DNA of 64,000 bases from positions 19,500 through 83,499 of the forward strand of contig JAYTTN010000714.1 in the NCBI GenBank assembly GCA_043745295.1. Reading direction: 5' to 3'. The DNA is from Fimbriiglobus sp. GTDB lineage: Bacteria > Planctomycetota > Planctomycetia > Gemmatales > Gemmataceae. Numbering within the stretch: position 1 is the first letter of the stretch; the number at the start of each line of letters is the position of its first letter. A model generated the notes under the pieces. That model saw only the letters and a list, made by a program, of their open reading frames with translations. It searched no databases and was not told the origin of the DNA. The position numbers and the translations under genes are program-made. Shown piece after piece: positions 1-64,000 of the stretch.

Positions 1-1142
1 AAAGTGACGATTTTGGATTCGAGGGCGAGCATTTCGCGGGTCGTCGCCATGTCGCGGCCATCGACGGTGCTCCGGATCAGCGGTTTGCGGGCGAGTTCGT
101 CGGCGACCCGGTCCACCGTCACCGCCCCGAGGCCGCGCTTCAAGGCTTCGGTCACGAGCTTGCGCTCGGGCACGACGGCGTCCCGAACAAAGCTGTGCTC
201 GACGGCGTGGTCCACGGCCGTCCGCTCGCCCGCAGTCGTCCGGTTGGGCTTGGTCTTTCGTTGGTAGACGCCCCTCAACCAGTCGCGCTCGTCGGCCGAG
301 AGCCGCGACAGCCATTCCTTCCGCAGTTCCGCCGCAGTCAGGTTCTTGCCCTTGTGTTCCCGCGTCTCGGCCCCGAGTTCGGCCTTACGGTCCGGGTCGG
401 TGATGCCACGCTCCAGGGCGACCTTCTCGATCAGTTCCGTCCGGCGGGAAAACCGCTTCAGGACGTCCGAGGGCACGCCCGCGATCTCGAAGTCGTCCCG
501 CTTGCGGACCACCCCGTAGCCGAGGTCTTGCAGCCGGTTCGCCAGCCGCACCCGGAAGGCCGCCTGGAAGTACGGGGCGTCTCGCTTGAGTTCGCGGAAC
601 TGGCCCGCCTTCCAACGTTCTTCGTCCTGGTCCCAGGTGCTGTTGAAGGCGAACACGTGGGCGTGGAGCTGCGGGTCGGGCACCCCGCCCACCGGCCGCG
701 ACGTGGTGTGGACGAACTCGGCCCAGACCATGTTGCCGGTCGGCCGGTCGGTATCCTGGCCTCCTGTCCTGACGCGGGTCTTCATTTCAGTCTCGACCTC
801 GCGCATGGTTTCCGCAACGGCGTCGCGGAAGGCGTCCAGCATCTTCTTGTCTTCGGTGAGGCCGTAGAGCAGCGACACGGACTTGGGCACCGAGAAGGTG
901 AAGTCGTACCCGACCGTCCGCTCGCCTCGCGTACGAACCGTCAAGGGCTGTGCGGTTACGGGGTTGATGTTGTCGCAGAGTTGCTCGAAGGCCTGCTTGC
1001 CGACCGTGCCCTCAAGGCCGAGCCGGGCCGCACCCTTACCGCCCCAACGCCCGATCAGTTCCTGGCCGTCGAGGTAATAGTCGGCCGAAGCGTAGTAACG
1101 CTTGGCACCGTCTGCACTGTTCTGTTGGGTCACACGAATCAT
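1..1142 (-). CDS. MobF (TrwC/TraI-type) conjugative relaxase, N-terminal relaxase domain. The gene continues past the left edge of the window.
   Basis: Reverse translation from the ATG at 1142 reads MIRVTQQNSADGAKRYYASADYYLDGQELIGRWGGKGAARLGLEG. Further in it reads FVHTTSRPVGGVPDPQLHAHVFAFN, a histidine-triad region. Both are typical of the TrwC family. It is absent from the ORF track because there is no stop inside the window. The + ORFs 4..1148 are its antisense shadow. Confidence 0.85.
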   Translation of the reverse strand, partial: MIRVTQQNSADGAKRYYASADYYLDGQELIGRWGGKGAARLGLEGTVGKQAFEQLCDNINPVTAQPLTVRTRGERTVGYDFTFSVPKSVSLLYGLTEDKKMLDAFRDAVAETMREVETEMKTRVRTGGQDTDRPTGNMVWAEFVHTTSRPVGGVPDPQLHAHVFAFNSTWDQDEERWKAGQFRELKRDAPYFQAAFRVRLANRLQDLGYGVVRKRDDFEIAGVPSDVLKRFSRRTELIEKVALERGITDPDRKAELGAETREHKGKNLTAAELRKEWLSRLSADERDWLRGVYQRKTKPNRTTAGERTAVDHAVEHSFVRDAVVPERKLVTEALKRGLGAVTVDRVADELARKPLIRSTVDGRDMATTREMLALESKIVT

Positions 1143-1457
1143 GCATAATTTTACCATATCACGTATTCGTTAACGCTTCCTTAACGCCTCTCTGCTCTCC
1201 GGCTCTCAGAGCCGATCTTAAAGCTTCCCGAAACACCGATGTGCATTCAACGTCACCGCGGTTCGACCGCAGTGCCGGGTACGCTTCTTGGTTTTTTGGA
1301 TTTATCCCAGCCGCGCCCTCGATTGGAACGCGAGACACTTGGGGAGCCGGTCCGCGACGTGTATTGCGGCCATTGATACGGCCGGTCGGCCGCCGTTAAC
1401 TCTTCCTTAAACGCGCGGTGCGAGAATCGTTGCAGGTAAAACGATTCATGAGCGACC
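1143..1457. promoter_or_regulatory. Divergent intergenic region; candidate oriT and promoters
   Basis: It lies between the relaxase start and the divergent repeat-protein gene. A 20-nt motif GTTAAC(G/T)CTTCCTTA(A)ACGC occurs at both ends (1169-1188 and 1395-1414). GGCTCTcAGAGCC is a palindrome at 1201-1213. GTGTATTGCGG at 1359-1369 resembles the R388 nic-region core GCGTATTGTCT and is followed by the CGGCC..GGCCG hairpin. Confidence 0.35.
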
Positions 1458-3389
1458 GTGTCCGACCCGTCAGAACCCGCAACCCCTTCCGTTCCCCCGT
1501 CCCTCGACCCGGACCTCCTGCGGCGGGCCGCCGACTTCTTGGCTGATGTTCGTCGAATCCAACGCGAGGGCGGGAGGAAGTTGACGGGCCGGTCCCACCT
1601 GCCCGACGAGACCCTCGGGGCGTGCTTCGACGCCTGGGACGGCAGCCGGCTGCTCGCCGAACTTCGCTCACCGCGGGAAGCGGTCGTACCCCACGACGTC
1701 CAGGGCACGCTGTTCGAGCGGTTCGAGGAGTTGTGCCGCAGGCGGCGGATCGCAGTTCCCGGCGACCTCCGACCGGCCGTCTACCGGCTACTCGCTTTGG
1801 AACTCGCCGTGAACGTCGAACTCCTGGGGGCGACGCCCGAATCCCTGGCCTCGGCCACGCTGTACGCCGGGGTTCTGGACGACCTCCGCGATCGGTTCCC
1901 CGACTTCGCGGACACCCCCGGTATTCTCCGCGAGGCCGCACAAGGGTATCCCTCGGACCCGTCCGGCTTCCTCGCGGACACCCGCGAGAAGATTACGAGG
2001 TTGGAGGCCGACGACCGATTCGCCCAGTTCCGCGACACGCCCGGCCTCTTCCGGCAGGCCGCGATATCGTACCCGAGTGACCCGGAACGCTATCTCACCC
2101 GACTCAGCCAGACCGTGGCCAGACTGGAAGGCGACGACCGGTTTGCCGGCTTCCGCGACTCGCCGGGCGTTTTCCGGCGGGCCGTCCTCGGCAACCCCGG
2201 CGATCCGGAGGCGTTCTTGATCCGCGTTCAAGACACGGTTGCCAGACTGGAAGGCGACGACCGGTTTAGCGAGTTCCGCGACTCGCCGTCCCTGCTCCTG
2301 GAGACGGCGCTCCACTACCCGACCGACCCCGAGGGGCATCTCGAACGCCTCCGCGAAACCTTTGCGCGTCTGGAGGCCGACGAGCGATTCGCCGCGCTCC
2401 GCGACACCCCCTACGTGTTACGACGAGCGGCCACCCATCACTCGGCAGCCCCCGAGGCATTTCTCACCGGGCTACTGGAAACGACCGCGCGGTTGGAGGC
2501 GGACGAGCGGTTCGCGGACTTCCGGGACACCCCGGGGGTTTTTCGTCACGCCGCCCTCCGTCACGCCAAGGACCCCGAAGCGTTTCTCGTCCGCGTCCGC
2601 GAGGCCGTAGCCCGCCTCGCGTCGTCCGACGAGTTCGCGGACTTCCGGGACACCCCCGGGCTATTCCGACACGCGGCGGTCAGTTACACGGACGCCCCGG
2701 AGGCCTTCCTGCGAAGGGTTCGGGCCGCGGCCGAGCAGCTCGCCGCGGCCGACCGATTTGCCGAATTCCGGGACACCCCCGGTATCTTCCGACAGGCCGC
2801 CGCCCACTCTTTGGGCGACCCCGAGGCGTTTCTCGTTCGTGCCCACAACGCCTTCTCCCGACTCGCGGCGGACGACCGGTTCGCCCCGCTCCGCGACACC
2901 CCCGGCGTCTTTCGGCGGGCGGTCCTCGGCAGTCCCGGCGATCCCGAGGGTTTCCTGGTCCGTGCATCGGAGACCCAGGCCCGGTTGGAGGCGGACGAGC
3001 GGTTCGCGGACTTCCGGGAGTCTCCGGGCATTTTCCGTCAGGCCGCCTTCCACCACCCGACCGACCCGGCCGGATACCTCGAAAAAGTCCGCGCGACGAC
3101 GGCCCGGCTCGCGCGAGACGAGCGGTACGCCGGGTTCCGCGATACGCCCTGGGTGTACCGGCAAGCGGCCGTTCACTATTCGGGCGACCCCGACGGGTTC
3201 CTGAGCCGTACGGCGGACATCGTGGCCCGGTTGGAGGCGGACGAGTCTCTGGCGGTGTTCCGGGACACCCCCGGCATCTTCCGGCAGGCGGCCGTTCGCA
3301 GCCCGGCAGACCCCGAGAGCTTCCTGGCGAAGGAGCTTGCGAGGCGGCGGTCCGGAGGGACGGGTGGGCAATCACGCTCGGACGGCTGA
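1458..3389 (+). CDS. Repeat protein: 139-aa head followed by 12 tandem 41-aa units; function unknown
   Basis: GTG start at 1458, 643 aa. The unit consensus is RLEADERFADFRDTPGIFRQAAxxxxxDPEAFLxRVxxxxA. No signal peptide. Confidence 0.8.
   Translation: MSDPSEPATPSVPPSLDPDLLRRAADFLADVRRIQREGGRKLTGRSHLPDETLGACFDAWDGSRLLAELRSPREAVVPHDVQGTLFERFEELCRRRRIAVPGDLRPAVYRLLALELAVNVELLGATPESLASATLYAGVLDDLRDRFPDFADTPGILREAAQGYPSDPSGFLADTREKITRLEADDRFAQFRDTPGLFRQAAISYPSDPERYLTRLSQTVARLEGDDRFAGFRDSPGVFRRAVLGNPGDPEAFLIRVQDTVARLEGDDRFSEFRDSPSLLLETALHYPTDPEGHLERLRETFARLEADERFAALRDTPYVLRRAATHHSAAPEAFLTGLLETTARLEADERFADFRDTPGVFRHAALRHAKDPEAFLVRVREAVARLASSDEFADFRDTPGLFRHAAVSYTDAPEAFLRRVRAAAEQLAAADRFAEFRDTPGIFRQAAAHSLGDPEAFLVRAHNAFSRLAADDRFAPLRDTPGVFRRAVLGSPGDPEGFLVRASETQARLEADERFADFRESPGIFRQAAFHHPTDPAGYLEKVRATTARLARDERYAGFRDTPWVYRQAAVHYSGDPDGFLSRTADIVARLEADESLAVFRDTPGIFRQAAVRSPADPESFLAKELARRRSGGTGGQSRSDG
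1875..3350 (+). repeat. 12 x 123-nt in-frame tandem coding repeats
   Basis: I counted each unit at exactly 41 aa, spanning aa 140-631 with no indels. Confidence 0.9.
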
Positions 3390-3411
3390 GCCGGTCTTCT
3401 ACGGACCGGCT
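3389..3411 (+). terminator. Hairpin overlapping the stop codon of the repeat-protein gene
   Basis: AGCCGGTC-ttctacg-GACCGGCT, a perfect 8-bp stem. There is no U-tract. Confidence 0.35.
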
Positions 3412-3703
3412 GCTTGACCGCGATGTTTCAAAGCAGTTTGGCACCCCTCGTGTCCTGGTGCCCCGACGCGACGCGGGAAGACGAATCCCTCCGAAGACCG
3501 CCCGCCTAACTGACCCACAGCCAGACACCATTCGAGTCTTCCCGATGCGGCATTTTGGTGCGACACCAGCGGCGACGAACTCGCCGAGACCTCGCCGCCG
3601 GATCGAAGTTCCATGCCGGTCGTGTCCGGTTTTCTTCCCTCGTACCTCCCGCCTGCGAACGCGGCCTTCTGACGGGCACGCCTAAAGCCGCCGCCGGGCC
3701 GCT

Positions 3704-3752
3704 CAAGTGGAAAATCGGTTCCCCCTGAAGGTCGCCCCCAATTTTCCACTTG
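3704..3752. promoter_or_regulatory. 12-bp perfect inverted repeat upstream of the small-ORF operon
   Basis: CAAGTGGAAAAT (3704-3715) and ATTTTCCACTTG (3741-3752) are separated by 25 nt, about 100 nt upstream of the ATG at 3853. Confidence 0.35.
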
Positions 3753-3852
3753 CCCGGTGCGCTGACGCCCCGGACTCCCACGGCTTTGGTTCGGGTGCCA
3801 TCAGGCCGCGATGGTCGCGGCCGGAGAACCACGAAGGGAAAGGACCAAGACC

Positions 3853-4062
3853 ATGACAACCAGCACGAAACCCGAATCTACCAGCAAGACCCCCAGCCAC
3901 GTCGCCTACCAGGTCCGCGACCGCGACGGCGGCAAAGGGTACTGGACCCGCATCGGCTCCGTCTGGCCGCACGCCGACGGCAACGGCTTCAACGTCCAGA
4001 TCGAAGTCGTCCCGCTCGACGGCCGGATCACGCTCCGCGTCGCCACCGAGAAGAAGGACTAA
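3853..4062 (+). CDS. Small conserved-looking plasmid protein (loosely DUF736-like)
   Basis: ATG at 3853 preceded by GAAGGGAAAGGAC. The product is MTTSTKPE...YWTRIGSVWPHADGNGFNVQIEVVPLDGRITLRV. The family assignment is tentative. Confidence 0.6.
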   Translation: MTTSTKPESTSKTPSHVAYQVRDRDGGKGYWTRIGSVWPHADGNGFNVQIEVVPLDGRITLRVATEKKD

Positions 4063-4125
4063 CCCGGACCGGGCGGGGCTGCGGCCCCGCCCGCCCTCGC
4101 AATCTCAACCGAAAGGAACCACCGT

Positions 4126-4296
4126 ATGTACGACGACACCGACCGCTTTACCCTCCACTCCCGTCTCCTTGACCTGACGGACCAGCTTTCCAGCGGCATC
4201 GATCCCGACTTCGATGTCGCCCAGGACGACCTGGAGCGAGAGTTCGCCGAACTCCGCCTCCATCTCGGCCGGATCGAGCAGGGAGGCCGCTCATGA
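4126..4296 (+). CDS. 56-aa acidic helical protein
   Basis: ATG at 4126 follows GAAAGGAAC. The product is MYDDTDRFTLHSRLLDLTDQLSSGIDPDFDVAQDDLEREFAELRLHLGRIEQGGRS. Its stop overlaps the next start (ATGA). It is below the length cut-off of the ORF track. Confidence 0.45.
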   Translation: MYDDTDRFTLHSRLLDLTDQLSSGIDPDFDVAQDDLEREFAELRLHLGRIEQGGRS

Positions 4297-4757
4297 CCAA
4301 CACGAACTGCCTCGAAGGCGTCCGCTGCCCGTCCTGCGACCAAGACGAACGGTTCATCATCTCCGCCCGGGTCGATTGCGAGGTCACCGACGACGGCACC
4401 TCGGCTTACGACAACAGCCATTACGAATGGGACGGCGAGAGTGCGTGTCATTGCCCCGAGTGCGGCCGGTACGGAAAGCTGCACGAGTTTCGTAAGCTCC
4501 CGCCGGACCCGGAAGGCATGAACGACACCCGGGCCGAGTGGGCCGGCTATGCCCTCACAGCCTTGATGTCGCAGACCGGCACCGACACGGATTCGGCCGT
4601 CACCGATCTGCTCTGTAACCTGATGCACCTGGCCGACCGCGAGACCACGAACTTTTCGGCCGACCTGGAACGTGCCCGCACGCACTACGAGGCCGAGACC
4701 GGTGCGAACCCGGACGACACCATCAATCTCACCCCAACGAAAGGACTCACCGTATGA
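4293..4757 (+). CDS. Zinc-ribbon-like hypothetical protein
   Basis: CPSC...CPEC cysteine pairs (VRCPSCDQDE ... CHCPECGRYG). ATGA overlaps with both neighbouring genes. Confidence 0.65.
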   Translation: MTNTNCLEGVRCPSCDQDERFIISARVDCEVTDDGTSAYDNSHYEWDGESACHCPECGRYGKLHEFRKLPPDPEGMNDTRAEWAGYALTALMSQTGTDTDSAVTDLLCNLMHLADRETTNFSADLERARTHYEAETGANPDDTINLTPTKGLTV

Positions 4758-5527
4758 TTTCACGCTCATCGACCACCCGCACTGTAAACCCGTTCTTCGC
4801 AGCCCGAGCGAGCCGTATTTCCGCAGACGTGCCGACGGCGAAGTACGACACGGTGCCGCAATACGCCCGCTTGCCGCAGGCACCCCGTAACGGTAGCCCC
4901 GTTCCGCACCTGACCAGCCTCTACCACTTCCACCGCGCCGGCGAGTACGGCGACCGGGCCTACCCCGGCAACTGCGGCGGCAACCTCATCAAGGATCTGC
5001 TGACCTATTTCGAGCCGGGTCTGGTCTTCGACCCGATGAGCGGGTCGGGCACCTGCGCGGACGTGTGCGAAGAGATGGGCGTCCCGTGCGTGTCCTTCGA
5101 CATCCACACCGGGTTCGACGCCTGCGACGCGGCCGAATTCCCCGGCCCCGAGACGTTCGACTTCATCTGGGCGCACCCGGCTTACTGGCGAATGAAGCTG
5201 TACGCCGACGACCCCCGCGACCTGTCCCGGTCCCCCACGCTCGACCACTTCCTGCGCCGGTACGGGCAGTTCCTCCGCAACTGTGCGTCGGCCCTCAAGC
5301 CCGACGGCAAGCTGGCCGTCCTGATGGGCGACTACAACGACCGCGACGAGGGATTCGTACCGCTCACCTTCCACACCAAGCGGCTGGCGTTTGCCGCCGG
5401 GCTGCGTCAGCACTGCACGGACATCATCCGCTTTTCCCACGGGGCGAGCAGCGGCAAGAAGGTCTACCGCAGCCGCTTCATCCCCGGCCTGCACGACACC
5501 TGCATGGTCTTCACCAAAGGCCGTTAA
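4754..5527 (+). CDS. Orphan DNA methyltransferase (amino-MTase type)
   Basis: Motif I-like VFDPMSGSGTCADV and motif IV-like WAHPAYW. The RBS is GAAAGGAC. No cognate nuclease gene lies adjacent. Confidence 0.7.
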   Translation: MISRSSTTRTVNPFFAARASRISADVPTAKYDTVPQYARLPQAPRNGSPVPHLTSLYHFHRAGEYGDRAYPGNCGGNLIKDLLTYFEPGLVFDPMSGSGTCADVCEEMGVPCVSFDIHTGFDACDAAEFPGPETFDFIWAHPAYWRMKLYADDPRDLSRSPTLDHFLRRYGQFLRNCASALKPDGKLAVLMGDYNDRDEGFVPLTFHTKRLAFAAGLRQHCTDIIRFSHGASSGKKVYRSRFIPGLHDTCMVFTKGR

Positions 5528-5555
5528 TCACACCTCCAGAGAAAGGACTCTCGCC

Positions 5556-5966
5556 ATGACAAACACCGACTCTCGCCTTAACGACATCGCCGCAAAACTG
5601 CTCGGCATATCGACCCTGACGACCCGAAACTCCGACCGGCTCGACTTCCACACTGTGGCGGTCTGGCAGGTCGGGGCGGCGCTTACAGCCGCCTACGATT
5701 CTGGCCGGCAAGCAACACCTGTGACACCGCCGGATGCGAACGTACCGACGCCGTTCGACGGTTACGAAATCCAGCCGTGCCGGCTCCTGCGGGATACCGA
5801 CGAACCGCACCCGTCGTCCGTCGAACCCTGCGAGCCGTTCGAGGCCGACTTCTGGACGCTCTACGGCCACATCCCCGGCGAAGGTGTCATGACCGTCGGT
5901 GATTTCGACGCACGCGAACACGCCGAGGAAGTGTATGCCCGGATCACGGGTATCCAGTGGCAGTAA
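5556..5966 (+). CDS. Hypothetical protein
   Basis: An internal ATG at 5556 follows GAGAAAGGAC. The product is MTNTDSRLNDIAAKLLGISTLTTRNSDRLDFHTVAVWQV... The upstream part of ORF 5391..5966 is the overlap with the preceding gene. Confidence 0.6.
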   Translation: MTNTDSRLNDIAAKLLGISTLTTRNSDRLDFHTVAVWQVGAALTAAYDSGRQATPVTPPDANVPTPFDGYEIQPCRLLRDTDEPHPSSVEPCEPFEADFWTLYGHIPGEGVMTVGDFDAREHAEEVYARITGIQWQ

Positions 5967-6288
5967 TGCACGGACACGCATCTGCACCAGAGGGCTACGC
6001 CGCCGGGCTTTTCTACGGAGGAAGCTGAAGCCGCGGCCGGCCCGTGCAAGCTGCCGGAAGCCTCGCACTACCTACTCGCGGAGACAGTGGATAAAGACCT
6101 GAAGTACGGAATTGGCCCGAGCAAAGGTGAGGAGGAAGCACGAATGATGGCTCTGTCCGCCATCGCATCGCTGCGGCGACCGGGTAGCGAACCTCGTGGC
6201 GAATCGACGCACTGGGGCTGAAAAACAACTACGCGGGCAACAGCAAGGGACGGGTGACAACGATGGCACTTTCGTGTTACGATCGCAC

Positions 6289-6957
6289 ATGACGAGGTGG
6301 CACGAGAGGGCGCGAACCCGGGTCGGTTCCATCCTGAATGAAGTCGGCTGGGTGGCGCGGGTGAAAGCGGTGGAGTTTTGGGCGGGCGGCCGGGCGGCCC
6401 GCGGCGTCGCTGCGGGCAAACTTCTCCGCGACCACCGTGCCGATTTCCGATCCCCCGAGTGGGCGGTACAACTCCCAGGGTACGACCAATTCCTCGCCGA
6501 TGTCAGGGCCTTGTCGGTCGAACTGGGAATCCGGCCACCGAGTGTGAAAGTGCTGGCCGGGTATTCGTCGCTCACCCAAAGTATCGCGTCCGTACTGACC
6601 GAAGACTTACTGTTGGTGAGGGAGGACGCATTCTTCGAGTACACACCGGACCAACTCAAGGGGATCGCCGCACACGAACTCGCTCACATCGTCAACGGCG
6701 ACATGGACCGGATACCCGCGATGCTCGTCCCCGACCTGCGTGCCGCCAATCACAAGCGGGAGTACGCGGCGGACGCACTGGCGGTAGCGGTCACCGGCGA
6801 CCCGGAATCCTTAGCGTCCGTTTTTGAACGAAGCCAGAACCCGGCGAGTCACAGTCACCCTTCGTCCCGGGACCGGGTGCGGAAACTACGGGGATCCCAG
6901 ACACACACCGAGTGGCTGAAATCCCGAGCCGATGATGGGGGGCACGAGCGGGGTTGA
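6289..6957 (+). CDS. M48-family zinc metalloprotease (HtpX-like fold)
   Basis: HEXXH (AAHELAHIV), a downstream EYAADALA, and a C-terminal SHPSSRDRVRKL. The start is taken as the ATG at 6289 within ORF 6196..6957. Confidence 0.7.
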   Translation: MTRWHERARTRVGSILNEVGWVARVKAVEFWAGGRAARGVAAGKLLRDHRADFRSPEWAVQLPGYDQFLADVRALSVELGIRPPSVKVLAGYSSLTQSIASVLTEDLLLVREDAFFEYTPDQLKGIAAHELAHIVNGDMDRIPAMLVPDLRAANHKREYAADALAVAVTGDPESLASVFERSQNPASHSHPSSRDRVRKLRGSQTHTEWLKSRADDGGHERG

Positions 6958-6999
6958 ATGGAACTGCTGCCGGCGGGGATGAGAGCGACGAACCCCCGT

Positions 7000-7224
7000 T
7001 CAGTCACGGCGGTCGGCCTGGCGCTCGCTCCGGCCTTCCCCGTAGCCCCGTTCGTATGCCGCCAGCCACTCGGGCGATCGCTGGGCATCTTGGAAAACAT
7101 GATACTCATTGGGGCTGCCGTTCAGGCCGGCGAGCTTGCCATGCGAATAGGCCGCTTGCGTACTCGAAGCGTGGTGCTTCTCCAGGTCGCCGAGAAACGT
7201 TTTTAGTCCACTCCAGAAACTCAT
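7000..7224 (-). CDS. Small hypothetical protein
   Basis: ATG at 7224 with GGGAG 6 nt upstream; 74 aa. It is the only minus-strand ORF in this block. Confidence 0.35.
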   Translation of the reverse strand: MSFWSGLKTFLGDLEKHHASSTQAAYSHGKLAGLNGSPNEYHVFQDAQRSPEWLAAYERGYGEGRSERQADRRD

Positions 7225-7723
7225 GTTCGTCTCCCTATTGATGGGCGGCCGTGTCTACCGGCGGCCGAGCGTACGACAGCAGTCCGGCACGGACATTGTT
7301 CGAGCGGGTCGGGCCAAGATCAAGTGTGCCGGATGGACCCGCTGAGACACAGTTTGTGAGCCGCTTCCTTCCGTCTTCCATCGAGTCATTCCGAACCCGA
7401 GTCGGGTGCGGGATTCGGCTTCCGTTTCTCCTCGGCGGCGAGCCCCGCGAGCCACCGGTTGATACCGCCTCCCGTCGAGCGGAATCGGCAACCAACTGCG
7501 GTAATCGAAACCCACGTCCACACCGCTCACATGCCATCGCTTCGGGCGATGCGAGCCACCTCCACGCAGCCGTGGCATTGAGTTGTTCCCGCGCACGAGC
7601 CAGAGGGCTGGGGATGGCGTTTGGGTGAGGGCGTTGAAGAGCTTTTTCGTTCAGGCGTCTTCCCTATGCGGTGCATAGGCCGGATTTCCCGGGGAAATCG
7701 CGGGTCAACCGCCAGCCAGCAGT

Positions 7724-7915
7724 CCTGCAAGCAAGCTTGCAGGCTGGCATGACAGCAAGCTTTCCGTCTATACCGCAGGCCATCCCGCTTGCAGTCCAGC
7801 AAGAAGGACGGCATTCATGCTGGCCGTCACGCCAGCCAGACATCCCGCCAGCAAGAGGTCATGCCAACATGTCGGCTGGCCTGCCTGATGCACATACTGC
7901 TTGCCAGCATGACAG
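7724..7915. promoter_or_regulatory. parA upstream repeat cluster (operator and/or centromere-like site)
   Basis: Inverted repeat CCTGCAAGC-aa-GCTTGCAGG at 7724-7743. There are four copies of (T/C)(G/C)(G/A)GCATGA(C): 7745-7755 (+), 7815-7823 (-), 7858-7866 (-) and 7904-7915 (+). Confidence 0.5.
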
Positions 7916-7925
7916 TTGCCATGCT

Positions 7926-8612
7926 ATGAGTCGGTTCGTGATTATCGTCATTGCAAATTCCAAAGGCGGGGTCGGGAAATCGACCATCGCCGTTCACCTC
8001 GCAGCCTGGCTTCACGAGCAGGGCTACAGCGTCATTCTTGCCGACTGCGACGCCCAGCATTCCTCGTCGGAATGGGCGAAGGAAGCCGTCCCTGCGGTTC
8101 GCAGCGTTTCGCTCCCGGACCCCGACGCCATCCTCGACCGCCTGCCGCTCCTCGATCAGGAAGCGGATTTCGTCGTCGCCGATGGTCCGGGTAGCAACAC
8201 GGAAACCAGCCGCGCCCTCCTGCTGCGGGCCGACCTCGCACTGGTGCCCTGCAAGGCCAGCATGCTCGAAGTGCGGGCACTGGCCCAGGCAACGAACGTG
8301 CTGCGTCAGGCTCAGGACATCCGGGGCGGCGTCCCGCGTGCAATGATTGCTCTGACCATGATCGGCAAGACCTACCGGCTGACTCAGGACATGAAAGACG
8401 CGGCCGCCGCGTTGGGACTCACCGTCGCCAAATCGGGGCTGACGCAACGCCAGGTTTACGCCGACGCTCCCGGCCAGGGAGCCGTCGTCTGGAAACTCGG
8501 TTCTCGGGGCAAGGAAGCTGCCGAGGAGGTCGATGCGCTGTTTGCCGAACTGCTCCCGGGAAAACGCACGATGTACTTAAACGGCAGACAGACACGAAAG
8601 GCAGTCGCATGA
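7926..8612 (+). CDS. parA: ParA/Soj-family partition ATPase
   Basis: MSRFVIIVIANSKGGVGKSTIAVHLAAW carries the deviant Walker A motif. The start is the ATG at 7926 inside ORF 7671..8612. Confidence 0.9.
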   Translation: MSRFVIIVIANSKGGVGKSTIAVHLAAWLHEQGYSVILADCDAQHSSSEWAKEAVPAVRSVSLPDPDAILDRLPLLDQEADFVVADGPGSNTETSRALLLRADLALVPCKASMLEVRALAQATNVLRQAQDIRGGVPRAMIALTMIGKTYRLTQDMKDAAAALGLTVAKSGLTQRQVYADAPGQGAVVWKLGSRGKEAAEEVDALFAELLPGKRTMYLNGRQTRKAVA

Positions 8613-8631
8613 GACGTGTGGGGGAATCGAG

Positions 8632-8958
8632 ATGAAAGAGCGCAGGACACTTATAGACGGCATCGGCCCGTTGGACCGCTCAGCGGAGAAAGAGTTCGTG
8701 TTCGGCGGCAAAGCAAGCCCTCCGCAGGCCGACGCCTCGCAGTCATCGACGAACCGGGAACCGACGGCCAATCTCCATGCACCCGCAACAGCCAACCGGA
8801 TGCCACTGAGCACGCGAATCCGTGCCGACTTTGGGACGGCTCTCAAGCGTGCGTCGCTCGAACGCCAACTCAGCGGGACTACGCCGAACACGCTCCAGGA
8901 CATCCTCGAAGAAGCTCTCGAACCCTGGCTGCGGGACAACGGCTATCTCCCGAACTGA
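8632..8958 (+). CDS. Small partition or centromere-binding protein, RHH (ParG/CopG-like) C-terminus
   Basis: It lies immediately downstream of parA and is 108 aa. The C-terminus PLSTRIRADFGTALKRASLERQL...TLQDILEEALEPWL fits a strand-helix-helix pattern. Confidence 0.6.
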   Translation: MKERRTLIDGIGPLDRSAEKEFVFGGKASPPQADASQSSTNREPTANLHAPATANRMPLSTRIRADFGTALKRASLERQLSGTTPNTLQDILEEALEPWLRDNGYLPN

Positions 8959-9023
8959 GACGAGGGCAGTACGTTTTCCGACGACACTTGCGGCACATCC
9001 AAACCGGGCAGACATTTTTCCGC

Positions 9024-10064
9024 TCAAGGCGGCCCGCGTCGCTCGTACCATTTCCGGCAGAAGCCGATGAAGGCGGCGTCCGGGTCGCGGGGCGTCTCGG
9101 ACATCCAGTCCCGCCACTCCTTTTCCAGGAGGTACACGTCCCAGCCGGGGGCGACGATCCTCGCGTCGTTGTAAGTGTCGGGTTTCAAAAATCCGATCGG
9201 CACTGGGGTACTGACATCGGCACTGCCCGGCACACTGCCGCGGCTGCGAAACACCACCATGTCGTCGGCGATCTCGATGGCGTAATCCGGCATGTGCTGG
9301 TGCAGCCGGTCTTCGTCCACGATCCTGGACACGAGCCGCCGAAACTCCTTCTCGGTCGAAACCGACCCGCATTTGTTCTGCAACACCGCGAGAGAAATTC
9401 GCCACTCTGCCTTCTTGCCACAGTGCTTCCGCGCGATCTCGTACAACCGCCTCTCCAGGGGTTTTCGCAGCCGGAAGTAGTCCCGGTGCAGGGTAAGGAC
9501 TTCGTGGTGGCGGATGGCGTTGAAGACCCAGTCCGACAGCTTGATCTCCACCTCCTGCATGCGACCGTCCCGCGTCTCGCGGACGATCCTCGCCCGTTCG
9601 ATGAGGCCGAACGTCTCGAACACCTCCTCCCCGCCGGTGACGACGTTGGTACTGATCCGGGTACCCGCCAGCCGCTCGAAGGCGGCCTTGAGCGCCTGGT
9701 AGCCCTGGCCGCTGGTCATCCGGTTCGTCGCCTTCAGGAGGTCATAAGCCTTGAAGCGGATCACTGGCGAGACCTGCTGGCCGGCGTTGATCGCCGCCAT
9801 CAACTGGCTGATGCAGTAAATGAGCACGTCCCGGTCGTGGACCGTCGCCAGGCCGTCCGACGACGGCTTGATCTCGACGTAGCTGGGGCCGTTCTCGTAC
9901 CGCCTGACGCGGTGATCGGGTTTGGTCGAGAGCGAAAAAACCGGGTGCTCCATCGAGGCCATGTCGCTCTTGGGGGCCGCGTCCATGATGTCGCAGACGA
10001 AGAAGTCCGGCACCGGACGACGTTCGGGCAGAAGTGGGGGACGATCTTTGACCGGAGAACTCAT
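9024..10064 (-). CDS. repA: Plasmid replication initiator (RepA, RPA-family type)
   Basis: PDFFVCDIMDAAPKSDMASMEHPVFSLSTKPD...GLATVHDRDVLIYCISQL is characteristic of the Replication initiator protein A family. Iterons lie directly upstream. Confidence 0.85.
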   Translation of the reverse strand: MSSPVKDRPPLLPERRPVPDFFVCDIMDAAPKSDMASMEHPVFSLSTKPDHRVRRYENGPSYVEIKPSSDGLATVHDRDVLIYCISQLMAAINAGQQVSPVIRFKAYDLLKATNRMTSGQGYQALKAAFERLAGTRISTNVVTGGEEVFETFGLIERARIVRETRDGRMQEVEIKLSDWVFNAIRHHEVLTLHRDYFRLRKPLERRLYEIARKHCGKKAEWRISLAVLQNKCGSVSTEKEFRRLVSRIVDEDRLHQHMPDYAIEIADDMVVFRSRGSVPGSADVSTPVPIGFLKPDTYNDARIVAPGWDVYLLEKEWRDWMSETPRDPDAAFIGFCRKWYERRGPP

Positions 10065-10076
10065 GAGGCGGGATGA

Positions 10077-10256
10077 TTCGTCATTTCACACACCGAGTCA
10101 AGCAGTTTCGACAGTTCACCCACCGGGGCACGCCGTTCGACAGTTCACCCACCGTTTCAGGAGCTTTCGTCATTTCACACTCCGGGCTGCGAGTTTCGAT
10201 GGTTTGCACACCAATCTTCGATGGTTTACACACCGAGTTTCGATGGTTTGCACACC
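10077..10256. repeat. Seven 18-nt iterons (oriV)
   Basis: TTCG(A/T)(C/T)(A/G)(G/T)TT..CAC.CC starts at 10077, 10107, 10136, 10166, 10195, 10217 and 10239. The spacings are 30, 29, 30, 29, 22 and 22 nt. The last three are TTCGATGGTTT(G/A)CACACC. Confidence 0.8.
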
Positions 10257-10270
10257 GGCCACCCCGAAAG

Positions 10271-10369
10271 TGGTAATAAACATCAATGCTTTACGGGTGG
10301 TTATCCACAGCGTAACACTCTAATTAACACCTATTTAACACCTCTTAGCAGACCGTATCCTGTGGACAA
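10271..10369. other. AT-rich stretch with DnaA boxes (oriV unwinding and host-factor region)
   Basis: A perfect DnaA box TTATCCACA at 10301-10309. An inverted near-box TGTGGACAA at 10361-10369. TAACAC(C/T) recurs three times between them. This is the lowest-GC segment near repA. Confidence 0.6.
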
Positions 10370-10738
10370 CTCCCTTAACATGCTGAACGCAAAAGGTAGA
10401 TGTGCGGAATCTTCCGTGACAATTACAACAGACTGTGGGAAGCGCCCGCCGCAGGGCATTCAGGAATGATGTCGATGGGCTTGGCTACTTCGTGCCCCTC
10501 AATCGATCGCAGAGGGGGTCAAGAAGAGTAAACCGGACTCGTCTGCTACCCCTACCAGCAGGCCAGGCACTTTCGACACCGAGACGCCATTTGTGGCCGA
10601 ATCGAAGGGCCGCTCCGAGAAAAAGTGCAGCGGTCACGGGCGGTGGCTGGGCGGATACTCGTAAACCGCCAAACGGCTGATTCACTGCCGCTTTCCTCGT
10701 TGACTACCCTATGTAACCCCTGTCTTTCTGCGGCTTTT

Positions 10739-10756
10739 CAGCATGACATCATGCTG
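10739..10756. promoter_or_regulatory. Palindromic operator candidate
   Basis: CAGCATGA-ca-TCATGCTG. It uses the same half-site as the parA upstream repeats and sits about 95 nt upstream of the ATG at 10851. Confidence 0.4.
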
Positions 10757-10850
10757 TAACCCGCACTCAGCCTCTTGCGCGAAGGATTCAAACCGTGCTA
10801 TATTCGGCTTAAAGAGGCCAAGGAATGGCCCGCGAAGGTCAGGAGGATTT

Positions 10851-11372
10851 ATGCCACGCAAACGCACACCTAAACCTAAGAACACCCCGTCTGAAACTAC
10901 CACCGCAAACGAAACGCCGATCGAAACCCCGGTTCCACCTCAGTCCGAGGAATTGAACCCAGCCGAACTACTGAGCCGGGCAACAACAACCACCGTGATG
11001 GAGTCGCTCTCGCCCGAGGCCGCGCCGGAAACACCGAGCTTCGTCGAGAAACTGGCACGGCAGCGCCAGCCGGGGATCGTCCCCGACCCCTTCGGCATCG
11101 CCGGCGATTACGAGGCCGGGGTGCGGTTGTTTGAGAACCGCCGCGAACGGCTCATGGTCATCAAGTTCGACAAGAAACCGAGTCCCGTGGTCCTGGACCG
11201 CATGAAGGACGCCGGCTTCCGCTGGAACCCGCGGGACCAGGTCTGGGTCCAGCCGATTCATCCCGAAAATGCCAGACGTGTCCGCATCGAGGCCGAGCGG
11301 ACGTATCAGGACGTCCGCCAGATGATCCGCCAGGAACGCGGCCTGGGGGAAAGCCCCGAGATTCCGTTTTAG
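10851..11372 (+). CDS. Hypothetical conjugative-element protein
   Basis: ATG at 10851 follows AGGAGG. The N-terminus is basic and disordered. The C-terminal domain reads VIKFDKKPSPVVLDRMKDAGFRWNPRDQVWVQP. Confidence 0.6.
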   Translation: MPRKRTPKPKNTPSETTTANETPIETPVPPQSEELNPAELLSRATTTTVMESLSPEAAPETPSFVEKLARQRQPGIVPDPFGIAGDYEAGVRLFENRRERLMVIKFDKKPSPVVLDRMKDAGFRWNPRDQVWVQPIHPENARRVRIEAERTYQDVRQMIRQERGLGESPEIPF

Positions 11373-11648
11373 CCGAGAGAGCAGGTGCAGTCCGCCATGC
11401 CGCCGTCCCAAAGCCATTTTCCCATCCGCGGTGCCCGAATGCTTGTTGCCGGGCGAACGAATCCGTGCGATACCGCGTCTCATTCACGGCGGACCCGCCG
11501 CGCGCCCGGCGACCATGCCGGCCACGACGGCCGCTGAGCATGGCCCGGAAGCCGCCGGGACGGCGGGGCCCCTCACTCTTTTCCGACGACCCGGACGAAC
11601 CGACCGGGCCACCCCACGAGTCACCCCCGAAGACCCAAGGAGCCGACC

Positions 11649-11963
11649 ATGCAGTACAAGACGATCATCCTGGAACTGATCCGGCAGAACCAGCCGCTCC
11701 ACGACCGGCTGCGGCGGGAGCGCGACCTCCTGGCGACGGTCGAGCGGATGGCCCTGGAACTCAAAGCCAGCCACCTGGAACACCTCCGCAACCTGACCGC
11801 GACGAACCCACACCGTCCCCCGACACACGCCTCTTCACAAGCCTTCGAGACGGCCGTGAGGGAGATGGAGGAGCGTTTGCTTCCCGGTTCGAGGGCGGAC
11901 GGGGACGAGCCCCTCTCGCTCGCCGGGGCGATGGCCTTCCTCGCTCGTTCGCCGAAAAAGTAA
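11649..11963 (+). CDS. Small helical hypothetical protein
   Basis: ATG follows AAGGAG. MQYKTIILELIRQNQPLHDRLRRERDLL... has balanced composition. The overlapping frame of ORF 11465.. is P/G/R-rich junk in this stretch. Confidence 0.5.
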   Translation: MQYKTIILELIRQNQPLHDRLRRERDLLATVERMALELKASHLEHLRNLTATNPHRPPTHASSQAFETAVREMEERLLPGSRADGDEPLSLAGAMAFLARSPKK

Positions 11964-12118
11964 CCCGGTCCCGCCAGGGATCACTTTTCGACCTTGACCC
12001 CGACGACACACCTCTTGAATTGTCCACACCGCCCGCCACACCGGCACCGGCCGGCGCACCAGACCTGCCGCCGGCCGAACCGGCGGCGGGACCACCGACC
12101 ACCCCCGATGCCAACCGG

Positions 12119-15100
12119 ATGGCCGGCGGGGAGATGGCCAAGGCCCGCGACATCCTCGCCGCGATCCGCACCCTGAAGGTCGTCGAGCGGGAACAGCGCC
12201 CCGCGACCACCCAAGAAAAACAGACCCTGGCCCGGTTCTCCGGCTTCGGCCCGGTCGCCCTGTCCGTCTTCCCGGACCCGGCGACCGGCCGCTTCAAAGA
12301 CGCCCGCTGGCAGGCTGTCGGGGAGGAGCTGCGGTCACTCCTGACCGAGGGCGAGTACGCCAGCGCCCGGCGGACCACGTTCAACGCCTTCTACACCTCG
12401 TTCGAGGTGATCGACGCCATCCACGCCGGCATCGGCCGGCTGGGTGCCCCGACCGCCGCCACGGTACTGGAACCCGGCTGCGGGGTCGGGAACTTCATGG
12501 GCCGCGGCAGCCCGGCCAACCGCTTCATCGGCGTCGAGATGGACTCCGTCTCGGGCCGGATCGCGCGGGCGATCCACCCGGGCCACGACATCCGCGTCGA
12601 GAACTTCCGCGACACGACCCTGCCCGAGGGGCGGATCGATGCCGTCGTCGGCAACGTCCCGTTCGCCGACCTTAAACTGGACCACAAGGGCCAGAAATAC
12701 TCCCTCCACGACTACTTCTTCGCCAAGTCCGTCGACGCCCTGAAACCCGGCGGCGTGCTCGCGCTGGTCACGTCCCACTTCACCCTCGACAAGCAGAACG
12801 CCGCCGCCCGCGAGTATCTCGCCGCTCAGGCCGACTTCGTGGGCGCGATCCGCCTGCCGTCGGACGCCTTCAAGCGGGAGGGGACCGCCGTCGTGACCGA
12901 CATCGTCTTTCTTCGCAAGCGGCCACCCGGGGTGGCCGCCAATCATGTTGATGATGACTGGCGGGGAGTCGCCCCGCTGGAGATCGATGGCGCGGCGGTC
13001 TCCGTTAACCGCTACTTCCTGAACCACCCGGAGATGGTCCTGGGAACCTGGAGCCGCAAGGACACGCTTTACGGCGGCGAAGGCATCAGCGTCCAAAGCA
13101 ATGGCGATCTGGCCGGACAACTCCAGCAAGCCGTCGAACGGCTTCCCCGATTCGAGCCGACGCGGGCAACGGGCCTCGATGCCAGGCCGGTCCCGGTCTT
13201 CGTACCCCCGCCGGCCGAGCGGCATATTGCCGAAGGGAGCTTCTTTATCGGTGACGACAGGGTGATCTACCAGTCCGAGGGCGGGCAGGGGCAGACCGTC
13301 GTTTACGGTGGCACGACGCTCAAGGCTGAAGGCACCATGACCGGCAAGCGCCTCGGCTCACTGATTGAACTTCGGGACCGCGCCCGCCGCGTGCTGCAAT
13401 CCCAGAACGAGGGCTGGCCGGACGAGCACCGGGAGGCGGCCCGCCGCGACCTGAACCGGACTTACGACCGCTTCGTGGCGGCTTACGGCCCCGTCAACAA
13501 AACGACGTTCGGCGAGACCGAGGGCGGCACCACCATCCGCCGGATGCCGAACGTCGTGAAATTCAAGGAAGACCCGGACGCCATGCTGGTGATGGCGCTC
13601 GAAGACTACGACGAGACGACCAACAAAGCGTCAAAAGCCGCCATCATGCGGCGCGACGTGGTGGGCCGCACCCCGCCCGTCACGAGCGTTCGCACCGCCG
13701 AGGAGGGGCTGCTGGTGTCGCTCGACCAGCGCGGCGCGGTGGACCTGCCGTACATCGCCGCCCTCTACGGCAAGCCCGAGGAACAGGTCATCGCCGAGTT
13801 GGGCGACCTGATCTTCCGCGACCCGGAAGCGCAGACCTGGGAGACGGCCGACGTGTACCTGTCGGGCAACGTCCGGCACAAGCTGGCCGCCTCCGAACGG
13901 ACCGGCGGCGAATTCGTCCGCAACGCCGACGCCCTGCGCGACGTGCAGCCCGAGGACGTGCTGCCCGGCGACATCGACGCCAACCTGGGCGCGCCCTGGA
14001 TACCCGCGGCCGACATCCAGGCGTTCGCCGCCGACCTGTTCAAGGTCCCGCCCGCCTCCGTGCCCGTCGCACACCTGGAGAAGGACGCGGTCTGGAGCCT
14101 GGAGCCGGCCTACGACGCCAAAGCGTCCGTGGCCGCCACCGCCGACTTCGGTACGGCGCGGGCGAACGGCACCTGGCTGTTCGACCTGGCCCTGAACATG
14201 AAGTCGCCGACCATCTACGACACGGTCCGGTCGGGCGACCGCGAGGAGCGGGTGGTCAACCCCGACGAGACGCTGGCCGCCCGCGAGAAGCAGAAGCTGG
14301 TCAAGGAGCGTTTCCGCGCCTGGGTGTTCGCCGAACCCGACCGCACCGAGCGGCTGGTGCGGCTCTACAACGACACCTACAACAACCTGCGGCCCCGGCA
14401 GTTCGACGGCTCGCACCTCGACTTCCCCGGCATGAACCAGGCCCTGAGCCTGCGGCCGCACCAGAAGGACGCCGTCTGGCGCGGGATGAGCAGCGGCAAC
14501 ACGCTGCTGGCCCACGCCGTCGGGGCCGGCAAGACGTTCACGATGGCCGCGACCGGCATGAAGATGAAGCAGGCCGGCCTAGTCCACAAGCCGATGTACG
14601 TCGTCCCCAACCACCTGCTCGAACAGTTCGCCCGCGAGTTCGTGCAACTCTACCCGAACGCCCGGCTGCTCGTCGCCGCGAAGGAAGACCTGGCCAAAGA
14701 CCGCCGCAAGGTGCTGACCGCCAAGATCGCCAGCGGCGAGTGGGACGGGATCGTCGTCACGCACTCGTCGTTCGAGCGGATCGGCATGTCGCGGGAGTAT
14801 CAGGAACAGTTCCTCCGCGACCAGATCGCCGAGTACGACAAGCTGCTCGTGGAGCACGCCGGAAGCCGCGGCGGCAACCGCAACCTCATCAAAACCATTG
14901 AAAAGCAGAAGGCGGCCCGCGCCGAGCGGCTGAAAGACCTGCTCGCCGGCGACAAGAAGGACGACGGCCTGGTGTTCGACGAACTCGGGGTGGACCACGT
15001 CTTCATCGACGAGGCCCACTACTTCAAGAACCTCGAAACGCCGACCAAAATGGACCGGGTGGCCGGCATCCAGTCCGGCGGGTCCGAGCGCGCCTTCGAC

Positions 15101-17143
15101 GTGTACATGAAGGCCCGCTACCTGGACGGGCGGCACAAGGGCCACGGCGTCACCTTCGCCACGGGCACCCCCATATCCAACACGATGATGGAGATGTACA
15201 CCATGCAGCGGTTCCTCGACCCGCACGGGCTGGCCAGCCGGGGGATCGAGCACTTCGACGCCTGGGCCGCCACCTTCGGCGAGGTCGTCGATGCGATGGA
15301 ACTCTCCCCCGACGGGGCGGGCCTGCGGCCGCGCAGCCGGTTCGCCAAATTCACCAACCTGCCGGAACTCCAGCAGATGTTCCGGGCGTTCGCCGACGTG
15401 CAGACCGCCGAGATGCTCGACCTGCCCCGGCCGAAGCTGCGGGGCGGCAAGCCCGAGGTGGTGGCCTGCCCGATGTCCGACGAGCAGCACGCCCTCCAGC
15501 AGGAGCTGGTCGCCCGCTACGAACGGCTGCGGTCCCAGAAGGTGGACCCGCGCGAGGACAACGCCCTTGCGATCACGACCGATGGCCGCAAGTTGGCGAC
15601 CGACGCAAGGATGTTGTCGGCGTCGGCCCCGGACTTCCCGGAATCAAAAGTCAACCGCCTCATCGAGAATGTCGTTGCAACCTGGAAGCAGTCCGCCGCG
15701 ACGCGCGGCACGCAGATGATTTTTGCCGACATGGGCGTAAACCCGACCGCCTGGGGTTACTCGCCCTACGAGGAGATTATCAAAAAACTCATCGCTGCCG
15801 GCGTTCCGGCCGAGCAGATCGCCGCAATGGGCGATGCCGACTCCGACGCCAAAAAACAGGCCCTGTTCGAGAAGGTCCGCCAGGGTTCGGTTCGCGTCCT
15901 GCTCGGCAGCACCCAGAAAATGGGCACCGGCACCAACGTCCAGAAGCGTCTTGTCGCACTGCATCACCTCGACGCCCCCTGGAAACCAGCGGAAGTCGAG
16001 CAGCGCGACGGCCGCATTCTTCGGCAGGGCAACGAAAACGAGGAAGTGGCAATCTACCGCTACGTCACGGAAGGATCATTCGACGCCTATATGTGGCAGG
16101 CGCTGGAGACCAAGGCCCGGTTCATCGGGCAAGTCATCACCGGCGACAACGCCGCCCGCCGGGCCGAGGACATCGGCGGCCAGGAACTCTCCTACGCCGA
16201 GGTCAAGGCCATCGCGTCGGGCAACCCGGCGGTGCTCACGCTGGCCGAGGCCGACGCCGAGTTGCAGCGATTGACGCTACTGAGAAAGAACCACCTGGAC
16301 GAGCAATACGTCGCCCGCCGGAGCGTCCGCGACCTGCCCGGAAAGATCGACGGGCTGAACGACCGGCTCTCGCGGCTGACCGCCGACGAGGCGACCGCCA
16401 CGGCCCGCGAAGGCGACCCCGTCACCATCGGCAAGCAGGCGTGGTCCCGCGGCGATGCGGTTGCCGTCCTGGGCAAGAGGCTCGATGCCCTGCCGCTCAG
16501 CGCCCGCGAGCCGACCCGAGTGCAACTTGGGGTCTACCGGGGACTGCGGTTCGGCCTCGTCCTGCACCCGAACTTCCCGGCCGACGTTTACCTGGAAGGG
16601 GAGACCACGCAGCGGTCGATGATGTCCCGAGACCACCAGGGGCCGCGGGCGGTCCTGAACGCGCTCTCCCGCATGGCCGACGACTACGCCTCCGACATCG
16701 TCCGCGTCCGCCGAGACCTGTCCGTCGCCGAGGGCCAATTGCGCGACTACCGGGACCGCCTGGGCAAGCCGTTCGCCCACGAGGCGTACCTGACCGCCTT
16801 GACGAACCTGCGGGATCATTTGAAAGCAAGGCTCTCGGCGAACGGCCGGGGGCCGAACCAGGAAGAAGGGCCGAATACGGACGAATTGGCTTCGGAAATC
16901 AAGTCGCTGAAAGCGGCAAACACCGTCGAGGCCACCCCGCAGCGGGCCGGCCAGAAACATTCCACCGCCGAGGAGCCGATTACCGCCCGCATCCGCCGCC
17001 GGCAGGAAGGAACGGGCACAGCCACGCAAATGCGAACTGCGCCGGGAGGCGGGCAGGAGGAGCAGGAAGCCACGAGCTTTGCACGGCGCATTCTCCGCGA
17101 GCGAGAGCAAAATGCCGAAGGCGAGGGGCAAAGCCCGCCGTAA
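12119..17143 (+). CDS. Polyvalent N6-adenine DNA methyltransferase fused to an SNF2/DEAD-like helicase (phage P1 DarB-like)
   Basis: MTase motif I VLEPGCGVGNFMG and motif IV GNVPFAD. Helicase Walker A AHAVGAGKTF, DEAH in FIDEAHYF, and motif VI QRDGRILRQGN. A long coiled C-terminal tail. The start is uncertain: ATG 12119 or 12134, or a non-ATG start after 11966. Confidence 0.85.
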   Translation: MAGGEMAKARDILAAIRTLKVVEREQRPATTQEKQTLARFSGFGPVALSVFPDPATGRFKDARWQAVGEELRSLLTEGEYASARRTTFNAFYTSFEVIDAIHAGIGRLGAPTAATVLEPGCGVGNFMGRGSPANRFIGVEMDSVSGRIARAIHPGHDIRVENFRDTTLPEGRIDAVVGNVPFADLKLDHKGQKYSLHDYFFAKSVDALKPGGVLALVTSHFTLDKQNAAAREYLAAQADFVGAIRLPSDAFKREGTAVVTDIVFLRKRPPGVAANHVDDDWRGVAPLEIDGAAVSVNRYFLNHPEMVLGTWSRKDTLYGGEGISVQSNGDLAGQLQQAVERLPRFEPTRATGLDARPVPVFVPPPAERHIAEGSFFIGDDRVIYQSEGGQGQTVVYGGTTLKAEGTMTGKRLGSLIELRDRARRVLQSQNEGWPDEHREAARRDLNRTYDRFVAAYGPVNKTTFGETEGGTTIRRMPNVVKFKEDPDAMLVMALEDYDETTNKASKAAIMRRDVVGRTPPVTSVRTAEEGLLVSLDQRGAVDLPYIAALYGKPEEQVIAELGDLIFRDPEAQTWETADVYLSGNVRHKLAASERTGGEFVRNADALRDVQPEDVLPGDIDANLGAPWIPAADIQAFAADLFKVPPASVPVAHLEKDAVWSLEPAYDAKASVAATADFGTARANGTWLFDLALNMKSPTIYDTVRSGDREERVVNPDETLAAREKQKLVKERFRAWVFAEPDRTERLVRLYNDTYNNLRPRQFDGSHLDFPGMNQALSLRPHQKDAVWRGMSSGNTLLAHAVGAGKTFTMAATGMKMKQAGLVHKPMYVVPNHLLEQFAREFVQLYPNARLLVAAKEDLAKDRRKVLTAKIASGEWDGIVVTHSSFERIGMSREYQEQFLRDQIAEYDKLLVEHAGSRGGNRNLIKTIEKQKAARAERLKDLLAGDKKDDGLVFDELGVDHVFIDEAHYFKNLETPTKMDRVAGIQSGGSERAFDVYMKARYLDGRHKGHGVTFATGTPISNTMMEMYTMQRFLDPHGLASRGIEHFDAWAATFGEVVDAMELSPDGAGLRPRSRFAKFTNLPELQQMFRAFADVQTAEMLDLPRPKLRGGKPEVVACPMSDEQHALQQELVARYERLRSQKVDPREDNALAITTDGRKLATDARMLSASAPDFPESKVNRLIENVVATWKQSAATRGTQMIFADMGVNPTAWGYSPYEEIIKKLIAAGVPAEQIAAMGDADSDAKKQALFEKVRQGSVRVLLGSTQKMGTGTNVQKRLVALHHLDAPWKPAEVEQRDGRILRQGNENEEVAIYRYVTEGSFDAYMWQALETKARFIGQVITGDNAARRAEDIGGQELSYAEVKAIASGNPAVLTLAEADAELQRLTLLRKNHLDEQYVARRSVRDLPGKIDGLNDRLSRLTADEATATAREGDPVTIGKQAWSRGDAVAVLGKRLDALPLSAREPTRVQLGVYRGLRFGLVLHPNFPADVYLEGETTQRSMMSRDHQGPRAVLNALSRMADDYASDIVRVRRDLSVAEGQLRDYRDRLGKPFAHEAYLTALTNLRDHLKARLSANGRGPNQEEGPNTDELASEIKSLKAANTVEATPQRAGQKHSTAEEPITARIRRRQEGTGTATQMRTAPGGGQEEQEATSFARRILREREQNAEGEGQSPP

Positions 17144-17413
17144 GCGCCCGTCCGGCCACCAAGCCAAAATCAAACCCCCGCTCGGAATCCTCCTCAGGCT
17201 CTAGTGAACCGCTCGAAGGCCCGCCGCCTCTGTCGCGTTCCGCCGCGGGGGTGTTCTTTGCGAACCCCCGCGACGAAACACTCCGACGGCGACGGTGAAC
17301 CAGCAAGCCAGGGAGAGCCTTTTTGTTGCAACGCCGAAAAGCCCGGACCAAGAAACCGAACACTAACCCGCCTTCGATTCTGCGTTTCGTCGATCGCTTG
17401 CGGGCGTGGGACT

Positions 17414-17450
17414 GTCCCACTTGACCAGCCGTCCCACTTCGTGGTAGACT
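17414..17450 (+). promoter_or_regulatory. Candidate promoter and operator of the TA operon
   Basis: TTGACC (17421-17426), 18 nt, then TAGACT (17445-17450). It is overlapped by the direct repeats GTCCCACTT at 17414-17422 and 17431-17439. Confidence 0.4.
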
Positions 17451-17480
17451 ACCTTGGAAGATAAGCCGGAAGGAGGCTCC

Positions 17481-17759
17481 ATGCACAGCGAAACCCGCAC
17501 CACCGACGCCAAGGCGCGGCTGGTTCTGCCCAAGGCGTTCGCAAACGCCACCGTCATTATCGAGCAGTTGAGCGATAACGAGGTCCGCGTCCGCCGGGCG
17601 AAGGTCGTCGCAGAAGACGAGTTGCCATTCGCCGAAGAATCGTCGGCCCCGCTGTCCGACCGCGACCGCGACCGCTTCTTGGAACTGCTTGCCAATCCAC
17701 CGGCCCCGACGCCGGCCCTCAAAAAGGCGGCCGCACGCCACAAGGCCCGTCGTGGCTGA
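17481..17759 (+). CDS. Antitoxin: AbrB/SpoVT-like N-terminus with a TacA (DUF1778)-like C-terminal segment
   Basis: ATG at 17481 follows GGAGG. KARLVLPKAFANATVIIEQLSDNEVRVRRA is a swapped-hairpin type. LSDRDRDRFLELLANPPAPTPALKKAAARH resembles the TacA C-terminus. Confidence 0.7.
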   Translation: MHSETRTTDAKARLVLPKAFANATVIIEQLSDNEVRVRRAKVVAEDELPFAEESSAPLSDRDRDRFLELLANPPAPTPALKKAAARHKARRG

Positions 17760-18255
17760 TTGGACGATCGAGCCGTTCGGCAAAGATCACGAGCGGTCGG
17801 GTTTCTCGTGCGGGCGAACTTCGCTCGATGATTTTATCCGCGCCCGCGTGAGCCAGTACGAGAAGCGGCGGCTCGGCAAGACGTTCGTCGCCGTCCCCCC
17901 AGGCGAGAAGCGGGTCGTCGGTTACTACACACTCGCGGCCGGTGCGGTGGCGTTTGAGCATTTGCCGGAGGATGCCTCCCGCAAGCTACCGAAACATCCT
18001 GTGCCCGTAGTGCTCTTGGCCCGGCTCGCGGTCGATCAATCGGCGCAGGGCAAGGGGTTGGGGGAGGCGTTATTGCTCGACGCGCTCCAGCGGGCGCTCG
18101 ACCTGTCCACCGGCCTCGGCGTCCATGCGGTGGAAGTAGACGCGATCGATGACGCGGCCGCCGCTTTCTACGGCAAGTACGGATTCGTGCCGCTTCTGGA
18201 CGAACCGTTGTCTCTGTATCTGCCGATTGCGACTATTGAGCGCGTGCTGGGCTAA
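17752..18255 (+). CDS. GNAT-family acetyltransferase toxin (TacT-like)
   Basis: GTG at 17752 overlaps the antitoxin stop by 8 nt. FSCGRTSLDDFI...LLARLAVDQSAQGKGLGEALL...FYGKYGF carries GNAT motif A. Confidence 0.8.
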   Translation: MADWTIEPFGKDHERSGFSCGRTSLDDFIRARVSQYEKRRLGKTFVAVPPGEKRVVGYYTLAAGAVAFEHLPEDASRKLPKHPVPVVLLARLAVDQSAQGKGLGEALLLDALQRALDLSTGLGVHAVEVDAIDDAAAAFYGKYGFVPLLDEPLSLYLPIATIERVLG

Positions 18256-18425
18256 ATTCCCTATCACAGCAATGTATTATGCACAGAGGACAGCCGATTC
18301 TGCCATTGGATGCAGCGATATGGTGGCCATGTCACGCGAGTTGCAAGAGTGGTCTTGGGATGAGTGTTGCCGCTGCGAAAAGGATCGAGCCAGCAGGACA
18401 ATCGCTACGACCTGTGAGGAGTTCG

Positions 18426-18692
18426 ATGTTGGACACCGCGAATTTACCTGTCGGATCGCCTGCCGTACTGGCAGAGCGTGAGGGCCGACGGCCGGTTCCG
18501 ATCTACCAAACGCATCGATCGTTTGCAAGACACTTAAGCTCCGCATTCCGTGCGATCCTCACGGCCGCCAAAATCGAACACGACGCAGATTTCTGGGAGG
18601 GGCTTTACCGAGGAGTCGATTTCACCGGCGAGACGGTACTCGATCCTTTTGTCGGCGGCGGAACCTCAGTCGTCGAGGACGCGCGGCGCGCG
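18426..18692 (+). pseudogene. N-terminal remnant of a DNA methylase (COG1743/DUF1156-like)
   Basis: THRSFARHLSSAFRAIL ... GETVLDPFVGGGTSVVEDARRA (motif I), after which the similarity ends. The frame runs into the convergent methyltransferase gene. Confidence 0.35.
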
Positions 18693-18729
18693 CGAACGTG
18701 CGGTACATGTTCGGCTCCTCCCCGACGGA

Positions 18730-19320
18730 TCAAGAGTGGCTTAGGCGGAAGGGTCGTCGCATGACCATTCCCCAGTGCCAGGAGCAGCAACACAACGACT
18801 CGTCGCGGACGAACTCCAACCCAGCTTTCTCGCCCCAGCTCCGGCATTGCTCGGCGGTCGGGCGGATCGGCATCGACGGCCCGCGTGGGGTCGGGGTGTC
18901 GGTTCGCCAGTGGATGACGCCGGCCAGACCGCCGGGGGCTAACACCCGGCGGGCCTCCCGCAGCAACCCGACCGGGTCTTCGACGTGCAAAATGTTGAAG
19001 AGCATTGCGTAGCCGGCCCGTCCGCCTGGCAGCCCACACCCCTCAGCTACGAAATCCCGAACCTCGGTCGTGACGTTCGACAGCCCTTCCGCGTCCGCTT
19101 TGCGGGTCAACTCGCTGAGGACGTCCGGCTCGATGTCTAGGGCGTACACCCGCCCCTCGACGGCACGAGCGGCGGGGAGCGTGAACGTGCCGTACCCGCA
19201 ACCGAACTCGACCACGTCGCCGCACGGCCCGGAGCAGCCGAGCCGGTCGAGGATGCACGCCGGGTTGAAAAACGTCTCCCAGTAGGACTCGTCCGGCATC
19301 CCGCTCTCTCTACCTTTCAT
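18730..19320 (-). CDS. Class I SAM-dependent methyltransferase
   Basis: Motif I VVEFGCGYGTFTL. Its start overlaps the stop of the ATPase gene by 11 nt, so it is probably co-transcribed. Confidence 0.75.
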   Translation of the reverse strand: MKGRESGMPDESYWETFFNPACILDRLGCSGPCGDVVEFGCGYGTFTLPAARAVEGRVYALDIEPDVLSELTRKADAEGLSNVTTEVRDFVAEGCGLPGGRAGYAMLFNILHVEDPVGLLREARRVLAPGGLAGVIHWRTDTPTPRGPSMPIRPTAEQCRSWGEKAGLEFVRDESLCCCSWHWGMVMRRPFRLSHS

Positions 19321-21478
19321 CTGCGCCTCCCGCTACCACCTCATTTCCCCGCAACAGACGCAGCCCGTTGAAGACGACGAGCAGAGACGCCCCGGTGTCG
19401 GCGGCAATCGCGGCCCACAGGGACGAGTACCCTACGAACGTGAGGATCATGAACACTGCTTTTACGGCCAACGAGAACGCGACGTTTTGCCGGATCACCG
19501 ACAGTGTCCGACGGCTGTGACGGATCAGCCACGGCAGCTTGCCCAAGTCGTCCGACATGAGCGCCACATCCGCCGTCTCGATGGCCGCGTCCGTCCCCGC
19601 CGCCCCCATCGCCACGCCCAGGCTGGCCCGCGCCAGGGCGGGAGCGTCGTTTATCCCGTCGCCGACCATCGCCACGGAGCCGAACTCGGCGACCAGTGCC
19701 TCGACCGCCGCGACCTTCTCCTCGGGCAGCAGCCCGGCCCGCACGTCGTCTACCCCGGCGTCCTTGCCGACGGCCCGGGCCGTGGCCTCGTTGTCGCCCG
19801 TCAGCATCACGACCCGGACAACGCCGAGTTCCTTAAGTTCGCGGATCGCGTCCTTCGCCGCCGGGCGGACGGCGTCGGCCAGGGCGATCAGGCCGCAGAC
19901 GTGCATCGCGTTCCCGACCACGACGACTGACCGGCCCGCTGCGGCCATCGCCGCAATCCGCCCGTGAACGTCCTGCGTCTCCTGCCCTCGCTCGGTCAGA
20001 TAGCGGGGCGACCCCACCCAGAACTCTCGCCCCCTCCACCGCCCCACGGCACCCTTGCCCGGCAAGGCCCGGAGGTCTTCGGCGGTTGTGAGGGTGATCC
20101 CCTTCGAGGTGGCGTACTCGATGACGGCTCGCGCCAGCGGGTGTTCGCTCCGGGCCTCCAACCCGACAGCCCGTTCGAGCAGTTCCGCCTCGTCGTGTCC
20201 GTTGAGCGGCACGACCTCCACTACAATGGGGCGGCCCTCTGTTAACGTCCCCGTCTTGTCCAGGGCTACGGCCTTCAGCCGAGCCGGAAGCTCGATATAC
20301 ATTCCGCCTTTGACCAGCACGCCGTTGCGGGCGGCGGCGGTCAACGCGGCTACGATGCTCACCGGCGTCGAGATCACCAGGGCGCACGGGCAGGCGATGA
20401 CCAACATCACCAACGCCCGGTAGAGCCACTCCCACCACCCGCCGCCGAGCAGGGGCGGGACTACGGCCACGAACACCGCCAGGGCCATCACGGCCGGGGT
20501 GTAGAACGATGCGAACTGATCGACCCACCGCTCGGACGCCGCCCGCCGCGACTGCGACTCCCCGACCATGCGGATGATCCGGGCGAGGGTGGTGTCGTTC
20601 GCGGCCTTAGTGACCGTTACCTCCAGCACGCCCTCGCCGTTAACGGTGCCGGCGAACACGTCGTCTCCGGGCTGCTTCGGGGCCGGGACGCTCTCGCCGG
20701 TGATCGGGGCCTGGTTGACGTGACCGGCCCCCTTCTTGACCTTCCCGTCGAGGGGGATGCGTTCGCCGGGCCTCACGACGAACACCGCACCGATTGCTAC
20801 GGCTTTGACCGGGATACTGCGTTCGGGGCCGCTATCAGAAATCAGCCGGGCGGTCGGCGGGACGAGGTCGAGCAATGACGCGACCGCCCGGCGGACCCGC
20901 CCGACGCTCCACGCCTCCAACTCCAGCGACAGGGCGAACAGGAACGCGACCGTCGCGGCCTCGGCCCACTCGCCGATCACGACGGCACCGGCCACGGCCG
21001 CCACCATCAAGAGGTTCATGTCCGGCCGCAGCCGCTTGAGGGCGACCCACGCCTTCGGCAGCACCAGCCACAGCCCGGCGAGGATGGCCGCACCGTAGCC
21101 GACCTGGGCGGGGACGCCGGGCTTCTCGCCCCACCCGGCGGCGATGTGGAAGGCGACACCACCCAGAGCCGCCGAACCGCTCAAGGCGGTCAGGGTCGTT
21201 CGCCCCCATCTCGTCCAAAAGTTGCGTCCCTCTTCGGGGGCCTCATCTCCATGTCGGGACTCGGCCCGCATCCCCGTCCGGGCCACCGCTGCTATGATCC
21301 TGTCCGCAGTGACTTCTTCCAGGCCGGCGTTGACAGTCATGCGGGCGTTGATGAGATCACAGACGACGCGGTCCGCCCCTCCGACTATGGCCCCGACCTC
21401 CCGTTTCAGCGCCGCCACCTCCTCGGAGCAGTCCATACCCCGGATGGTGAATTCCTGCCTGGTTTTACTCATCTCCAT
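19310..21478 (-). CDS. zntA: Heavy-metal P1B-type ATPase (Zn/Cd/Pb class)
   Basis: CPC in ACPCALVISTP, DKTGTLT, GDGINDAP, and ADTGASLLVVFNGLRLL. The N-terminal HMA fold carries GMDCSEEV (CxxEE) instead of CxxC. Confidence 0.88.
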   Translation of the reverse strand: MEMSKTRQEFTIRGMDCSEEVAALKREVGAIVGGADRVVCDLINARMTVNAGLEEVTADRIIAAVARTGMRAESRHGDEAPEEGRNFWTRWGRTTLTALSGSAALGGVAFHIAAGWGEKPGVPAQVGYGAAILAGLWLVLPKAWVALKRLRPDMNLLMVAAVAGAVVIGEWAEAATVAFLFALSLELEAWSVGRVRRAVASLLDLVPPTARLISDSGPERSIPVKAVAIGAVFVVRPGERIPLDGKVKKGAGHVNQAPITGESVPAPKQPGDDVFAGTVNGEGVLEVTVTKAANDTTLARIIRMVGESQSRRAASERWVDQFASFYTPAVMALAVFVAVVPPLLGGGWWEWLYRALVMLVIACPCALVISTPVSIVAALTAAARNGVLVKGGMYIELPARLKAVALDKTGTLTEGRPIVVEVVPLNGHDEAELLERAVGLEARSEHPLARAVIEYATSKGITLTTAEDLRALPGKGAVGRWRGREFWVGSPRYLTERGQETQDVHGRIAAMAAAGRSVVVVGNAMHVCGLIALADAVRPAAKDAIRELKELGVVRVVMLTGDNEATARAVGKDAGVDDVRAGLLPEEKVAAVEALVAEFGSVAMVGDGINDAPALARASLGVAMGAAGTDAAIETADVALMSDDLGKLPWLIRHSRRTLSVIRQNVAFSLAVKAVFMILTFVGYSSLWAAIAADTGASLLVVFNGLRLLRGNEVVAGGADER

Positions 21479-21545
21479 AATATACTACTCCTACATTAAT
21501 TACATATCATTACAGATAGCAAATCTGCTCAATACAATGCTTGGC
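21479..21545. promoter_or_regulatory. AT-rich putative promoter region of the ATPase operon
   Basis: A sharp drop in GC directly upstream of the start. It contains the small palindrome CAGATagcaaATCTG at 21513-21527. Confidence 0.3.
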
Positions 21546-21651
21546 AGGGAATGCACGCCTCGCGGGCACCTGTAGCTGAATCCGGCTAGCAAGTCCGTAG
21601 TTCTCTAGCGGGTTGCAGCGTGGGTATGTGTCTTCGCCGACCTCCCAAGCG

Positions 21652-21783
21652 TCATGCAGCTAGCGTCCGGGATACGTTTACCGCCGCCAGTACGACCCCG
21701 GCCGACCCGAGTGCGATCGTGACGGCCCAGGCCACGCCGCCGCCATGACGGGCTGGCACGATCGGGTTCTTCGGTACGCTCAT
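21652..21783 (-). CDS. Possible 43-aa membrane peptide
   Basis: ATG at 21783 follows GAGG. The product is MSVPKNPIVPARHGGGVAWAVTIALGSAGVVLAAVNVSRTLAA. Weak call. Confidence 0.25.
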   Translation of the reverse strand: MSVPKNPIVPARHGGGVAWAVTIALGSAGVVLAAVNVSRTLAA

Positions 21784-21856
21784 GCCGCCTCGGGCGGCGG
21801 GCCACCGAATTTCCCGGGTCACCCCCGGCGGCCGGCTGATGCCGAGGTTCCCGCCT

Positions 21857-23152
21857 CTACTCGACCATCCCCTCATCGCCGCGGGGCCCCTGGTCTGCCG
21901 GGGCCGGCCGGTTGAACAACCCGACTAGCGCAAAGTCCCACGCGCGGCGGCCGGTCCACAGAAGCGTCATGGCCGCTAGGACGAGGTAGACCCACGCCGC
22001 CTCGGTCAGCACCCGGACCGACCGGGCCTCGTCGGCCCGCAGCGCGAAGCTGACGGCCAACTGGCCGGCGAATAGGGAGAACAGGGCCACGGCACCGGCC
22101 GGCCCAAGACGTCGGCGCATGAGGACGGCGACGGCGAACGCAGACTGGGCCGCTGTCAGGAAGAACTCCTCCCGTTGGCGCTCGTCCAGAGGCAGGGCGG
22201 CCGGGTGACCCGCCGCCACCGAGTAGACGATCGGCAGCATGCCCACGAGGAGCGTCCACTGGTTGATCTTGTCGCTCGCCAGAACCCCCAGCCCGTTAGC
22301 CGGCCGGCCCCTCAAACAGTACAGGATTGCTACGACTACCGCTGGTGCCTCGCTGGCCAGCGGGGCCAACCACTGGATGAGCAGAAACTCGTCGATGCCC
22401 CACTCCCGGCCGACCCCGACTAGCGACTCGGCGAACGGCTCGGCGGCGGCCAGAATGACGGCGGCCGCGAACGTGATGAGTCCGGCGATCATTACGTACT
22501 GCCGGCCACGCGGCAGGCGGCCGATCGCCGCCGCCGGCCCGACAACTTCTTCCTCCACCGCCTCCGAGGTCCCGCTGACCCGCCACAGGTAGGCCGCGAA
22601 TATGCCCAGCAATACGAGCGCGTCAAACAGGGTGATTCGCCCCTTCAGGACGATTACGAACGAGTACAAGGTGGCCACGCCCAGGAACGCTACCTCGGCG
22701 GAGTTCTCCCACCGCAACGTGACGGCCCGCCGCCCCGTGCGGACCCAGCCGAGCAGGGCGACCAACGGCCAGGCCAGACCGATTAACAGGCGGTTGGCTC
22801 CGGTCATGTTGGCGGCCGCGTACTGGACGTATTTCGAGCCCGGGTTCAGACCGGCCTGGTACGTGTAGTAAACGTCCACCGCATACTCAGGCAACACCGT
22901 CACCAGGGCGAGCAGGGCGAGGGTCAGCCCAGGGGAGATGTGGGCCTCGGCGGCCTCGGCCGCCCAGGAAAGCAGGAACCCGGCCCCGAGCACCCCGAGG
23001 CCGAACAGCAGAGCCGCAGCCGGCGGCGGGAGCCCGGCCCCGGTCAGTCGCAGTGCGAGCGCTGGGAGCGTGGCCAACACCGCCAAGCCGTAGGGAACAG
23101 CCATCAGGCCTAGGGTGCCGACCGGAAGCCGGTCTCGGGGGATGTGGGGCAT
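21857..23152 (-). CDS. CaCA-like cation exchanger (Na+/Ca2+ exchanger membrane-region type)
   Basis: Polytopic membrane protein with two alpha-repeat-like motifs, TVLPEYAVD and PLASEAPAVVVA. Start is ATG 23152 (alternative 23233). Confidence 0.55.
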   Translation of the reverse strand: MPHIPRDRLPVGTLGLMAVPYGLAVLATLPALALRLTGAGLPPPAAALLFGLGVLGAGFLLSWAAEAAEAHISPGLTLALLALVTVLPEYAVDVYYTYQAGLNPGSKYVQYAAANMTGANRLLIGLAWPLVALLGWVRTGRRAVTLRWENSAEVAFLGVATLYSFVIVLKGRITLFDALVLLGIFAAYLWRVSGTSEAVEEEVVGPAAAIGRLPRGRQYVMIAGLITFAAAVILAAAEPFAESLVGVGREWGIDEFLLIQWLAPLASEAPAVVVAILYCLRGRPANGLGVLASDKINQWTLLVGMLPIVYSVAAGHPAALPLDERQREEFFLTAAQSAFAVAVLMRRRLGPAGAVALFSLFAGQLAVSFALRADEARSVRVLTEAAWVYLVLAAMTLLWTGRRAWDFALVGLFNRPAPADQGPRGDEGMVE

Positions 23153-23495
23153 CGGTCGTATTCCTCGGCTGGTCACGGGCTCCACCTTTGCTGGCCAGCC
23201 CCGCGTCTGGGCCGTCACTGACGGTTCACGCATGGCACAGCCGGAATTGCAAATTTAAAGCACAACCCGTAACATTGAAAATAACTTATGATTGGTAATT
23301 CTCTTTAAAGGCATTGGCCATATGTTTCTTGCAAACCTGATGCTCGCCTCAGGCGGGAACCGGGTGAACGTATTTAAGAGACCCTGACACAACCTCGGCA
23401 AACCCCTATTTTCAGGCACTTTCGGGGGCTGTGTCAGAGCCTTTAAGCAGCCGTTGGCGTTAATCGCCGGATCCGACCGTCGACAGCACATCGTC

Positions 23496-24893
23496 CTATC
23501 GAGGTGGGAGCGGGACGGACGGCAGGGGCCACTGGTCCTCCAGCATCAGCCCGGCAATCTCCGACGCCGCCCGCCACGCCTCCCCGAGCGACCGGAGGTA
23601 CTCCAGCCTCGCCTCGGCCACCGCACGCTGGGCTTGCAGCACCCGCAGGTACTCGAACTGCCCGCCCTGGAACGCCTTCAACGACAGTTGGTATGTCCGT
23701 TCGGCCTTCGGCAGGATCACGGACTTGTACTTCTCGGCTCGCTGCCGGGCGGCCGCGTAGGTGCCGAACGCCGTGGCCAGCCGCCCGACGAGGTCGTTCT
23801 GGACGCGGCCCACCTCGCTGACCGCCTCGCCGACCTGGGCCTTCGCCGCGAAGATGTTGCCCTGATTGCGATTCCACAGCGGCACCGGGATACTCGCCGC
23901 GATCACCCAGTCGTTCGACTTGTTCTGATTCTGGCGGACGTATCCGGTGCCAACCGTCACGTTCGGGATCGGCTCGACCGTGGCCCGCTTCAGCACCAGT
24001 TGCGCTCGTTCGACGCCGATCTGGGCCGACCGTAGGTCCGGGTGGACGCCGAGGACGTAGTTCCGCAGCCGCTCCAAGTCGTAGTCCGGCAGCGGGAGTT
24101 CGAGGTCGCCAGTAACTTTGGTGAACGGAAGGTCGTCCACGCCGACGCTTGCGGCCAGCCGGCGGAATGCGGCGGGTAACGATTTGGCGGTGGCGTCGAG
24201 TTCGGCCCGGTAGCGTTCCAGATCGACCTCCAGTTGCACCACGTCCAGTTCGCTGCCCTCTTTCGCCTTGAGAAGCTTGTTGGCGTTCTCGACGGACTGC
24301 TCGGCCAGGGTGATGAGTTGCCCCAGGATGTCGGCGCGGCGCTGGAGCGTGACCACCTCGTAGTAGTTTTGCCGCACTTCGGTGAAAAGCCGGTATCGCT
24401 CGGCCACCACCCGCAGCGTGGCCTGATCGACCTCCTTGAGGGCGGCGGCTTTAGACAGCCCCAGCTTGTTCCCCGTCACGATCTCCTGGCTGAAGTGCGG
24501 CGCAGTCCAGATTCCGCCCGGCCCGGTGCGGTCGCCGAGTTCATCGCCTGTGACGGAAAGGGTCGGGTTCGGGTACAGCCCAGCCTGGATTGCTCGGCCC
24601 CGCGCCGTCTCGACCGCCCACCCGACCTGGGCGAGCCGGGGGTTCCGTTCGAGCGTCAAGGCGGTCAGTAGCGGCAGCCCCAGCGGCGGGGGCGTCGATG
24701 ACCCCGTCGCGTCTGCATTCCCGCTGGGCGGTCTGGGGGCTGGCAACTTCCCGCCCTCCTTCCCACTCGCCGGGTCTTCCCGATACCCGGCCTGGACGAC
24801 GGCAAGGGCGGCGGGTCGTGGGGCAGCTGCAGTGGCCGCGACCGGATCGGGCGGACGTGTCACCGCACACCCGGCCAGTCCGGCGAGTGCCAC
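23496..24893 (-). CDS. Outer-membrane efflux factor (CzcC/TolC family); the 5' end appears frameshifted
   Basis: NPRLAQVGWAVETARGRAIQAGLYPNPTLS and a two-fold OEP repeat architecture. The lipobox LAGC sits only 8 residues after the GTG start. A better SD-ATG at 24925 is one nucleotide out of frame. Confidence 0.85.
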   Translation of the reverse strand: MALAGLAGCAVTRPPDPVAATAAAPRPAALAVVQAGYREDPASGKEGGKLPAPRPPSGNADATGSSTPPPLGLPLLTALTLERNPRLAQVGWAVETARGRAIQAGLYPNPTLSVTGDELGDRTGPGGIWTAPHFSQEIVTGNKLGLSKAAALKEVDQATLRVVAERYRLFTEVRQNYYEVVTLQRRADILGQLITLAEQSVENANKLLKAKEGSELDVVQLEVDLERYRAELDATAKSLPAAFRRLAASVGVDDLPFTKVTGDLELPLPDYDLERLRNYVLGVHPDLRSAQIGVERAQLVLKRATVEPIPNVTVGTGYVRQNQNKSNDWVIAASIPVPLWNRNQGNIFAAKAQVGEAVSEVGRVQNDLVGRLATAFGTYAAARQRAEKYKSVILPKAERTYQLSLKAFQGGQFEYLRVLQAQRAVAEARLEYLRSLGEAWRAASEIAGLMLEDQWPLPSVPLPPR

Positions 24894-25053
24894 CCGACCA
24901 GTAGCATCATGTAGTTCTTCGTCATGTCACTTGCCTCCGCGTCCTGCGTGTTTGGTTTGGCGATCCATCGCGGCCTAGCTCCGCAGCGAGCGGGTCGGCT
25001 CACGCCGGCAGCCTGGACGCGAACGGCCCAGGCTGCCAACTGACTACTCGGCA

Positions 25054-25377
25054 CTACTTGCAGCAGTTACCCGACTCGCAGCCGGCGGACGGCTTGCACG
25101 TCTTGGGCTTGGCCTCGACGGTCGGGAGGCAGCAGGACGGGTCGCAGCCCGTCTGGATGCAGCACCGGACGCACTCCTCGCAGCACCCGTCGATGGCGCA
25201 GCAGGCGGCGCACTCGGGGCAGCACCCGCTGCACTCGGGGCAGCAGTCCGCTACCTTGCAGCACGTCTGCTCGGCGGCGACCTGGGCCGGGGACTTCGTG
25301 AACCCGTCGGCGAGCGTGATCCCCGCCACGGACAGGACGGCGACCAGACAGAGGCCGCTGAACAACTTGAAACGCAT
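25054..25377 (-). CDS. Exported, extremely Cys-rich protein (metallothionein-like)
   Basis: Signal peptide MRFKLFSGLCLVAVLSVAGITLA, followed by 22 Cys including 8 CC doublets (CCPECSGCCPECAACCAIDGCCEECVRCC...). GGAG lies upstream. Confidence 0.7.
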   Translation of the reverse strand: MRFKLFSGLCLVAVLSVAGITLADGFTKSPAQVAAEQTCCKVADCCPECSGCCPECAACCAIDGCCEECVRCCIQTGCDPSCCLPTVEAKPKTCKPSAGCESGNCCK

Positions 25378-25462
25378 GATCTTTCTCCAGAACAGATGGT
25401 AAGGTTGGAAACGATGTCACGGGACTTCGGGGAGGCCGACTCGCCTCACGGACCCGTGTCCG

Positions 25463-25846
25463 TTAACACCGCCAAACGCAGTGGAGGATGCGATGCGGGG
25501 GCGACGGGACGGGGATAGCCAAATCGGGACGGAGCCACAGTCGTGGCGCGGCCCGGAAGGCGTCGGCGAAAGTGACGAACACGACCGGCCCAAGATCGAC
25601 TTCGGTGCTGACCGGCGGGGGGGGCTTGAGCCAGTCCAGTTCGTAACAACAGCACCGCTGTGGGAAGGTCGGCTCTGGCGTGACCGGCGACGGCTTCTCG
25701 CTGTCTTTACAGCCGCACAGTTCGCAGCAGCCGCCATGCTTGGCGGCGACCGGCGACCCGACGCGGACGGGACAAACGATGCGACACCAGCCCGGCGGTA
25801 AAGCCAGATTGACGCAGCACAGGATCGCCAAAAATCGAAGCGCCAT
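25463..25846 (-). CDS. Exported Cys-rich protein (CzcI/DUF2946-like?)
   Basis: Hydrophobic N-terminus, GGCCELCGC and RCCCY motifs, and a Pro-rich C-terminus ending HCVWRC. Confidence 0.5.
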   Translation of the reverse strand: MALRFLAILCCVNLALPPGWCRIVCPVRVGSPVAAKHGGCCELCGCKDSEKPSPVTPEPTFPQRCCCYELDWLKPPPPVSTEVDLGPVVFVTFADAFRAAPRLWLRPDLAIPVPSPPHRILHCVWRC

Positions 25847-26037
25847 ACCGAAGCCTCATTTCGCCGGGCAGATTAAGCCAGCGCCGCCGACGAATACCGC
25901 GTCATCCCGGCGGACCCTTTTGGGTCCATACCCCATGTGAATCTTCACCCCGCCCCACCGGCACCGGGAGAGGCGGGACTGACGACACTGTTTCTTTCCT
26001 GCCGGACACACAACATCGTCACCCCGAGCGGGTCAGG

Positions 26038-26376
26038 TCACGTCTTCGGCTTGGCGGTGAAGCTCCCGCCCGGCCCTTCGAGCTTGGTCGGCTCGTAGCC
26101 AGCCTTATCGACCGCCTCCCACAGCGACCGGGGCGACATCACGGCCCCCTGCTTGGGCGTCACGATGAGCAGCTTGGCCTTGATGTCCACCTTCACCTCG
26201 CCCACGCCCGGCACGGCGTACAGCTTGTCGCCGGCCTTCTTCGCGCACGACATGCAGTCCAGGCCGGGGACGGTCAGCTTGGTCGGCACCGGGTCGGCTG
26301 GCGGCTGCCCGCTTACGAAGGCCGGAACGCTCACCGCCGCGAGCGCGACCACCAGAAATCGGTTCAACATCCGCAT
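26038..26376 (-). CDS. Exported HMA-domain metallochaperone
   Basis: ATG at 26376 follows AAGGAG. Signal peptide MRMLNRFLVVALAAVSVPAFVSG. The HMA motif is LTVPGLDCMSCAKKAGDKL. Confidence 0.75.
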   Translation of the reverse strand: MRMLNRFLVVALAAVSVPAFVSGQPPADPVPTKLTVPGLDCMSCAKKAGDKLYAVPGVGEVKVDIKAKLLIVTPKQGAVMSPRSLWEAVDKAGYEPTKLEGPGGSFTAKPKT

Positions 26377-26475
26377 TTCGGACTCCTTCCAGAAGAATCG
26401 ACACATCTCCTCGATGTCTCGCAATGATGTTCCCAGACCGGCCCCGCCGCCCGCTCCGCGAGGCGGGCCGGTTGA

Positions 26476-26685
26476 CTATTTCGCCTCGCCCGTCGCTTCG
26501 GACGGAGGCGTCGGAGGGCGTCTCGACACCTCCCGGCAGGCCGGGGCGACCACCCCCGCCGGACCATCACGGGCCGACGCCACCCCGCACCCGCACAGAC
26601 ACCCGCCCTGCATCGGCAGCAGCAGCCCCATCACCACAAGGGCGACCCGCCGCGAACTCGGACTCCGTGGGACCGGCAGCTTCAT
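26476..26685 (-). CDS. Possible small exported Cys-containing protein
   Basis: MKLPVPRSPSSRRVALVVMGLLLPMQGGCLCGCG... with GAGGAA upstream. It fills an otherwise empty gap in the operon. Weak call. Confidence 0.3.
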   Translation of the reverse strand: MKLPVPRSPSSRRVALVVMGLLLPMQGGCLCGCGVASARDGPAGVVAPACREVSRRPPTPPSEATGEAK

Positions 26686-26771
26686 GGTGTTCCTCTGGTT
26701 GACCGCCTGGCCGTTGGGGACGAGTTCGGACCCTCGCCCCCTTCACACAGGCCGGGCCGCGTGGCGGCGGC

Positions 26772-27176
26772 CTACTTCTTCTCGCCCTTCGCCTCGGGCG
26801 GCAGGGCCGGCGGCTCCTTGCCGTACTTGGCCTTGTAGGCGGCGGCGAACTTCTCGGCCCGCTTCGGGTTACAGATGAAGCACTGCGACTCGGGCCGTTC
26901 GTGTTCCTTGCACCAGTCGCCCTTCTTCTTGTACTCGGCGGCGACCTTCGCATCGCACTGAGCGCAGTCGTGTTCGGGGACGCCGTGCTCCTTGCACCAC
27001 CAGCCGTCGGCGGCGTCCTTCTTCTCGCCGTCCTTCTTCTTCTCGGCCACCGCCTTCGGGTCGTCCTTCGGCCCCTCGGCCTTGTCCTTCTGGCCGCACC
27101 CGCTGAGGGCGAGCAGGGCCAGGGCGGGGAACAGGAAGGCGGTCAGCACCGCCGCTCGCAACGTCGTCGTCTTCAT
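26772..27176 (-). CDS. Lipoprotein with two WCxEHxxPExxCxxC motifs
   Basis: Lipobox LLALSGC. The motifs are WWCKEHGVPEHDCAQCD and DWCKEHERPESQCFICNP. The linkers are Lys-rich. Confidence 0.75.
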   Translation of the reverse strand: MKTTTLRAAVLTAFLFPALALLALSGCGQKDKAEGPKDDPKAVAEKKKDGEKKDAADGWWCKEHGVPEHDCAQCDAKVAAEYKKKGDWCKEHERPESQCFICNPKRAEKFAAAYKAKYGKEPPALPPEAKGEKK

Positions 27177-27211
27177 CGAGGTCTCCTCTCGTTTGGGATA
27201 ACACCGAACCG

Positions 27212-30200
27212 TTACACCGGGGCCGGCTCTTCACGATGAGTCGCCGCCCCCGCCACCGGAGCCACTTTGCCCCGGAACGCCTCGAACGCTTGGTACAGCA
27301 CCCGAAGCACCAACAGCGACATCACCATCGCGCCGATCACGCCGCCGATCACCACCGTGGCCAGTGGGCGCTGCACCTCGGCCCCCATGCCCGTCGAGAA
27401 CGCCATAGGGACGAACCCCAGGCAGGCCACCAGCGTCGTCATCAGCACGGGCCGTAGCCGGGTGAGTGCGGCCTGCTCGATGGCGTCGGTCAGGGCTACC
27501 CCCCGGTCCCGCAGTTGGCGGACGTAGGAGACGAGGATCATGTCGTCGAGGACCGCCACGCCCGACAGGGCGATGAACCCGATGCCGGCACTGATCGAGA
27601 ACGGCATGTCCCGCAGCCACAGGGCGAAGATGCCGCCGACCCAGGCGAACGGGATGCCCGTGAACACCCGGCAGGCGTCCAGCAGGTTCCCGTAGGTGGC
27701 GTACAGCAGGCCGAAGATCAGCACGAACGCCACCGGCACGACGATCATCAGCCGCAGGCTGGCACGCTCCAGTTGCTCGAACTGCCCGCCCCAAGTGATC
27801 GAGTACCGGCCCGACGGGAGTTGCACCCGCTCGGCCGTCTTCCGCCGGGCCTCGGCCACAAAGCTGCCGAGGTCGCGGCCCCGCACGTTGCAGGTGACGG
27901 TGATCCGCCGCTGGCCCCACTCCCGCTGGATCGTGGACGGCCCCTCCACCACCTGCACGTCGGCCAGCCGGGACAGCGGAATGCGGCCCCCGCTCGGTGT
28001 GGTGACCAGCATGTTGCCGATGGCCTCCGGGCTGGCCCGGTCCCGGTCCGGCAGCCGCACCGCCAGCGGGAACCGCACCTGCCCCTCGACCACCTCGCCG
28101 AGCGGCTTCGCTCCGATGGACTCAACCAGATCGAGGACGGCCTGGGCCGGCACCCCGTGGCGGGCGATCTCGTCCTGCTTGATCTTCACCTGGAGGACCG
28201 GCTGGCCGGTCACCTGCTCGACGTTGATGTCCGCGCTGCCCTGGACCGACTTCAGTACCGCCTCGACCTCCCTGGCCTTCGCCACCAGCACGGCGAAGTC
28301 GTCGCCGTAAATCTTCACCCCCACGTCAGACTTGACCCCCGAAATCATCTCGTTCAGCCTCATCTCGATCGGCTGGGTCATGGCATTTCGCTGGCCGGGC
28401 ATGTCCCGCACCGCCTTCTCGATCAACTCCGTCAACTCGGCCTGGGTGCGGGCCTTCGTCCACTTCTGTCGCGGCTTGAGGGTGATGAACACGTCGGTCA
28501 ACTCCACCCCCATCGGGTCGGTCGCCACCTCGGCGGTGCCGGCCCGGCTCCAGACGTGTTCGACCTCGTCGGGGAACGCGGCGAGTATCGCCTTCTCCAT
28601 CTTCGTGTTGGCCCGGACGGACTCCTCCAGGTCGGTCCCGGCCAGCCGCACGACGTTGATGCAGATGGCCCCCTCCGACAGCCGGGGGATGAACTCGGAC
28701 CCGAGCCGAGGGGCGATCATCCCGAAGGCGACCATCAGGACCGTCAGGGCGAACCCGACCACCGCCAGCTTGTGGTGCATCGAGAAGTGCATGACCGGGC
28801 GGTACAGGGCCAGGGCCAGCCGCATCAGGAGCGGCTCCCGCTCGGCGACCTTCTTGGGGAGCAGCAGGCTGGCCAGGACCGGCATCAGCGTCATCGACAG
28901 GATCATCGAGCCGACCAGGGCGAAGATGACGGTCATGGCCATCGGGCGGAACAGCTTTCCCTCGGTCCCCTCCAGCGTCAGGATCGGCAGGTAGACGATC
29001 ATGATGATGAGTTCGCCGAAGAGGGTCGGCTTGCGGACCTCCAGGGCGGCGTCCCGGATGACGGCGAGCTTCCCCCGCTTCTCGGCCTCGCCGTGGCTCA
29101 GGTGGCGGATGCAGTTCTCGACCATCACCACGCTGGAGTCCACCACCATGCCGAAGTCGATGGCTCCGAGGGACAGCAGGCTGGCCGCGACCCCCCACTG
29201 GAGCATCCCGCTGAAGGCGAACAGCATCGACAGCGGGATGGCGAGCGCGACGATCCCCGCCGCCCGCAGGTTGCCCAGGAAGGCGAACAGGACCGCGACG
29301 ACGAACAGCCCGCCCTCGAACAGGTTGTTGCGGACGGTGTGGATGACGTGATCGACCAGTTCCGTCCGGTCGTACACCGGCTCGACCTTCACGTTCGGCG
29401 GCAGGGACGCCTTCACCTCGTCGAGCTTCCGCTTCATCCCCCACGTCACTTCGTGGGTGTTCTCGCCCATCGTCAGGAACCCGAGGCCCAGCACGACCTC
29501 GCCCCTGCCGTCTAGGGTGACCGCCCCCCGCCGGACCTCGTAGCCGACCTCCACGTCGGCCACGTCCCGCACCCGCACGGGCACGCCGTCCTGGGCGGTG
29601 ACAACGATGGCCCCGATCTGCTCGACGTTCGCCGTCCGCCCGACGCCGTGGACGAGCAGCATGTTGCCGCCCTGACTGACACTACCGCCGCCGACGTTGC
29701 GGTTGTTCTTCTGGACGGCCTCGGTCACCTGCTCGAAAGTCAGCCCGTACTTGTGCAAGCGGGCCGGGTCGATGCGGACCTGGTACTGCTTGTCGTACCC
29801 GCCCCAAGTGTTGACCTCGGCGGTGCCGGGGACGGTCCGCATCTTGGGCCGCACCACCCAGTCGTGGACGGTGCGGAGGCTGGTGACATCGTCGCCCTGA
29901 CCGGTCACGACGTAGTGGAACACCTCGCCCAGCCCGGTGGACACCGGCCCCATCTTCGGCCGCTCGACGCCCGCCGGCAGTTGGGCGGTTCCCAACCGTT
30001 CGTTCACGACGGTCCGGGCGAAGTAGATGTCGGTCCCCTCCTCGAAGGTGACCACCACCTGCGACAGCCCGAACTTCGAGATCGACCGGAGCGTCTGAAT
30101 CTTCGGCAGCCCGGAGAGCGCCTGCTCGATCGGGAAGGTGATCTGCGTCTCCACCTCCTCCGGGCCGAGGGCCGGGACGATGGTGTTGATCTGCACCTGC

Positions 30201-30334
30201 ACCGGAGTGGTGTCGGGGAAGGCGTCCACGTCGAGCCGCCGCATCGACAGCACCCCGAAGGCGGCGAACGCCACCGCGGCCAGGATGACCAGCAGCCGGT
30301 TCCGCAGCGAGAAGTCGATGATCCACGTCAGCAC
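27212..30334 (-). CDS. czcA: HME-RND inner-membrane pump (CzcA/CusA family)
   Basis: 1040 aa. The N-terminus reads DVDAFPDTTPVQVQINT...GLSQVVVTFEEGTDIYFARTVVNERL, typical of CzcA. Confidence 0.92.
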   Translation of the reverse strand: MLTWIIDFSLRNRLLVILAAVAFAAFGVLSMRRLDVDAFPDTTPVQVQINTIVPALGPEEVETQITFPIEQALSGLPKIQTLRSISKFGLSQVVVTFEEGTDIYFARTVVNERLGTAQLPAGVERPKMGPVSTGLGEVFHYVVTGQGDDVTSLRTVHDWVVRPKMRTVPGTAEVNTWGGYDKQYQVRIDPARLHKYGLTFEQVTEAVQKNNRNVGGGSVSQGGNMLLVHGVGRTANVEQIGAIVVTAQDGVPVRVRDVADVEVGYEVRRGAVTLDGRGEVVLGLGFLTMGENTHEVTWGMKRKLDEVKASLPPNVKVEPVYDRTELVDHVIHTVRNNLFEGGLFVVAVLFAFLGNLRAAGIVALAIPLSMLFAFSGMLQWGVAASLLSLGAIDFGMVVDSSVVMVENCIRHLSHGEAEKRGKLAVIRDAALEVRKPTLFGELIIMIVYLPILTLEGTEGKLFRPMAMTVIFALVGSMILSMTLMPVLASLLLPKKVAEREPLLMRLALALYRPVMHFSMHHKLAVVGFALTVLMVAFGMIAPRLGSEFIPRLSEGAICINVVRLAGTDLEESVRANTKMEKAILAAFPDEVEHVWSRAGTAEVATDPMGVELTDVFITLKPRQKWTKARTQAELTELIEKAVRDMPGQRNAMTQPIEMRLNEMISGVKSDVGVKIYGDDFAVLVAKAREVEAVLKSVQGSADINVEQVTGQPVLQVKIKQDEIARHGVPAQAVLDLVESIGAKPLGEVVEGQVRFPLAVRLPDRDRASPEAIGNMLVTTPSGGRIPLSRLADVQVVEGPSTIQREWGQRRITVTCNVRGRDLGSFVAEARRKTAERVQLPSGRYSITWGGQFEQLERASLRLMIVVPVAFVLIFGLLYATYGNLLDACRVFTGIPFAWVGGIFALWLRDMPFSISAGIGFIALSGVAVLDDMILVSYVRQLRDRGVALTDAIEQAALTRLRPVLMTTLVACLGFVPMAFSTGMGAEVQRPLATVVIGGVIGAMVMSLLVLRVLYQAFEAFRGKVAPVAGAATHREEPAPV

Positions 30335-30374
30335 GGCAGCACCCCCTTACAGCGGGGGCGTCGGTTCGGGCCTG

Positions 30375-32003
30375 TTACTTGCCGCATGTGCAGCCCTCCC
30401 CCAGGTTGTTCTTGAGGAGTTCGGCCCGCAGGGCGGTGCTGCCCTTGGTCACGACCAGTTCGCCCGGCACCACGCCCGCGATGATCTCGGTGTTCTTGCC
30501 GTCCTTGGCCCCGACCCTAACGGTGCGGACGTGGAACACCTTGGGGCTGCCGTCCTTCAGGTAGTCCTTGTCCCGCACGAAGACGACGTGGCAGCACCCC
30601 TCCCACTGGACGGCCTCGGTCGGCACCACGACGGCCTCCTTCTCCTCCCGCAAGACGACCTGACCGGCCCCGAACGTGTTGGCCCGCAGTCGGCCCGCCG
30701 GGTTCTCGACGGCGGCCCGTAGCTTGATCGTGCGGGTCTTCGGGTCGGCCTCGGTGCTGACCCAGGTGATCTTGCCGCGGGTTTCGGCCCCGGCGTCCGG
30801 TTGGAAACGTACTTCCTGGCCGAGGGCGACGAGCTTGGCGTCTTCCAGGCGCAGGTCGAGCGTTACCCACATCCGCCGGGCGTCGGCCACGGTGAACAGC
30901 AGCTTGGCGATGTCCACGACTTCGCCGGCCACCACGTCCCGCGATGTGACCACGCCGTCCATCGGGGCGACCAGGGGCAGCAGGTTCGTCGTCGCCGTTC
31001 GTGCGTCGAGTGCCTTCGCCACGTCCTCGGGGATGGCGAGGAACCGGACCTTCGCCTCCAGTTGCGCCGACGTGAGCTTCTGGAGGTCGGCCTCGTCCAG
31101 AGGCAGCCCGTAGTTGACGAGCGTCTGGCGGGCGGCGTGGAGCCGAATCTCGCCCTCGCGGACGGCGGCTTCGGACTCGCGGACGCGGGCTTCGGGGACG
31201 GCCCCGGCGGAACTGCGGACGCTGGCCACGACCTGAGTCTTCAGTTGGAGCGAGGCGAACGCCTGGAGCAACTCGGTCTTGGCCTTGCCCACCTCGGCGG
31301 CGTCGATCAGGGCCAGCACGTCGCCAGCCTTGACCGCGTCGCCCTGCTGCTTGAAGACCCTCCAGACGCTGCCGGGCAGGCGCGCCGAGAGTCGGGTGAT
31401 GCGGGTCTGGTCGTAGCCGACCTCGCCGTTGCCGGCGACGGCCTCGGTGACGGGGGCCGTCCATACCGGCTCGACCTCGATCCCCACCTTGTCGGCGGCT
31501 TCCTTCGAGACGAACTGGATTCGCCGCCGGTGCATCTGGCACTTGCGGTTGTTCTCGGGCCGGTCGGTGAACGCCACCGCCCGCTCGGCCTTGGCGAAGT
31601 CGGCCTTCGTGGGGACCGGCGGGGTCGCCGTCTGGGCGACCTCGGGGTGGCACAGCGGGCATTCGTGGACGCCGAACGGCTTGCACCAGCCTACCGGGGC
31701 GAGCTTCGGCATCAGGTCGGTGTCGCACTCCACGCACACGGACTCGGGGACGCCGTGTTCGGCGCACCAGTCTTCCTTGCCCGGGGGTGCTTCGCCGTTC
31801 AGAGCCGAGAACTTCGGCAGGGTCCAGTCGTGCTGGTAGCCCCAGTAGGCGACCCCGGCCAGCACGGCGAACGTGACGACGGCGGGGATCGCGCCCAGGA
31901 CGGCACCGACGAGTTTCCCGACCGCCGACCGGTGGAGCGTGCGGGTGTGTGACGGCGGGTCCGCCGCCACCTGCGGCGGGCGTTCGAGTACGGTGTCGAG
32001 CAT
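30375..32003 (-). CDS. Membrane-fusion (periplasmic adaptor) protein with an N-terminal Cys/His metal-site extension
   Basis: TM anchor, then DWCAEHGVPESVCVECD and GWCKPFGVHECPLCHPEV (nt 31638-31772), then a HlyD/CzcB-type barrel and lipoyl core. Confidence 0.85.
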   Translation of the reverse strand: MLDTVLERPPQVAADPPSHTRTLHRSAVGKLVGAVLGAIPAVVTFAVLAGVAYWGYQHDWTLPKFSALNGEAPPGKEDWCAEHGVPESVCVECDTDLMPKLAPVGWCKPFGVHECPLCHPEVAQTATPPVPTKADFAKAERAVAFTDRPENNRKCQMHRRRIQFVSKEAADKVGIEVEPVWTAPVTEAVAGNGEVGYDQTRITRLSARLPGSVWRVFKQQGDAVKAGDVLALIDAAEVGKAKTELLQAFASLQLKTQVVASVRSSAGAVPEARVRESEAAVREGEIRLHAARQTLVNYGLPLDEADLQKLTSAQLEAKVRFLAIPEDVAKALDARTATTNLLPLVAPMDGVVTSRDVVAGEVVDIAKLLFTVADARRMWVTLDLRLEDAKLVALGQEVRFQPDAGAETRGKITWVSTEADPKTRTIKLRAAVENPAGRLRANTFGAGQVVLREEKEAVVVPTEAVQWEGCCHVVFVRDKDYLKDGSPKVFHVRTVRVGAKDGKNTEIIAGVVPGELVVTKGSTALRAELLKNNLGEGCTCGK

Positions 32004-32127
32004 GATCTTCGTCTCCGGCGTGTGAGAATGCCGACACGCCCTCGGCGGGGTGCCTGCGGGAGCAATGACGAACGAACGGGTTTACCTAGGACGTGAAGAC
32101 ATCACGCCCGGTCGCGGTAGAAGTGAG

Positions 32128-32673
32128 TTAGCAGCGGAGGACGGTGCAGGAGATGGCGAGCAGGTGGCCGGACGGGGGCGGGAGGGGCAGCAAGGCTACG
32201 GCGTGCCGCGACGGCGTGAATCCGCCGAACACGGAGTCCGCAGCGGCGGGCAGCAGTTGATCGAGGACGTGCCGGTCGTCAACCGAGGTGCGTTCGGCCG
32301 CCGGCTGTGGGCCGTCCTGGGCGACGACAAGCGGGATGTGCTTGCACTGGCACGGCTGCCCGTGCGCGATCACTGGATCGGAGTCGGCGGGGGGAGCCTG
32401 GGTAGACGCGGCGTCAGACGGGTCGTCGCTTGCGCGGCGGCACGAACACCGCTTCTCGGACGCGCAGACCTGCCGGCCGCTGCCGTCAACCGCCCCGCGA
32501 GGTTGGACACCCTGATCGGGGACGCCTTCGTCCTGGCAACAGGTGCAAGTCGTCCAGAATGCGTCGATGCACACGCGGCCCTTCGGGCTGATGCAGAGCG
32601 AGAACGCCGGGCCGGCGATCGTCGCCGTGGCCTGCGTTAGCAGTAGCATCAGGGAAAGGATTCGCCGCGTCAC
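32128..32673 (-). CDS. Exported Cys-rich protein at the head of the operon (CzcI/DUF2946-like?)
   Basis: Signal peptide MTRRILSLMLLLTQATATIAG. Motifs CISPKGRVC, CTCC and CQC. Pro-rich C-terminus ending SCTVLRC. Confidence 0.5.
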   Translation of the reverse strand: MTRRILSLMLLLTQATATIAGPAFSLCISPKGRVCIDAFWTTCTCCQDEGVPDQGVQPRGAVDGSGRQVCASEKRCSCRRASDDPSDAASTQAPPADSDPVIAHGQPCQCKHIPLVVAQDGPQPAAERTSVDDRHVLDQLLPAAADSVFGGFTPSRHAVALLPLPPPSGHLLAISCTVLRC

Positions 32674-33139
32674 AGCCTTCCAGCCTCCCGCACAGGTCTC
32701 ATCCGTCGGTGGACAGCTCGATGCTCCCCAACCCGACCAGTATACGGCACTCTCGTAGTGCGCTTTCTAAAATCTACCCGATCCGACCGAACTCGGCAAT
32801 ACCAGACGGCCCCGTGCCCGTTCTAGGCGTGGTACGATGTGGCCAAACTGCGACCAGCGGTGTCTAACCCTTTTCTTCGGCACAATCGTCCGTCCGCTCC
32901 AGTCCATTCTCACTGGGTCACTCGTTGTGGCTTGTGGTGACAGCCACCATATACCCGCTCACCGGCGTTCGCCGCCCGGACCTCGGAGTAGCCGGTTGCC
33001 GATCCGTCCGCTCCATTACGCGATTGGCCGCATCCCCGTCAGTCCAACTCATCCGCCTCTACCCCCGGCCGTGACCGTGCTTCGGCTGGAACAACTCGCG
33101 GAGCAGGTGCGCCGACGCGGCGAGGATAGGTTCGACGGC

Positions 33140-33871
33140 TTACTTGCCGGTCTTCCGTCGGCTCGAAGCTTTCCGCTTCGGCTTACCCGCCACCGGCGGC
33201 GGGTCCGGCCGCAGCGGCGAGTTCGGGTCGCCGGCCATGAAGAGGTGGTGGATCAACATCGGGTCGGTGCGCGTGCTTCGCGCATGGCACGTTTCTCTGA
33301 CCCTGGGATCGGTCGGCCGAACGGTCGAGGTCAAAAAGGCTCCGGGGGCCGGCATCCCGAGGTCGCCGTACATCCCGCGGATGTTCTCTTCGACGCCCGC
33401 GATCGCCCCGGGCACGTCGCCGTTCAGCACGAAGGCGAGCATCCCGCCGAACCGCACCGAGTTGGCGTACTGCCCGCGGACGAACCGGAGCATGCCGAAC
33501 CGGACGTACTCGACGAAGTACGGGCGGGGCGTTCCGCCGGCGTGGTCCCGCACGTTGATCCGCTTGCACTCCAGGCAGAAGTAGATGTCCTCGCGCGGGA
33601 CGGGCGGCGAGAACACGATGTCCATCCGCCCCTGGTCCTGCCCCGCGGCCGGGTCGAGTTCGACCAACTGCGTGTCGATGCGGAACGGCAGGTTGCGGCT
33701 GTTGCGGGACTGGCGGAGCGCGCGGCACAGGGCCTCGGACACCGGGTCTTCGCGGTCGTTGCCGGCGGGGGCCGGCATCGCCTCCCAGGTCGCCACCACG
33801 AGGTCGAGGATGTCAGGCACCTGGGACTCGATGAAACCGACCCACTCGTCGGGCGATCCGAAGTGCGTCAT
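33140..33871 (-). CDS. PD-(D/E)xK-type nuclease-fold protein
   Basis: GRMDIVFSPP ... IYFCLECKRI gives the D ... ExK arrangement after an acidic helix. The start overlaps the methyltransferase stop (ATGA). The C-terminal tail is basic. Confidence 0.6.
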   Translation of the reverse strand: MTHFGSPDEWVGFIESQVPDILDLVVATWEAMPAPAGNDREDPVSEALCRALRQSRNSRNLPFRIDTQLVELDPAAGQDQGRMDIVFSPPVPREDIYFCLECKRINVRDHAGGTPRPYFVEYVRFGMLRFVRGQYANSVRFGGMLAFVLNGDVPGAIAGVEENIRGMYGDLGMPAPGAFLTSTVRPTDPRVRETCHARSTRTDPMLIHHLFMAGDPNSPLRPDPPPVAGKPKRKASSRRKTGK

Positions 33872-36800
33872 GCGCCCCCCTTTGGGGAACGCATGAGGAT
33901 GGTGCCGGCGATCTCGTCGGCGTCGTTCATCGCCGCCGTCTGCGTCCAGAACCGCTGCCCGATCGGCTTGACCACATAAAGCCGGTTGCTGTCGAACACC
34001 ATGACCCCGCGGACCACGTCAAGCGTGGCAGATTTGCGCGGGATCGCCTTCCGGACGGCATCGAGTATCTGGACCAGACTCCTTCCGGCGTCGGGCATCG
34101 TCTCGTTGACGCGGGAGCGATCTACCTTCTCAAGCACCGTCACCCCGACGCCGAGTAACCCCGACCCGTGGACCTGACCGCGAACCGCGAACGGGCCGCC
34201 CTTGGCCCAGCCGTTCAGCATCTCGCACACCCGGTCGCGGTAGGCTTCCTGCTGCGCGGCCGTGGCGGGAGTCAGGGTCGGCACGACCTTCTGCGCGCGG
34301 GTCGGCCGGGTGCTGTCGATGACGACCCGGACCGTGTCTTCGATCAAGCTTTTTTCGAGCGGGATGATGTCGAAGTATTCTTCGATGAGCGGCTCGATCT
34401 TCGCGCTGGCGGCCCGGACGACGCCGGCCCGGTCCACGAAATCCGCGTCCGCACTACGGGCCGCGTCATCGACGATCTTCGCCACGTCGCGGACGATCTG
34501 CCGGCTGCGTTTCGGGTCGGGCTGTTGCTCGGGCAGCGGGAACGGCAGCCGCATGATCTCCTCGACGTGGACCTCCTGCCGGCTGATGCCCCAGTTCGAC
34601 GAGGTGTGGAACAGAAAGTAGCGGGCCAGTGGGGTGCGGAGGTAGGCCGCCAGGAACATCAACAGTTCTCTGTCACCGCTGGGGCCGGACACGCCTCTTA
34701 GCGCGTGCTGGAACGATACGTCGAAGTCGGCGTAGGCGATGCTGCTAAACCCCTTCGACACGATGACGTGCGGCCCGCGGAAGATGTCCGTATTCTGGAT
34801 CAGCCGCCGCACATCGACATCGGACGCCTGCCGCGTCTGGCAGTCCCGTTCGAGCAGGATGAGTTCCAGGGCGGCGGAAGTCGCAGGAATAAACTTCCTG
34901 CCGGGCAGCTTTAGTCGCTTGCGCGAGGCTTCGGGGTCGTTCTCCCCGAACGGCTGGAACCCCTCGGCCATGAGCCAGGGCTTGGCGCTCACCCGTTCCC
35001 GCGGCTGGCGGACCACGTCCCGCAGTCGGGGGTAAAGCGTCAGACGGTCCAGCAACCGCCAATCTCTCGGCGTCGCCCAGAACCGCTGCTTCCAAAGCTG
35101 GGGCGCGTCCGGGCCGTCGAGGTCCTGGAGCAGTGCCCCGACCGTCAGCGAAGTTCGGTCCTGCGGGGCGATGGTGATGACCTCCGCCTTCGTCACCGTC
35201 CAGTCGGCCTTCGGCCCCCAATACTCGATGCGGTGCGCGGTGTCGGCCGGGGGCGGTTGGCGGTAGCTCACGACGAGCGCGGGGTGGCCGGCCTTCTCGA
35301 ACAGGAAGCGTTGGAAGTCGGCCAGGTTCAGGACGCGGTCGATGGCGTGCGCGCGGACCCACGCCTTCTGGAACGGCAGGGCGGTCGAGCTGTGGTTGAA
35401 GAGGACGCCGTGCGGCAGCACGAAACACACCCGCCCGGCGGCGGAGACGTGTTCGGCCGCCTTCCAGATGAACGCGGCGGCGATCTGCTTGTCCGGCAGC
35501 GGCCGCGCGTGGGTCGCACACCATTGGCCCGCCGGCGTGTCGCCGGTGGCGATGCTGCCCCACGGCGGGTTGCCGATGACGAGTGAGACATCCTTGGGGA
35601 ACCAGCCGTCGGCGGCGAAGAAGTCGGCTTCGCGGATGTTGCCCTGGCCCTGGTCGGCGTGTGGTTCGTCCTGCGGGACCACCAGTCGGGGCAGTGCCCG
35701 GCCCCGCTCCTGGAGCGCCTGGATGTCGGGCGGGGTGAGCTGGTCGAGATAGGCGAGGTAGAGGCTGAACGCAGTGATCCGGCACGCCGTCAGGCTGACA
35801 TCGACGCCGAACAGGCTTTCCTGGAGCAGCCGCATCAGCTCCTTCGCCTTACGGTCGTTGCGGGCGGTCGGGTTCGCCTGCTTCCACTCCTCCGCGATCC
35901 GGTTGAACAGGCCGACGAGGAAAATCCCCGACCCGCAGGCCGGATCGAAGAACCGCTTCCCGAGCAGGGTTTCGGTGCCGTCCAGTGCCGTGTCGAGGAC
36001 GACCTCGGCCAAGAACCGGGGCGTATAGAACGCGCCCTTCTGCTCCTCCGAGGCGGTCAGGAACCGCTCGTAGATGGCGCTGATGGTCTCGATGGGGATG
36101 AATTTGAAGTCGTAGAGCTGGAACAGCACCCCCTGCCCGCCGCCGACGCTCATGCCCTGGAAGAACTCGTCCAGCGTGCGAATGTGTTGGTCATGGATTA
36201 GCTCCTTTTCCGCCGCCAGGTCGTTGCTGAACAGGTCGCCGTTGAAGTCCTCCTTCAGCTTCTCGAACAGGCGATACAGCCCGTCCTTGGCCGCGGCCGG
36301 CGACGGGTTGCCGAGCAGCCCGCGCAGGTCGGCCGCCCCGCGGACACCCAGGTCGGACAGGTAGCGGTCGCCGATGACCTCGCGGTCGAACAGGTAGCAG
36401 GTGAACACGAGTCGGCAGAGCAGCGCATTGAGGACGGGCGCGGGGATGCGCTTGCGGGTCGCGGCGTCGAGCCTGTCCCGGGTGAGTTGCAGGTTGTCGA
36501 GCAGGTGCCGGTCTACCCGCTGCTTCGGGTCGAACGACCGCTTGTGCCGGTGGAAGAACTCCCCGGATTCGATGGCGACGACGAACTCTTTCAGACCCTC
36601 GGCCACCCGCGCCAGGCTGTCCACCAGGCTGGGCGGTGCCGTCGCAGCGACCGTGGCCGGCTCGGGGCGGGTCATGCCCGAGTAGACGTGAACGCGGTCG
36701 TCCGTCACCAGGATGAGGAGCGACGCGCCGCCGTGGTTCCAGAACTGCCGGTGGAGTTCGGCGACGGCCTCCGGGGTGATCCGCTTGACGAGCTTGAAGT

Positions 36801-36984
36801 ACGCCAGCGGGGAGTGGTCAACGCAGAGAATCCCATCGACCTTGAGGACATCGAACGCCCGGCGCAGCAGGTGGGCCTGCGGCGTCGAGGGGGTCATCTC
36901 GGCCTTGCTGGTGAACAGGTTGGGCGGGTTCCGCCCGTCGAGACCGAACTCCCTTCGCCAGTCCGCCGCCGGGGTCGCGGGCAT
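33868..36984 (-). CDS. Large N6-adenine DNA methyltransferase (type IIG/IIL / PglX-like architecture)
   Basis: IPIETISAIYERFL, GAFYTPRFL, motif I FFDPACGSGIFL (about nt 35917-35952) and motif IV GNPPWG (about nt 35560-35571). There is a roughly 300-aa N-terminal region and a roughly 500-aa C-terminal region that is probably the target-recognition domain. Confidence 0.85.
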   Translation of the reverse strand: MPATPAADWRREFGLDGRNPPNLFTSKAEMTPSTPQAHLLRRAFDVLKVDGILCVDHSPLAYFKLVKRITPEAVAELHRQFWNHGGASLLILVTDDRVHVYSGMTRPEPATVAATAPPSLVDSLARVAEGLKEFVVAIESGEFFHRHKRSFDPKQRVDRHLLDNLQLTRDRLDAATRKRIPAPVLNALLCRLVFTCYLFDREVIGDRYLSDLGVRGAADLRGLLGNPSPAAAKDGLYRLFEKLKEDFNGDLFSNDLAAEKELIHDQHIRTLDEFFQGMSVGGGQGVLFQLYDFKFIPIETISAIYERFLTASEEQKGAFYTPRFLAEVVLDTALDGTETLLGKRFFDPACGSGIFLVGLFNRIAEEWKQANPTARNDRKAKELMRLLQESLFGVDVSLTACRITAFSLYLAYLDQLTPPDIQALQERGRALPRLVVPQDEPHADQGQGNIREADFFAADGWFPKDVSLVIGNPPWGSIATGDTPAGQWCATHARPLPDKQIAAAFIWKAAEHVSAAGRVCFVLPHGVLFNHSSTALPFQKAWVRAHAIDRVLNLADFQRFLFEKAGHPALVVSYRQPPPADTAHRIEYWGPKADWTVTKAEVITIAPQDRTSLTVGALLQDLDGPDAPQLWKQRFWATPRDWRLLDRLTLYPRLRDVVRQPRERVSAKPWLMAEGFQPFGENDPEASRKRLKLPGRKFIPATSAALELILLERDCQTRQASDVDVRRLIQNTDIFRGPHVIVSKGFSSIAYADFDVSFQHALRGVSGPSGDRELLMFLAAYLRTPLARYFLFHTSSNWGISRQEVHVEEIMRLPFPLPEQQPDPKRSRQIVRDVAKIVDDAARSADADFVDRAGVVRAASAKIEPLIEEYFDIIPLEKSLIEDTVRVVIDSTRPTRAQKVVPTLTPATAAQQEAYRDRVCEMLNGWAKGGPFAVRGQVHGSGLLGVGVTVLEKVDRSRVNETMPDAGRSLVQILDAVRKAIPRKSATLDVVRGVMVFDSNRLYVVKPIGQRFWTQTAAMNDADEIAGTILMRSPKGGA

Positions 36985-36987
36985 GTC

Positions 36988-37230
36988 TCAGCCCCCCGCG
37001 GCCGGCGCGGCGGCCGGTTCAGATACGAGTTCGTAGGCCCAGTGGCGTGACCGGCGGACCGGCCGGATGGCGTAGCCGCGTTCGCGGAGCGCGGTGATAT
37101 CGCGGGCGACGGTCGGCACCGACACCCCGAGCTTCTCCGCCAGTGCGGGCGTCGAGTCGAGGCCGTCGCGCAGCAGGCGAACCAGCTCGTAGAGCCGCCG
37201 TTCGATCCCGAGTGCCTTTTCGTAGCGCAT
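36988..37230 (-). CDS. Small wHTH regulator (HTH_11/DeoR-like, as in the N-termini of WYL regulators)
   Basis: The start is taken as the ATG at 37230. MRYEKALGIERRLYELVRLLRDGLDSTPALAEKLGVSVPTVARDITALRERGYAI. It ends 3 nt before the MTase start. Confidence 0.6.
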   Translation of the reverse strand: MRYEKALGIERRLYELVRLLRDGLDSTPALAEKLGVSVPTVARDITALRERGYAIRPVRRSRHWAYELVSEPAAAPAAGG

Positions 37231-37441
37231 CACCGTCCCCTTCGCGGCAACCGTATCCCGGCGCGATAGAGTTGTCAATCGCCGTAGGGACGAATGTGCA
37301 GTACCACGCAAGGATTTCGCGCAGTTCAGTAGCGGCTGGGCCGATGGTAGCGATACCCTCGGACTGCCGGACCGCAGTAGCGGCTCGCACGAGGTGGACC
37401 CCATCCCCCTCCTTCCCCTGAATGCCTTCTTATCCACAGGA

Positions 37442-37521
37442 AGCGGTCGGCGACTACAGGTAAAGAAAATATATGTATAAATATATATGTTTGCGCGAAT
37501 AAGTTACCGTGGCCGACCGCT
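37442..37521. repeat. 10-bp perfect inverted repeat bracketing a 60-nt AT-rich core
   Basis: AGCGGTCGGC (37442-37451) and GCCGACCGCT (37512-37521). The core contains ATATATGT twice. Confidence 0.5.
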
Positions 37522-37971
37522 ACCGGGTTCTGGCCGATGCGTACATGGCGACCGCCCGCGAGACGAAGGCGAACGGCGAGGCCATGACGGCCCTAGTAGT
37601 CAGCCTGCATCACCCGGAGCGTCCGCGGGGCGCTGAAGGCCGAGGGCAAGCTCGGGGCGGTACACGTCCTGCCGGTCTGGCGGCCAGCCCACCTGGCCGA
37701 GGCCTTGAAGGGAGACGCGGCAAACTACGAGCCGGACGACCTTCTCCCCTTCCATCAGAACGCGCCTCGCCACCCAGCCTTGCGCTCGGCCCGGACGGTG
37801 ACGCGGGTGGCGGGGAAGCCTGCGGCCGCACCTCGGGGTCGTAATCACGACCCATTGCCATTCTGTGTTCCCCTATCACCTGAGTTGTGGTCCGCAGCGC
37901 CGACGACCGCGACAGACTCGCTGTACAAGAATTAATTGCAATGTACCGCACAACCTGTAGTATCGCATACT

Positions 37972-38295
37972 ATGATCAAGTTTGCTGTCTATATTATTTT
38001 CGTTATGTCATTTATCGCAACGCCGGCGCTCGCGTATGTTTGTGAGCTAGGATCGGGCTGCATAACGGTTGAAGTCGTGGCGACGGCCGGACACGACAAG
38101 GCGGATCATGGCGGGAGTAAAGCCATCGGCCACCGCTGCTGCTGCACTTCACACACCCAATACGGCGACTGCTCCGCGGCCCACCCGTCATCTCCTTCGT
38201 TGGCGATGACGAAACGCCGCTTGCCGCCCCACGCGGAAACGTCCCAGACGGCTTCCGCCCCCGACCCGCTTTTGGAGCCGCCCTCGCGCAGCTAA
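37972..38295 (+). CDS. CzcI-like small periplasmic protein
   Basis: Signal peptide MIKFAVYIIFVMSFIATPALA. It has a CELGSGC motif, a His/Cys-rich middle (GHRCCCTSH) and a Pro-rich end (DPLLEPPSRS). It lies directly upstream of czcC. Confidence 0.5.
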   Translation: MIKFAVYIIFVMSFIATPALAYVCELGSGCITVEVVATAGHDKADHGGSKAIGHRCCCTSHTQYGDCSAAHPSSPSLAMTKRRLPPHAETSQTASAPDPLLEPPSRS

Positions 38296-38392
38296 TCCGC
38301 CGCTAGCGGCGTTCGTGGCAAGCTCCCTCGCTAACCGAGGCGCGGGCCACTGCAATTCCCCATCCAGCAACATCACCTTTGTGAGTCAAAAT

Positions 38393-39739
38393 ATGATGCG
38401 TCTCATTGCGCACCTTCTGTGCGCAGCCGCCCTGTCGGGCACCGCCGCCGCCAACGACAAGATACTCCTCGCTGAAGTGAGCACCGATTCGCCACCCGTC
38501 GCACCGCCCGCCGCAGATCGCGGCCGCTCCGGGGGGGTGGCCGTCACCCTGGACGACGCCATCCTGGAGGCACTTGCCAACTCGCCGCGACTGCGGGCCG
38601 CCCAGGCGTCGGAGGAAGCACGCCGCGGAGAGCGGCGGCAGGCGGGTGCCCTCCCGAACCCCGAGGTGAGTTACAGCAAAGAAAATGTCCGGGCAGGCAG
38701 CGCCTACAAAGCTATCAGCCCGGCCCAGAACGTCTACGGTGTCTCCCAGCTCGTCGAAGTGGGCGGCAAGGTCGCGGCGCGGAAACACGTCGCCAACACG
38801 GGGGTCCAGATCGCCTGCCTGGAGTCCAAGGCGGCCGCCTTGGACATGGTGCGGGACATCACCATCGCCTACGCCGAGGCGGTGGCCGCGGAGGAGAATG
38901 TGGGCCTCGCCGCGGAGCAGAAATCCCTGGCCGAGGACGTCCTCAAGTCTGTCGGCGTCCGCGTCGATGCCGCCGCGTCGCCGCTGATCCAGAAGAGCCG
39001 CGCCGAAGTGGAGCGGACCGCCGCGGCCGTCGCGCTGGACTCCGCGAGACGGGAACGCACCATCACCCGCTCGGCCCTCGGGGCGCTGATGGCGCGGGGG
39101 GATGCGGCGTTCACGCTCGACAAGCGCGCCTTCTTCACACTCGCCAAGCGCGACACGCGGGCGGGGCCGGAGAGGCTCAAGGGCAATCCGGACGTGTTGA
39201 AGCTGAGCTCCTCGATCGAACGTTCGAAGGCCGTCCTGGATTTGGAACGGGCGAACGCCGTACCCGACCCGCGGCTCGTCGCGAGCCTCGTCGAAATCCC
39301 CAGTGCGAAGGACCGGGCACTCGTCGTCGGGGTGTCGCTGCCGATCCCGGTGTTCAACGCCAACCGGGGGAACATCGACCGGGCGCGGGGCGAACTGTCC
39401 CGGGCCGAGCAGGTCGGCCGCGACGCCGCGCTGTCGCTCGGGGCCGACCTGACGCGGGCGCAGCAGCAGATGGACAACGCCTACATGCAAGCGCAGGCGC
39501 TCAAGACCCAGATTCTCCCTTCGGCCCAGAAGGCGTTCTCGTTGGCCCGGGCGGGCTACGGGCAGGGCCGCTTCCCGTACCTCGAAGTGCTGGACGCGCA
39601 GCGCAGCCTGTTCGGCGCGAAGCAACAACAGATCGCGGCACTGAAGGCGTACCACACGGCGCGGGCCGTGTTGGAACGCCTCATCGCCCACCAGGCCGAA
39701 AGCCTAAATAAAGGAGTGTATCAGAATGAAAACTACTAG
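38393..39739 (+). CDS. czcC: Outer-membrane factor CzcC
   Basis: The signal peptide starts at the ATG at 38393. NSPRLRAAQASEEARRGERRQAGALPNPEV is typical of CzcC. Confidence 0.85.
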   Translation: MMRLIAHLLCAAALSGTAAANDKILLAEVSTDSPPVAPPAADRGRSGGVAVTLDDAILEALANSPRLRAAQASEEARRGERRQAGALPNPEVSYSKENVRAGSAYKAISPAQNVYGVSQLVEVGGKVAARKHVANTGVQIACLESKAAALDMVRDITIAYAEAVAAEENVGLAAEQKSLAEDVLKSVGVRVDAAASPLIQKSRAEVERTAAAVALDSARRERTITRSALGALMARGDAAFTLDKRAFFTLAKRDTRAGPERLKGNPDVLKLSSSIERSKAVLDLERANAVPDPRLVASLVEIPSAKDRALVVGVSLPIPVFNANRGNIDRARGELSRAEQVGRDAALSLGADLTRAQQQMDNAYMQAQALKTQILPSAQKAFSLARAGYGQGRFPYLEVLDAQRSLFGAKQQQIAALKAYHTARAVLERLIAHQAESLNKGVYQNENY

Positions 39740-40691
39740 CCCCCGCCTTTTACTCGTTCTCGCCCTGCCGCTCGCCGCGGCAAGTTACTGGTCGCTTGCT
39801 CCCCTGCCCGCCGAAACCGCCGGCAGTTCCCAAGAGGACGGGAAGAGGCACGCAGACGAGCATTCCCAAGCGTCGCCAGACAGCACCGAGATTGGCGCGG
39901 AGGCGGCCGAAGCCGCAGGCATCAAGACCGAGACGGCGGGCGAAGCGTCGATCAGCGAGACCGTGACGCTGACCGGCCGGGTCACGTTGAACCAGAACAC
40001 TCTGGCACAGGTGAAGGCCCGCTTCCCCGGCATCGTGCGCGAGGTGAAGCGGGGACAGGGCGAGATGGTCGCAGCCGGCGACGTGTTGGCAGTGGTCGAG
40101 AGCAACGACAGCTTGCAGCCCTACGCCGTGAAGTCGCCGGTCACCGGCGTCGTTCTAGCCCGCAACACCAACGTCGGAGATGTCGCGGGCGACACCCCCC
40201 TGTTTACCGTCGCCGACATCTCGGACGTGTGGGCGGAATTTCACGTATTCCCCCGCGATGTCGACAAGATCGCGGGGGGCCAGAAGGTTCGCGTCACCAG
40301 CTTCGAGGGCGGGCATAGCGGCGAGGCGACGATCGCCGTGGTCCTCCCCTTGGCGGAGTCCTCAAGCCAGACCGTCGTTGCCCGGGCCACGCTTCCCAAC
40401 CCGCACGGCGTGTGGCGGTCGGGGATGACCGTCCGGGGCGACGTGGTGATCGACGAGCGGCAGGTCCCGCTGGCGGTTAGAAACTCGGCCATCCAGCACA
40501 TGGAAGGCAAAACGGTCGTTTTCGTCCAGGACGGGGAGCGCTACGCCATGCGGCCGGTCACGATCGGAGCGGCCGACGGCCAGTGGTCCGAGGTACGGGA
40601 AGGCCTGCATGCGGGCGAGCGCTATGTCAGCTCTAACAGTTTCATCATCAAAGCGGACATCGGCAAGGCCGGCGCCGAGGACAAGGAGTAG
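39726..40691 (+). CDS. czcB: Membrane-fusion protein CzcB
   Basis: It overlaps the czcC stop. HlyD-type core (ARFPGIVREV...GDVLAVVES...SPVTGVV...). Confidence 0.85.
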   Translation: MKTTSPRLLLVLALPLAAASYWSLAPLPAETAGSSQEDGKRHADEHSQASPDSTEIGAEAAEAAGIKTETAGEASISETVTLTGRVTLNQNTLAQVKARFPGIVREVKRGQGEMVAAGDVLAVVESNDSLQPYAVKSPVTGVVLARNTNVGDVAGDTPLFTVADISDVWAEFHVFPRDVDKIAGGQKVRVTSFEGGHSGEATIAVVLPLAESSSQTVVARATLPNPHGVWRSGMTVRGDVVIDERQVPLAVRNSAIQHMEGKTVVFVQDGERYAMRPVTIGAADGQWSEVREGLHAGERYVSSNSFIIKADIGKAGAEDKE

Positions 40692-40696
40692 ACGGG

Positions 40697-43600
40697 ATGA
40701 TTCAGCGGATTCTAGGCTTCTCCCTCCACCACCGCTACCTGGTGGCGCTGCTCACCGCGGCCGTCGCGGCCTTCGGCGTTTACTCCCTCAAGAGCCTGCC
40801 GATCGACGCGGTGCCGGACATTACGAACGTGCAGGTGCAGATCAACACGACCGCCCCCTCCCTGTCTCCGGTGGAGATCGAGAAGCAGGTGACCTTCCCT
40901 GTGGAAACGGCCCTGGCCGGCATCCCGGGACTCGCGAACACCCGTTCGATTTCGCGTAACGGCTTCAGCCAAGTGACGGCCGTCTTCCGCGACGACGTGG
41001 ACATTTACTTCGCCCGCGCCCAGGTCAGTGAGCGGCTCTCCGAGGCGAAGGAGACGCTGCCCGCCGGGGCCGACCCGCGCATGGGCGCGATTTCGACCGG
41101 GCTGGGCGAGATTTACATGTGGACGGTGCGCTACGCCCGTCCGCAGGTCGAACCGGCGAAGGCGCTTGACGGGGAACCGGGCTGGCAGGGGGACGGCAGC
41201 TACCTGACGCCCGAAGGCCAACGCCTGCGCGGCAACCTGGAACTGGCCTCCTACTTACGCACCGTGCAGGACTGGGTCATCCGCCCGCAGCTCAAGGGCG
41301 TCGCGGGCGTCGCGGGCGTCGACGCGATCGGCGGCTACAAGCGGGAATACCACGTGCAGCCCTACCCCCAAAAGCTGGTGGCGCTCGGCCTGGGCTTCAA
41401 CGACGTAGTCGAGGGCCTGGAACGCAACAACCAGAGCCTCGGGGCGGGCTACATCGAGAAGGCCGGGGAAGCCTACGTCGTTCGCGCCGACGGGCGGATC
41501 AGCACCCCGGAGGAGATCGGCGACATCGTCGTCGCCACCCGCGCCGGCGTCCCGGTATACATGCGAGACATCGCCGAGGTCGGTATCGGCAAGGAACTCC
41601 GCACCGGCTCGGCCTCGCAGAATGGCCAGGAGGTCGTGGTCGGGACGGCGCTGATGCTGATCGGTGCCAACAGCCGCACGGTGTCGGAGGCGGTCGATGC
41701 CAAGCTGAAAGAGATCGTCAAATCACTGCCGCCCGGCATCGTGGTCGAGACGGTCCTCAACCGCACCACGCTGGTCAACCGCACCATCGGCACGGTCGAG
41801 AAGAACCTCACCGAAGGCGCGTTGCTCGTGATCGCCGTCCTTTTCCTGGTGCTGGGAAACATCCGCGCCGCCATGATTACCGCCCTGGTCATCCCGATCT
41901 CCATGCTGATGACCTTCATCGGCATGACCAAACTCGGCATCAGCGGCAACCTGATGAGCCTCGGCGCGCTCGACTTCGGGCTGATCGTCGACGGTGCGAT
42001 CATCGTAACTGAGAACTGCCTGCACCGGCTGTCGCACGCCCAGGCCCGTTATGGCCGGGTGCTCACGCTCAAGGAGCGCCTTCACGAGGTCATGGCCGCC
42101 GGCCGCGAGATCGTAAAGCCGATCGTGTTCGGCCAGGCGATCATCATCATGGTCTACGTGCCGATGCTCACCTTCACCGGCGTGGAAGGCAAGATGTTCG
42201 AGCCGATGGCGATCACCGTCATCCTCGCACTGGTGGCGGCCTTCGTACTGTCGATCACCTTCGTGCCGGCGATGATCGCGATCCTCGTCAAAGGCAGGGT
42301 CAGGGAGGGGGAGGGGGCCTTGATGGACAAGTCCAAACAGCTCTACCTGCCCTGGCTGGAACGGTCGCTGGCGCGGCCGCTGCTGACCGCCGGCATCGCC
42401 GCCGGCCTGGTCGCTCTGGCGGTCATTGCGTTCGGCTTCCTGGGACGCGAGTTCATCCCCACGCTTGACGAAAAAGACATCGCGATGCAGGCGCTGCGCA
42501 TCCCCAGCACGTCGCTGTCCGAGTCCCAGGCGATTCAGTTCGAGGTGGAAAAGGCGGTCAGCCGGTTTCCGGAAATCGCCTTCGCGTTCAGTAAGACCGG
42601 CACGGCGGAAATGGCCGCCGATCCCATGCCCGCCAACGCCAGCGACACGTTCATCATCCTCAAACCGCACGAGGAGTGGGCCGACCAGTCATTGGCCAAG
42701 CCCGAACTGATCCGGCGCATCGAGGCGGCGGTTCGCGCGGTCCCGGGCAGCAACTACGAGTTCACCCAGCCGATCCAGATGCGGTTCAACGAACTGATTG
42801 CGGGCGTCCGCGGCGATGTCGCGGTCAAGGTGTACGGGGACGATTTCGCAGCGATGGGGAAAACCGCACGATCCATTATGGAGGTGCTGCAAAGCGTCCC
42901 CGGCGCGGCCGATGTGAAGGTCGAACAGACCAGCGGCCTCCCGTTCCTGGAAATCCGCCTCGACCGTCCGGCCATTGCCCGCTACGGGCTGAACGTCGGC
43001 GTCGTACTCGACGTCGTGGCCATCGCGGTCGGTGGGCGTGAAGCGGGGCTGGTGTTTCAGGGCGACCGGCGCTTCGACATTCTGGTGCGCCTCCCCGACG
43101 GGCTACGCAGCGACCTGACCGCACTCGAAAACCTTCCCATCCTGTTACCTGCGGAGGGCGAGAACGGGTCCTCCCCCGCAACCCTGCCGCAGAGCCGCCC
43201 ACGCTACCTACCGCTTAAAGAGGTGGCGACGTTGCAACTCACTGAGGGCCCGAACCAGATCAGCCGCGAGAACGGCAAGCGGCGCATAGTGGTGCAGGCG
43301 AACGTCAGGGGCCGCGACATCGGCTCCTTCGTTGCCGAGGCCCAGGCCGCAACTGACGCGAAGGTCAAGCTGCCGGCCGGGTATTGGCTGGAATGGGGCG
43401 GGCAGTTCAAGAACCTGAAGGAAGCCAGCGACCGGCTCATGGTCGTGGTGCCCGCCTGCTTCTTCTTCATCTTCCTACTGCTCTTCGCCGCCCTCAACTC
43501 GGTCCGCCAGGCCCTGCTCGTCTTCAGCGGCATCCCGCTGGCGGTCGTAGGAGGCGTGTTCACCCTGCTGGTGATCGGCATGCCGTTCTCAATCTCGGCG

Positions 43601-43942
43601 GGTGTCGGCTTCATCGCGCTGTCTGGCATTTCGGTTCTGAACGGGCTGGTGATGGTCAACAGCATCAACCAGTTGGTGCTGGAAGGCGTGCCACCGGAGC
43701 GGGCGGTACGCGACGGCACCGTGAACCGCCTTCGGGCTATGATTATGGCGACCGTGGTGCCCTCGCTCGGCTACGTGCCGATGGCGCTCTCACACGGTGC
43801 GGGAGCGGAGGTGCAGAAGCCGCTCGCCATCGTGGTGATCGGCGGGCTGGTCACGGCCACCATTCTCACTTTGCTCGTGATCCCCGCGCTCTACCACCGT
43901 TTTTCCCTTGCCGACGAAGTAACCAGAGAGGACGACTTATGA
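40697..43942 (+). CDS. czcA: HME-RND pump CzcA
   Basis: LPIDAVPDITNVQVQINTTAPSLSPVEIEKQVTFPVE...GFSQVTAVFRDDVDIYFARAQVSERL closely resembles the CzcA N-terminus. Confidence 0.92.
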   Translation: MIQRILGFSLHHRYLVALLTAAVAAFGVYSLKSLPIDAVPDITNVQVQINTTAPSLSPVEIEKQVTFPVETALAGIPGLANTRSISRNGFSQVTAVFRDDVDIYFARAQVSERLSEAKETLPAGADPRMGAISTGLGEIYMWTVRYARPQVEPAKALDGEPGWQGDGSYLTPEGQRLRGNLELASYLRTVQDWVIRPQLKGVAGVAGVDAIGGYKREYHVQPYPQKLVALGLGFNDVVEGLERNNQSLGAGYIEKAGEAYVVRADGRISTPEEIGDIVVATRAGVPVYMRDIAEVGIGKELRTGSASQNGQEVVVGTALMLIGANSRTVSEAVDAKLKEIVKSLPPGIVVETVLNRTTLVNRTIGTVEKNLTEGALLVIAVLFLVLGNIRAAMITALVIPISMLMTFIGMTKLGISGNLMSLGALDFGLIVDGAIIVTENCLHRLSHAQARYGRVLTLKERLHEVMAAGREIVKPIVFGQAIIIMVYVPMLTFTGVEGKMFEPMAITVILALVAAFVLSITFVPAMIAILVKGRVREGEGALMDKSKQLYLPWLERSLARPLLTAGIAAGLVALAVIAFGFLGREFIPTLDEKDIAMQALRIPSTSLSESQAIQFEVEKAVSRFPEIAFAFSKTGTAEMAADPMPANASDTFIILKPHEEWADQSLAKPELIRRIEAAVRAVPGSNYEFTQPIQMRFNELIAGVRGDVAVKVYGDDFAAMGKTARSIMEVLQSVPGAADVKVEQTSGLPFLEIRLDRPAIARYGLNVGVVLDVVAIAVGGREAGLVFQGDRRFDILVRLPDGLRSDLTALENLPILLPAEGENGSSPATLPQSRPRYLPLKEVATLQLTEGPNQISRENGKRRIVVQANVRGRDIGSFVAEAQAATDAKVKLPAGYWLEWGGQFKNLKEASDRLMVVVPACFFFIFLLLFAALNSVRQALLVFSGIPLAVVGGVFTLLVIGMPFSISAGVGFIALSGISVLNGLVMVNSINQLVLEGVPPERAVRDGTVNRLRAMIMATVVPSLGYVPMALSHGAGAEVQKPLAIVVIGGLVTATILTLLVIPALYHRFSLADEVTREDDL

Positions 43943-44106
43943 CATTACGGACAGCGAGAATCGTTTCATGTTTGCTAACCGCGTGTGGCCCCACCTATCA
44001 CGAATCGCTCGATCAAAAGTTGCTCGGCAAGTCGCCGGACGAGCGCCGGGCGGTTTTGGCCAGGGAATGTGCCCGGCAGGCCGAAGGCCCTTCGCGCGTT
44101 TGCTGA
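43939..44106 (+). CDS. Possible 55-aa lipoprotein
   Basis: The ATG overlaps the czcA stop (ATGA). MTLRTARIVSCLLTACGPTYHE... has the lipobox LLTAC. Confidence 0.35.
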   Translation: MTLRTARIVSCLLTACGPTYHESLDQKLLGKSPDERRAVLARECARQAEGPSRVC

Positions 44107-44219
44107 ACTGATCTGACTCTGGTGCGCTACCGTCACCGCGGTGGGATGCGGAAGGGAAATGGGTGCGCGGGGTGCATCTTAAACATAGCCGATGCGTAGC
44201 AAATATGTTGCAGGCCGGT

Positions 44220-44630
44220 TTACTTTGCTACGTGCTCGAAGCCAGCACAAATTTCCATCAAGCGATCGATGTGCTCTTCAACGTAACGCTCGCTGGTAAA
44301 TGACACCTTGTTCTGTGCCTCCATCCTGCATTCGGGGATCAGTATTGCTTTGTTTGCGCCAGGCTCTACGAGGGCGTTGCAGATACGCTTCATGTTCGAT
44401 ATGTGATTTTTATTCTCTTGCTTCCATCGATTTATTCGGCGTGTGCCTATATCGTGACCTTGCCACGCCTCGCTTTCGCACTGCTCCACAAGAAATGCAT
44501 TTTGCGCCGCCACTGTCTTGCCTTGTAATTGTGGCCCTATTGGCCCATCGGAGCAGCCCACAATCGCGGACGCGCATACCATGAGGGCCAAAAGGCTCAC
44601 TGTTGAATTGCGGTACAATTTCACAACCAC
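44220..44630 (-). CDS. Lipoprotein, unknown function
   Basis: GTG start with GGAGG upstream. Lipobox AIVGC. By eye the GC content and codon choice are markedly lower than the flanks. Confidence 0.55.
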   Translation of the reverse strand: MVVKLYRNSTVSLLALMVCASAIVGCSDGPIGPQLQGKTVAAQNAFLVEQCESEAWQGHDIGTRRINRWKQENKNHISNMKRICNALVEPGANKAILIPECRMEAQNKVSFTSERYVEEHIDRLMEICAGFEHVAK

Positions 44631-44656
44631 TTCCTCCTAGAAGCGGCCCTCCGGTA

Positions 44657-44681
44657 ATGTGTAAAATTGGATTTTACACAT
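44657..44681. promoter_or_regulatory. AT-rich 11-bp perfect palindrome
   Basis: ATGTGTAAAAT-tgg-ATTTTACACAT, just upstream of the lipoprotein gene. Confidence 0.4.
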
Positions 44682-44927
44682 CAAAACGTCTGACCAGTCG
44701 CGTTATTAAAACACAAATGTATAAACATAAACGGAATTGCACAAGCTAAACTTTGTGACCGCCGTCCACCACCCGGCCGACCGGGTGGCCGGAGACTTCT
44801 ACGACGCCCTCCCGCTTGCGGACGGGTCCCCGCTCGACGAACCCAGAATCGAGTTGAGACCGCCTCGGGGAGGACTATGAACGGTGTCGAAGCTTATAGA
44901 CCACCGTTCGCACACACAGTCCTTCAA

Positions 44928-46157
44928 TTAGCCGAACACATTGCACAGTACCTGCCGCTGCTGGTGCGGGAACAGGTGGCGGTAGCGGCGTCGTTGGGCC
45001 TCCGTGCCGTGGCCGACGAATTCGTCGATGAATCGCTGATCGACGCCTTTGGCCGCGAGATTTGAAACGAAGGAGTGCCGTAGGACGTGCCAACCTCGAA
45101 GCACCGACCACTTCGATCCACGAACGGAAAGCACGAACTGCCAACCGGCATCGTCCACTGTGACCGGCACCACCTTGCCGGCTTCGTGATCGAAGAACAA
45201 GTGCTGCCCTCCGTGATGATCCTTGGCGAGCCAGCCCTTGAGTACCGACTCCAGGAACGGCGTGAGAGGAACCCGCCGGGTCGTGCGTTGCCCCTTCACT
45301 CGCTTGCGTTCGTGGATCAGGATCGTCTTGCCCTGGAAGTCCACGTCGTCGACATGGAGCCGGACGAGTTCGCTGCGCCGCGCCCCGGTGTGGGCCGCCG
45401 TCGCAATCATCGGGTGCATCCACGGCTTCGAGCCGTGCGTGGCCATGAATTCGACGAACTCGGCCACCTGACCGAGATCGAGGAACAGGCAGTCCCACCA
45501 CTTCTTGATTTCGCCCGCCGCGAGGCCACCACGACCGATGCGGCGTTCGATGTCCTCCCAGGTCGTGAACGGCCGCTTGTCCTCGCCTTTGGGATACCGC
45601 AGTCCTTTGTTCGGAAACGTGCCCTCCAAGATGCCCGTCTGCACGGCCCAGTTGAAGCAGGCCCGGAACGCCGCCATTTCCTTTTGCAGCGACACCGTGC
45701 TGAGCGGGATCGACTTGTTCCCTTTGACGCGGACCCGGGTGTTGACGTAGTCCTGCAAGTGCGAGGTCGTGAGCTGATTGATTTTGAACGACTCGCCGAG
45801 CTTGCGGCGTATTTGCTTCAGGTGCAAGACGAGCATCTCCAGCGAGTTCGCTTCCATCGAGCCGTTCCCACAGGTAGCAAGGTAACGTTCGAAGACATCG
45901 CCGAGCAGCGGCGAGGATGCGATAACCGGCGGTGCCGCCAGCTTGCCGTCGGAGAGCAGAAAGGTGATGAGGTCGGCATCCGGCGGAAGTTCGAAGCGAC
46001 CGCGTTCGAGTAGGACGAGGTTTTCCTCGAAGCGGAGCCGGGTCGCCTCGGCCGATTTTGTGTCGTCGGTGTCGAGCGTGCGGCGATACTTCTTGCCTCC
46101 GAAGCGGAAGCGGAGATGATAGTGCCCTGAGGTTCGGTGTTGTTCGAGCCAGGCCAT
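44928..46157 (-). CDS. Tyrosine recombinase (phage-type integrase)
   Basis: The C-terminus is WHVLRHSFVSNLAAKG...FVGHGTEAQRRRYRH, which carries the R..H..R..Y signature. The likely start is MAWLEQHRTSGHYHLRFRFGGKKYRRTL at 46157 (alternative 46181). Confidence 0.85.
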   Translation of the reverse strand: MAWLEQHRTSGHYHLRFRFGGKKYRRTLDTDDTKSAEATRLRFEENLVLLERGRFELPPDADLITFLLSDGKLAAPPVIASSPLLGDVFERYLATCGNGSMEANSLEMLVLHLKQIRRKLGESFKINQLTTSHLQDYVNTRVRVKGNKSIPLSTVSLQKEMAAFRACFNWAVQTGILEGTFPNKGLRYPKGEDKRPFTTWEDIERRIGRGGLAAGEIKKWWDCLFLDLGQVAEFVEFMATHGSKPWMHPMIATAAHTGARRSELVRLHVDDVDFQGKTILIHERKRVKGQRTTRRVPLTPFLESVLKGWLAKDHHGGQHLFFDHEAGKVVPVTVDDAGWQFVLSVRGSKWSVLRGWHVLRHSFVSNLAAKGVDQRFIDEFVGHGTEAQRRRYRHLFPHQQRQVLCNVFG

Positions 46158-46644
46158 GACGAGGACTCCGAAAGGACGCATCGAGAGTACGCCCTGGGAT
46201 GCGTCGGTCCCAGCCACGTAACTCCAACGCAACCTCCCGATTGCCCTCCATCTGCCCTCCACGAACGGAAGGGCAGCCGATTTTGGAGGACAAAGACTCG
46301 CCGTAAGTGCCGACCCGATAGTATGATCGGGCCGGCGGATTTCGTTGCAACACGCTTTGCCCAACTAGCCGCTGCACCTGACCCGGCCAAGTAAACTGAT
46401 TCCCGTAGCGTCCTGCGCGTCGTTGTTGCGGTTGGTGTCGCGACCGGGGCGGATTCCCACCGAAGCCGCCTTGCCCTCCGTTCGCCGCGCGACATAATAC
46501 CAGCCTGAAAATCGGCGGAACCCGACCGTTCCGCCCGCACGCCACCTGCCCACAGCATCACCCTGGCACCCGGCGAGGGTATCGCGCCTCGACTCCCGCA
46601 GAGTCGAACCGCGAGAGAGCCGCCGGACGCCCGAGGCCACCGCC

Positions 46645-47277
46645 GTGCCCGAACTCGTCTCCCTCGTCGTCCAGCCCCGCACCGCCACCGGCACCCGCGC
46701 CTCCAAGCGGGTCCGCGCCCAGGGCCTCATCCCCGGCGTCATCTACGGACACAAGGAAGCCGTCATCAACGTCTCCTTGCCGGCGAAGGAGTTGGACACC
46801 GCCATCCGCGTCAAGCACGCCCGCACCCTCGAAATCACCCTCGACGGCAAGAAGGAGACGGTCCTCATCCGCGAGCTGCAGTGGGACTACCTCGGCAAGG
46901 AGATGGTCCACATCGACCTGTTCCGGGTGGGCAAGGACGAGAAGGTGAAGGTGACGGTGCCGGTCGAGCTGAAGGGCGTGCCGAAGATCAGCGGCGGGGC
47001 GGTGCTGGACCAGCCGATGCACGCGCTGCACATCGAGTGCCTGGCCGTCGCCATCCCGGACGCCATTCGGGTGGACATCTCGGCGATGACCATCGACGCG
47101 CCGATCCACGTCCGCGACCTGAAGCTGCCCGACGGGGTGACGGTGCTGGAAAACCCCGACATGACGGTCGTCCACCTGAAGGTGCCGGGGGCCGAGCCGG
47201 AACCGGTCGAGGCCGCCGTCGCCGAGCCGGAAGTGCTGACCGCCAAGAAGCCGAAGGAGGGGGAAGAGAAGGAGTGA
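46645..47277 (+). CDS. rplY: 50S ribosomal protein L25 / general stress protein Ctc
   Basis: RASKRVRAQGLIPGVIYGHKEAVINVSL... followed by the two-domain Ctc form with an acidic tail. Confidence 0.9.
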   Translation: MPELVSLVVQPRTATGTRASKRVRAQGLIPGVIYGHKEAVINVSLPAKELDTAIRVKHARTLEITLDGKKETVLIRELQWDYLGKEMVHIDLFRVGKDEKVKVTVPVELKGVPKISGGAVLDQPMHALHIECLAVAIPDAIRVDISAMTIDAPIHVRDLKLPDGVTVLENPDMTVVHLKVPGAEPEPVEAAVAEPEVLTAKKPKEGEEKE

Positions 47278-47293
47278 GGACAGGAATTCGAGG

Positions 47294-47418
47294 ACAGGAG
47301 TCAGAGGACAGAAATCAAGTACAGAGGACAGAAAGCCGCACAGCCGCGAGGTTGGTTGATTGCTTCCTGACCCTGCATTCTGTCTCCTGACTTCTGATCT
47401 CTGTCCTCTGACTCCTGT
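47294..47418. repeat. Long imperfect palindrome between rplY and pth
   Basis: ACAGGAGTCAGAGGACAG (47294-47311) pairs perfectly with 47401-47418. The flanks pair imperfectly. GAGGACAG recurs four times on the left side. Confidence 0.7.
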
Positions 47419-47441
47419 TTCCCGCCTCCTGAGACCTGAAC

Positions 47442-48137
47442 ATGAAGGTCGTCGTCGGCCTCGGCAACCCCGGTCGGCAGTACGCCGGCACCCGGCACAA
47501 CGTCGGCTTCGACGTGATCGACTACCTGGCCGCCGCGCCGTCCGTCGGCGGCGCGCGCTCCGCCTTCCAGGCGGACGTGTTCGAGGCGACCGAAGGCGGC
47601 GAGAAACTGCTGCTGCTGAAGCCGCAGACGTTCATGAACCTGAGCGGGCGGGCGGTGCGGGCGGCGCTGGACTTCTACAAGCTGACGGCCGCCGATCTGC
47701 TGGTCGTCTGCGACGACTACAACCTGCCGCTGGGCAAGCTGCGGGTGCGGGCGAAGGGCAGCCACGGCGGGCAGAACGGGCTGCGGGACATCCAGCAGCT
47801 GCTCGGCGGCGACGAGTACCCCCGACTGCGAATGGGCGTCGGCCAGCCGAGTCCGGGCGAGGCGGTGGACTTCGTGCTGAGCCGGTTCAAGCCGGCCGAA
47901 CGGCCGGCCATCGATGCCGCCGTCGCGCAGGCCGCCGCCGCCGTGCTGGTGTGGGTCCGCCAGGGGCTGCCGGCGTGCATGAACTTCGCCAACGGCCCGT
48001 CGGACCAGGAGTCGGGAAGCAGAAGACAGGAGTCGGGAAGCAAGAAGAAATCAGGAGACGGGAAGCAGAAGACAGACGAAGAGAGGAAACTGAAGCCGGA
48101 CGATCAGGTGCCACCGCCATCGGCCCTGCCGTCGTGA
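47442..48137 (+). CDS. pth: Peptidyl-tRNA hydrolase with a repeat-encoded C-terminal extension
   Basis: MKVVVGLGNPGRQYAGTRHNVGF...KGSHGGQNGLRDI. The tail SDQESGSRRQESGSKKKSGDGKQK... is encoded by the repeat units. Confidence 0.9.
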   Translation: MKVVVGLGNPGRQYAGTRHNVGFDVIDYLAAAPSVGGARSAFQADVFEATEGGEKLLLLKPQTFMNLSGRAVRAALDFYKLTAADLLVVCDDYNLPLGKLRVRAKGSHGGQNGLRDIQQLLGGDEYPRLRMGVGQPSPGEAVDFVLSRFKPAERPAIDAAVAQAAAAVLVWVRQGLPACMNFANGPSDQESGSRRQESGSKKKSGDGKQKTDEERKLKPDDQVPPPSALPS

Positions 48138-48157
48138 CCTCTGCTTCCTGACTCCTG
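48006..48157. repeat. Three direct CAGGAG(T/A)CGGGAAGCA(G)AAGA units plus one inverted copy
   Basis: Direct units at 48006, 48027 and 48052. The inverted copy TCTGCTTCCTGACTCCTG is at 48140-48157, straddling the pth stop. Confidence 0.65.
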
Positions 48158-48276
48158 CTTCCTGACCCCCCGAAGAAAGGTTCCCCCGCCCCGGTCGGGC
48201 GGGGGTCGCGGCGGACACCCTCCGCGCGAGCCGCAACCACCCACCCGCCCGCGCGGGTGTCACCACGAGGACGACG

Positions 48277-48852
48277 ATGCCGATCCACCTGTACGAGACC
48301 CTGTTCCTGATCGACTCCGGCAAGCTGGCGTCCGACGGCGACACCATCCGCGCCGCCCTGCACAACGCCCTCACCAAGTACGGCAGCGAGATCGTCGTCA
48401 GCCGCGACTGGGACGACCGCAAGCTGGCGTACCCCATCCGCACGGCCGGCGTCACGCACAAGAAGGGCGCGTACTACACCGTCTATTACAACATGGAGAG
48501 TACGAAGCAGCAGTCGCTGGAGGACGACCTCCGCATCGGCATGACCGACTACCTGATCCGGCACATGACCTCGCACGTCGATCCGAAGTACGCCGAGGTC
48601 ATGCTCGACATCGCCCGGAACGACCAGTCCAAGGGGTTCTGCCTGCGCGGGATGCAGGAGGAAGCGGCCCCGACCGAGCTGTCCGGCATCAACGACCCCG
48701 GCATGGGCGGCGGCTTCGAGGGCGGGTTCGGCGTCGGCTTCGAGGGCGGCAGTGGCGGCGATCGGGCCGGTGGCGACCGAGCCGCCGGCGGCGACCGCCC
48801 GCCGCCGCGTGGCCCCCGCCCGCCCCGCCGCGACGACGCCAAGCCGGAGTGA
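48277..48852 (+). CDS. rpsF: 30S ribosomal protein S6 with a Gly/Arg-rich tail
   Basis: MPIHLYETLFLIDSGK...RKLAYPI...GAYYTVYYN. Confidence 0.85.
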   Translation: MPIHLYETLFLIDSGKLASDGDTIRAALHNALTKYGSEIVVSRDWDDRKLAYPIRTAGVTHKKGAYYTVYYNMESTKQQSLEDDLRIGMTDYLIRHMTSHVDPKYAEVMLDIARNDQSKGFCLRGMQEEAAPTELSGINDPGMGGGFEGGFGVGFEGGSGGDRAGGDRAAGGDRPPPRGPRPPRRDDAKPE

Positions 48853-48856
48853 GCGT

Positions 48857-48929
48857 CTTCCGGTGGCACCGGCTTCCGAACCGGTGAGCCTGTGTGGTTC
48901 CACCGGCTGGGAAGCCGGTGCCACCGGAA
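48857..48929. terminator. Long hairpin after rpsF
   Basis: CTTCCGGTGGCACCGGCTTCC (48857-48877) pairs with GGAAGCCGGTGCCACCGGAA (48910-48929). Confidence 0.7.
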
Positions 48930-49058
48930 AAATTGCTCCTACCGACCTTGCCGAACCCCGGTGCGATCTGGTCTGCTATCTCTCGGAGCGGGTGACGCCG
49001 ACACGATTCTCGACCTCACCCCACCACCCCTAGCCCGTCCCCGCTCCGGAGGTGCGCC

Positions 49059-49583
49059 ATGGCGAGTCTGAACAAGGTGATGATGATCGGCCGGCTAACC
49101 AAGCCGCCGGAGGAGCCGCGGGTGCTGCCGAACAGCGGCAGCACGGTGGTCAAGTTCCGGCTGGCCGTCGGCCGGAGCAAGAAGAATCCGCAGACCGGCG
49201 CGTACGAGAACGACCCGAACCCGCTGTACATCGACTGCGAGGTGTTCAGCCGGCCGGACGCCAAGCGGAACCTGGCCGACCTGGTGACGCGGTACGTCAA
49301 GCAGGGCGACCAACTGTACCTGGAAGGTCGCCTGCAACTGGACGAGTGGGACGACAAGACGACCGGCCAGAAGCGGAGCAAGCACAAGATCGTCGTCGAT
49401 TCCATCGAACTGCTCGGCGGCAAGGCCGGCGACGGCGGGTCGGGCGGCGACGACGGCGACGCGGGCGGCACGGGCGGCGGTGCCCCGGCGCGCGGCGGCG
49501 GTCGCCCGCAGCAGCAACCCCGCGGCGGCTCCGCCCCGCCCGACGAGGACCAGGGCGGCCCCGACCCCGACATCCCGTTCTGA
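49059..49583 (+). CDS. ssb: Single-stranded DNA-binding protein
   Basis: MASLNKVMMIGRLTKPPE... forms the OB fold. It has a Gly-rich linker and a C-terminal DPDIPF tip. Confidence 0.9.
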   Translation: MASLNKVMMIGRLTKPPEEPRVLPNSGSTVVKFRLAVGRSKKNPQTGAYENDPNPLYIDCEVFSRPDAKRNLADLVTRYVKQGDQLYLEGRLQLDEWDDKTTGQKRSKHKIVVDSIELLGGKAGDGGSGGDDGDAGGTGGGAPARGGGRPQQQPRGGSAPPDEDQGGPDPDIPF

Positions 49584-49591
49584 CGAACCCC

Positions 49592-49726
49592 GCGAGCCGC
49601 GACCGCAAGGGAGTGTCTTCTTATCCGAGCCGGAAGCGTGAGCGACGGTTCTTCGCGAACTCCGTCGCTCACGCTTCCGGCTCCGAAAGAGCGAGAAGAT
49701 GCCGCTCCCTTGCGGTCGCGGCTCGC
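49592..49726. repeat. Nested double palindrome between ssb and rplI
   Basis: The outer arms are 22 bp and perfect (49592-49613 / 49705-49726). The inner arms are also 22 bp and perfect (49627-49648 / 49662-49683). Confidence 0.85.
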
Positions 49727-49788
49727 AACACACCGACAACCCCGGCGGGCAGCACCCCGCTTCACCGTTTTCAACCCCGAGTGACCCG

Positions 49789-50376
49789 ATGGCCAAGTCC
49801 GCCACCAAATCGAAAGCCGCCAAGCCGAAGGCGGACGCCGGCCCGAAAATGCCCGCCCCGAAAGTCCGCAAGCGGCAGCAGGTGAAGAAGGACTCGCACG
49901 GCAACACCATCATCGTGCTGGTCGAGGACGTGGCCCACGTCGGCAAGGTGGGCGACCAGGTGGCGGTGCGGCCCGGCTACGCCCGCAACTTCCTCATCCC
50001 GAACGGCATGGCCGTCATCCCCACGCCGCACGACCTGAAGCTGCTGGAGAAGCACCAGATCAAGGTGACGAAGGCCAAGGAAGCCAAGGTCGCCGACTTG
50101 AAGGTGCTGGCCGAGCAGCTCTCCCGCCTCACCTCGCTCACCATCGAGGCCCAGGCGAACGAGGAGAACCACCTGTACGGCAGCATCGGGCCGGTGGAGA
50201 TCTCCAAAACGCTGAAGGGCAAGAACCTGCCGGTCGAGCCGGACATGGTGAAGATGGAGCAGCACATCAAGGAGGCGAACACCGTCACCGAAGTGGCCCT
50301 GCACCTCGGCTACGGCATCGAGGGCAAGATCAACGTGCTGGTGGTCGGCCTCCAGGCCGCCGCGCCGAAGAAGTGA
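49789..50376 (+). CDS. rplI: 50S ribosomal protein L9 with a Lys-rich N-terminal extension
   Basis: IIVLVEDVAHVGKVGDQVAVRPGYARNFLIPNGMAV. Start is the ATG at 49789. Confidence 0.85.
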   Translation: MAKSATKSKAAKPKADAGPKMPAPKVRKRQQVKKDSHGNTIIVLVEDVAHVGKVGDQVAVRPGYARNFLIPNGMAVIPTPHDLKLLEKHQIKVTKAKEAKVADLKVLAEQLSRLTSLTIEAQANEENHLYGSIGPVEISKTLKGKNLPVEPDMVKMEQHIKEANTVTEVALHLGYGIEGKINVLVVGLQAAAPKK

Positions 50377-50382
50377 GCCTTG

Positions 50383-50460
50383 TTTGGCGAGCCGCGACCG
50401 CGAGGGAGCGTCTTCTTCCGGTGTGAAGAAGACGCTCCCTCGTGGTCGCGGCTCGCCAAA
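50383..50460. terminator. 36-bp-stem hairpin after rplI
   Basis: 50383-50418 pairs with 50425-50460 with a single G:T position. The loop is CGGTGT. It shares GCGAGCCGCGACCGC(A/G)AGGGAG(T/C)GTCTTCTT with the element at 49592. Confidence 0.85.
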
Positions 50461-50547
50461 CCGCCTCTCACACGCTTCTCACGCCACTTCACCCGCCATT
50501 TCGGGAACACTGTCGTCGGGCTTTCCACTCTCCCGGAGTCACCCGAT

Positions 50548-51414
50548 ATGCTCCGTCTCTCTCTCCTCCTCGCGTTCGTCGCCTCGCCCCTCTTCGCCGC
50601 CGACCCGCCGGTCATCCCCTTGTGGGAGAAGGGCGCGCCGGGCTTCGAGGGCAAGAAGGACGTGGCCGAGACCCGCGACCGCCTGAGCAAGGACACCGGC
50701 GAGTACCGCGTCACCGGCGTCCACAACCCGTATGTGACCGTGTTCCTGCCGCCGAAGGAGAAGGCGACCGGCGCGGCGGTAGTGGTCGTGCCGGGCGGCG
50801 GGCACCGCGAACTGTGGGTGAAGCACGAGGGCGAGAACGTGGCCCAGTGGCTGAGCGAGAAAGGCGTCGCGGCGGTGGTGCTGCGGCACCGGCTGGCGCG
50901 CGAAACCGACTCGCCGTACAAGATCGACATCCACGCGGTGCAGGACGGCCAGCGGGCGCTGCGGCTGGTGCGGAGCAAGGCGGCCGAGTGGAACCTGAAG
51001 TCCGACCGCATCGGCATGATGGGCTTCTCGGCGGGCGGCGAAACGGTGGCGCTGGTCTGCCGCAAGGCCGAGAAGGGCGACGACAAGGCCGACGACCCCA
51101 TCGACCGCGAGAGCGCCGTTCCGAGTTTCCAGGCGCACGTTTACAGTGGCCCGCAGGGGCTGCGCGGGGCAACGATCACGAAGGAAAACTCGCCGCCGGC
51201 GTTCCTGCTGGTGGGCGACGCGGACGGCGCGAAGGCGGTGCTGGTGGCGCACTACCAGGAGCTGTCGAAGCTCGGCGTGTCGGCCGAGCTGCACGTCCTG
51301 GCGAAGGCCGGCCACGGCTTCGGCTTCCGCCCGTACAAGAAGACCGGCCCGGCCATCGACACCTGGCCGCAGCGGTTCTACGAGTTCCTGGACGTGCAGG
51401 GGATGCTGAAATAA
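50548..51414 (+). CDS. Secreted alpha/beta-hydrolase (esterase)
   Basis: Signal peptide MLRLSLLLAFVASPLFA. Oxyanion-type VVVPGGGH. Nucleophile elbow GFSAGG. Confidence 0.75.
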   Translation: MLRLSLLLAFVASPLFAADPPVIPLWEKGAPGFEGKKDVAETRDRLSKDTGEYRVTGVHNPYVTVFLPPKEKATGAAVVVVPGGGHRELWVKHEGENVAQWLSEKGVAAVVLRHRLARETDSPYKIDIHAVQDGQRALRLVRSKAAEWNLKSDRIGMMGFSAGGETVALVCRKAEKGDDKADDPIDRESAVPSFQAHVYSGPQGLRGATITKENSPPAFLLVGDADGAKAVLVAHYQELSKLGVSAELHVLAKAGHGFGFRPYKKTGPAIDTWPQRFYEFLDVQGMLK

Positions 51415-51416
51415 TG

Positions 51417-51471
51417 GTAGTCCGCACTCTCCGAGTGCGGGTCGGAACCGCACTCGGAGAGTGCGGACTAC
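51417..51471. terminator. 24-bp perfect hairpin
   Basis: GTAGTCCGCACTCTCCGAGTGCGG, loop gtcggaa, then the reverse complement. Confidence 0.85.
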
Positions 51472-51489
51472 TCTTCCGGAGCCCCTCCC

Positions 51490-53346
51490 ATGTCTCGCCT
51501 TCTGCTCCTCCCGCTGCTGCTCATCCCACTCGCCTTCGCCGAAGACCCCTCGCCGAAGCCCGCACTTCCCCTTCGCCAGATGGAAGCGCTCGGCCGGGGG
51601 GTCGTGGCGATCCACCACGCCGAGGGCAAGGTGTTCGTCAGTTGGCGGCTGCTCGGCACCGACCCGGAGGACATCGCGTTCAACCTGTACCGCCAGTCCG
51701 GCGACGCCGTGCCGGTCAAGGTCAACGCCGAGCCGCTGAAGAAGGCGACGTGCTTCGCGGATGACAAAGCCGACCTGACGAAGGCGACAGCGTACACCGT
51801 GCGGCCAGTCGTGGACGGCAAGGAACTGCCCGCGAGCGCCGCGTTCAAACTGCCGGCCGGCGCGCCCGTTCGCCCGTACCTGAGCGTGCCGCTGAAGACG
51901 CTGCCCGGCCACACGCCGAACGACGCCTCCGTCGGCGACCTGGACGGCGACGGCGAGTACGAGATCGTTTTGAAACAGGAGCAGAAGCCGCGCGACAACT
52001 CGCAGAAGGGCGAGACCGGCGAGACGAAGCTGGAGGCGTACAAGCTCGACGGGACGATGCTCTGGCGAATCAACCTGGGCAAGAACATCCGCGAGGGGGC
52101 ACACTACACGCAGTTCCTCGTGTACGACTTCGACGGCGACGGCAAGGCCGAAGTGATGTGCAAGACCGCCGACGGAACCGTGGACGGCACCGGCGTCGTG
52201 ATCGGCGACGCGAAGGCGAACCACCGCAACGCCGACGGCTACGTCCTGGATGGCCCGGAGTTCCTGACCGTGTTCGACGGGATGACCGGCAAGGCGCTGG
52301 CCACCACCGAGTATCTGCCGGCGCGGGGCAAGGTCGGCGACTGGGGCGACACCTACGGCAACCGCGTGGACCGCTTCCTGGCCGGCGTGGGATACCTCGA
52401 CGGCGAGCGGCCGAGCGCGGTGTTCTGCCGGGGCTATTACACCCGCACGGTGCTGGTCGCGTGGGACTGGCGGGACGGCAAGCTGACCCGCCGCTGGACC
52501 TTCGACAGCAAAGAAGCCGGCAAGGAGTACACCGGGCAAGGCGACCACAGCCTGAGCGCGGCCGACGTGGACGGCGACGGCAAGGACGACATCATCTACG
52601 GCGCGATGACCGTCGGCGGCAACGGCAAGGGGCTGTACTCCACCGGCCTGGGGCACGGCGACGCGCTGCACGCGAGCGACTTCGACCCGGCGCGGCCGGG
52701 GCTGGAGGTGTTCAACATCCACGAGAAGAAGCCGGCCGTCGGCGTGTCGTTCCGCGAGGCGAAGACGGGCAAGGTGATCTGGAGCAAACCCAGCACGGAC
52801 GTGGGCCGGGGGCTGGCCGCGGACATCGACCCGCGCCACGAGGGGGCCGAGTTCTGGGCGAGCGGGCCGGGCCTCAGCGGGGTGTGGAACGTGACGGGCG
52901 AGGAGGTGTCGAAGAAGAAACCCCGCTCGTGCAACTTCGCCGTCTGGTGGGACGGCGACCCGCTACGGGAGCTGCTCGACCGCACCGCCATTTCCAAGTG
53001 GGACTGGGAGAAGGAGACCGAGACGACGCTGTTGAACGCGACCGGCTGCGCGTCGAACAACGGCAGCAAATCGACGCCGGCGCTGTCGGCGGACATCCTC
53101 GGCGACTGGCGGGAAGAGGTGATCTTCCGCAGCGCCGACAACACCGAACTCCGCATCTACACGACGCCGATCCCGACCGACCGCCGCCTGCCGACGCTCA
53201 TGCACGACCCGCAGTACCGGGTGGCGGTGGCGTGGCAGAACGTCGGCTACAACCAGCCGCCGCACCCGAGCTTCTTCCTGGGCGACGGCATGACCGACCC
53301 GCCGAAGCCCCGCATCACGACGAAGGCGAGAGGGAAGGGGAGGTGA
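51490..53346 (+). CDS. Rhamnogalacturonan lyase, PL11 (YesW-like) beta-propeller
   Basis: It has a signal peptide and repeated Ca-site motifs GDLDGDGEYE, DFDGDGKAE and ADVDGDGKDD. The overall pattern is as in YesW/YesX. Confidence 0.7.
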   Translation: MSRLLLLPLLLIPLAFAEDPSPKPALPLRQMEALGRGVVAIHHAEGKVFVSWRLLGTDPEDIAFNLYRQSGDAVPVKVNAEPLKKATCFADDKADLTKATAYTVRPVVDGKELPASAAFKLPAGAPVRPYLSVPLKTLPGHTPNDASVGDLDGDGEYEIVLKQEQKPRDNSQKGETGETKLEAYKLDGTMLWRINLGKNIREGAHYTQFLVYDFDGDGKAEVMCKTADGTVDGTGVVIGDAKANHRNADGYVLDGPEFLTVFDGMTGKALATTEYLPARGKVGDWGDTYGNRVDRFLAGVGYLDGERPSAVFCRGYYTRTVLVAWDWRDGKLTRRWTFDSKEAGKEYTGQGDHSLSAADVDGDGKDDIIYGAMTVGGNGKGLYSTGLGHGDALHASDFDPARPGLEVFNIHEKKPAVGVSFREAKTGKVIWSKPSTDVGRGLAADIDPRHEGAEFWASGPGLSGVWNVTGEEVSKKKPRSCNFAVWWDGDPLRELLDRTAISKWDWEKETETTLLNATGCASNNGSKSTPALSADILGDWREEVIFRSADNTELRIYTTPIPTDRRLPTLMHDPQYRVAVAWQNVGYNQPPHPSFFLGDGMTDPPKPRITTKARGKGR

Positions 53347-53445
53347 GGGCGGATTCGCCGATCCGCTCGCACGCGCGGGGAGTTCGTATCAATACCAGCG
53401 ACAGGGCGCTTGGTGTCACCCTGTGGATCGCTCGGTGATGCGGCC

Positions 53446-55521
53446 ATGCACGATCTGCTCATCCAGAAACGGTTCGAGGCTCTCCGCGCCCGCGTCCGCG
53501 CGCGGGGCGACGACCCCGACCTGGACCGCCCGGTGTCGCGGTGGGTGACGGCCGACGACAGCCACCTGCCGCGACAGTTCCTGGGCCACTCGGCCCGCCG
53601 GCTGACGGAGGCGGGGTGCTGGCAGGAAATCGGCGACAGCCCCGGCATCGGGGTCGCCAAACTGAACCGGCTGCTCGACTTGATCGAACGGGCCATCGAC
53701 CGCGTCGAGACCCCCCGGCCGACATCGGCCGAACAGCCCGGCGGGCGGGCGGAGGCGTTCGACCCGGGCGCGCTCGACGAGGTCGGCTGGTCCGCCTGGG
53801 CGGAGGCGGTTCGCCTCCACCGCCTGGACGGCCTGCCGCTGGGCCGCTTCGCCCGGTCGCTGAACGAGCTGTCCGCCAGCCTCTGGGCGGTCCCGCTCCG
53901 CCGGTTCCTCGACCTGCCTCTCGTCGAAGTGCCCCGCCTCGCCGGGATGGGGCCGGTGCGGGTCGGGCAGGTCCTCCGGGCCATCGCGGAAGTGGCGCGG
54001 GCGGTGTCCGCCATGCCCGCCGGGTCGCCGCTCGCGTGCCGGCTGTCGGTCGAGCGGATTCACGGCATCGCCTGCTGGATCGACGCCGCGCTGGCCGCCC
54101 GCGCGGTGCCGACCGCGGACGAATTGGACCGCCAGTTCGTCCGCCCGCTGCTCGCCCAACTGGACGCCGACCTGTCGGCCGAGGACGCCGAGTTGATCCG
54201 CCGGCGGTGGGGTCTCGGCGGGCGGCCGGCCACCCTGGAGGCACTCGGCCGCGAGGTCGGGCTGACGCGGGAGCGAATCCGCCAGCTGACGGAGCAGGCC
54301 GGACGGGTGCTGGCGGTGCGGTGGCCGGAAGGGAGGCACCTGCTGGACGACTTCTACGAGTTGCTGCTGTCGGCGACGGACGCGGCCGCGCAGCGGGCGG
54401 TCGTCCGCACGGTGGCCGACGCCTGCTTCGATGTCGTGTTCGCCGCCGACGGGTCTCGGGCGGACCTCCGCGCCGGGTGGGAAGAGGCCGGCGCGAGCGG
54501 GCGGACGCCGATGACCGAGGCGGAAGTGCGGGCGTGGGCGGCCGAGGAGTTTCCGCGCCTGCCGCCGGCCGTCGCCGTCGAGTGGGTGGCCGCCGAGGGG
54601 GTGGCCGGGGGCGAGGGCGGCGGGCCGCCGTACTTCAGCCGCGAACCGTACGACCGCCTGCTGCTCGACCTGTACCGCCGCGGGACGGCCCTCGACTTGG
54701 CGGCCGCCGCCGCCGCCGTCGGCGGGGACGAACGGGCCGTCCGCGGACGGCTCGCACGCGACGACCGGTTCGTCGAGGACGACGAGCGGCGGGTGTGGGC
54801 GAGCGTCCACCGGAACCTCGAACGGGTCGGCGGCGAGTGGGTGGCGATCCTTTCGCCCGTCGCCCGCATCCCGGTCGCCCACCTCGCGCGATTGGCCGCC
54901 GGCGGGCTACTCCTCCGCGGCGTCGCCGACGCCACCATCTGGGGCGTCCGCCGCGCGGCCGACGAGTTGACCCTGCGTCTGTTCGGCGTCGGGCTGCCGG
55001 CCGCGTGGTCGCCGACCGTGTTCGCCACACTCTTGATGCGGCACTCCGGCGGAGCGATTCGGGCCATGCGGCGACGGCGGGTGCGGTGGGACACGCCCGG
55101 CGGGACGGTGCCGCCGCGCGGCAAACGGGGGTGGGTGGCCGAGGTGCTGGTGCGGGCGGGCGGGCCGATGACGATGGAGGAAATGGACGGCCGATTGCGG
55201 GCCTTTTACCAGGATTACGAGGGGTACGTCCTCGCGCAGTTGACCGACGACGGCGACGGCGACGAGGCCGCCAGCGGGCCTCGGTTCCACACCACGTCCG
55301 CGGTTTCGCGGCGATTCCCCAAGCTGTTCATCCCGGAAGGGTGGAGTCTCGACCCGACCGGGGCGACCGTGTCCGAAGGCGTCCGGCAGTTCGCCCGGCG
55401 CGTGCTCGCCGCGAAGGGCGTGTTCCGCTACGCCCGCGCGGAGTTGCAGGAGGCCGGCTGGCTGGTCCAGTTGTGCGAGATCGAAGCGGGCGGGCCGGTG
55501 GTCTGGGCCGACGACCCGTGA
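53446..55521 (+). CDS. Large hypothetical protein with a sigma-70 region-4-like HTH
   Basis: LIRRRWGLGGRPATLEALGREVGLTRERIRQLTEQA. Upstream there is an HhH-like LVEVPRLAGMGPVRVGQVLRAI. The start is uncertain. Confidence 0.55.
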   Translation: MHDLLIQKRFEALRARVRARGDDPDLDRPVSRWVTADDSHLPRQFLGHSARRLTEAGCWQEIGDSPGIGVAKLNRLLDLIERAIDRVETPRPTSAEQPGGRAEAFDPGALDEVGWSAWAEAVRLHRLDGLPLGRFARSLNELSASLWAVPLRRFLDLPLVEVPRLAGMGPVRVGQVLRAIAEVARAVSAMPAGSPLACRLSVERIHGIACWIDAALAARAVPTADELDRQFVRPLLAQLDADLSAEDAELIRRRWGLGGRPATLEALGREVGLTRERIRQLTEQAGRVLAVRWPEGRHLLDDFYELLLSATDAAAQRAVVRTVADACFDVVFAADGSRADLRAGWEEAGASGRTPMTEAEVRAWAAEEFPRLPPAVAVEWVAAEGVAGGEGGGPPYFSREPYDRLLLDLYRRGTALDLAAAAAAVGGDERAVRGRLARDDRFVEDDERRVWASVHRNLERVGGEWVAILSPVARIPVAHLARLAAGGLLLRGVADATIWGVRRAADELTLRLFGVGLPAAWSPTVFATLLMRHSGGAIRAMRRRRVRWDTPGGTVPPRGKRGWVAEVLVRAGGPMTMEEMDGRLRAFYQDYEGYVLAQLTDDGDGDEAASGPRFHTTSAVSRRFPKLFIPEGWSLDPTGATVSEGVRQFARRVLAAKGVFRYARAELQEAGWLVQLCEIEAGGPVVWADDP

Positions 55522-55545
55522 CCGACGACGGGGGCGATACGTCCC

Positions 55546-57447
55546 TCACTCCGCCCACTTGACGAAGGCTTCCAGCGCGTAGTACTCCGGCAGGCCCAGG
55601 GCGTCGAACGTGGCGGCCGTGCCCAGGTTGCGGTCCTCCGCCCGCTGCCAGAACTCGCGGCGGTCGGTGCCGCCGGGGAACATCGCCTTGTCCTTCTGGC
55701 TCTGGTGCCGGAAGATCGCCTCCTTCTTCCGCACCAGCACGTCCGGACTCAGCGGCACCGCCATCTCGATCTCGTGCGGCTCCCACTCCTCCCACGCCCC
55801 CTTGTACAGCCACACGTCGAACACCTGCTGCTTCGCCCGCACCCGGCGGACGGCTTCGTAAATAGCCTCCGCGCAGGTGCGGTGCGTGCCGTGCGGGTCG
55901 CTCAGTTCGCCGGCGACGTAGATCTGCGCCGGCTTCAGCCGCTCGAACAGCGCGACGATGTCGTCGATGTCCTGCGGCTGGATCGGGTTCTTGTTCACGG
56001 TTCCCGTCCGGTAGAACCGCAGGTCCATGAACTCCAGCTGCGCCGGCGGGATGCCGCACGCCAGGGCCGCCGCGCGGGCCTCGGTGGCGCGGATCATCCC
56101 CTTGATGGACAGGATGTCCGGGCTGTCCGGCTCGCCGGGGGCCTTCTTGTCCAGGAACTGGTTGGCCCGCTCCTTCATCGTCCCGGCCGTGCTCTTCTCG
56201 GCGGCGTCGCCGAACGCGGACAGGAACTCGTCTACGAAGTCCACGAACCGCCGGGCGTCGTGGTCGAACACGGCGATGTTGCCGCTGGTCATGTACGCCA
56301 CATGCACCGTGTGCCCCTGCTCCACCAGGCGGATGACGGTGCCGCCCATGCTGATCACGTCGTCGTCCGGGTGCGGGCTGAACACGAGGATCGACTTCGC
56401 GTCGGCCGGCGCGCCCACCTTGCCGGCGGGGTACGGCCGGATGGTGGCCAGCCGGTCGTGGAACACCGCCTCGCCGATCTTCTCGGCCGGCCCCTGCTCG
56501 CGCAGCAGTTCGTACAAGTGGTGTTCGCGGAAGTCGTCGTCGTTCAGCTTCTGAAGGCCCTTCTTCATCGTCAGCGACAGCCACACGACCGCCTGCCGCA
56601 CCCGCTCCGGCGTCCACTTCACCGGCCCCACTTCCCACGGCCGTTTGACGGCGGTCGTCTCGGCGGCGGCGGCCGGGTCCAGCACGAACACGGCGTCGCG
56701 GTGTTCCTGCAAGAAGCTGGCCGAGATGGCTTCGGTCGGCGGCAGCTCCACCGCCTTGTACAGCACCGGGGCCTTGTGTTCGCCGAACGCCATCAGGAAC
56801 ACCTTGCGGGCGTCGCTGATGCTGGCCACGCCCATCGTGATGGCCTGGTTCGGCACGTTCTCCTCGCCGAAGAACCCCGACGCCGCGTCCCGCCGGGTGA
56901 TGCTGTCCAGGGTGATGACGCGGGTGCGGCTGTTGCGGGGGCTGCCCGGCTCGTTGAAGCCGATGTGCCCGGTGCGGCCGATGCCGAGGATTTGGATGTC
57001 GATGCCGCCGGCCTCGCGGATCTTGCGCTCGTAGGCGATGCAGAAGTCCTCCATCTCGTCCGGTTTCAGCGTGCCGTCGGGGATGTGGATGTTCTCCCAC
57101 TTGATGTTGACGTGGTTGAAGAACGTCTCGTGCATCCACTTGAAGTAGCTGTGCGAGTCCTCCTTCGGCATGGGGTAGTATTCGTCGAGGTTGAACGTCA
57201 CCACGCGGGCGAAGTCCAGGCTTTCGTCCTTGTGCAGGCGGATGAGTTCGCGGTACAGGCCGACGGGGGTGCTGCCGGTGGCCAGGCCGAGGACGGTACT
57301 CTTGCCGGCGGCGTTGCGGGCGCGGATCAGCTTGTCGATCTCGCGGGCGACGTACTTGGACGCGGCCGAGCTGGTGGGGAACAGCAGGCACGGGACGCGG
57401 GTGTGGGGCAGCGGGTGCTGGGTCGGCGGCGGCATGTCGGTCGGCAT
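55546..57447 (-). CDS. nagB: Glucosamine-6-phosphate deaminase fused to a LmbE/PIG-L deacetylase domain
   Basis: LGLATGSTPVGLY and FNLDEYYPM are NagB motifs. LVFSPHPDDDVISMGG is a PIG-L motif. Start is ATG 57447 or 57435. Confidence 0.85.
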   Translation of the reverse strand: MPTDMPPPTQHPLPHTRVPCLLFPTSSAASKYVAREIDKLIRARNAAGKSTVLGLATGSTPVGLYRELIRLHKDESLDFARVVTFNLDEYYPMPKEDSHSYFKWMHETFFNHVNIKWENIHIPDGTLKPDEMEDFCIAYERKIREAGGIDIQILGIGRTGHIGFNEPGSPRNSRTRVITLDSITRRDAASGFFGEENVPNQAITMGVASISDARKVFLMAFGEHKAPVLYKAVELPPTEAISASFLQEHRDAVFVLDPAAAAETTAVKRPWEVGPVKWTPERVRQAVVWLSLTMKKGLQKLNDDDFREHHLYELLREQGPAEKIGEAVFHDRLATIRPYPAGKVGAPADAKSILVFSPHPDDDVISMGGTVIRLVEQGHTVHVAYMTSGNIAVFDHDARRFVDFVDEFLSAFGDAAEKSTAGTMKERANQFLDKKAPGEPDSPDILSIKGMIRATEARAAALACGIPPAQLEFMDLRFYRTGTVNKNPIQPQDIDDIVALFERLKPAQIYVAGELSDPHGTHRTCAEAIYEAVRRVRAKQQVFDVWLYKGAWEEWEPHEIEMAVPLSPDVLVRKKEAIFRHQSQKDKAMFPGGTDRREFWQRAEDRNLGTAATFDALGLPEYYALEAFVKWAE

Positions 57448-57561
57448 CCGGAGGGGGAGGGCGGGCGGATGCGGATAACTTATGCGCCGTGCGTGCGCCG
57501 GAAACGCCGCCGCCCCCGGACGAGCCGAGGGCGGGCGGAGAGGTTGCGGGTTTCCGGGCAA

Positions 57562-58371
57562 TCACTTGGCGTCGAGCAACTTCACCGCTTGCTTGATCGC
57601 CTCGATCTGCTTCTTTTGCGCGTCGAGCGCCTTCTTGACTTCGGCCGCCTTCTCAGTGGCCGCGTCGGCGAACATCTTGAAGTCGTCCCGCTTGCCGAGG
57701 TCGAAGAACTTCTCCACGTCCTTGCCGAAGTTAGGGACCATGCCCTTCTGGATGAACTGGTCGATGTTCTTGCCGGTCGGCACCAGCGATTCGTGGTTGC
57801 TCTTCGCCCGCGCCGCCAGCGACAGGAGCGCAGCGTGATTGGCAGTCAACCGCTTCGCGTTCTCTTCCATGGCGGCCTGCCACTTGGCCGCGCGAGCCTG
57901 CGCCGCCTTCGCGTCCTTCGCCAACTCGGCGGCGGTCATCTTGAACTCGTCGCTCGACCCTTCCCCGACGGTACCGGCTTTGGTCGCGGTCACCTCCTTC
58001 CACGTCGCTTCCAGCACCTTGTACGCCTCCTTCGGTTTGGCGCTTTCGAGGGCCGTGAGGAACGTCTTGGCGGCCTGCTTGCGGGTGGCTTCGGTTTTGT
58101 CTTCGGCGAGTTTCGCGAGGTTGGCCGCCGGTTGCTTGAGGCCGGGCAGCTTTTCGGTCCCCTTCTCGAAGGCCTTGTCCGCGTTCGGCAGTCTGTCCTT
58201 GTCGTCCTTCGCGGTCGAGAGGTCCGACGCCGAGAACGCCCCGTCCGCCTTGCCGACCTTGTCGCGGAACGCCTTCAGCTTGATCGCGGCGGTGTCCAGT
58301 TCCGCCTTTGTCGGCTCGGCCGCCGCCACGACGCCGGCGGCGAGGAACAGGGCGACCAGGGTGCGGGACAT
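57562..58371 (-). CDS. Secreted Ala/Lys-rich all-helical protein
   Basis: Signal peptide MSRTLVALFLAAGVVAAAEP. I recognise no family. Confidence 0.6.
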   Translation of the reverse strand: MSRTLVALFLAAGVVAAAEPTKAELDTAAIKLKAFRDKVGKADGAFSASDLSTAKDDKDRLPNADKAFEKGTEKLPGLKQPAANLAKLAEDKTEATRKQAAKTFLTALESAKPKEAYKVLEATWKEVTATKAGTVGEGSSDEFKMTAAELAKDAKAAQARAAKWQAAMEENAKRLTANHAALLSLAARAKSNHESLVPTGKNIDQFIQKGMVPNFGKDVEKFFDLGKRDDFKMFADAATEKAAEVKKALDAQKKQIEAIKQAVKLLDAK

Positions 58372-58458
58372 TGTTGATCCTCTTGAAACTGCCGGGAGGG
58401 AGTTGGTATTCGATGTAAGAACAGCGTTCGGCACCGTATCGCCAGACGCTTGGTTGGT

Positions 58459-60327
58459 TTACTTCTCGAGTAGGATCATCACCTCGCGCGCGTGATCCGA
58501 GATCTTCCGGTTGACCTCGCTCAACTGCTTGTGGAGTAGCGCGAGTCGAACGTGAAGCGCTGGAGCGTTTGCCTGGATGTCCTTCAACCCCTTCGTGGCC
58601 ACTTGGAACCCGAGTTGCGCGGCAGCGTACAACTTTTCTTCTGCTTCGTACTTCGCAGTCCGAGAAGCATATCCTTCTTCAGCAGCAGCCGCGTGCTGAG
58701 CAGCAAGCTCTCCTTTGTTGTCACCTTTCCATAACTTCCCTAAGTGTGTAATCATGCTTTGACCTCCAAGAAACAACCACGTCTGTCTGGTGTATTTCAA
58801 CGCAGTCTCGTGATCGGGGTCGAGCCGCGCGACGTTCGCCGCCGACTGTTCGTTCGCCTTGCCGAGTGCGGCCAGAGTGTCGTTCATCTCCTGGCACAGC
58901 GCTTCGCGCTTTTGGTGCAACGCCACGAGTTGTGCGCGGTGTTCTTTCAGAGCGCGGGATTTCTCGGTGTCTTGCCGGTAGTGTCCGTCGAGCGACAGGG
59001 GCGAGACGATGAGTTTTTGCCCCTCAGTGAATGAGCCCAGTTTGATCTGGGTGACGCTAGCGGCATTTGTCACAACTTTCTGCACCTGATCGGCGCTCAG
59101 GCACGCGACTGGGTACTTCCCCTCCACTCCTTGCAGAATGTCCGAGAGGGCGCGGGCGTGATTCTCGTCGTTGTCGATGTTCGTTCCGCCTTTCTCGTTC
59201 TCGACGTCGAACTTGATGCTCACGCCGAACCCGCCACCCTCGCCGGAGGTCTTGTTCTTTTCGAGCCACGTTCGCGTCCGCTCCGTCCGCGTTTTCGTCT
59301 CGTCCTCTTTCTTAATGCCCAGGTTCGCCTTGTTGAACTCGCCCATGCTGGCCGTCGCCTTAATCCCATTGCTCGTGACGAACGTGACCACGGCGTCGTC
59401 CTTCTGCTTGGCCAGGTTGTTTTCCTCGGTGATGCCCGCGAACAGCTTCGCCATCACGCTATCTATCAGCGCGGGGTTCACCGGCTTGTCTTTCGCGCTC
59501 AGCACCTCCATCTGGATGTGCCGGGACAGAAGTTGCTTGATCGACACCTTGTTACTCACGCCGCCGCCGACGGCCACCAGCAGGATCGCCTCCTTGCCCT
59601 TGTCGGTCTTGCCGAGTTTGTTCTTGAATTCCGTCGCGGCGCTACTGCTCACGCTCAGCGTCGCCTCCAGATCGGTTTCGATGAACCGGCCGGCGAAGCT
59701 CTCCTCGAACGTGAGACCGACGTTGGCGCGGTCGGCCGCGAGCAGTTTCGTGGCGGCTTCGGTCGGGAGTGGGAACACAAGTTCGGGGATGGTGGCCTGG
59801 CCGACCTTTCGAGTCCGAGCGACCGTGGCAAGGGGCACGTCGTGGCCGTCAACGTTCAGGACGAGCGTCACGGCGACCGCATTGTTCGTCGGCATCGCCT
59901 CGCTCCATGCCTTGCCATACTTGGGGTGGGTGTCCATCGCGGCTTCGATCACCGGTTTCAAGTCGTCGTCGTAGAGGGCGTCGCGGAGCGTGACTCGCAC
60001 TTCCGGAGCCTTGTCGCCGGCGGTCGGCAGTACCACGCTCTTGACGAGGTAGATCGGCAGCAGCCACGTCGCCTGCGCCGACGGGGTGACGCGGACGCGG
60101 AGGGTCTTCGGGTCGGCGGGGTTCTTCGACGCCAGTTGTAGCAGCACGTCTCGGGGGCGGTTCTCGCCGAAGATGAACCCGCCGTTCGACTCCGGCGGTT
60201 TGCCCACGTCTTGCGGCGGCTTGACCGGCGGGGGCGGATCCTTCGGCGGGTCTTGGGCGGCGCTGCCGGTAGCGAGCAGCACGGCCAAGGTGACAAGAAG
60301 GGCGACAGGCGCGAGGAGGTTCTTCAT
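58459..60327 (-). CDS. Secreted 622-aa protein of unknown function
   Basis: Signal peptide MKNLLAPVALLVTLAVLLATGSAAQ. A Pro-rich linker. The C-terminal third is coiled-coil-like. By eye its GC is lower than that of its neighbours. Confidence 0.65.
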   Translation of the reverse strand: MKNLLAPVALLVTLAVLLATGSAAQDPPKDPPPPVKPPQDVGKPPESNGGFIFGENRPRDVLLQLASKNPADPKTLRVRVTPSAQATWLLPIYLVKSVVLPTAGDKAPEVRVTLRDALYDDDLKPVIEAAMDTHPKYGKAWSEAMPTNNAVAVTLVLNVDGHDVPLATVARTRKVGQATIPELVFPLPTEAATKLLAADRANVGLTFEESFAGRFIETDLEATLSVSSSAATEFKNKLGKTDKGKEAILLVAVGGGVSNKVSIKQLLSRHIQMEVLSAKDKPVNPALIDSVMAKLFAGITEENNLAKQKDDAVVTFVTSNGIKATASMGEFNKANLGIKKEDETKTRTERTRTWLEKNKTSGEGGGFGVSIKFDVENEKGGTNIDNDENHARALSDILQGVEGKYPVACLSADQVQKVVTNAASVTQIKLGSFTEGQKLIVSPLSLDGHYRQDTEKSRALKEHRAQLVALHQKREALCQEMNDTLAALGKANEQSAANVARLDPDHETALKYTRQTWLFLGGQSMITHLGKLWKGDNKGELAAQHAAAAEEGYASRTAKYEAEEKLYAAAQLGFQVATKGLKDIQANAPALHVRLALLHKQLSEVNRKISDHAREVMILLEK

Positions 60328-60577
60328 GAGGGCACTCCGAACGCGGGTGAGTCCGCAATAAGTCTACGCAGTGACTTGAGTCAGATTTTGCCTTTCGTTG
60401 CCGATTTTCTCGATTGGCTGGCCGGCACCTCCTATCCGACAGCCACTTGTCGTTACGGGAGAATGACTTGCGCCGGCATCGACTTGGGGCATCCGGCTGG
60501 GAATGACAGGCACTCCCGGCAGACTGCGGGGATGAACGGATTCACGTCAACCCCACTTACCGGCCGATGAGAAGAAG

Positions 60578-61423
60578 GTGGGTCAACCGCTCCAACCCGA
60601 TCGGCCGACGCCCGGCCGGGAGGTCTCCGTGTCCAGTTCCCGTGGCAAGACCGTCCCCCTCACCCTGCCCCGCCGGTGGGTGTCCGACATCCTGCACTTC
60701 GGCAAGGACGTGCCGATCATCACCGGCGACCGCAGCATCCGCGTCAAGAAGCTGATCGCCGCCCGCCGCACGGTCCAGCACCCGCCGAGCTGGCAGGCCA
60801 TCATCCTGAAGGCGTTCGGCCTGGCGTCCGAGCAGGTGCCGGAGCTGCGGCGGTCGTACCTGAGTTACCCGTGGCCGCGGCTGCACGAAATGCCGTACAG
60901 CGTCGGCACGGTGGTCATCGACCGCGAGTACGAGGGCGAGCGGGCGGTGTTCTGCGCGCCGCTGCTGCACCCGGAGAAGCTGCCGCTGGCCGACATCCAG
61001 CGGAAGTGCGACGCCTGGAAGGTGGACCCGGTGGCCGCCCACGGCCCGCTGCGGCGACAGGTGCGGACGGCCAAACTGCCGCGGCCGATCCGCCGGGCCA
61101 TGTGGTGGTACGGGCTGAAGTGCTCGGGGTATCTGAAGGGGCGGTACTTCGGCACGTTCGCCGTGAATTGCCTGGCCGGGATGCGCGGGCGGATCACGCA
61201 GATGTGCTTCCCGGTCACGTCCTACCTGTACTACGGCGTGCCGGAGAAGGACGGCACCATGCCGATCCAGTACGGGTTCGACCACCGCGTGTACGACGGG
61301 TACACCTGCGCGCGGGCGGTCGGCATCCTGGAAGAGATCCTGAGCGGCCCGATCCTGGCGGAAGTCCTCCGCGGCACGCCCCTGGCGGTGTCCCAACCGG
61401 TCTCCCTGTCGGCGGCCGCCTGA
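60578..61423 (+). CDS. 2-oxoacid dehydrogenase E2 / CAT-like acyltransferase catalytic domain protein
   Basis: The C-terminal catalytic signature is YGFDHRVYDG. It has no lipoyl domain. The start is uncertain. Confidence 0.55.
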   Translation: MGQPLQPDRPTPGREVSVSSSRGKTVPLTLPRRWVSDILHFGKDVPIITGDRSIRVKKLIAARRTVQHPPSWQAIILKAFGLASEQVPELRRSYLSYPWPRLHEMPYSVGTVVIDREYEGERAVFCAPLLHPEKLPLADIQRKCDAWKVDPVAAHGPLRRQVRTAKLPRPIRRAMWWYGLKCSGYLKGRYFGTFAVNCLAGMRGRITQMCFPVTSYLYYGVPEKDGTMPIQYGFDHRVYDGYTCARAVGILEEILSGPILAEVLRGTPLAVSQPVSLSAAA

Positions 61424-61437
61424 GACGGAAAACGAAG

Positions 61438-61464
61438 AAACCCCCGGCGGGCGGCCGGGGGTTT
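61438..61464. terminator. Bidirectional intrinsic terminator between convergent genes
   Basis: AAACCCCCGGC-gggcg-GCCGGGGGTTT, an 11-bp stem with A and T runs on the two sides. Confidence 0.7.
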
Positions 61465-61504
61465 CGTGTGGGCGACGGTTACGGGTCGTCATCCCGGTTG
61501 TTGC

Positions 61505-63043
61505 TCAGTTGCACCCGCCGCCGCAGCCGCCGGAGATGACCGGGCTGCCGCACGCCGGGGTGCCGCAGCCGGCCGACCCGCGGCCGCCCAGACCGCGAAT
61601 CTTGCCGAACACGCTGGAGATGGCCGCCTTCTTGCGGTCCAGGATGCCGCGGATGAACCCGGTGGCCCGGCTGCCGATGCCGGCCCGACCGCCGTAGCTC
61701 GACCCGCCGTAGCTGGTCGTGCCGGCGTCGCCGCACCCGCCGCCGTAGCTCGACCCGCCGTAGCTGGTCGTGCCGGCGTCGCCGCACCCGCCGGACACGG
61801 CCGGGGCGGCCGAGTACACGGCCACTTGCTTCTGCACTTGGGTCGGCACCATCTTGGTGACGTTCACCATCTCCGTCACCGGGACGGTGGTGCACACGTT
61901 GCGGGTGGCCGTGTACGGGACGCTACGGGTGGTGTTCACCGTGTAGGTCTCGTTCACGGTCTCCGGCACGCACCGGGTGACGGTCGTCGGCACCTGCACC
62001 GTCTGGGTCTCGGCGACCATGCGGGTGACGGTCGTCGGCACCTGCACCGTCTCGCACACCATGCGGGTGGTGGTGCAGGGCACCTGCACCGTCTCGCACA
62101 CCATGCGGGTGACGGTGCAGGGCACCTGCACCGTCTCGCACACCATGCGGGTGACGGTGGTCGGGCACTGGATCGTCTCGCACACCGTCTGGAAGGAAGT
62201 CACTTCCTTCGGCACGCAGGTGGTGACGGGCACCTTCTTGCAGGTGGTGACCGGCTCGCACACGGTGTCGCAGGTGGTGTGCTTCTTGCACACGGTCTTG
62301 GTGTGCCCGCAGTTGGAGGCGCACGGGTTGGCGAACGACTTGAACCGGTCCAGGATGGACGGGCCGACGGTGACCGTCTCCGGCACCATCACGGTGTTCC
62401 GCACGGTCTTGCTGACCATGTGCGTTTCCGACACCGTCTCGTAGCTCGTCTGGTTGGTCATCACCGTCGTCGTCACCGGCACCTGGCGGCTGACCTGGCG
62501 GCTGGTCATCACCGTCTCGGTCACCGGCCGGCTCACCTGCTGGGTGGTCATGACGGTTTCCGTCACCGGACGGCTGACCGTCTGGGTGCGGGCCTGCATG
62601 ACGGTCTCCGTCACCATCCGGTTGACCGTGACCGCGCGGCTGCGGGTCTCGGGCACCACTTCCGTGCGGTACGCCGTGTAGCTCTCGACGTTCGTCTGCT
62701 GGCGGTAGCTGGTGCGGGCCTCCTGCACCGTCGTCGGCACGTACTCCGTCACCGTGACGGTCTGGTAGCTGACGCCGCCGCACCCGCCGGTGCTGACGGT
62801 GCCGGCGGTGCCGCCGTAGGAGACGCCGCCGTAGGACACCGCGCCGCCGCAGTCACCGGTGACGATGCCGCCGACCGGGCCGGCGACCGGGGCCGGGTTG
62901 ACGACCGGGGTCGGGACCGGCTGCATGCCCGGGTCCTTCTTGTCGTCCTTCTTCGGCTCGTCGGCCGCGATCAGGGACGAGGCCCCGAACGCGCCGGCGA
63001 GGACGGCCATCAGCGTACACTTCTTGACCCATCGCATGCTCAT
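61505..63043 (-). CDS. Secreted Thr/Val-rich repeat protein (YTV-repeat-like) with Cys/Gly-rich termini
   Basis: It has a signal peptide. TVTRMVCETVQVPCT-type units and the ETYTV and VPYTA motifs. GGCGDAGTTSYGGSSYG occurs twice. The C-terminus is GCGGGCN. Confidence 0.7.
   Translation of the reverse strand: MSMRWVKKCTLMAVLAGAFGASSLIAADEPKKDDKKDPGMQPVPTPVVNPAPVAGPVGGIVTGDCGGAVSYGGVSYGGTAGTVSTGGCGGVSYQTVTVTEYVPTTVQEARTSYRQQTNVESYTAYRTEVVPETRSRAVTVNRMVTETVMQARTQTVSRPVTETVMTTQQVSRPVTETVMTSRQVSRQVPVTTTVMTNQTSYETVSETHMVSKTVRNTVMVPETVTVGPSILDRFKSFANPCASNCGHTKTVCKKHTTCDTVCEPVTTCKKVPVTTCVPKEVTSFQTVCETIQCPTTVTRMVCETVQVPCTVTRMVCETVQVPCTTTRMVCETVQVPTTVTRMVAETQTVQVPTTVTRCVPETVNETYTVNTTRSVPYTATRNVCTTVPVTEMVNVTKMVPTQVQKQVAVYSAAPAVSGGCGDAGTTSYGGSSYGGGCGDAGTTSYGGSSYGGRAGIGSRATGFIRGILDRKKAAISSVFGKIRGLGGRGSAGCGTPACGSPVISGGCGGGCN
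61690..61791. repeat. 2 x 51-nt perfect tandem repeat (coding)
   Basis: 61690-61740 is identical to 61741-61791. Confidence 0.9.
61989..62162. repeat. About 4 units of 42-48 nt in tandem (coding)
   Basis: GGCACCTGCACCGTCTCGCACACCATGCGGGTG..GGTGCAG units start at 61989, 62037, 62079 and 62121. Confidence 0.8.
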
Positions 63044-63460
63044 GACTCACTCCGCATCCGGGATTGGCACCTCGTCCGCCGCCGCGAGGGGGTCTCCGTT
63101 TGCCCCCTCACCCCGACGCCGGTTCCCGATGTGCTTACTTAGATATGACGCATTCCGGGGCGTTGGGAAAGCGACGGGGGATCGGAAGACGGGAAAAACG
63201 GGGCAAGACGCGGGCGCTTCCGCCGCCTCCAACGGTTGCGCCTGCCTTCGCGGGATTTGTCGATCGGCGAAGACGCGCCCGCCGGTAGCGGTTGGCGCGT
63301 CACTTCGCAGCGACTGGCGCGGTTGTGCGGGTCGCGACCCGTCCGGGCGCGGGGCCGAGGTGGACCGCGCGAACTGGGATACCGGGGAAGGATTTCGGGC
63401 CTGTCGGGCAGTTTGCCGGTCGGCGAAGGAGTGAGGGCGACGGGTCGGCCGAGGGCCGAA

Positions 63461-64000
63461 TCACTCGCCGCTGCCAGAAGCCAGGTGCGCGTTCCGCCCG
63501 ACGGGGGCGCGGTAGGTGGTCGCCGTCGGGATCGCCCCACTGCCGAAGTGGATGCGGTTGCGGCCGGCCGCCTTCGACCGGTACAGCGCCTCGTCCGCCT
63601 CGCGGACCAGCGCCGAGCCGTCCGTCGCGCCGAGTGCGAGGGTGGCCACGCCGACGCTGACGGTGACGGGTCGCCGGTCCCACGGCCGCCCGGCGATGGC
63701 CCGCCGGCACCGCTCGGCCAGCACCATCGCCCCGGCGTAGTCGGTGTCCGGCAGGAGGATGACGAACTCCTCGCCGCCGTACCGCGCGACGAAGTCGGTC
63801 GTCCGGGCCGTCTTGCGGAAGGTGGCCGCGACTTCCTTCAGCACCTCGTCCCCGGCCGGGTGCCCGAACGCGTCGTTGAACGCCTTGAAGTGGTCCACGT
63901 CCATCAGCAGGACGGACAGCGGCCGCGCGTGCCGGGTGGCGCGATCCACCTCTTCGGCCAGCCGGCCGTTGAACGCCCCGCGGTTGTTCACGCCGGTCAG
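63461..64000 (-). CDS. GGDEF-domain diguanylate cyclase (C-terminal part; the gene continues past the right edge)
   Basis: LTGVNNRGAFN...DVDHFKAFNDAFGHPAGD...RYGGEEFVILLPDT. Confidence 0.85.
   Translation of the reverse strand: MTGVNNRGAFNGRLAEEVDRATRHARPLSVLLMDVDHFKAFNDAFGHPAGDEVLKEVAATFRKTARTTDFVARYGGEEFVILLPDTDYAGAMVLAERCRRAIAGRPWDRRPVTVSVGVATLALGATDGSALVREADEALYRSKAAGRNRIHFGSGAIPTATTYRAPVGRNAHLASGSGE

Follow-up and report, generated by a model that had tools for sequence, protein, structure and literature searches.

An undescribed three-helix tandem-repeat protein family in a variable relaxase-side slot of planctomycete mobile elements

What is the 643-residue tandem-repeat protein encoded beside the relaxase of a planctomycete mobile element, and what might it do there? 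The gene lies in a 64,000-nucleotide stretch of Fimbriiglobus sp. DNA (the window), where it belongs to a mobile element inserted into the chromosome of a Gemmataceae-like planctomycete. The N-terminal part of a TrwC/MOBF relaxase (1..1142, reverse strand; Pfam PF08751 TrwC, E 2.1e-71) exits the start of the window, its start codon at 1142 (MIRVTQQ...) having been placed by aligning seven orthologues. Downstream of the repeat gene, a conserved backbone block spans 3811..5966 on the forward strand and comprises an 83-residue open reading frame (3811-4062), a 154-residue Cys-rich one (4293-4757), an N6/N4 DNA methyltransferase (4754-5527) and a DUF6900 protein (5556-5966), the last two assigned by Pfam. 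All four also lie, in synteny, beside TrwC in many loci without the repeat gene; a DUF736-like assignment of the 83-residue frame was dropped, having no Pfam support. A tyrosine integrase (44928..46364, reverse strand; Pfam) forms the right end of the integrated element, and the housekeeping genes L25, Pth and S6 follow it from 46645. An Rfam search of the 64-kb window found nothing.

The repeat-protein gene occupies 1458..3389 on the forward strand, beginning with a GTG that is the first start past an in-frame TGA (1449-1451); four homologues likewise begin with V or GTG, and the coding signal is good (GC3 0.82 versus GC2 0.52). The original prediction divided the product into a 139-residue head, twelve in-phase units of 41 residues and a short tail, and reading-frame and lag analyses agree on this anatomy. 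The head (1458..1874) carries the family motif FERFEE[ML]CRRR, can be recognised in 140 of 161 family members and is all-helical in the AlphaFold model. HHalign finds no detectable relation between head and repeat unit, and the idea that the head consists of degenerate repeats was discarded (E 0.12 over 10 columns, not significant). The array (1875..3350) begins at residue 140, and its twelve units are all exactly 41 residues long with zero indels, unit 1 being degenerate and unit 12 passing into the tail. Residue identity reaches 0.528 at lag 41, compared with 0.03-0.11 at the other lags from 30 to 49 and with 0.088 ± 0.013 at lag 41 for shuffled sequence (z = 34.5). The unit consensus read earlier, RLEADERFADFRDTPGIFRQAAxxxxxDPEAFLxRVxxxxA, and the tail had both been quoted correctly.

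Units of the window protein share a mean pairwise identity of about 50-51% in protein and 60% in DNA. Adjacent units agree at 66-69% of first and second codon positions and at 47% of third positions; since the first two positions are better kept than the third, the array is old and has been under purifying selection, which also explains why Tandem Repeats Finder reports nothing on it. The Gly/Ser/Arg tail (SGGTGGQSRSDG), which with the stop codon occupies 3351..3389 on the forward strand, is predicted to be disordered (pLDDT <50, residues 634-643). No N-terminal hydrophobic segment is visible, in line with the predicted lack of a signal peptide, and the net charge of the protein is -16.

AlphaFold confidently models the array as a solenoid with three helices per unit, of 17, 6 and 10 residues, as had been proposed from the letters alone (six-unit fragment, pLDDT 89.6 and pTM 0.72; full-length protein, pLDDT 85, with the head at about 80-90). 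In this model the conserved Asp residues at unit positions 5, 13 and 28 look structural, directly preceding helix starts and, at 13 and 28, being followed by a conserved helix-opening Pro. Four to five basic positions are conserved per unit (1, 12, 19 and 34/35, with R or E at position 7). The claim that variation is concentrated in two patches holds for the window protein, where entropy peaks at positions 23-27 and 34-40 (also 10 and 20), but not family-wide, where variation is spread over all three helices. Across the family, unit entropy is at least 2.5 bits at 13 of the 41 positions, and the variable non-core positions are 3, 4, 10, 20, 24, 27, 30, 31, 34, 35 and 37-39. Positions 23, 36 and 40 belong to the hydrophobic core and are replaced conservatively; the most variable positions are not those of the conserved hydrophobic core. 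A TALE- or PPR-like recognition pattern did not survive this analysis, as there is no code of one or two hypervariable residues. Unit-by-unit orthology with the closest relatives is absent for internal units, with units 1 and 4 as exceptions. The lack of both a compact hypervariable code and internal orthology counts against a DNA-binding reading.

Homologues of the protein fall into 419 clusters at 50% identity (E<=1e-3; 315 at E<=1e-10), mostly from Planctomycetota metagenome-assembled genomes (MAGs). They constitute a real, undescribed protein family without current annotation, namely alpha-solenoid tandem-repeat proteins with a helical head of about 140 residues followed by one to twelve three-helix units of 41 residues. 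In neither Pfam nor NCBIfam does the unit match a described repeat family, as first suspected; scans of the protein with Pfam, NCBIfam and PADLOC return only noise (TetR_C_13, FF and JetB, all sub-threshold). There is no match among PDB sequences by single-protein or profile search, none in PLSDB by DNA or by tblastn, and no homologue in phage tblastn or IMG/VR scans, while Foldseek against viral models yields only tape-measure-like noise. Long family members carry no informative domain fusions, and Pfam scans detect no RHH or HTH domain in the protein or its family. Isoelectric points range from 5.1 to 10.3 across the family, which is neither consistently positive nor consistently acidic. A DNA-mimic mechanism is therefore no family trait and was rejected; the lack of a consistently positive net charge also counts against DNA binding.

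The original prediction placed the gene divergent from the MOBF relaxase across a probable oriT and, indeed, the intergenic region of the window carries conserved blocks. A GTTAAC-N5-CTTAA box lies at 1169..1184 (forward strand), some 25 nt before the relaxase start, and a second at 1395..1410 (forward strand), 48 nt upstream of the repeat gene; the window holds four such boxes against 0.23 expected by chance. The box upstream of TrwC is conserved in four of the loci we compared (L007, L008, L009 and L015), and L015 has a similar box upstream of the mTERF-like gene that fills its relaxase-side slot. Between the boxes, GAGACACTTGGGG (1331..1343, forward strand) is a copy of a conserved block, GGACAnTTGGG, that precedes the TrwC start by 185-207 nt in 21 related loci and is a candidate for the oriT core or for a promoter element of the relaxase. 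A nic site assigned by likeness to the R388 and F nic sequences was dropped, the resemblance being 4-5 nt.

The third element is a perfect palindrome, GAATCGTT-N8-AACGATTC (1424..1447, forward strand), which ends 10 nt before the start codon of the repeat gene and has a single occurrence in the window, where 0.01 would be expected. Across 1.1 Mb of loci, every occurrence of the motif lies immediately 5' of the repeat gene (window, L007, L008 and L013); L009 and L010 have degenerate copies there. The L007 locus separates the two elements: there the oriT-like block keeps with the relaxase, the repeat gene is elsewhere, and the palindrome moves along with the repeat gene. This distribution makes the palindrome a candidate operator of the repeat gene.

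All 14 homologous loci examined are mobile-element contexts, consistent with the expectation that homologues would not lie mostly in non-mobile chromosomal surroundings. A TrwC relaxase lies within 6 kb of the repeat gene in 8 of 13 distinct loci, being divergent and adjacent in four, in tandem downstream of the repeat gene in two and 3-6 kb away in two; L013 has the same downstream gene order on a contig that ends before any relaxase. T4CP-like genes accompany it in L003 and L007; homologous loci also have integrases, DUF736 and ArdC. The proposal that this would be the first leading-region gene, which depends on the strand nicked, has partial support at most, and such a position is not a conserved property: the gene is next to an oriT-like block in the window, L008, L009 and L010, but not in L001 and L011, where it lies directly upstream of the relaxase on the same strand, in the relaxase operon, or in L002 and L007, where it is kilobases from the block.

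Its adjacency to the relaxase in six loci, including the two with an operon arrangement, might suggest a core relaxosome accessory that binds oriT and is needed for nicking by TrwC, like TrwA, TraY or TraM. However, 80 metagenomic loci whose relaxases are related (53-88% identical) share the backbone genes but all lack the repeat gene. Restricting the comparison to the 47 of these loci with at least 2.5 kb upstream of the relaxase still gives none with the gene, and in many of the 47 the 83-residue backbone frame is directly next to the relaxase, about 600 bp away. The gene is thus an optional occupant of a variable slot rather than part of the core relaxosome. The variation in repeat number from 1 to 12 and the absence of an RHH or HTH domain likewise argue against an accessory of the TrwA/TraY type known from MOBF systems. 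Within this relaxase clade the repeat protein does not belong to the core relaxosome, and we regard a role of that kind as most improbable. Instead, the gene is an optional accessory gene in a variable relaxase-side slot of integrative MOBF (TrwC) elements, mostly of Planctomycetota; in other elements the slot holds ankyrin proteins, toxin-antitoxin pairs, integrases or nothing.

An optional, lineage-restricted gene in a variable slot beside an oriT-like block could encode an establishment or anti-defence factor, expressed from the oriT-proximal end early on in the recipient, where it would serve as a protein-binding scaffold to sequester a factor of host defence or stress. The neighbours include an orphan DNA methyltransferase and, at L004, an ArdC homologue. 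Repeat number shifts quickly, and units are more alike within one protein (median identity 63%) than between proteins (46%), as expected of fast-evolving interaction proteins. Ankyrin-repeat genes occur in the relaxase-proximal neighbourhood of L001 and L037; as the products of such genes are typically protein binders, their presence is in keeping with this reading and counts against DNA binding. These ankyrin proteins are relaxase-side solenoids too, unrelated to the 41-residue family in fold and sequence, and are protein-binding modules. Against an anti-defence role stand the loci with the gene in the relaxase operon or kilobases from the oriT-like block, a PADLOC result of sub-threshold JetB only, phage and viral collections without homologues, and a family that is not consistently acidic. 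We consider such a role unlikely, if by no means far-fetched.

The linkage to the relaxase, together with the T4CP-like genes of two loci, would also fit a type IV secretion (T4SS) substrate, a solenoid that the coupling protein would recruit and that would reach the recipient along with the DNA. By eye, several element solenoids end in short Gly/Ser/Arg tails finishing in R (...GRER, ...ERSR, ...DVTR), and the original prediction had read the basic C-terminal tail as a possible translocation signal. Compared with control open reading frames from the same high-GC loci, however, such features are not enriched: 25% of family members and 17% of controls end in R (p=0.059), and two or more of the last eight residues are R in 24% and 30%, respectively. 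Moreover, on planctomycete chromosomes MOBF relaxases and coupling proteins have been found, while complete mating machinery has gone unrecognised and a complete mating-pair system unreported (bioRxiv 10.1101/2024.01.22.576637). Delivery as a secreted substrate is accordingly a very doubtful proposition.

A different kind of clue comes from the closest sister element, L015, with a relaxase that is 86-88% identical and an RPA that is 93% identical. In the same slot and orientation it encodes a protein of seven 39-residue repeats that marginally passes the Pfam mTERF cutoff (23.6 bits; cutoff 23.1) and belongs to a family that includes proteins fused to DNA-binding domains (XRE, sigma-70 region 4 and HTH_17). 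HHalign of the two unit profiles gives a probability of 61.5% (pairwise E 7.8e-5, score 25.9), against a column-shuffled null of 9.0 ± 3.3 in which 1 of 100 scores was at least as high. In this alignment the 41-residue unit has a 6-residue insertion and lacks 4 residues after the conserved proline relative to the 39-residue one. The profile similarity is suggestive of kinship with the planctomycete mTERF-like family; a direct HMM search between the two families returned nothing, and the window protein does not match Pfam mTERF (PF02536) even at E<=10. In a Pfam scan of 141 family members, mTERF was outside the 25 most-matched families, which counts against a DNA-binding reading.

Fold comparison is suggestive as well. 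MTERF1 is the top PDB match by Foldseek for both the full model (E 0.12, probability 0.92) and the six-unit fragment (E 0.36, probability 0.30, with the TALE dHax3 second), neither match being significant, and TM-scores to MTERF1 are 0.17-0.28 with an rmsd of 12-14 Å. That no sequence or fold match to a DNA-binding repeat is significant (Foldseek E >=0.12, TM <=0.28) also counts against DNA binding. Human MTERF1 bound to DNA (PDB 3MVA/3MVB) is likewise built from helical repeats of left-handed type, each unit having three helical elements. Eukaryotic mTERF proteins gave no match in Pfam or PDB sequence searches, and their motifs of about 30 residues are interspersed (PMC11417379), whereas the window array is strictly tandem.

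Comparable in organisation are the prokaryotic pTERF proteins (Hu et al., Nucleic Acids Res 2024), mTERF-like tandem repeats of 3-11 three-helix units that bind specific dsDNA with nanomolar Kd; the motif of pTERF1, ACTNNNAGTC, has inverted-repeat symmetry (PMC11417379). Compared by description only, pTERF and the 41-residue family share head-to-tail three-helix units in variable number (3-11 and 1-12) and a mostly MAG-derived origin; the pTERF1 unit has 35 residues, according to its cluster name TR_35_C32_2, rather than 41, and the head of about 140 residues sets the 41-residue family apart from both pTERF and the L015 type. TALE arrays resemble that of the window in that tandem helical repeats, in strict phase, make up a superhelix; TALE units, in contrast, have two helices, 33-35 residues and a two-residue hypervariable code, whereas variation in the 41-residue family extends over many exposed positions, and the window units, about half identical, are not the near-identical units of a TALE-like scaffold. 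Armadillo repeats, at about 42 residues and three helices, are similar in unit length and helix count; Pfam reports no Arm or HEAT match, and no ARM protein appears among the fold matches.

Our preferred explanation, a tentative one that we place somewhat below an even chance, is that the product is a tandem-repeat protein with an accessory, nucleic-acid-binding role, whose target may be the conserved palindrome upstream of its own gene. Wound into a superhelix, the array would lie along nucleic acid in the manner of mTERF and pTERF, contact would be made through the conserved Arg/Lys residues of each unit, and the protein may thereby regulate or protect element DNA; the palindrome at 1424-1447 would be the first candidate target. 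A gene-specific palindrome that travels with the gene is suggestive of such a role, and dsDNA binding by pTERF offers a suggestive precedent by analogy. A bolder extension, which we think rather improbable, is that the array represents a new modular class of nucleic-acid-reading repeat, a distant bacterial cousin of mTERF and pTERF that is swapped with mTERF-like and ankyrin proteins in an oriT-side "solenoid slot" of Planctomycetota conjugative or mobilisable elements. Such proteins would recognise element or host DNA during transfer, with unit number and surface residues setting a reprogrammable target.

Conjugation in Planctomycetota is almost unstudied, and the 41-residue family marks a variable relaxase-proximal slot in which it is one of several solenoid proteins. 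Whichever function applies, it concerns about 420 clusters currently without annotation. Were its partner a host protein, the candidate anti-defence and establishment factors would gain a new member. DNA binding of the pTERF kind would instead make it a new strictly phased scaffold among the few candidate programmable DNA binders, and would suggest that DNA transfer involves an accessory function of a new kind.

The repeat gene (ORF 1458-3389, + strand) encodes 643 aa and opens with a GTG, the first start codon past an in-frame TGA, and several homologues of the protein share a start of this type. Its codon-position GC content (GC3 0.82, GC2 0.52) marks it as coding, and the numerous overlapping ORFs in the remaining frames are high-GC artefacts. 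The original observation of twelve back-to-back 41-aa units was confirmed: from residue 140 onwards, every unit is exactly 41 aa long with zero indels, and identity at lag 41 is 0.53 versus 0.03-0.11 at all remaining lags from 30 to 49. Shuffled versions of the protein give 0.088 ± 0.013 at lag 41 (z = 34.5). At the DNA level the units are ~60% identical, with inter-unit codon conservation of 66-69% at positions 1 and 2 and 47% at position 3, a pattern indicating that the array is old and maintained by protein-level selection. Tandem Repeats Finder did not report the array, since it is old and its third codon positions have diverged.

Sequence searches of Pfam, NCBIfam, PADLOC and the PDB with the repeat protein returned nothing beyond noise, no relative was found in plasmid, phage and viral collections, and 141 family members scanned singly yielded scattered repeat-induced noise and no mTERF, TPR, HEAT, ARM, PPR or TALE family. 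This agrees with the earlier view that the unit is not recognisable as TPR, Sel1, HEAT, PPR or TALE. A word-indexed search found seven relatives, and an exhaustive profile search 419 clusters at E ≤ 1e-3 (315 at E ≤ 1e-10); by these sequence criteria the protein is a member of a real, undescribed family. The head is kept in 140 of 161 family sequences, while the number of units ranges from 1 to 12 (mode 2-5), the window protein having the highest number seen. Units are more alike within a protein than between proteins (median identity 63% versus 46%), so each lineage gains and loses units independently; apart from units 1 and 4, no internal unit of the window protein can be matched one-to-one with a unit of its closest relatives. 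Two family members, P0009 (773 aa) and P0011 (667 aa), carry two blocks of 41-aa units ~130-180 residues apart, and these split arrays suggest duplication of the entire head-plus-array architecture. Another member, P0005, was called as an IS1595 transposase fusion, which may be a gene-calling artefact.

An AlphaFold2 model of the repeat protein, built with eight family sequences, has a mean pLDDT of 85, and a six-unit fragment reaches a pLDDT of 89.6 and a pTM of 0.72. Each unit is predicted to form three helices, of 17 residues (positions 29-41 and 1-4 of the unit that follows), six residues (6-11) and ten residues (15-24), the last of them leading into a four-residue loop (25-28). The family-wide consensus is R-L-x-x-D-x-[RE]-F-A-x-[FL]-R-D-T-P-[GS]-[IV]-F-[RK]-x-A-A-[VIL]-x-[YNH]-P-[ST]-D-P-x-x-[FY]-L-x-x-V-x-x-x-[IV]-A, with helical periodicity in the invariant hydrophobic positions 2, 8, 11, 17, 18, 21, 22, 32, 33, 36, 40 and 41. 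The most variable positions are polar and fall between these, and are thus distinct from the conserved core, as was expected earlier; however, they are scattered over all three helices and do not make up a compact, TALE-like code. The head is modelled as helical too, with disorder at both termini. The basic C-terminal tail had been suggested, speculatively, to fit a protein delivered by a T4SS; that argument failed a control test, and such delivery now seems improbable.

HHalign comparison of the 41-aa unit profile with that of a 39-aa mTERF-like unit gave a probability of 61.5% and a score of 25.9; 100 column-shuffled controls scored 9.0 ± 3.3, one of them above the observed value. The alignment pairs T-P-x-[IV]-F-x-x-A-A-x-x-x-P-S-D-P with T-x-x-x-Y-L-x-A-A-x-x-x-P-S-(LFxx)-S-P, and needs a four-residue deletion and a six-residue insertion. 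Foldseek ranked DNA-bound MTERF1 first for both models and a TALE second for the six-unit fragment, none of these matches being significant (E ≥ 0.12 and TM-scores ≤ 0.28). The mTERF relation is therefore a lead, not a membership. The published pTERF proteins, bacterial mTERF-like tandem repeats of 3-11 units that each have three helices, bind specific double-stranded DNA at nanomolar Kd (PMC11417379); the repeat family similarly has three predicted helices per unit and 1-12 units.

Homologues occur in 14 loci, 13 of them distinct (L005 and L006 encode the same protein), in MAGs of Gemmataceae, Aeoliella, Planctomycetia and Phycisphaerales and in a few that are labelled Alcaligenaceae, Alphaproteobacteria or Acidobacteria. 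The setting is a mobile element in all of them: a TrwC relaxase gene lies within 6 kb of the repeat gene in eight, T4CP-like genes are present in L003 and L007, and integrases, DUF736, ArdC or IS elements occur in the others. In L002 and L004 the neighbourhood of the repeat gene includes genuine DUF736 genes. In the window, L008, L009 and L010 the repeat gene sits next to TrwC in divergent orientation; L013 has the same downstream gene order, its contig ending before any relaxase. In L001 and L011 the gene lies immediately 5' of TrwC on the same strand, and in L002 and L007 the two are 3.4 and 5.6 kb apart.

The idea of a conserved first leading-region gene did not survive this variation in position, nor a co-occurrence test on 80 metagenomic loci with relaxase domains 53-88% identical to that of the window, in 47 of which the sequence extends 2.5 kb or more upstream of the relaxase. 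By HMM or tblastn, the repeat gene was found in 0 of the 80, many of which share the 83-aa ORF, methyltransferase, DUF6900, SNF2 protein, ParA and RPA. Relaxases of this clade thus do not require the repeat gene, an optional insert that occupies a variable slot, and a role as core relaxosome accessory factor, contradicted by its absence from these loci, is very improbable. The 83-aa ORF (3811-4062, + strand; no Pfam match) adjoins TrwC in at least 26 related loci, and in many without the repeat gene it lies directly beside the relaxase, ~600 bp off.

In L015, the closest element (relaxase 86-88%, RPA 93% and ParA 90% identical), the same slot and orientation are occupied by a 471-aa protein (8215-9630, - strand) with seven units of ~39 aa and the consensus LTxxDYLKAALKQPSLFxxSPxTIxxNIxGVVERFAxDG. 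It clears the Pfam mTERF threshold marginally, and its family (150 hits, many with precomputed mTERF matches, planctomycete genomes included) contains fusions to XRE, sigma-70 region 4 and HTH_17 domains; such proteins may represent a bacterial mTERF-like family, so far unrecognised, that mobile elements carry. Elsewhere the slot holds two ankyrin proteins and an integrase (L037), a toxin-antitoxin pair (L039), a kinase (L030) or integrases. In L001, the operon that contains the repeat gene also includes three ankyrin genes, and a fourth lies 3' of the relaxase. Ankyrin genes of these related elements (L001 7136-9985 and 14900-15835; L037 7862-9495) flank the relaxase or the repeat gene. Both L037 ankyrin proteins have a common C-terminal extension (…DLAPWRRAK…ERY[LV]R…).

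The window DNA is an integrated element, with a tyrosine integrase (44928-46364) beyond which come the housekeeping genes for ribosomal protein L25, Pth and S6. The Pth shares 66-76% identity with proteins of Fimbriiglobus and Gemmataceae, which makes a Gemmataceae planctomycete the probable host. GC falls to 0.58 near the integrase gene (44000-46600), at the border with the housekeeping genes, where no tRNA gene was detected. The element encodes TrwC, the repeat protein, the 83-aa ORF, a Cys-rich ORF, an orphan N6/N4 methyltransferase, DUF6900 and M48-like proteins, ParA, an RPA-type replication initiator, an 1892-aa methyltransferase-SNF2 protein, metal-efflux cargo and a type IIG restriction-modification enzyme (33868-36984; PADLOC E 9e-88). 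The 1892-aa protein (11465-17143, + strand) joins a DNA methyltransferase-like N-terminal region (~aa 300-490) to an SNF2/ResIII helicase; it is conserved across many related elements and matches the PADLOC models DrmD, BrxH and mad2. The cargo (18730-44000) comprises two RND sets of outer-membrane protein, membrane-fusion protein and AcrB-like pump, with a P-type ATPase, an HMA-domain protein and a Na/Ca exchanger. A 90-nt tRNA-Arg(ACG) called by ARAGORN (27398-27487, - strand) lies within an AcrB-like ORF (27212-30334) and is probably a false positive.

Ten nucleotides before the repeat-gene start codon ends a perfect palindrome, GAATCGTT-N8-AACGATTC (1424-1447; chance expectation 0.01). Across 1.1 Mb of fetched DNA, AATCGTT-N8-10-AACGATT occurs only immediately 5' of the repeat gene. 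The window, L007, L008 and L013 have it, L009 and L010 have degenerate versions of it, and in L007 it travels with the repeat gene. Because the arms are conserved and the spacer varies, a protein operator would fit better than an RNA hairpin. A second motif, GTTAAC-N5-[CG]TTAA, has four hits on both strands of the window versus 0.23 expected by chance, including boxes 5' of the relaxase (1169-1184), the repeat gene (1395-1410) and the RPA gene (10324-10339), and looks like a candidate shared operator of the element. A GTTAAC-N5-CTTAA box also precedes the L015 mTERF-like gene, and boxes of this form suggest that the repeat gene is regulated jointly with the relaxase. In 21 related loci a GGACAnTTGGG block, in many cases with a T-run and a CCTTGAC-like motif ahead of it, lies at a near-fixed distance of 185-207 nt 5' of the TrwC start (window copy at 1331-1343, one mismatch), and is a reasonable candidate for an oriT core/nic region or a relaxase promoter. 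In L007 the block (20206-20216) stays with the relaxase, not the repeat gene. The probable oriT proposed earlier is plausible from this conservation.

The repeat anatomy, the family, the link to mobile elements, the optional status of the gene and the slot are established. For the mechanism we tentatively favour, short of an even chance, an accessory tandem-repeat protein of mTERF/pTERF type that would bind nucleic acid and act on element DNA, in which conserved Arg/Lys positions of the units would serve binding and the first candidate target would be its own upstream palindrome (1424-1447), implying autoregulation. Against nucleic-acid binding count the non-significant structural matches, the inconsistent net charge (family pI 5.1-10.3; -16 for the window protein) and the ankyrin proteins nearby; a less likely alternative is a scaffold for anti-defence or establishment whose target would be a host protein. 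Helical tandem-repeat proteins of mobile elements are a known kind, and what is new here is a solenoid of this undescribed family on a mobile element beside the relaxase.

Follow-up and report, generated by a model that had tools for sequence, protein, structure and literature searches.

A probable Planctomycetota-type HME-RND operon for divalent-metal efflux with unusually many small exported Cys-rich partners

The window analysed here is a 64,000-nucleotide stretch of Fimbriiglobus sp. (contig JAYTTN010000714.1) in which an HME-RND efflux locus sits on an integrated genomic island; coordinates are those of the window and all genes are read on the minus strand. All nine minus-strand ORFs of the gene order proposed in the initial annotation are found at their positions, and its central claim, an HME-RND operon with unusually many small exported Cys-rich partners, is upheld. 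The inner-membrane pump (27212-30334, 1040 aa) is ZneA/CzcA-like, scoring 1216 bits against the CusA/CzcA family TIGR00914 of NCBIfam (cutoff 701), and among solved structures it is closest to ZneA (4k0e, E 6e-205), with CusA second (4e-187). The periplasmic adaptor (MFP; 30375-32003, 542 aa) matches HlyD_D23 in Pfam (E 1e-37) and RND_mfp in NCBIfam (127.8 bits, cutoff 94.9), has ZneB (3lnn) as its best solved relative, and has, from the N-terminus on, a TM helix, a tandem Cys/His domain and the MFP body, with a GEGCTCGK tail at the C-terminus.

The outer-membrane factor, an OEP/TolC-like lipoprotein (Pfam OEP, E 6e-35), had been correctly identified but placed at 23496-24893; its true start is an ATG at 24925, preceded by GGAGG, giving a gene of 23496-24925. 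The frame upstream of the body reads MTKNYMMLLVG, alignment with the related loci L003, L004 and L081 reveals a 1-nt deletion (a missing G) near 24893-24896, and the gene appears to be frameshifted in the present sequence, with its signal peptide split from the body. The operon comprises the nine genes first listed, but more lie downstream: one for a Na_Ca_ex-family membrane protein (21857-23233, PF01699 E 3e-23), found 3' of the outer-membrane factor both here and in L004, and one for a P1B-2 (Zn/Cd/Pb-type) P-type ATPase (19310-21478, TIGR01512 506 bits, cutoff 313.5) that carries a CPC motif and, at its N-terminus, an HMA-like domain with GMDC. Homologous ATPase genes start ~10-110 nt past the lipoprotein match in L011, L015, L019, L048, L050, L060 and L071. 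In agreement with the initial annotation, which saw no linked regulator, scans of 18.7-33 kb that covered part of the small ORFs there gave no regulator-family match.

The window is ~67% GC, a composition in which chance ORFs are common, which is why the small ORFs were assessed one by one. In the frame proposed for each, GC at the third position is 0.94 for ORF 4, 0.92 for the HMA protein and 0.95 for ORF 8, and 0.84, 0.80 and 0.76 for ORF 1, ORF 5 and ORF 7, respectively. The high GC content, the many overlapping ORFs and the merely intermediate values of ORF 5 and ORF 7 would fit frames that are open by chance in so GC-rich a genome, an explanation that is scarcely credible given the low dN/dS of these two ORFs against relatives (0.19-0.37 and 0.20-0.24), the in-frame indels of ORF 5 among relatives, the 77 representative clusters that match ORF 7 (phmmer), and the fact that both were gene-called on independent contigs (Logan contigs in the case of ORF 5). 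ORF 1 has dN/dS of 0.29-0.52, ORF 4 of 0.15-0.27 against L001-L004 but 0.78 against L081, and ORF 8 near 1. Each of the five small ORFs is thus shown to be a real gene by its codon bias, by purifying selection or by homologues that are conserved. Every small protein has the expected export signal, in which a hydrophobic stretch comes after a basic N-terminus, and a Shine-Dalgarno-like sequence lies 5' of each small gene, in agreement with the RBS-like sequences first noted. The five small proteins and the HMA protein together hold 61 Cys (12, 7, 4, 2, 13 and 23). The "dozens of thiolates" first noted presuppose reduced cysteines; in the periplasm cysteines are frequently oxidised. Alternatively, the invariant Cys may form disulfides or bind structural zinc, with the invariant Glu and His then acting as transport ligands.

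Comparison with 80 related Planctomycetota loci (some counts are over 54 or 71 of them) does not bear out the view of the nine genes as a single conserved module and resolves them into three layers: a core, lineage-specific genes and an inserted cassette. The clade-wide core consists of a Cys-rich leader, the adaptor with its tandem Cys/His N-domain, the ZneA/CzcA-like pump and a lipoprotein; the 69-aa lipoprotein (ORF 5), the exported HMA protein and the outer-membrane factor are lineage-specific additions. The leader here, ORF 1 (32128-32673), is an exported protein of 181 aa with 12 Cys and 5 His, and its family is recognised by a hydrophobic segment at the N-terminus, by C-x-C-x-H and by ...VLRC at the C-terminus. 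The adaptor gene is preceded by a small Cys-rich ORF in 52/54 loci, 27 of which carry the ORF 1 family itself (HMM match directly upstream of the adaptor in 27/80 loci, plus L081), and the 29 database homologues of ORF 1 are all named hypothetical. Family and structure searches returned no match for four of the five small proteins (for ORF 1 in Pfam, NCBIfam or PDB), and for ORF 5 the Pfam and NCBIfam scans were likewise without a match.

The second conserved partner, ORF 4 (26772-27176, 134 aa), is a lipoprotein with a canonical lipobox (LSGC) and two C-x2-H-x6-C-x2-C modules, whose gene is found 3' of the pump gene in 63/71 loci, mostly within 350 nt. None of its 598 database matches has a Pfam domain. 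Residues C61, E63, H64, E68, C71, C74, C89 and C99 are invariant, AlphaFold2 gives a confident, compact core (block-mean pLDDT 89-96, residues 61-120), and a search of the PDB by fold and by sequence found no match. The same tandem C-x2-H-x6-C-x2-C arrangement occurs in the adaptor just outside its membrane anchor (WCxEHxVPExxCxEC / WCxxxGVxECxxCHPE, about residues 79-124), and the motif is retained in 54/54 assessable relatives. Lipoprotein and adaptor N-terminal domain match each other in tblastn (E 1e-6 to 3e-8), and at the family level in hhalign with 98.7% probability (E 2e-16). By these alignments the ORF 4 core is a stand-alone paralogue of the adaptor N-terminal domain.

Of the lineage-specific genes, ORF 5 (26476-26685) had been listed as a possible CLCGCG peptide but is a conserved gene, whose small, lipoprotein-like product bears the motif GGC-L-C-G-C-G and which is present in the closest relatives only (L001-L004 and L081-L084). 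ORF 6 (26038-26376, 112 aa) encodes a ZntA-like HMA-domain protein that carries a signal peptide and the site GLDCMSC; it matches PF00403 (E 1e-11, 45.2 bits, cutoff 24.8) and falls below the MerP and CopZ equivalog cutoffs of NCBIfam. Its gene is found on the same strand, 3' of the lipoprotein, in 8/80 loci as well as in L081-L084.

ORF 7 and ORF 8 occupy a variable slot (24972-26042, no strand assigned) defined by breaks in blastn homology with L003 and L004, which ends at 26043-26046 and restarts at 24971-24980. In these two loci a ~345 bp segment with a different small gene replaces the cassette (the product in L004 is an 83-aa membrane protein), and L002 has an unlike 150-aa Cys-containing ORF in the slot; these three are among the closest relatives, with pumps 94-97% identical. 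ORF 7 (25463-25846) is a Cys/Pro-rich protein of 127 aa with 13 Cys, from the 'LALPPGWC...PPHRILHCVWRC' family, without a Pfam match, and wherever downstream DNA is readable a gene for an exported CC-doublet protein follows 3' of a gene of this family. Here that protein is ORF 8 (25054-25377, 107 aa), with a perfect 10-bp stem-loop predicted just past its stop codon (inverted repeat at 25007-25037, minus strand) and no T-run. The pair recurs in four other contexts in which no efflux genes are called nearby, with cytochrome P460, a two-component system and ArgZ as neighbours; beside such unrelated genes the link between cassette and efflux is therefore weak. ORF 7 and ORF 8 form an autonomous, independently mobile two-gene cassette, which probably adds periplasmic metal buffering. 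ORF 8 has a metallothionein-like composition, with 22 Cys per about 84 mature residues, mainly as CC doublets, and a core CCPECxACCAIDGCCEECxxCCIxxGC that is invariant across 7 database homologues as well as L087; beyond this core no purifying selection is seen. Like the metallothioneins SmtA/BmtA and MymT it is rich in Cys (~26% of the mature chain) with CC / CxxC spacing, and like the copper-storage protein Csp1 it is exported. Unlike bacterial metallothioneins it lacks His and has a signal peptide of Sec type, unlike them and Csp1 it always occurs together with a gene of the ORF 7 family, and Pfam and NCBIfam scans find no match to any family, metallothioneins included. Csp1 folds as a four-helix bundle, and its Cys pattern is not that of ORF 8.

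The closest known systems include ZneCAB and CzcCBA of Cupriavidus metallidurans, with which the locus shares the tripartite set of pump, adaptor and outer-membrane factor and the TM4 motif DFG...D...EN, here DFGmvvDssvvmvEN, together with acidic residues that align with ZneA D602, E610 and D658. In contrast to these systems the order here is adaptor, pump, accessories and, last, outer-membrane factor, the conserved lipoprotein and Cys-rich leader are extra, and the present adaptor has a TM anchor as well as a tandem Cys/His N-domain, which ZneB lacks; no homologues of CzcI, CzcE, CzcD or CzcRS were detected. As in CusCFBA, a small periplasmic partner is encoded within an HME-RND operon, with the adaptor N-terminus as its proposed target. 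CusF, however, is an OB-fold Met/His/Trp binder of Cu(I) that is not homologous to CusB, whereas the partner here is a Cys/His/Glu-based lipoprotein homologous to an adaptor domain in a divalent-type system, and no match to the CusF family was obtained in Pfam or NCBIfam. The sharing of a fold and motif by a free chaperone and a transporter domain recalls Atx1/CopZ and the HMA domains of P1B-ATPases, yet the lipoprotein/adaptor module is not of HMA fold and matches nothing in Pfam or PDB; ORF 6, by comparison, is a true HMA domain and is exported, as is MerP.

In our view this is probably a tripartite HME-RND operon of Planctomycetota type for divalent-metal efflux, with metal exchange between lipoprotein and adaptor and with lineage-specific additions. 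The substrate is most likely Zn(II), Cd(II) or Pb(II) and not Cu(I) or Ag(I), as judged by motif analogy from the pump signatures, with some residue roles taken from the literature, and from the linked P1B-2 ATPase; the "thiophilic metal" first proposed is only loosely right, these signatures being of divalent type. Export of Cu(I), Ag(I) or Hg(II) by a Cys-based analogue of Cus would suit the abundant periplasmic cysteine, the weak similarity of the HMA protein to MerP and CopZ and the rank of CusA among solved relatives, and is nonetheless very unlikely, since the pump has N560, L612 and E662 where CusA has its Met triad, TM4 is ZneA-like, the ATPase is of Zn/Cd/Pb type and the GLDCMSC site contains the Asp of ZntA-type sites. 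A different reading takes the Cys/His modules as structural zinc ribbons or disulfide knots and the lipoprotein as an assembly or tethering subunit that binds no substrate metal and could, for example, pair with the adaptor N-domain and anchor the complex to a membrane. Each module has an invariant C, H, C, C pattern of tetrahedral style, and such a Cys3His site resembles structural zinc sites more than it does sites of labile transfer; AlphaFold2 predicts short hairpins followed by helices, as in a small zinc finger; the paralogy fits heterodimerisation and the conservation is as tight as that of a structural partner. We hold this reading to be credible but unlikely, as the linkers of many lipoprotein homologues are His/Asp-rich in a manner typical of metal capture, invariant Glu and His adjoin the Cys, the lipoprotein gene adjoins the Zn/Cd ATPase gene and not pump parts in several loci, and a structural template was not found.

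It is also conceivable, if doubtful, that ORF 7, ORF 8 and possibly ORF 1 are Cys/Pro-rich planctomycete envelope or redox proteins inserted by chance, with no part in metal handling. The absence of the cassette from L002, L003 and L004, its reappearance in unrelated contexts, the dN/dS of ORF 8 and the AlphaFold2 model of ORF 7, mostly unstructured with only an N-terminal helix confident, are consistent with this, as is the occurrence in planctomycete cell walls of the YTV proteins of Planctomycetales, exported Cys- (and Pro-) rich proteins found in planctomycetes only (PMC8567305). ORFs 1, 7 and 8 are, however, far smaller than YTV proteins and without any Pfam family match, and hence without a match to a YTV-type model if Pfam has one, and ORF 1-type genes are bound to efflux operons, with such leaders at 52/54 loci. 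In addition, the Cys density of ORF 8 is metallothionein-like, and an ORF 7 HMM gives six sub-threshold matches (E 2e-4 to 0.03, 19,182 ORFs), all six to the leader ORF 5' of the adaptor in other loci.

Returning to the exchange between lipoprotein and adaptor, gene order and the homology of the two domains suggest a relay in which the lipoprotein most likely serves the adaptor as a periplasmic partner, in the manner of CusF. It would capture metal in the periplasm and dock on, or exchange with, the homologous adaptor domain, a contact by which the pump may be fed or turned on. CusF acts likewise on the CusB N-terminus, as do Atx1-like chaperones on homologous domains of P-type ATPases. No relevant literature was found on the module as a whole, in keeping with the earlier view that it had not been described. 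Two previously undescribed types of helper, the leader and the lipoprotein, accompany the pump in most of the related planctomycete genomes sampled, and both may take part in metal handling.

The initial annotation had proposed a run of nine minus-strand genes, and all nine ORFs are found on that strand with the order and boundaries claimed: a leader (ORF 1, 32128-32673), an adaptor (30375-32003), a pump (27212-30334), a lipoprotein (ORF 4, 26772-27176), ORF 5 (26476-26685), an HMA-domain protein (26038-26376), ORF 7 (25463-25846), ORF 8 (25054-25377) and an outer-membrane factor (23496-24893). The class of the pump is ordinary; it is an HME-RND pump of the CusA/CzcA family, matching TIGR00914 with 1216.6 bits (curated cutoff 701.45) over residues 1-1018. 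In family scans the adaptor is an RND periplasmic adaptor (TIGR01730, 127.8 bits, curated cutoff 94.9) that lies below the CzcB/NccB subfamily model TIGR00999 (120.8 vs 319.3), and the OEP-type outer-membrane factor matches PF02321 above cutoff with 121.2 bits over two stretches, as two OEP repeats. The HMA protein is recognized by PF00403 (45.2 bits, cutoff 24.8), with GLDCMSC as its CxxC site, and scores below both the MerP (32.1, cutoff 92.55) and CopZ (CopZ_AFE_1862, 37.6, cutoff 85) equivalog models. A tRNA-Arg (ACG) called by ARAGORN at 27398-27487 falls within conserved pump coding sequence and is almost certainly a false positive. Towards its C-terminus the adaptor carries a GEGCTCGK tail (30375-30420) and, in the membrane-proximal part, the motif WEGCCH (~30560-30600); adaptors of relatives have comparable tails (GEGCACH, GAGCGCEH, GEGCCGNH with a His-rich run) and also one conserved Cys. 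The frame of the outer-membrane factor is broken at its signal peptide, where a 1-nt deletion in a G-run at about 24893-24896, relative to two close relatives (L003, L004) and a Logan contig (L081), splits the start ATG at 24925, which stands behind GGAGG and encodes MTKNYMMLLVG, from the remainder of the lipoprotein signal peptide; either the assembly is wrong at this point or the frameshift is genuine. The outer-membrane factor of L004 is truncated, with a 4-nt deletion of its own near the same place.

The nine genes had been regarded as one module, for which comparison with relatives was suggested as a check. We mapped every protein of the window onto 80 loci around pump relatives, nearly all from Planctomycetota and the closest being Gemmataceae MAGs, and the result is three layers rather than a single unit. 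What is general to the pump clade is the lipoprotein, the Cys/His N-domain of the adaptor and the leader Cys-rich ORF. The ORF 4 lipoprotein is encoded downstream of the pump gene, mostly within 350 nt, in 63 of the 71 loci with at least 700 nt of sequence beyond the pump; a tandem C-x2-H-x6-C-x2-C domain directly follows the membrane anchor of the adaptor in all 54 assessable loci; and a small ORF of 112-190 aa, with a hydrophobic N-terminus and at least 5 Cys, stands immediately upstream of the adaptor in 52/54. ORF 1 and its family represent one sub-class among such leaders, and the family HMM matches 27/80 loci and L081. A second, lineage-specific layer is formed by ORF 5, limited to the closest relatives, and the exported HMA protein, whose gene follows that of the lipoprotein in the same orientation in 8/80 loci; in 7 others a Zn/Cd-type ATPase takes this position. 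An outer-membrane factor is nearby in only ~20 loci. The third layer is a 1.07 kb segment carrying ORFs 7 and 8: in L003 and L004, whose pumps are 94-97% identical to that of the window, DNA homology ends right after the HMA gene and restarts upstream of the outer-membrane factor. The same slot holds an unrelated 83-aa membrane protein in L004 and a different 150-aa ORF in another relative, L002, while four Logan contigs (L081-L084) have exactly the gene order of the window.

Among these Logan contigs, L081 has a gene for a 234-aa class-I SAM methyltransferase between adaptor and pump (2497-3201); a 196-aa methyltransferase of the window lies elsewhere (18730-19320, overlapping the end of the ATPase gene), and the two were rejected as counterparts, the similarity being of a generic class-I kind (35% identity over 106 aa). 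Close relatives (L004, L002) also encode a Cus-like adaptor that is divergent and contains YFCPMHP, and between it and the operon are two further small Cys-rich ORFs of like design (5068-5691 on the minus and 5792-6295 on the plus strand of L004; 5634-6242 of L002): the N-terminus is hydrophobic, Cys residues cluster as CC/CCC, and the C-terminus reads ...PPPDLIITHCHFTC or ...LSRLTC. Several types of planctomycete metal pump seem to have such small Cys-rich proteins alongside them.

Because chance ORFs, many of them overlapping, are abundant in a window of ~67% GC, each small ORF was checked individually, and we find that the small ORFs are real genes. Read in their claimed frames, the genes have third-position GC values of 0.94 (ORF 4), 0.92 (HMA gene), 0.95 (ORF 8), 0.84 (ORF 1), 0.80 (ORF 5) and 0.76 (ORF 7). 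Nei-Gojobori dN/dS values against relatives are 0.19-0.37 for ORF 5, 0.20-0.24 for ORF 7, 0.29-0.52 for ORF 1 and, for ORF 4, 0.15-0.27 against L001-L004 and 0.78 against L081; ORF 8 is the exception with a ratio near 1, yet its Cys core is invariant in seven database homologues. The export signals and ribosome-binding sites proposed from the initial reading are borne out, as the five small proteins and the HMA protein all start with basic and then hydrophobic residues, all six genes are preceded by a Shine-Dalgarno-like sequence, and the lipobox of ORF 4 is canonical. Searches of Pfam and NCBIfam with ORFs 1, 4, 5, 7 and 8 gave no family at E ≤ 0.1, CusF, CzcI and CzcE included, the sole exception being sub-cutoff matches of LptM models to the ORF 4 signal peptide; family-wide Pfam scans for ORFs 1 and 7 produced no match, and profile searches of the PDB with the ORF 4 and ORF 1 families gave nothing at E ≤ 1. 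Together the proteins had been said to supply dozens of thiolates: the count is right, at 61 Cys, but their state as thiolates is putative, since periplasmic cysteines may be oxidised. So much cysteine in exported proteins of a metal system prompts one to ask what redox state the planctomycete periplasm has.

Among solved structures, pump and adaptor come closest to ZneA and ZneB, with CusA and CusB ranking behind. TM4 of the pump reads aiDFGmvvDssvvmvEN, the DFG...D...EN pattern of the divalent (Czc/Zne-type) subgroup that is shared with ZneA, where CusA has A-V-G at the motif position. Residues D606, D614 and E662 align with D602, E610 and D658 of ZneA, which we take to be metal ligands, and the Met triad of a CusA-type Cu(I)/Ag(I) pump is missing, M573, M623 and M672 of CusA aligning with N560, L612 and E662. 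The same-strand downstream ATPase, with a CPC motif in its translation, scores 506.1 bits against TIGR01512 (Cd-type P1B-2, cutoff 313.5) and is below the exception-level model for ZntA (490.6 vs 1240); the Asp in its GMDC site, as in the GLDCMSC site of the HMA protein, is typical of ZntA-type sites. Many homologues of the ORF 4 lipoprotein have His/Asp-rich linkers. The substrate of the pump is probably divalent, with Zn, Cd or Pb our best guess, and a Cus-like Cu(I)/Ag(I) role for the operon is unlikely.

The lipoprotein has 598 matches in a large protein database, none with a Pfam domain, under names such as "hypothetical", "RND transporter" or, wrongly, "membrane fusion protein". Its invariant residues (C61, E63, H64, E68, C71, C74, C89, C99) belong to two C-x2-H-x6-C-x2-C modules, and profile-profile comparison establishes homology between the family and the N-terminal domain of the adaptor (98.7% probability, E 2e-16). 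An AlphaFold2 model has a compact, confident core at residues 61-120 (block-mean pLDDT 89-96), for which Foldseek found nothing in the PDB (best E 5.8). The most economical reading is that the lipoprotein would be a metal-binding periplasmic partner of the adaptor, binding metal in the periplasm and docking on, or exchanging with, the adaptor N-domain. A chaperone-type role suggests itself because the lipoprotein amounts to a free copy of the adaptor domain and is conserved with the pump; CusF acts in this manner on the N-terminus of CusB, as do Atx1-type chaperones on ATPase domains. The main rival is a structural model, in which the lipoprotein serves in assembly as a subunit and the Cys3His modules are disulfide knots or hold zinc structurally. 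Exchangeable ligands could in that case be the invariant Glu and His beside the cysteines, or might be lacking altogether.

The ORF 7 family is well defined: exhaustive phmmer searches give 77 representative clusters, and its hallmarks are an N-terminal-proximal LALPPGWC, cysteines grouped as CC and CCC, and PPLHVLHCVW(R/L)C at the C-terminus. AlphaFold2 predicts ORF 7 with low confidence except for an N-terminal helix. In every context with readable DNA the gene is followed by one for an exported CC-doublet protein, that is, in the window and L081-L084 and, in settings where no efflux gene is called close by, beside ArgZ-type genes (L085) or cytochrome P460 (L087), after a two-component system (L089) and in L090. 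This partner is clearly homologous to ORF 8 in L085 and L087; in L089 and L090 the architecture alone is retained. Since the pair recurs in such separate contexts it travels on its own, and ORFs 7 and 8 are an autonomous pair inserted into the efflux operon. A 37-nt direct repeat of 73% identity flanks the cassette (24987-25023 and 26025-26061), its copies agreeing exactly over a core of 10 nt (GACCCGCTCG, minus strand); this core is absent at the same places in cassette-bearing L081, and the repeat may be due to chance rather than an insertion scar. One weak link of the cassette to efflux remains: of 19,182 ORFs, the ORF 7 HMM gives sub-threshold matches to six (E 2e-4 to 0.03), and every one of them is a leader that precedes an adaptor gene in a Pirellulales-type locus. 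A joint alignment, with a shared C-terminal ...C...RC, had suggested that ORFs 1 and 7 are paralogues; hhalign does not support this (probability 0.1-0.5%, E 0.11-0.48), and the two classes are tied only by operon position and these weak matches. The likeness of ORF 8 to metallothioneins is one of composition only, its scans matching no Pfam or NCBIfam family, metallothioneins included. A fair rival reading is that ORFs 7 and 8 are Cys-rich envelope proteins, for which planctomycetes are known (PMC8567305). CC-doublet genes have an open frame on the antisense strand as well, with equal third-position GC (25058-25402, plus strand, in the window), and gene callers sometimes choose it; public calls did so on L087 (6594-6878, minus) and L090 (769-993, minus), so that the true Cys-rich gene is missing from the annotation.

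The operon apparently sits in an integrated island, within the first 46,400 nt of the window. A RepA-type initiator (9024-10064) and a large helicase-type protein of 1892 aa (11465-17143) lie to one side of it, and to the other are a type IIG restriction-modification enzyme (33868-36984), a second HME-RND system (38315-43942), whose adaptor is IhpB-like and which lacks these accessories, and a tyrosine recombinase (44928-46364); GC dips to 0.58 at 44-46 kb and housekeeping genes (ribosomal-protein, pth, ssb) run from 46.6 kb on. The outer-membrane factor and Zn/Cd ATPase genes are separated by one for a Na_Ca_ex-family membrane protein (21857-23233) in the same orientation, which may add another cation transporter to the island; such a gene adjoins the outer-membrane factor in L004 too. 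That no regulator is linked to the operon agrees with our family scans, in which no regulator family appears at 18.7-33 kb. Terminator-like sites were no commoner than in shuffled sequence, and the matches from a promoter scan were not at operon starts.

What appears to be new, then, is the pairing of the lipoprotein with the adaptor domain, the near-universal leader Cys-rich protein and the ORF 7/CC-doublet cassette. A literature search for such a module or for a periplasmic metallothionein found no relevant description, and at least three families, the lipoprotein, the leader Cys-rich proteins and the ORF 7/CC-doublet pair, are real and recurrent with no Pfam or NCBIfam match. One may go further and picture a Cys-based periplasmic relay of planctomycetes, in which leader and lipoprotein would pass Zn, Cd or Pb to the homologous adaptor domain and so to the pump, the lipoprotein being the first CusF-like chaperone of a divalent HME-RND pump and ORFs 7-8 supplying, for the first time in bacteria, an exported metallothionein along with a membrane partner dedicated to it. 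We consider this full picture rather improbable. It would differ from Proteobacteria, where the known chemistry is that of methionine and histidine, and interest would rise if either the chaperone or the exported-metallothionein reading were true. How metal is delivered is less clear for divalent HME-RND pumps (CzcCBA and ZneCAB, for example) than for Cus, and we are aware of no report of a CusF-type partner in the divalent systems; a concrete candidate for this missing partner is a conserved lipoprotein in which the N-terminal metal-type domain of the adaptor is duplicated.

Follow-up and report, generated by a model that had tools for sequence, protein, structure and literature searches.

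The window analysed here is a whole 64,000-nucleotide stretch of DNA from Fimbriiglobus sp. (Gemmataceae, Planctomycetota), and all coordinates below refer to it. On its minus strand, an RND metal-efflux operon sits on an integrated mobile element and, as a preliminary description of this DNA had it, a short gene for an exported protein rich in Cys-Cys doublets (hereafter the CC protein) is lodged inside this operon. Its flanks are the permease gene czcA on one side and the outer-membrane factor gene on the other, with four small genes separating it from czcA. In the direction of transcription the features are as follows:

30375..32003, minus strand: RND periplasmic adaptor, CzcB-like, with a Cys/His-rich N-terminal extension (HlyD_D23, E = 1e-37; RND_mfp, 128 bits)
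27212..30334, minus strand: HME-RND permease of CzcA/ZneA type (TIGR00914, 1217 bits)
26772..27176, minus strand: putative 134-aa lipoprotein (LSGC) with two WCKEH..PE..C..C motifs (weak lipoprotein-signal match only)
26476..26685, minus strand: small ORF of 69 aa with a hydrophobic N-terminus and GGCLCGCG
26038..26424, minus strand: exported HMA-domain protein, MerP/CopZ-like, with GLDCMSC (PF00403, E = 1.3e-11)
25463..25846, minus strand: partner protein, 127 aa, 13 Cys and 20 Pro (present at all 32 loci; alignments A3, A5 and A7)
25378..25462, minus strand: 85-nt spacer between partner and CC genes, with a nested hairpin (ACACGG...GAGGC-loop-GCCTC...CCGTGT) followed by GGAG
25054..25377, minus strand: CC-doublet-rich exported protein, 107 aa, stop codon at 25054..25056 (translation, relatives, alignments)
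25309..25377, minus strand: Sec-type signal peptide, residues 1-23 (MRFKLFSGLCLVAVLSVAGITLA), read from the sequence
25198..25251, no strand assigned: 21-nt (7-codon) tandem repeat, 2.5 copies, coding for CCPECxx units (Tandem Repeats Finder)
25129..25245, minus strand: Cys core, residues 45-83 (CCPECSG CCPECAA CCAIDG CCEECVR CCIQTG CDPSCC)
24996..25044, minus strand: 15-bp hairpin without a U-tract, just 3' of the CC-gene stop codon (fold)
23496..24893, minus strand: outer-membrane factor, CzcC/TolC-like, directly 3' of the CC gene (PF02321, E = 6e-35; IhpA-like)
21857..23233, minus strand: membrane protein of the Na_Ca_ex (CaCA) family (PF01699, E = 3e-23)
19310..21478, minus strand: P1B-type ATPase of the Zn/Cd/Pb class, at the end of the gene string (TIGR01512, 506 bits; cut-off 313)

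The permease scored higher with ZneA (686 bits) than with CusA (627 bits), its TM4 reads DFGMVVDSSVVMVEN with the motif DFGx3Dx2x3VEN, and the Met triad of CusA (M573/M623/M672) is absent, its positions being aligned to N/L/E. As judged from sequence, the pump is a divalent-cation HME-RND of the CzcA/ZneA type and not of the CusA type. The ATPase is likewise matched by ZntA-like models and is of ZntA/CadA type. For the HMA protein the MerP and CopZ models matched below their cut-offs, and the true start of its gene is probably near 26376, since orthologues have 110-112 aa; the gene is syntenic in five related loci (L001, L010, L013, L015 and L018). The 69-aa ORF yielded no family match and is matched in position by ORFs of 62-82 aa in L001, L013, L015 and L018, while the putative lipoprotein gene has syntenic counterparts of 132-134 aa in related loci and shares its WCKEH..PE..C..C motif with the N-terminus of the adaptor CzcB. 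Variants of the operon include L018, with a CDF transporter in place of the CaCA protein, and L001, where a methyltransferase gene lies between czcB and czcA and the CC block is kept.

Translation of the minus strand at 25054..25377 agreed exactly with the ORF and protein sequence given in the preliminary description. The gene starts with ATG, with GGAG 8-11 nt upstream, and its product begins with a signal peptide that has a single Arg, neither a twin-arginine motif nor a lipobox, and a Kyte-Doolittle maximum of 2.55 at residues 9-23. This N-terminus is kept across the family, in line with the export that had been proposed, and cleavage probably follows A23, where relatives have ALA/GG. The mature protein so delimited (84 aa, 8.56 kDa) would be acidic (pI 4.6) and poor in hydrophobic residues, with 22 Cys (26%), a single Phe and no His, Trp, Tyr or Met. 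Counting bore out the eight CC doublets, at residues 39, 45, 52, 59, 65, 72, 82 and 105, and the rhythm of 6-7 residues ascribed to them (spacings of 6, 7, 7, 6, 7 and 10); there are three CCxxC motifs and CxC is absent. Within the core, two 13-residue units contain five Cys apiece (CCxxCxxCC plus a turn). The whole window contains 594 stop-free stretches of 60 aa or longer; apart from the CC protein, none of them includes 83 consecutive residues with over 13 Cys. Cys pairs at a lag of 6 or 7 residues number 19 in the mature protein versus 10.3 expected by shuffling (P ~0.001), whereas the eight adjacent pairs do not significantly exceed the 5.5 expected given 22 Cys when the window protein is taken alone (P = 0.12); in relatives the doublet enrichment is significant (P from 0.012 to <5e-5). 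The hairpin 3' of the stop codon has a z-score of -1.6, and its one Rfam match is to a miRNA hairpin and is sub-threshold.

That this ORF is no gene at all, but an accident of GC-rich sequence or a mere shadow cast by the plus-strand ORF 25058..25402, we regard as scarcely credible. Open frames are common at 66% GC, and GC3 in the window ORFs showed no frame preference between the CC gene and its antisense counterpart; GC3 cannot choose between them, because the shadow ORF shares the wobble positions. Stop-codon counts of the other frames across relatives were likewise uninformative in such GC-rich DNA. Whole-gene dN/dS ranged from 0.34 to 1.07, not clearly below 1 in some pairs, a weakly informative measure that is inflated because the extreme GC3 and codon bias leaves few synonymous options; strong constraint is confined to the core. 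Against a spurious frame, the start, the stop, the signal peptide, the Cys core, a C-terminal CCK and the length recur in about 40 relatives, the most distant of which are 32% identical; all indels among them are whole codons, and the gene lies on the operon strand behind its GGAG. Moreover, searching with the partner gene led in every locus to an exported Cys-rich ORF downstream of it. The conservation of the ORF, set as a check in the preliminary description, is thus established.

The relatives of the CC protein form about 40 clusters among 5.8 billion proteins, all from Planctomycetota and the named ones from Gemmataceae. They have in common an almost invariant core, CCPECxACCAxDGCCEECxxCCxxMGCDP; in the window gene near-invariance holds from residue 52 on, for the protein and for much of the DNA as well. 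Through the 21-nt tandem repeat, CCxxCxx units differ in number, and several relatives lack one CCPECxx unit (7-residue gaps in alignments A2 and A6). Cys counts in 42 family members run from 12 to 36 (18-22 in close relatives); 27 of them are odd, and such odd, variable numbers accord better with flexible thiolate ligation than with a fixed disulfide fold. The CC protein drew no Pfam or NCBIfam match at E ≤ 0.1, and relaxing the limit to E ≤ 10 for 26 members added none; the partner had none either, and PDB sequence searches with both family profiles returned nothing. When the core patterns were run against GTDB species genomes they picked out one MAG only, neither protein was matched in PLSDB plasmids, and partner relatives were absent from IMG/VR viral contigs. 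No relevant paper emerged from our literature search, which covered periplasmic or exported bacterial metallothioneins, Cys-rich metal proteins of planctomycetes and the sequence motifs. AlphaFold2 modelled the CC protein weakly overall (mean pLDDT 53), as mostly low-confidence or disordered and without beta structure, with short helices at residues 54-63 and 67-75 (pLDDT ~70). In helical geometry, positions i, i+1, i+4, i+7 and i+8 span an arc within 120 degrees.

The gene directly upstream, which the preliminary description had missed, proved to be the strict partner of the CC-rich gene. A protein of 125-136 aa ending in PPHRILHCVWxC is encoded immediately upstream of it in 32 of 32 loci, representing about 12 lineages. 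We defined the module as a partner with LxLPPGWC(C) and PPxHxLHCxWxC encoded 57-135 nt upstream of a signal-peptide protein that contains 12 or more Cys, a definition that the window pair fits with its gap of 85 nt. The window partner has an N-terminal hydrophobic helix ending in LALPPGWC, the motifs HGGCCELCGC and RCCCYELDWLKP, and the C-terminus PVPSPPHRILHCVWRC; Pro makes up 16% and Cys 10% of its residues. AlphaFold2 was confident only for the N-terminal helix (mean pLDDT 65), and no fold or catalytic motif could be recognized in the model, by which the partner is predicted to be a membrane-anchored, largely disordered Pro/Cys-rich protein. Its family comprises at least 81 clusters, all unnamed and without a Pfam model. 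The spacer between the two genes mostly measures 78-96 nt, with lengths of 57 nt in L021-L023 and 135 nt in L032. Its hairpin is conserved but shows next to no covariation, with 12 pairs and a single compensatory one in the consensus fold; the single-sequence z-score is an unremarkable -0.9, and Rfam searches yielded no known RNA. More distant partner genes are followed by exported metallothionein-like proteins (GCCGPKAACKCPCGDKCACGETCKCAGCTCCK in L029, and a similar one in L034) or by CCxxxxx heptad arrays (L030-L033), the L029 and L034 members having been missed by public gene callers. Two further candidates for the module were discarded: a paralogous relation between the partner and the 181-aa ORF that precedes czcB was not supported (hhalign E = 0.13), and three methyltransferases, as a shared third component, have in common only a SAM-binding fold (32-35% identity over ~106 aa). 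The partner and CC genes form an undescribed, phylum-restricted two-gene module, present in Planctomycetota only.

Looking up homologues and their contexts, as had been suggested, revealed that the partner is constant and most contexts are non-metal. The loci with RND operons are close relatives (65-77% identity) and so amount to roughly one independent observation, and in the wider family the module mostly has unrelated housekeeping genes for neighbours (L007/L016, L008, L030, L032, L033 and L034). Among the independent lineages, L021 has the pair followed by genes for a methyltransferase of ArsM-like sequence and for a metal repressor resembling CsoR/RicR. In L020 the gene directly upstream of the pair codes for a protein whose domain is that of a ResA/TlpA-like periplasmic thiol reductase, a redoxin is encoded ~3 kb from the pair in L030, and L032 lies near the nitrosative-stress genes NorB and ScdA.

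The reading that we favour, with a probability of about 45%, is that the CC protein acts outside the cytoplasm as a metallothionein-like thiolate sponge or relay for metals in the periplasm. The periplasmic metal sponge of the preliminary description thus survives in part: export, conservation and the heavy-metal RND operon agree with it, but in the wider family the module is mostly found elsewhere than in metal operons. Metals or metalloids are ligated by vicinal Cys pairs in MerT, MerF, the MerA C-terminus, ArsD, Cox17 and CopG. Circumstantial support comes from the ZneA/CzcA-like pump without the CusA Met triad, the HMA protein and ZntA/CadA-type ATPase encoded nearby, the metallothionein-like composition, the odd Cys number in 27 of 42 members, the metallothionein-like proteins of distant modules and the ArsM-like and CsoR-like neighbours in L021. 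What the analysis shows is the gene with its export signal, its family and invariant Cys core, its strict pairing with the partner and its setting in divalent-metal efflux; metal binding, the identity of the metal, the redox state and any contact with partner or pump are inferred. In the mechanism that we propose, the core would fold into two short amphipathic helices, each CCxxCxxCC with five thiols on one face, which an xDG turn would join so that about ten thiols face each other. After export the protein would stay reduced or be re-reduced, and would enclose soft metal ions within metal-thiolate clusters. Given the types of pump and ATPase, the likeliest ions would be Zn(II) and Cd(II), and Hg, Pb, Cu(I) and As(III) may be bound as well. 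Acting beside the HMA protein, the WCxEH...CxxC lipoprotein and the CzcB N-terminus, the CC protein would serve as a periplasmic buffer for these ions and keep them ready for the Czc/Zne-type RND pump, while the partner might tether, load or unload it, or keep it reduced, at the membrane surface. More broadly, and more tentatively, the pair, a partner with LPPGWCC ... PPxHxLHCVWLC and an exported protein of CC doublets in heptad rhythm, may be a planctomycete two-protein periplasmic thiolate system, recruited in some lineages to mobile Zn/Cd efflux operons to supply an RND pump; the exported protein would then be the first Cys-based metallothionein-like store or relay outside the bacterial cytoplasm.

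Several points count against metal binding. The periplasm is normally oxidising, and the 22 thiols might do no more than pair up as disulfides; the AlphaFold2 model has low confidence overall, no fold or catalytic motif could be recognized in the partner, independent RND-operon loci are few and whole-gene dN/dS is high. Because most other modules occur in non-metal contexts, a disulfide cross-linked envelope role or a redox role stays in play. The CC protein and its anchored partner might be structural proteins of the planctomycete envelope, cross-linked through intermolecular disulfides much as in the chlamydial OmcA/OmcB complex of cysteine-rich outer-membrane proteins or the Cys-rich YTV wall proteins of Planctomycetia, a reading that we consider unlikely. 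The confinement of the family to Planctomycetota, the housekeeping neighbourhoods of most modules and the Pro/Cys-rich, anchored and disordered nature predicted for the partner would suit such a role, odd Cys counts would also suit intermolecular cross-linking, and planctomycete wall preparations do hold cysteine-rich proteins, in a wall historically called proteinaceous (PMC8567305, PMC12673574). Nevertheless, searches as permissive as E ≤ 10 brought up no YTV domain and no further family of wall proteins, the CC protein is very small and acidic, the window gene is in the middle of a metal-efflux operon on a mobile island, L021 adjoins ArsM-like and CsoR-like genes, and distant members resemble classical metallothioneins; a family as rare as this one, with one GTDB representative, would also be odd for a core wall component. 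Still less probable, in our view, is a role in the periplasm as a thiol/disulfide redox buffer or as a sacrificial scavenger, with the partner as a membrane-side relay, in which vicinal Cys pairs would cycle between the dithiol and a strained vicinal disulfide, absorbing oxidants or electrophiles or relaying reducing equivalents. The thiol:disulfide oxidoreductase domain upstream in L020, the redoxin nearby in L030, the nitrosative-stress genes near L032 and the density of CC doublets in both proteins point in that direction. However, thiol reductases are equally expected if thiols must stay reduced for metal binding, a thioredoxin fold and a catalytic CxxC context are absent, no electron source of DsbD/CcdA type is conserved beside the module, and placement inside a Zn/Cd efflux operon is left unexplained.

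A small Sec-exported Cys-rich protein encoded with a small membrane-anchored one might also suggest a secreted peptide toxin or bacteriocin and its immunity protein, and a mature region that diverges fast while keeping its Cys pattern is typical of toxins and defensins. We find this very improbable, given an acidic mature protein poor in hydrophobic residues, odd and variable Cys numbers that misfit a disulfide-knotted toxin, the lack of a conserved transporter, protease or regulator nearby and the location of the window gene in the middle of an efflux-pump operon. The preliminary description had already thought a Cys-rich RiPP precursor less likely, having seen no maturase gene nearby. A precursor like those of ranthipeptides/SCIFF or thiopeptides, processed by an enzyme devoted to it, would share with the CC protein high Cys content and small size only, and we reject it as barely conceivable: genes for radical-SAM, YcaO, LanM/LanC or other maturases are absent from the window operon and about 12 independent related neighbourhoods, the N-terminus is a classical Sec signal peptide and not a leader peptide, and the sole constant neighbour encodes a protein of 125-136 aa that is predicted to be disordered and has no enzyme fold.

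If the CC protein does act as a periplasmic thiolate sponge, some bacteria would keep a thiolate-based metal pool outside the cytoplasm, in a compartment whose metal buffers avoid cysteine because it is oxidising, and the questions would be raised of how the thiols stay reduced and how metal reaches the RND pump; short, high-capacity Cys modules of this kind could serve metal capture. If they are instead structural, the two proteins would be new small components of a cysteine- and proline-rich planctomycete envelope. Either way, a new, unannotated gene pair has been defined, with at least 81 partner clusters and about 40 CCPEC-type clusters, none with a name or a Pfam model.

Among known systems, the metallothioneins (eukaryotic ones, SmtA/BmtA and MymT) resemble the CC protein in being small and Cys-rich with CC and CxxC motifs. 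Its size, under the ~10 kDa usual for metallothioneins, its Cys content and its lack of His and near lack of aromatic residues fall within their operational description, the Cys number varies across the CC family, and the distant members L029 and L034 read like classical CxC/CC metallothioneins. Yet the CC protein has no homology to any Pfam or NCBIfam metallothionein family, lacks CxC, is always encoded with a partner and is predicted to be exported via Sec, whereas known bacterial metallothioneins are cytoplasmic. The dissimilarity to the SmtA/BmtA type (Pfam Metallothio_Pro; cytoplasmic, with Cys and His ligands in a zinc-finger-like fold) that the preliminary description had noted is therefore upheld by an unmatched model, a signal peptide and, in contrast to SmtA, the absence of His. 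Csp1 (DUF326), a Tat-exported four-helix bundle of ~120 aa, stores many metal ions on Cys thiolates and is comparable in its export and in Cys thiolates lining helices, spaced onto one helical face; the CC protein differs in its Sec signal without a twin-arginine (RR) motif and its two predicted helices of 9-10 residues, and no DUF326 match was found even at E ≤ 10. Adjacent genes for exported Cys-rich proteins within the PVC superphylum also recall OmcA/OmcB and the YTV wall proteins, and OmcA carries CC doublets too, but the CC protein has no YTV domain or tripeptide, no Pfam or Chlamydia OMP match and no lipobox, and its gene is in a metal-efflux operon.

The use of CC doublets as soft-metal ligands links the module to MerP/MerT, MerF and ArsD, although it has no homology to MerT, MerF, MerC or ArsD and the window contains neither MerA nor a mer regulator. 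Like merT-merP, the pair would combine a periplasmic Cys binder with a small membrane protein bearing CC pairs, and the exported MerP-like HMA protein is encoded two genes upstream of the CC gene; in contrast to MerT, the partner is probably not a transporter, since it has one hydrophobic helix and a disordered Pro-rich ectodomain. The periplasmic metal sponges and chaperones SilE/PcoE and CusF use Met and His rather than Cys. SilE and PcoE, which bind metal via His and Met and contain no Cys, are similarly small, exported and probably disordered without metal, are encoded beside an HME-RND pump on mobile metal-resistance islands, and buffer metal in the periplasm, the job that we propose for the CC protein too; the latter shows no homology to them, having 22 Cys and no His or Met (hence no MxxH or HxxM), and accompanies a Zn/Cd-type rather than a Cus/Sil-type pump. 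CusF is an OB-fold protein that binds a single Cu(I) or Ag(I) ion at a Met/His/Trp site. An OB-fold with a Met2His(Trp) site does not describe the CC protein, whose mature part has no Met, His or Trp and whose model has no beta structure, which would offer many potential sites, and whose pump lacks the CusA Met triad. Nonetheless, both are small proteins exported to the periplasm, with genes that are interposed among those of a tripartite metal RND pump, and the location of the CC gene between pump genes, like that of cusF in cusCFBA, makes hand-over of metal to the pump plausible.

We found that the minus-strand ORF 25054..25377 (the CC gene) translates to MRFKLFSGLCLVAVLSVAGITLADGFTKSPAQVAAEQTCCKVADCCPECSGCCPECAACCAIDGCCEECVRCCIQTGCDPSCCLPTVEAKPKTCKPSAGCESGNCCK, exactly as quoted in the preliminary description, from an ATG with GGAG 8–11 nt 5′ of it. 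Its product begins with a Sec signal peptide of classical make-up: a single Arg, a single Lys, a hydrophobic core and TLA/D at the cleavage region, where relatives have ALA/GG; the N-terminus has neither twin arginine nor lipobox. The mature part comprises 84 aa (8.56 kDa, pI 4.6; about 83 in the preliminary description), includes the 22 Cys counted previously (26%) and a single Phe, and lacks His, Trp, Tyr and Met; 13 Cys per 83 residues is the ceiling for all other stop-free stretches in the window. The eight CC doublets reported were recovered, starting at residues 39, 45, 52, 59, 65, 72, 82 and 105, and their 6–7-residue rhythm proved significant (19 Cys–Cys pairs at lag 6/7 versus 10.3 expected, P about 0.001). 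Adjacent Cys pairs (8 versus 5.5 expected from composition) were not significantly enriched in this protein (P = 0.12) and were so in its relatives. Tandem Repeats Finder located a 21-nt (7-codon) repeat at 25198..25251, one unit of which is absent from several relatives.

The GC3 of 0.96 cannot settle the reading frame, because a plus-strand ORF (25058..25402) has the same wobble positions, and counting stop codons in the remaining frames is uninformative; judged from sequence comparison, coding status is settled by conservation. Six relatives (64–74% identity) came from a word-indexed search across 5.8 billion proteins, 25 representatives at E ≤ 1e-3 from a profile search against 1.84 billion cluster representatives, and more from a second profile search. 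All are about 90–145 aa long and share the signal peptide MRxKLF... and the core [DE]CCPECxACCAxDGCCEECxxCCxxMGCDPxCC[FL]P, usually ending in CCxDGCCK; indels are whole codons, and named sources are Gemmataceae and Planctomycetia MAGs. Among seven sequences compared, the 29-codon core shows only seven amino-acid and three synonymous variants, unlike the linker and tail, which vary freely. Whole-gene dN/dS (0.34–1.07) is inflated, the codon bias being so extreme (TGC in 22 of 23 Cys codons) that few synonymous changes are available. The preliminary description had staked its proposal on the ORF being conserved, and the homologue search it suggested revealed a conserved family with a near-invariant Cys core. 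No Pfam or NCBIfam model matched the CC protein or its relatives even at E ≤ 10, the metallothionein, DUF326/Csp, YTV and keratin-type families included; the family profile matched no PDB sequence, and full-text literature searches turned up neither an account of an exported bacterial metallothionein nor one of the motif. In a 224-aa protein from the representative library (P0016), an integrase-like N-terminal part runs in frame into the C-terminal half of one CC-rich protein (...DGCCEECIQCCIEMGCDPSCC...); this reflects either a chimeric assembly or a rearrangement by which the gene was cut.

Directly 5′ of the CC-rich gene, every related locus encodes a 125–136-aa partner, which public gene callers missed in some of them. 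Its N-terminal hydrophobic helix closes with LALPPGWC(C); a Pro-rich, disordered stretch containing HxGCCxLCxC and RCCCYELDWLKP follows, and the C-terminus, PVPSPPHRILHCVW[LR]C, is invariant. Searching in reverse from the partner gave eight further loci in a metagenome scan, and a profile search defined a family of 81 clusters, none with a functional name or Pfam domain ('hypothetical protein' where a source gives any name); three distant members were inspected, all on long contigs. In 32 of 32 loci, from about 12 lineages, an exported Cys-rich ORF lies 57–135 nt 3′ of the partner. Downstream of distant partners (25–30% identity) this protein differs, yet is still exported and Cys-rich: at four loci (L030–L033) it carries CC doublet arrays of 7-residue period, reaching 36 Cys and 18 doublets, and at two others (L029 and L034) it is a 62-aa protein reading like a classical metallothionein (GCCGPKAACKCPCGDKCACGETCKCAGCTCCK). 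The latter ORFs (L029, 709..909; L034, 8526..8711) are exported, with 12 Cys in 38 mature residues, and that of L034 does not appear among the public gene calls for its contig, an instance of how annotation can miss such genes. Because distant partners also precede different exported Cys-rich proteins, the unit under selection is the anchored Pro/Cys-rich partner plus an exported CC-rich protein, the latter conserved in composition and rhythm, not in sequence. This phylum-restricted two-gene module is novel, with no name, model or literature. The spacer between the two genes (25378..25462, minus strand) holds a nested hairpin (ACACGG / GAGGC-loop-GCCTC / CCGTGT) retained in the CCPEC-type loci (L001–L028 set), with different hairpins in the corresponding position of distant loci; covariation is almost nil (one compensatory pair; z-score −0.9).

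As the preliminary description had it, the CC gene sits inside an RND operon, between the permease and outer-membrane factor genes. The 12 genes listed around it in 18730..32673 are all on the minus strand:

32128..32673, minus: 181-aa Cys-containing ORF, 5′ of czcB
30375..32003, minus: CzcB-like adaptor, N-terminus with two WCxEHGxPExxCxxC-type motifs
27212..30334, minus: HME-RND permease
26772..27176, minus: 134-aa putative lipoprotein with the adaptor's motif, twice
26476..26685, minus: 69-aa ORF with CLCGCG
26038..26424, minus: exported HMA protein (GLDCMSC), MerP/CopZ-like
25463..25846, minus: partner, 127-aa Pro/Cys-rich protein
25054..25377, minus: CC-rich protein
23496..24893, minus: outer-membrane factor
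21857..23233, minus: CaCA-family transporter
19310..21478, minus: P1B ATPase of Zn/Cd/Pb class
18730..19320, minus: SAM methyltransferase

Since ZneA outscores CusA (686 versus 627 bits), TM4 reads DFGMVVDSSVVMVEN and N/L/E stand where CusA has its Met triad (M573/M623/M672), the permease is of the divalent-cation type, not of the Cu(I)/Ag(I) type. The WCKEH..PE..C..C motif, present twice in the lipoprotein and twice in the adaptor's N-terminal extension (DWCAEHGVPESVCVEC, GWCKPFGVHECPLCHP), looks like a shared metal-binding module of Cys and His for which no family model exists. The 181-aa ORF has a signal-like N-terminus, many Cys (TCTCC, CSC, CQCKH) and the ending PPPSGHLLAISCTVLRC, and keeps its place in two related loci (L018, 2193–2747; L001, 469–993); its C-terminus resembles the partner's, with a profile comparison that was not significant (hhalign E = 0.13). 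The 69-aa ORF (hydrophobic N-terminus, then GGCLCGCG) matched no family, and ORFs of 62–82 aa are called at its position in L001, L013, L015 and L018. Immediately 3′ of the CC-gene stop codon, before the outer-membrane factor gene, lies a 15-bp GC-rich hairpin without U-tract (24996..25044, minus strand; fold z-score −1.6), for which the only database match is an Rfam miRNA hairpin below threshold. ARAGORN's call of a 90-nt tRNA-Arg(ACG) within the czcA coding sequence (27398..27487, minus strand) is very likely spurious.

The left 44 kb of the window (1..44500) looks like an integrated plasmid or ICE, with large DNA methyltransferases and two HME-RND systems:

9024..10064: RepA (PF10134)
11465..17143: methylase-helicase, 1892 aa
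33868..36984: PglX/BREX-like methyltransferase
38315..43942, plus: second, 'plain' czcC-czcB-czcA, in classical C-B-A order

The adaptor of this second system has a His-rich N-terminus, and the small Cys-rich accessory genes are all absent. GC content dips at 10–11 kb and 44–45 kb, and 46600..64000 carries ribosomal-protein and other housekeeping genes (L25, Pth, S6, SSB, L9) along with genes for carbohydrate-active enzymes.

Not all copies of the pair belong to RND operons. In L008 its neighbours are TauE and a Mg-chelatase-like ATPase, and in L007 and L016 it lies between ArgZ-type and NarK/NirB-type genes. In L020 (2052..3944) the gene directly 5′ of the pair encodes a 630-aa protein that ends in a thiol:disulfide oxidoreductase domain of ResA/TlpA-like type. 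Downstream of the pair in L021 (1166..2821) come a short ArsM-like methyltransferase, which scores 187 bits against the arsenite methyltransferase model and thereby misses the cut-off, and then a CsoR/RicR-like repressor. Small SAM methyltransferases lie near the module in three arrangements (18730..19320, minus strand, in the window; L001, 2736..3440; L021, 1166..1759); as one orthologous component they were rejected, because only the SAM-binding fold is common to them (32–35% identity over about 106 aa).

AlphaFold2 modelled the CC protein with a mean pLDDT of 53 (18-sequence alignment) and its core, with helices at 54–63 and 67–75, at about 70. As CCxxCxxCC on a helix presents five thiols inside a 120-degree arc, a helix-turn-helix would gather about ten invariant thiols. 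The partner model (50 sequences) is confident for the N-terminal helix only, the remainder being low-confidence or disordered; the partner has no sequence relative in the PDB, and both models are too weak for a fold search.

The preliminary description suggested that the CC protein is a periplasmic metal sponge or metal-thiolate cluster carrier. A sponge role is plausible and partly supported, at a probability we would put near 0.45. Vicinal Cys pairs are established Hg, As and Cu ligands in MerT/MerF/MerA, ArsD, Cox17 and CopG, which counts in its favour. So do the metallothionein-like composition, the position in the middle of a Zn/Cd-type efflux operon rich in further exported proteins based on Cys, the retention of the block in L001 and L018 while other operon parts change, the presence, in independent lineages, of ArsM-like/CsoR-like and TlpA-like neighbours, and the metallothionein-like sequences 3′ of distant partners. 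Family Cys counts, odd in 27 of 42 members and ranging from 12 to 36, together with the varying repeat copy number, argue against a fixed disulfide-bonded fold. However, the periplasm is oxidising and the sponges known from it rely on Met and His, the examples in RND operons are closely related to one another, and most modules of the wider family lie amid unrelated genes.

The main rival, that CC protein and partner play a disulfide cross-linked envelope role, draws on the Pro/Cys-rich, anchored nature of the partner, on OmcA/OmcB in the PVC relative Chlamydia and on the Cys-rich proteins present in planctomycete walls (PMC8567305, PMC12673574); yet the YTV domain is absent, the family is rare, and placement in a metal operon would stay unexplained. 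A redox buffer, a toxin/immunity pair, a RiPP precursor (already deemed less likely in the preliminary description) and a non-gene rank lower. If the metal-thiolate reading is true, the CC protein would be a variant of metallothioneins and periplasmic metal sponges that is cysteine-based, exported and partner-dependent.
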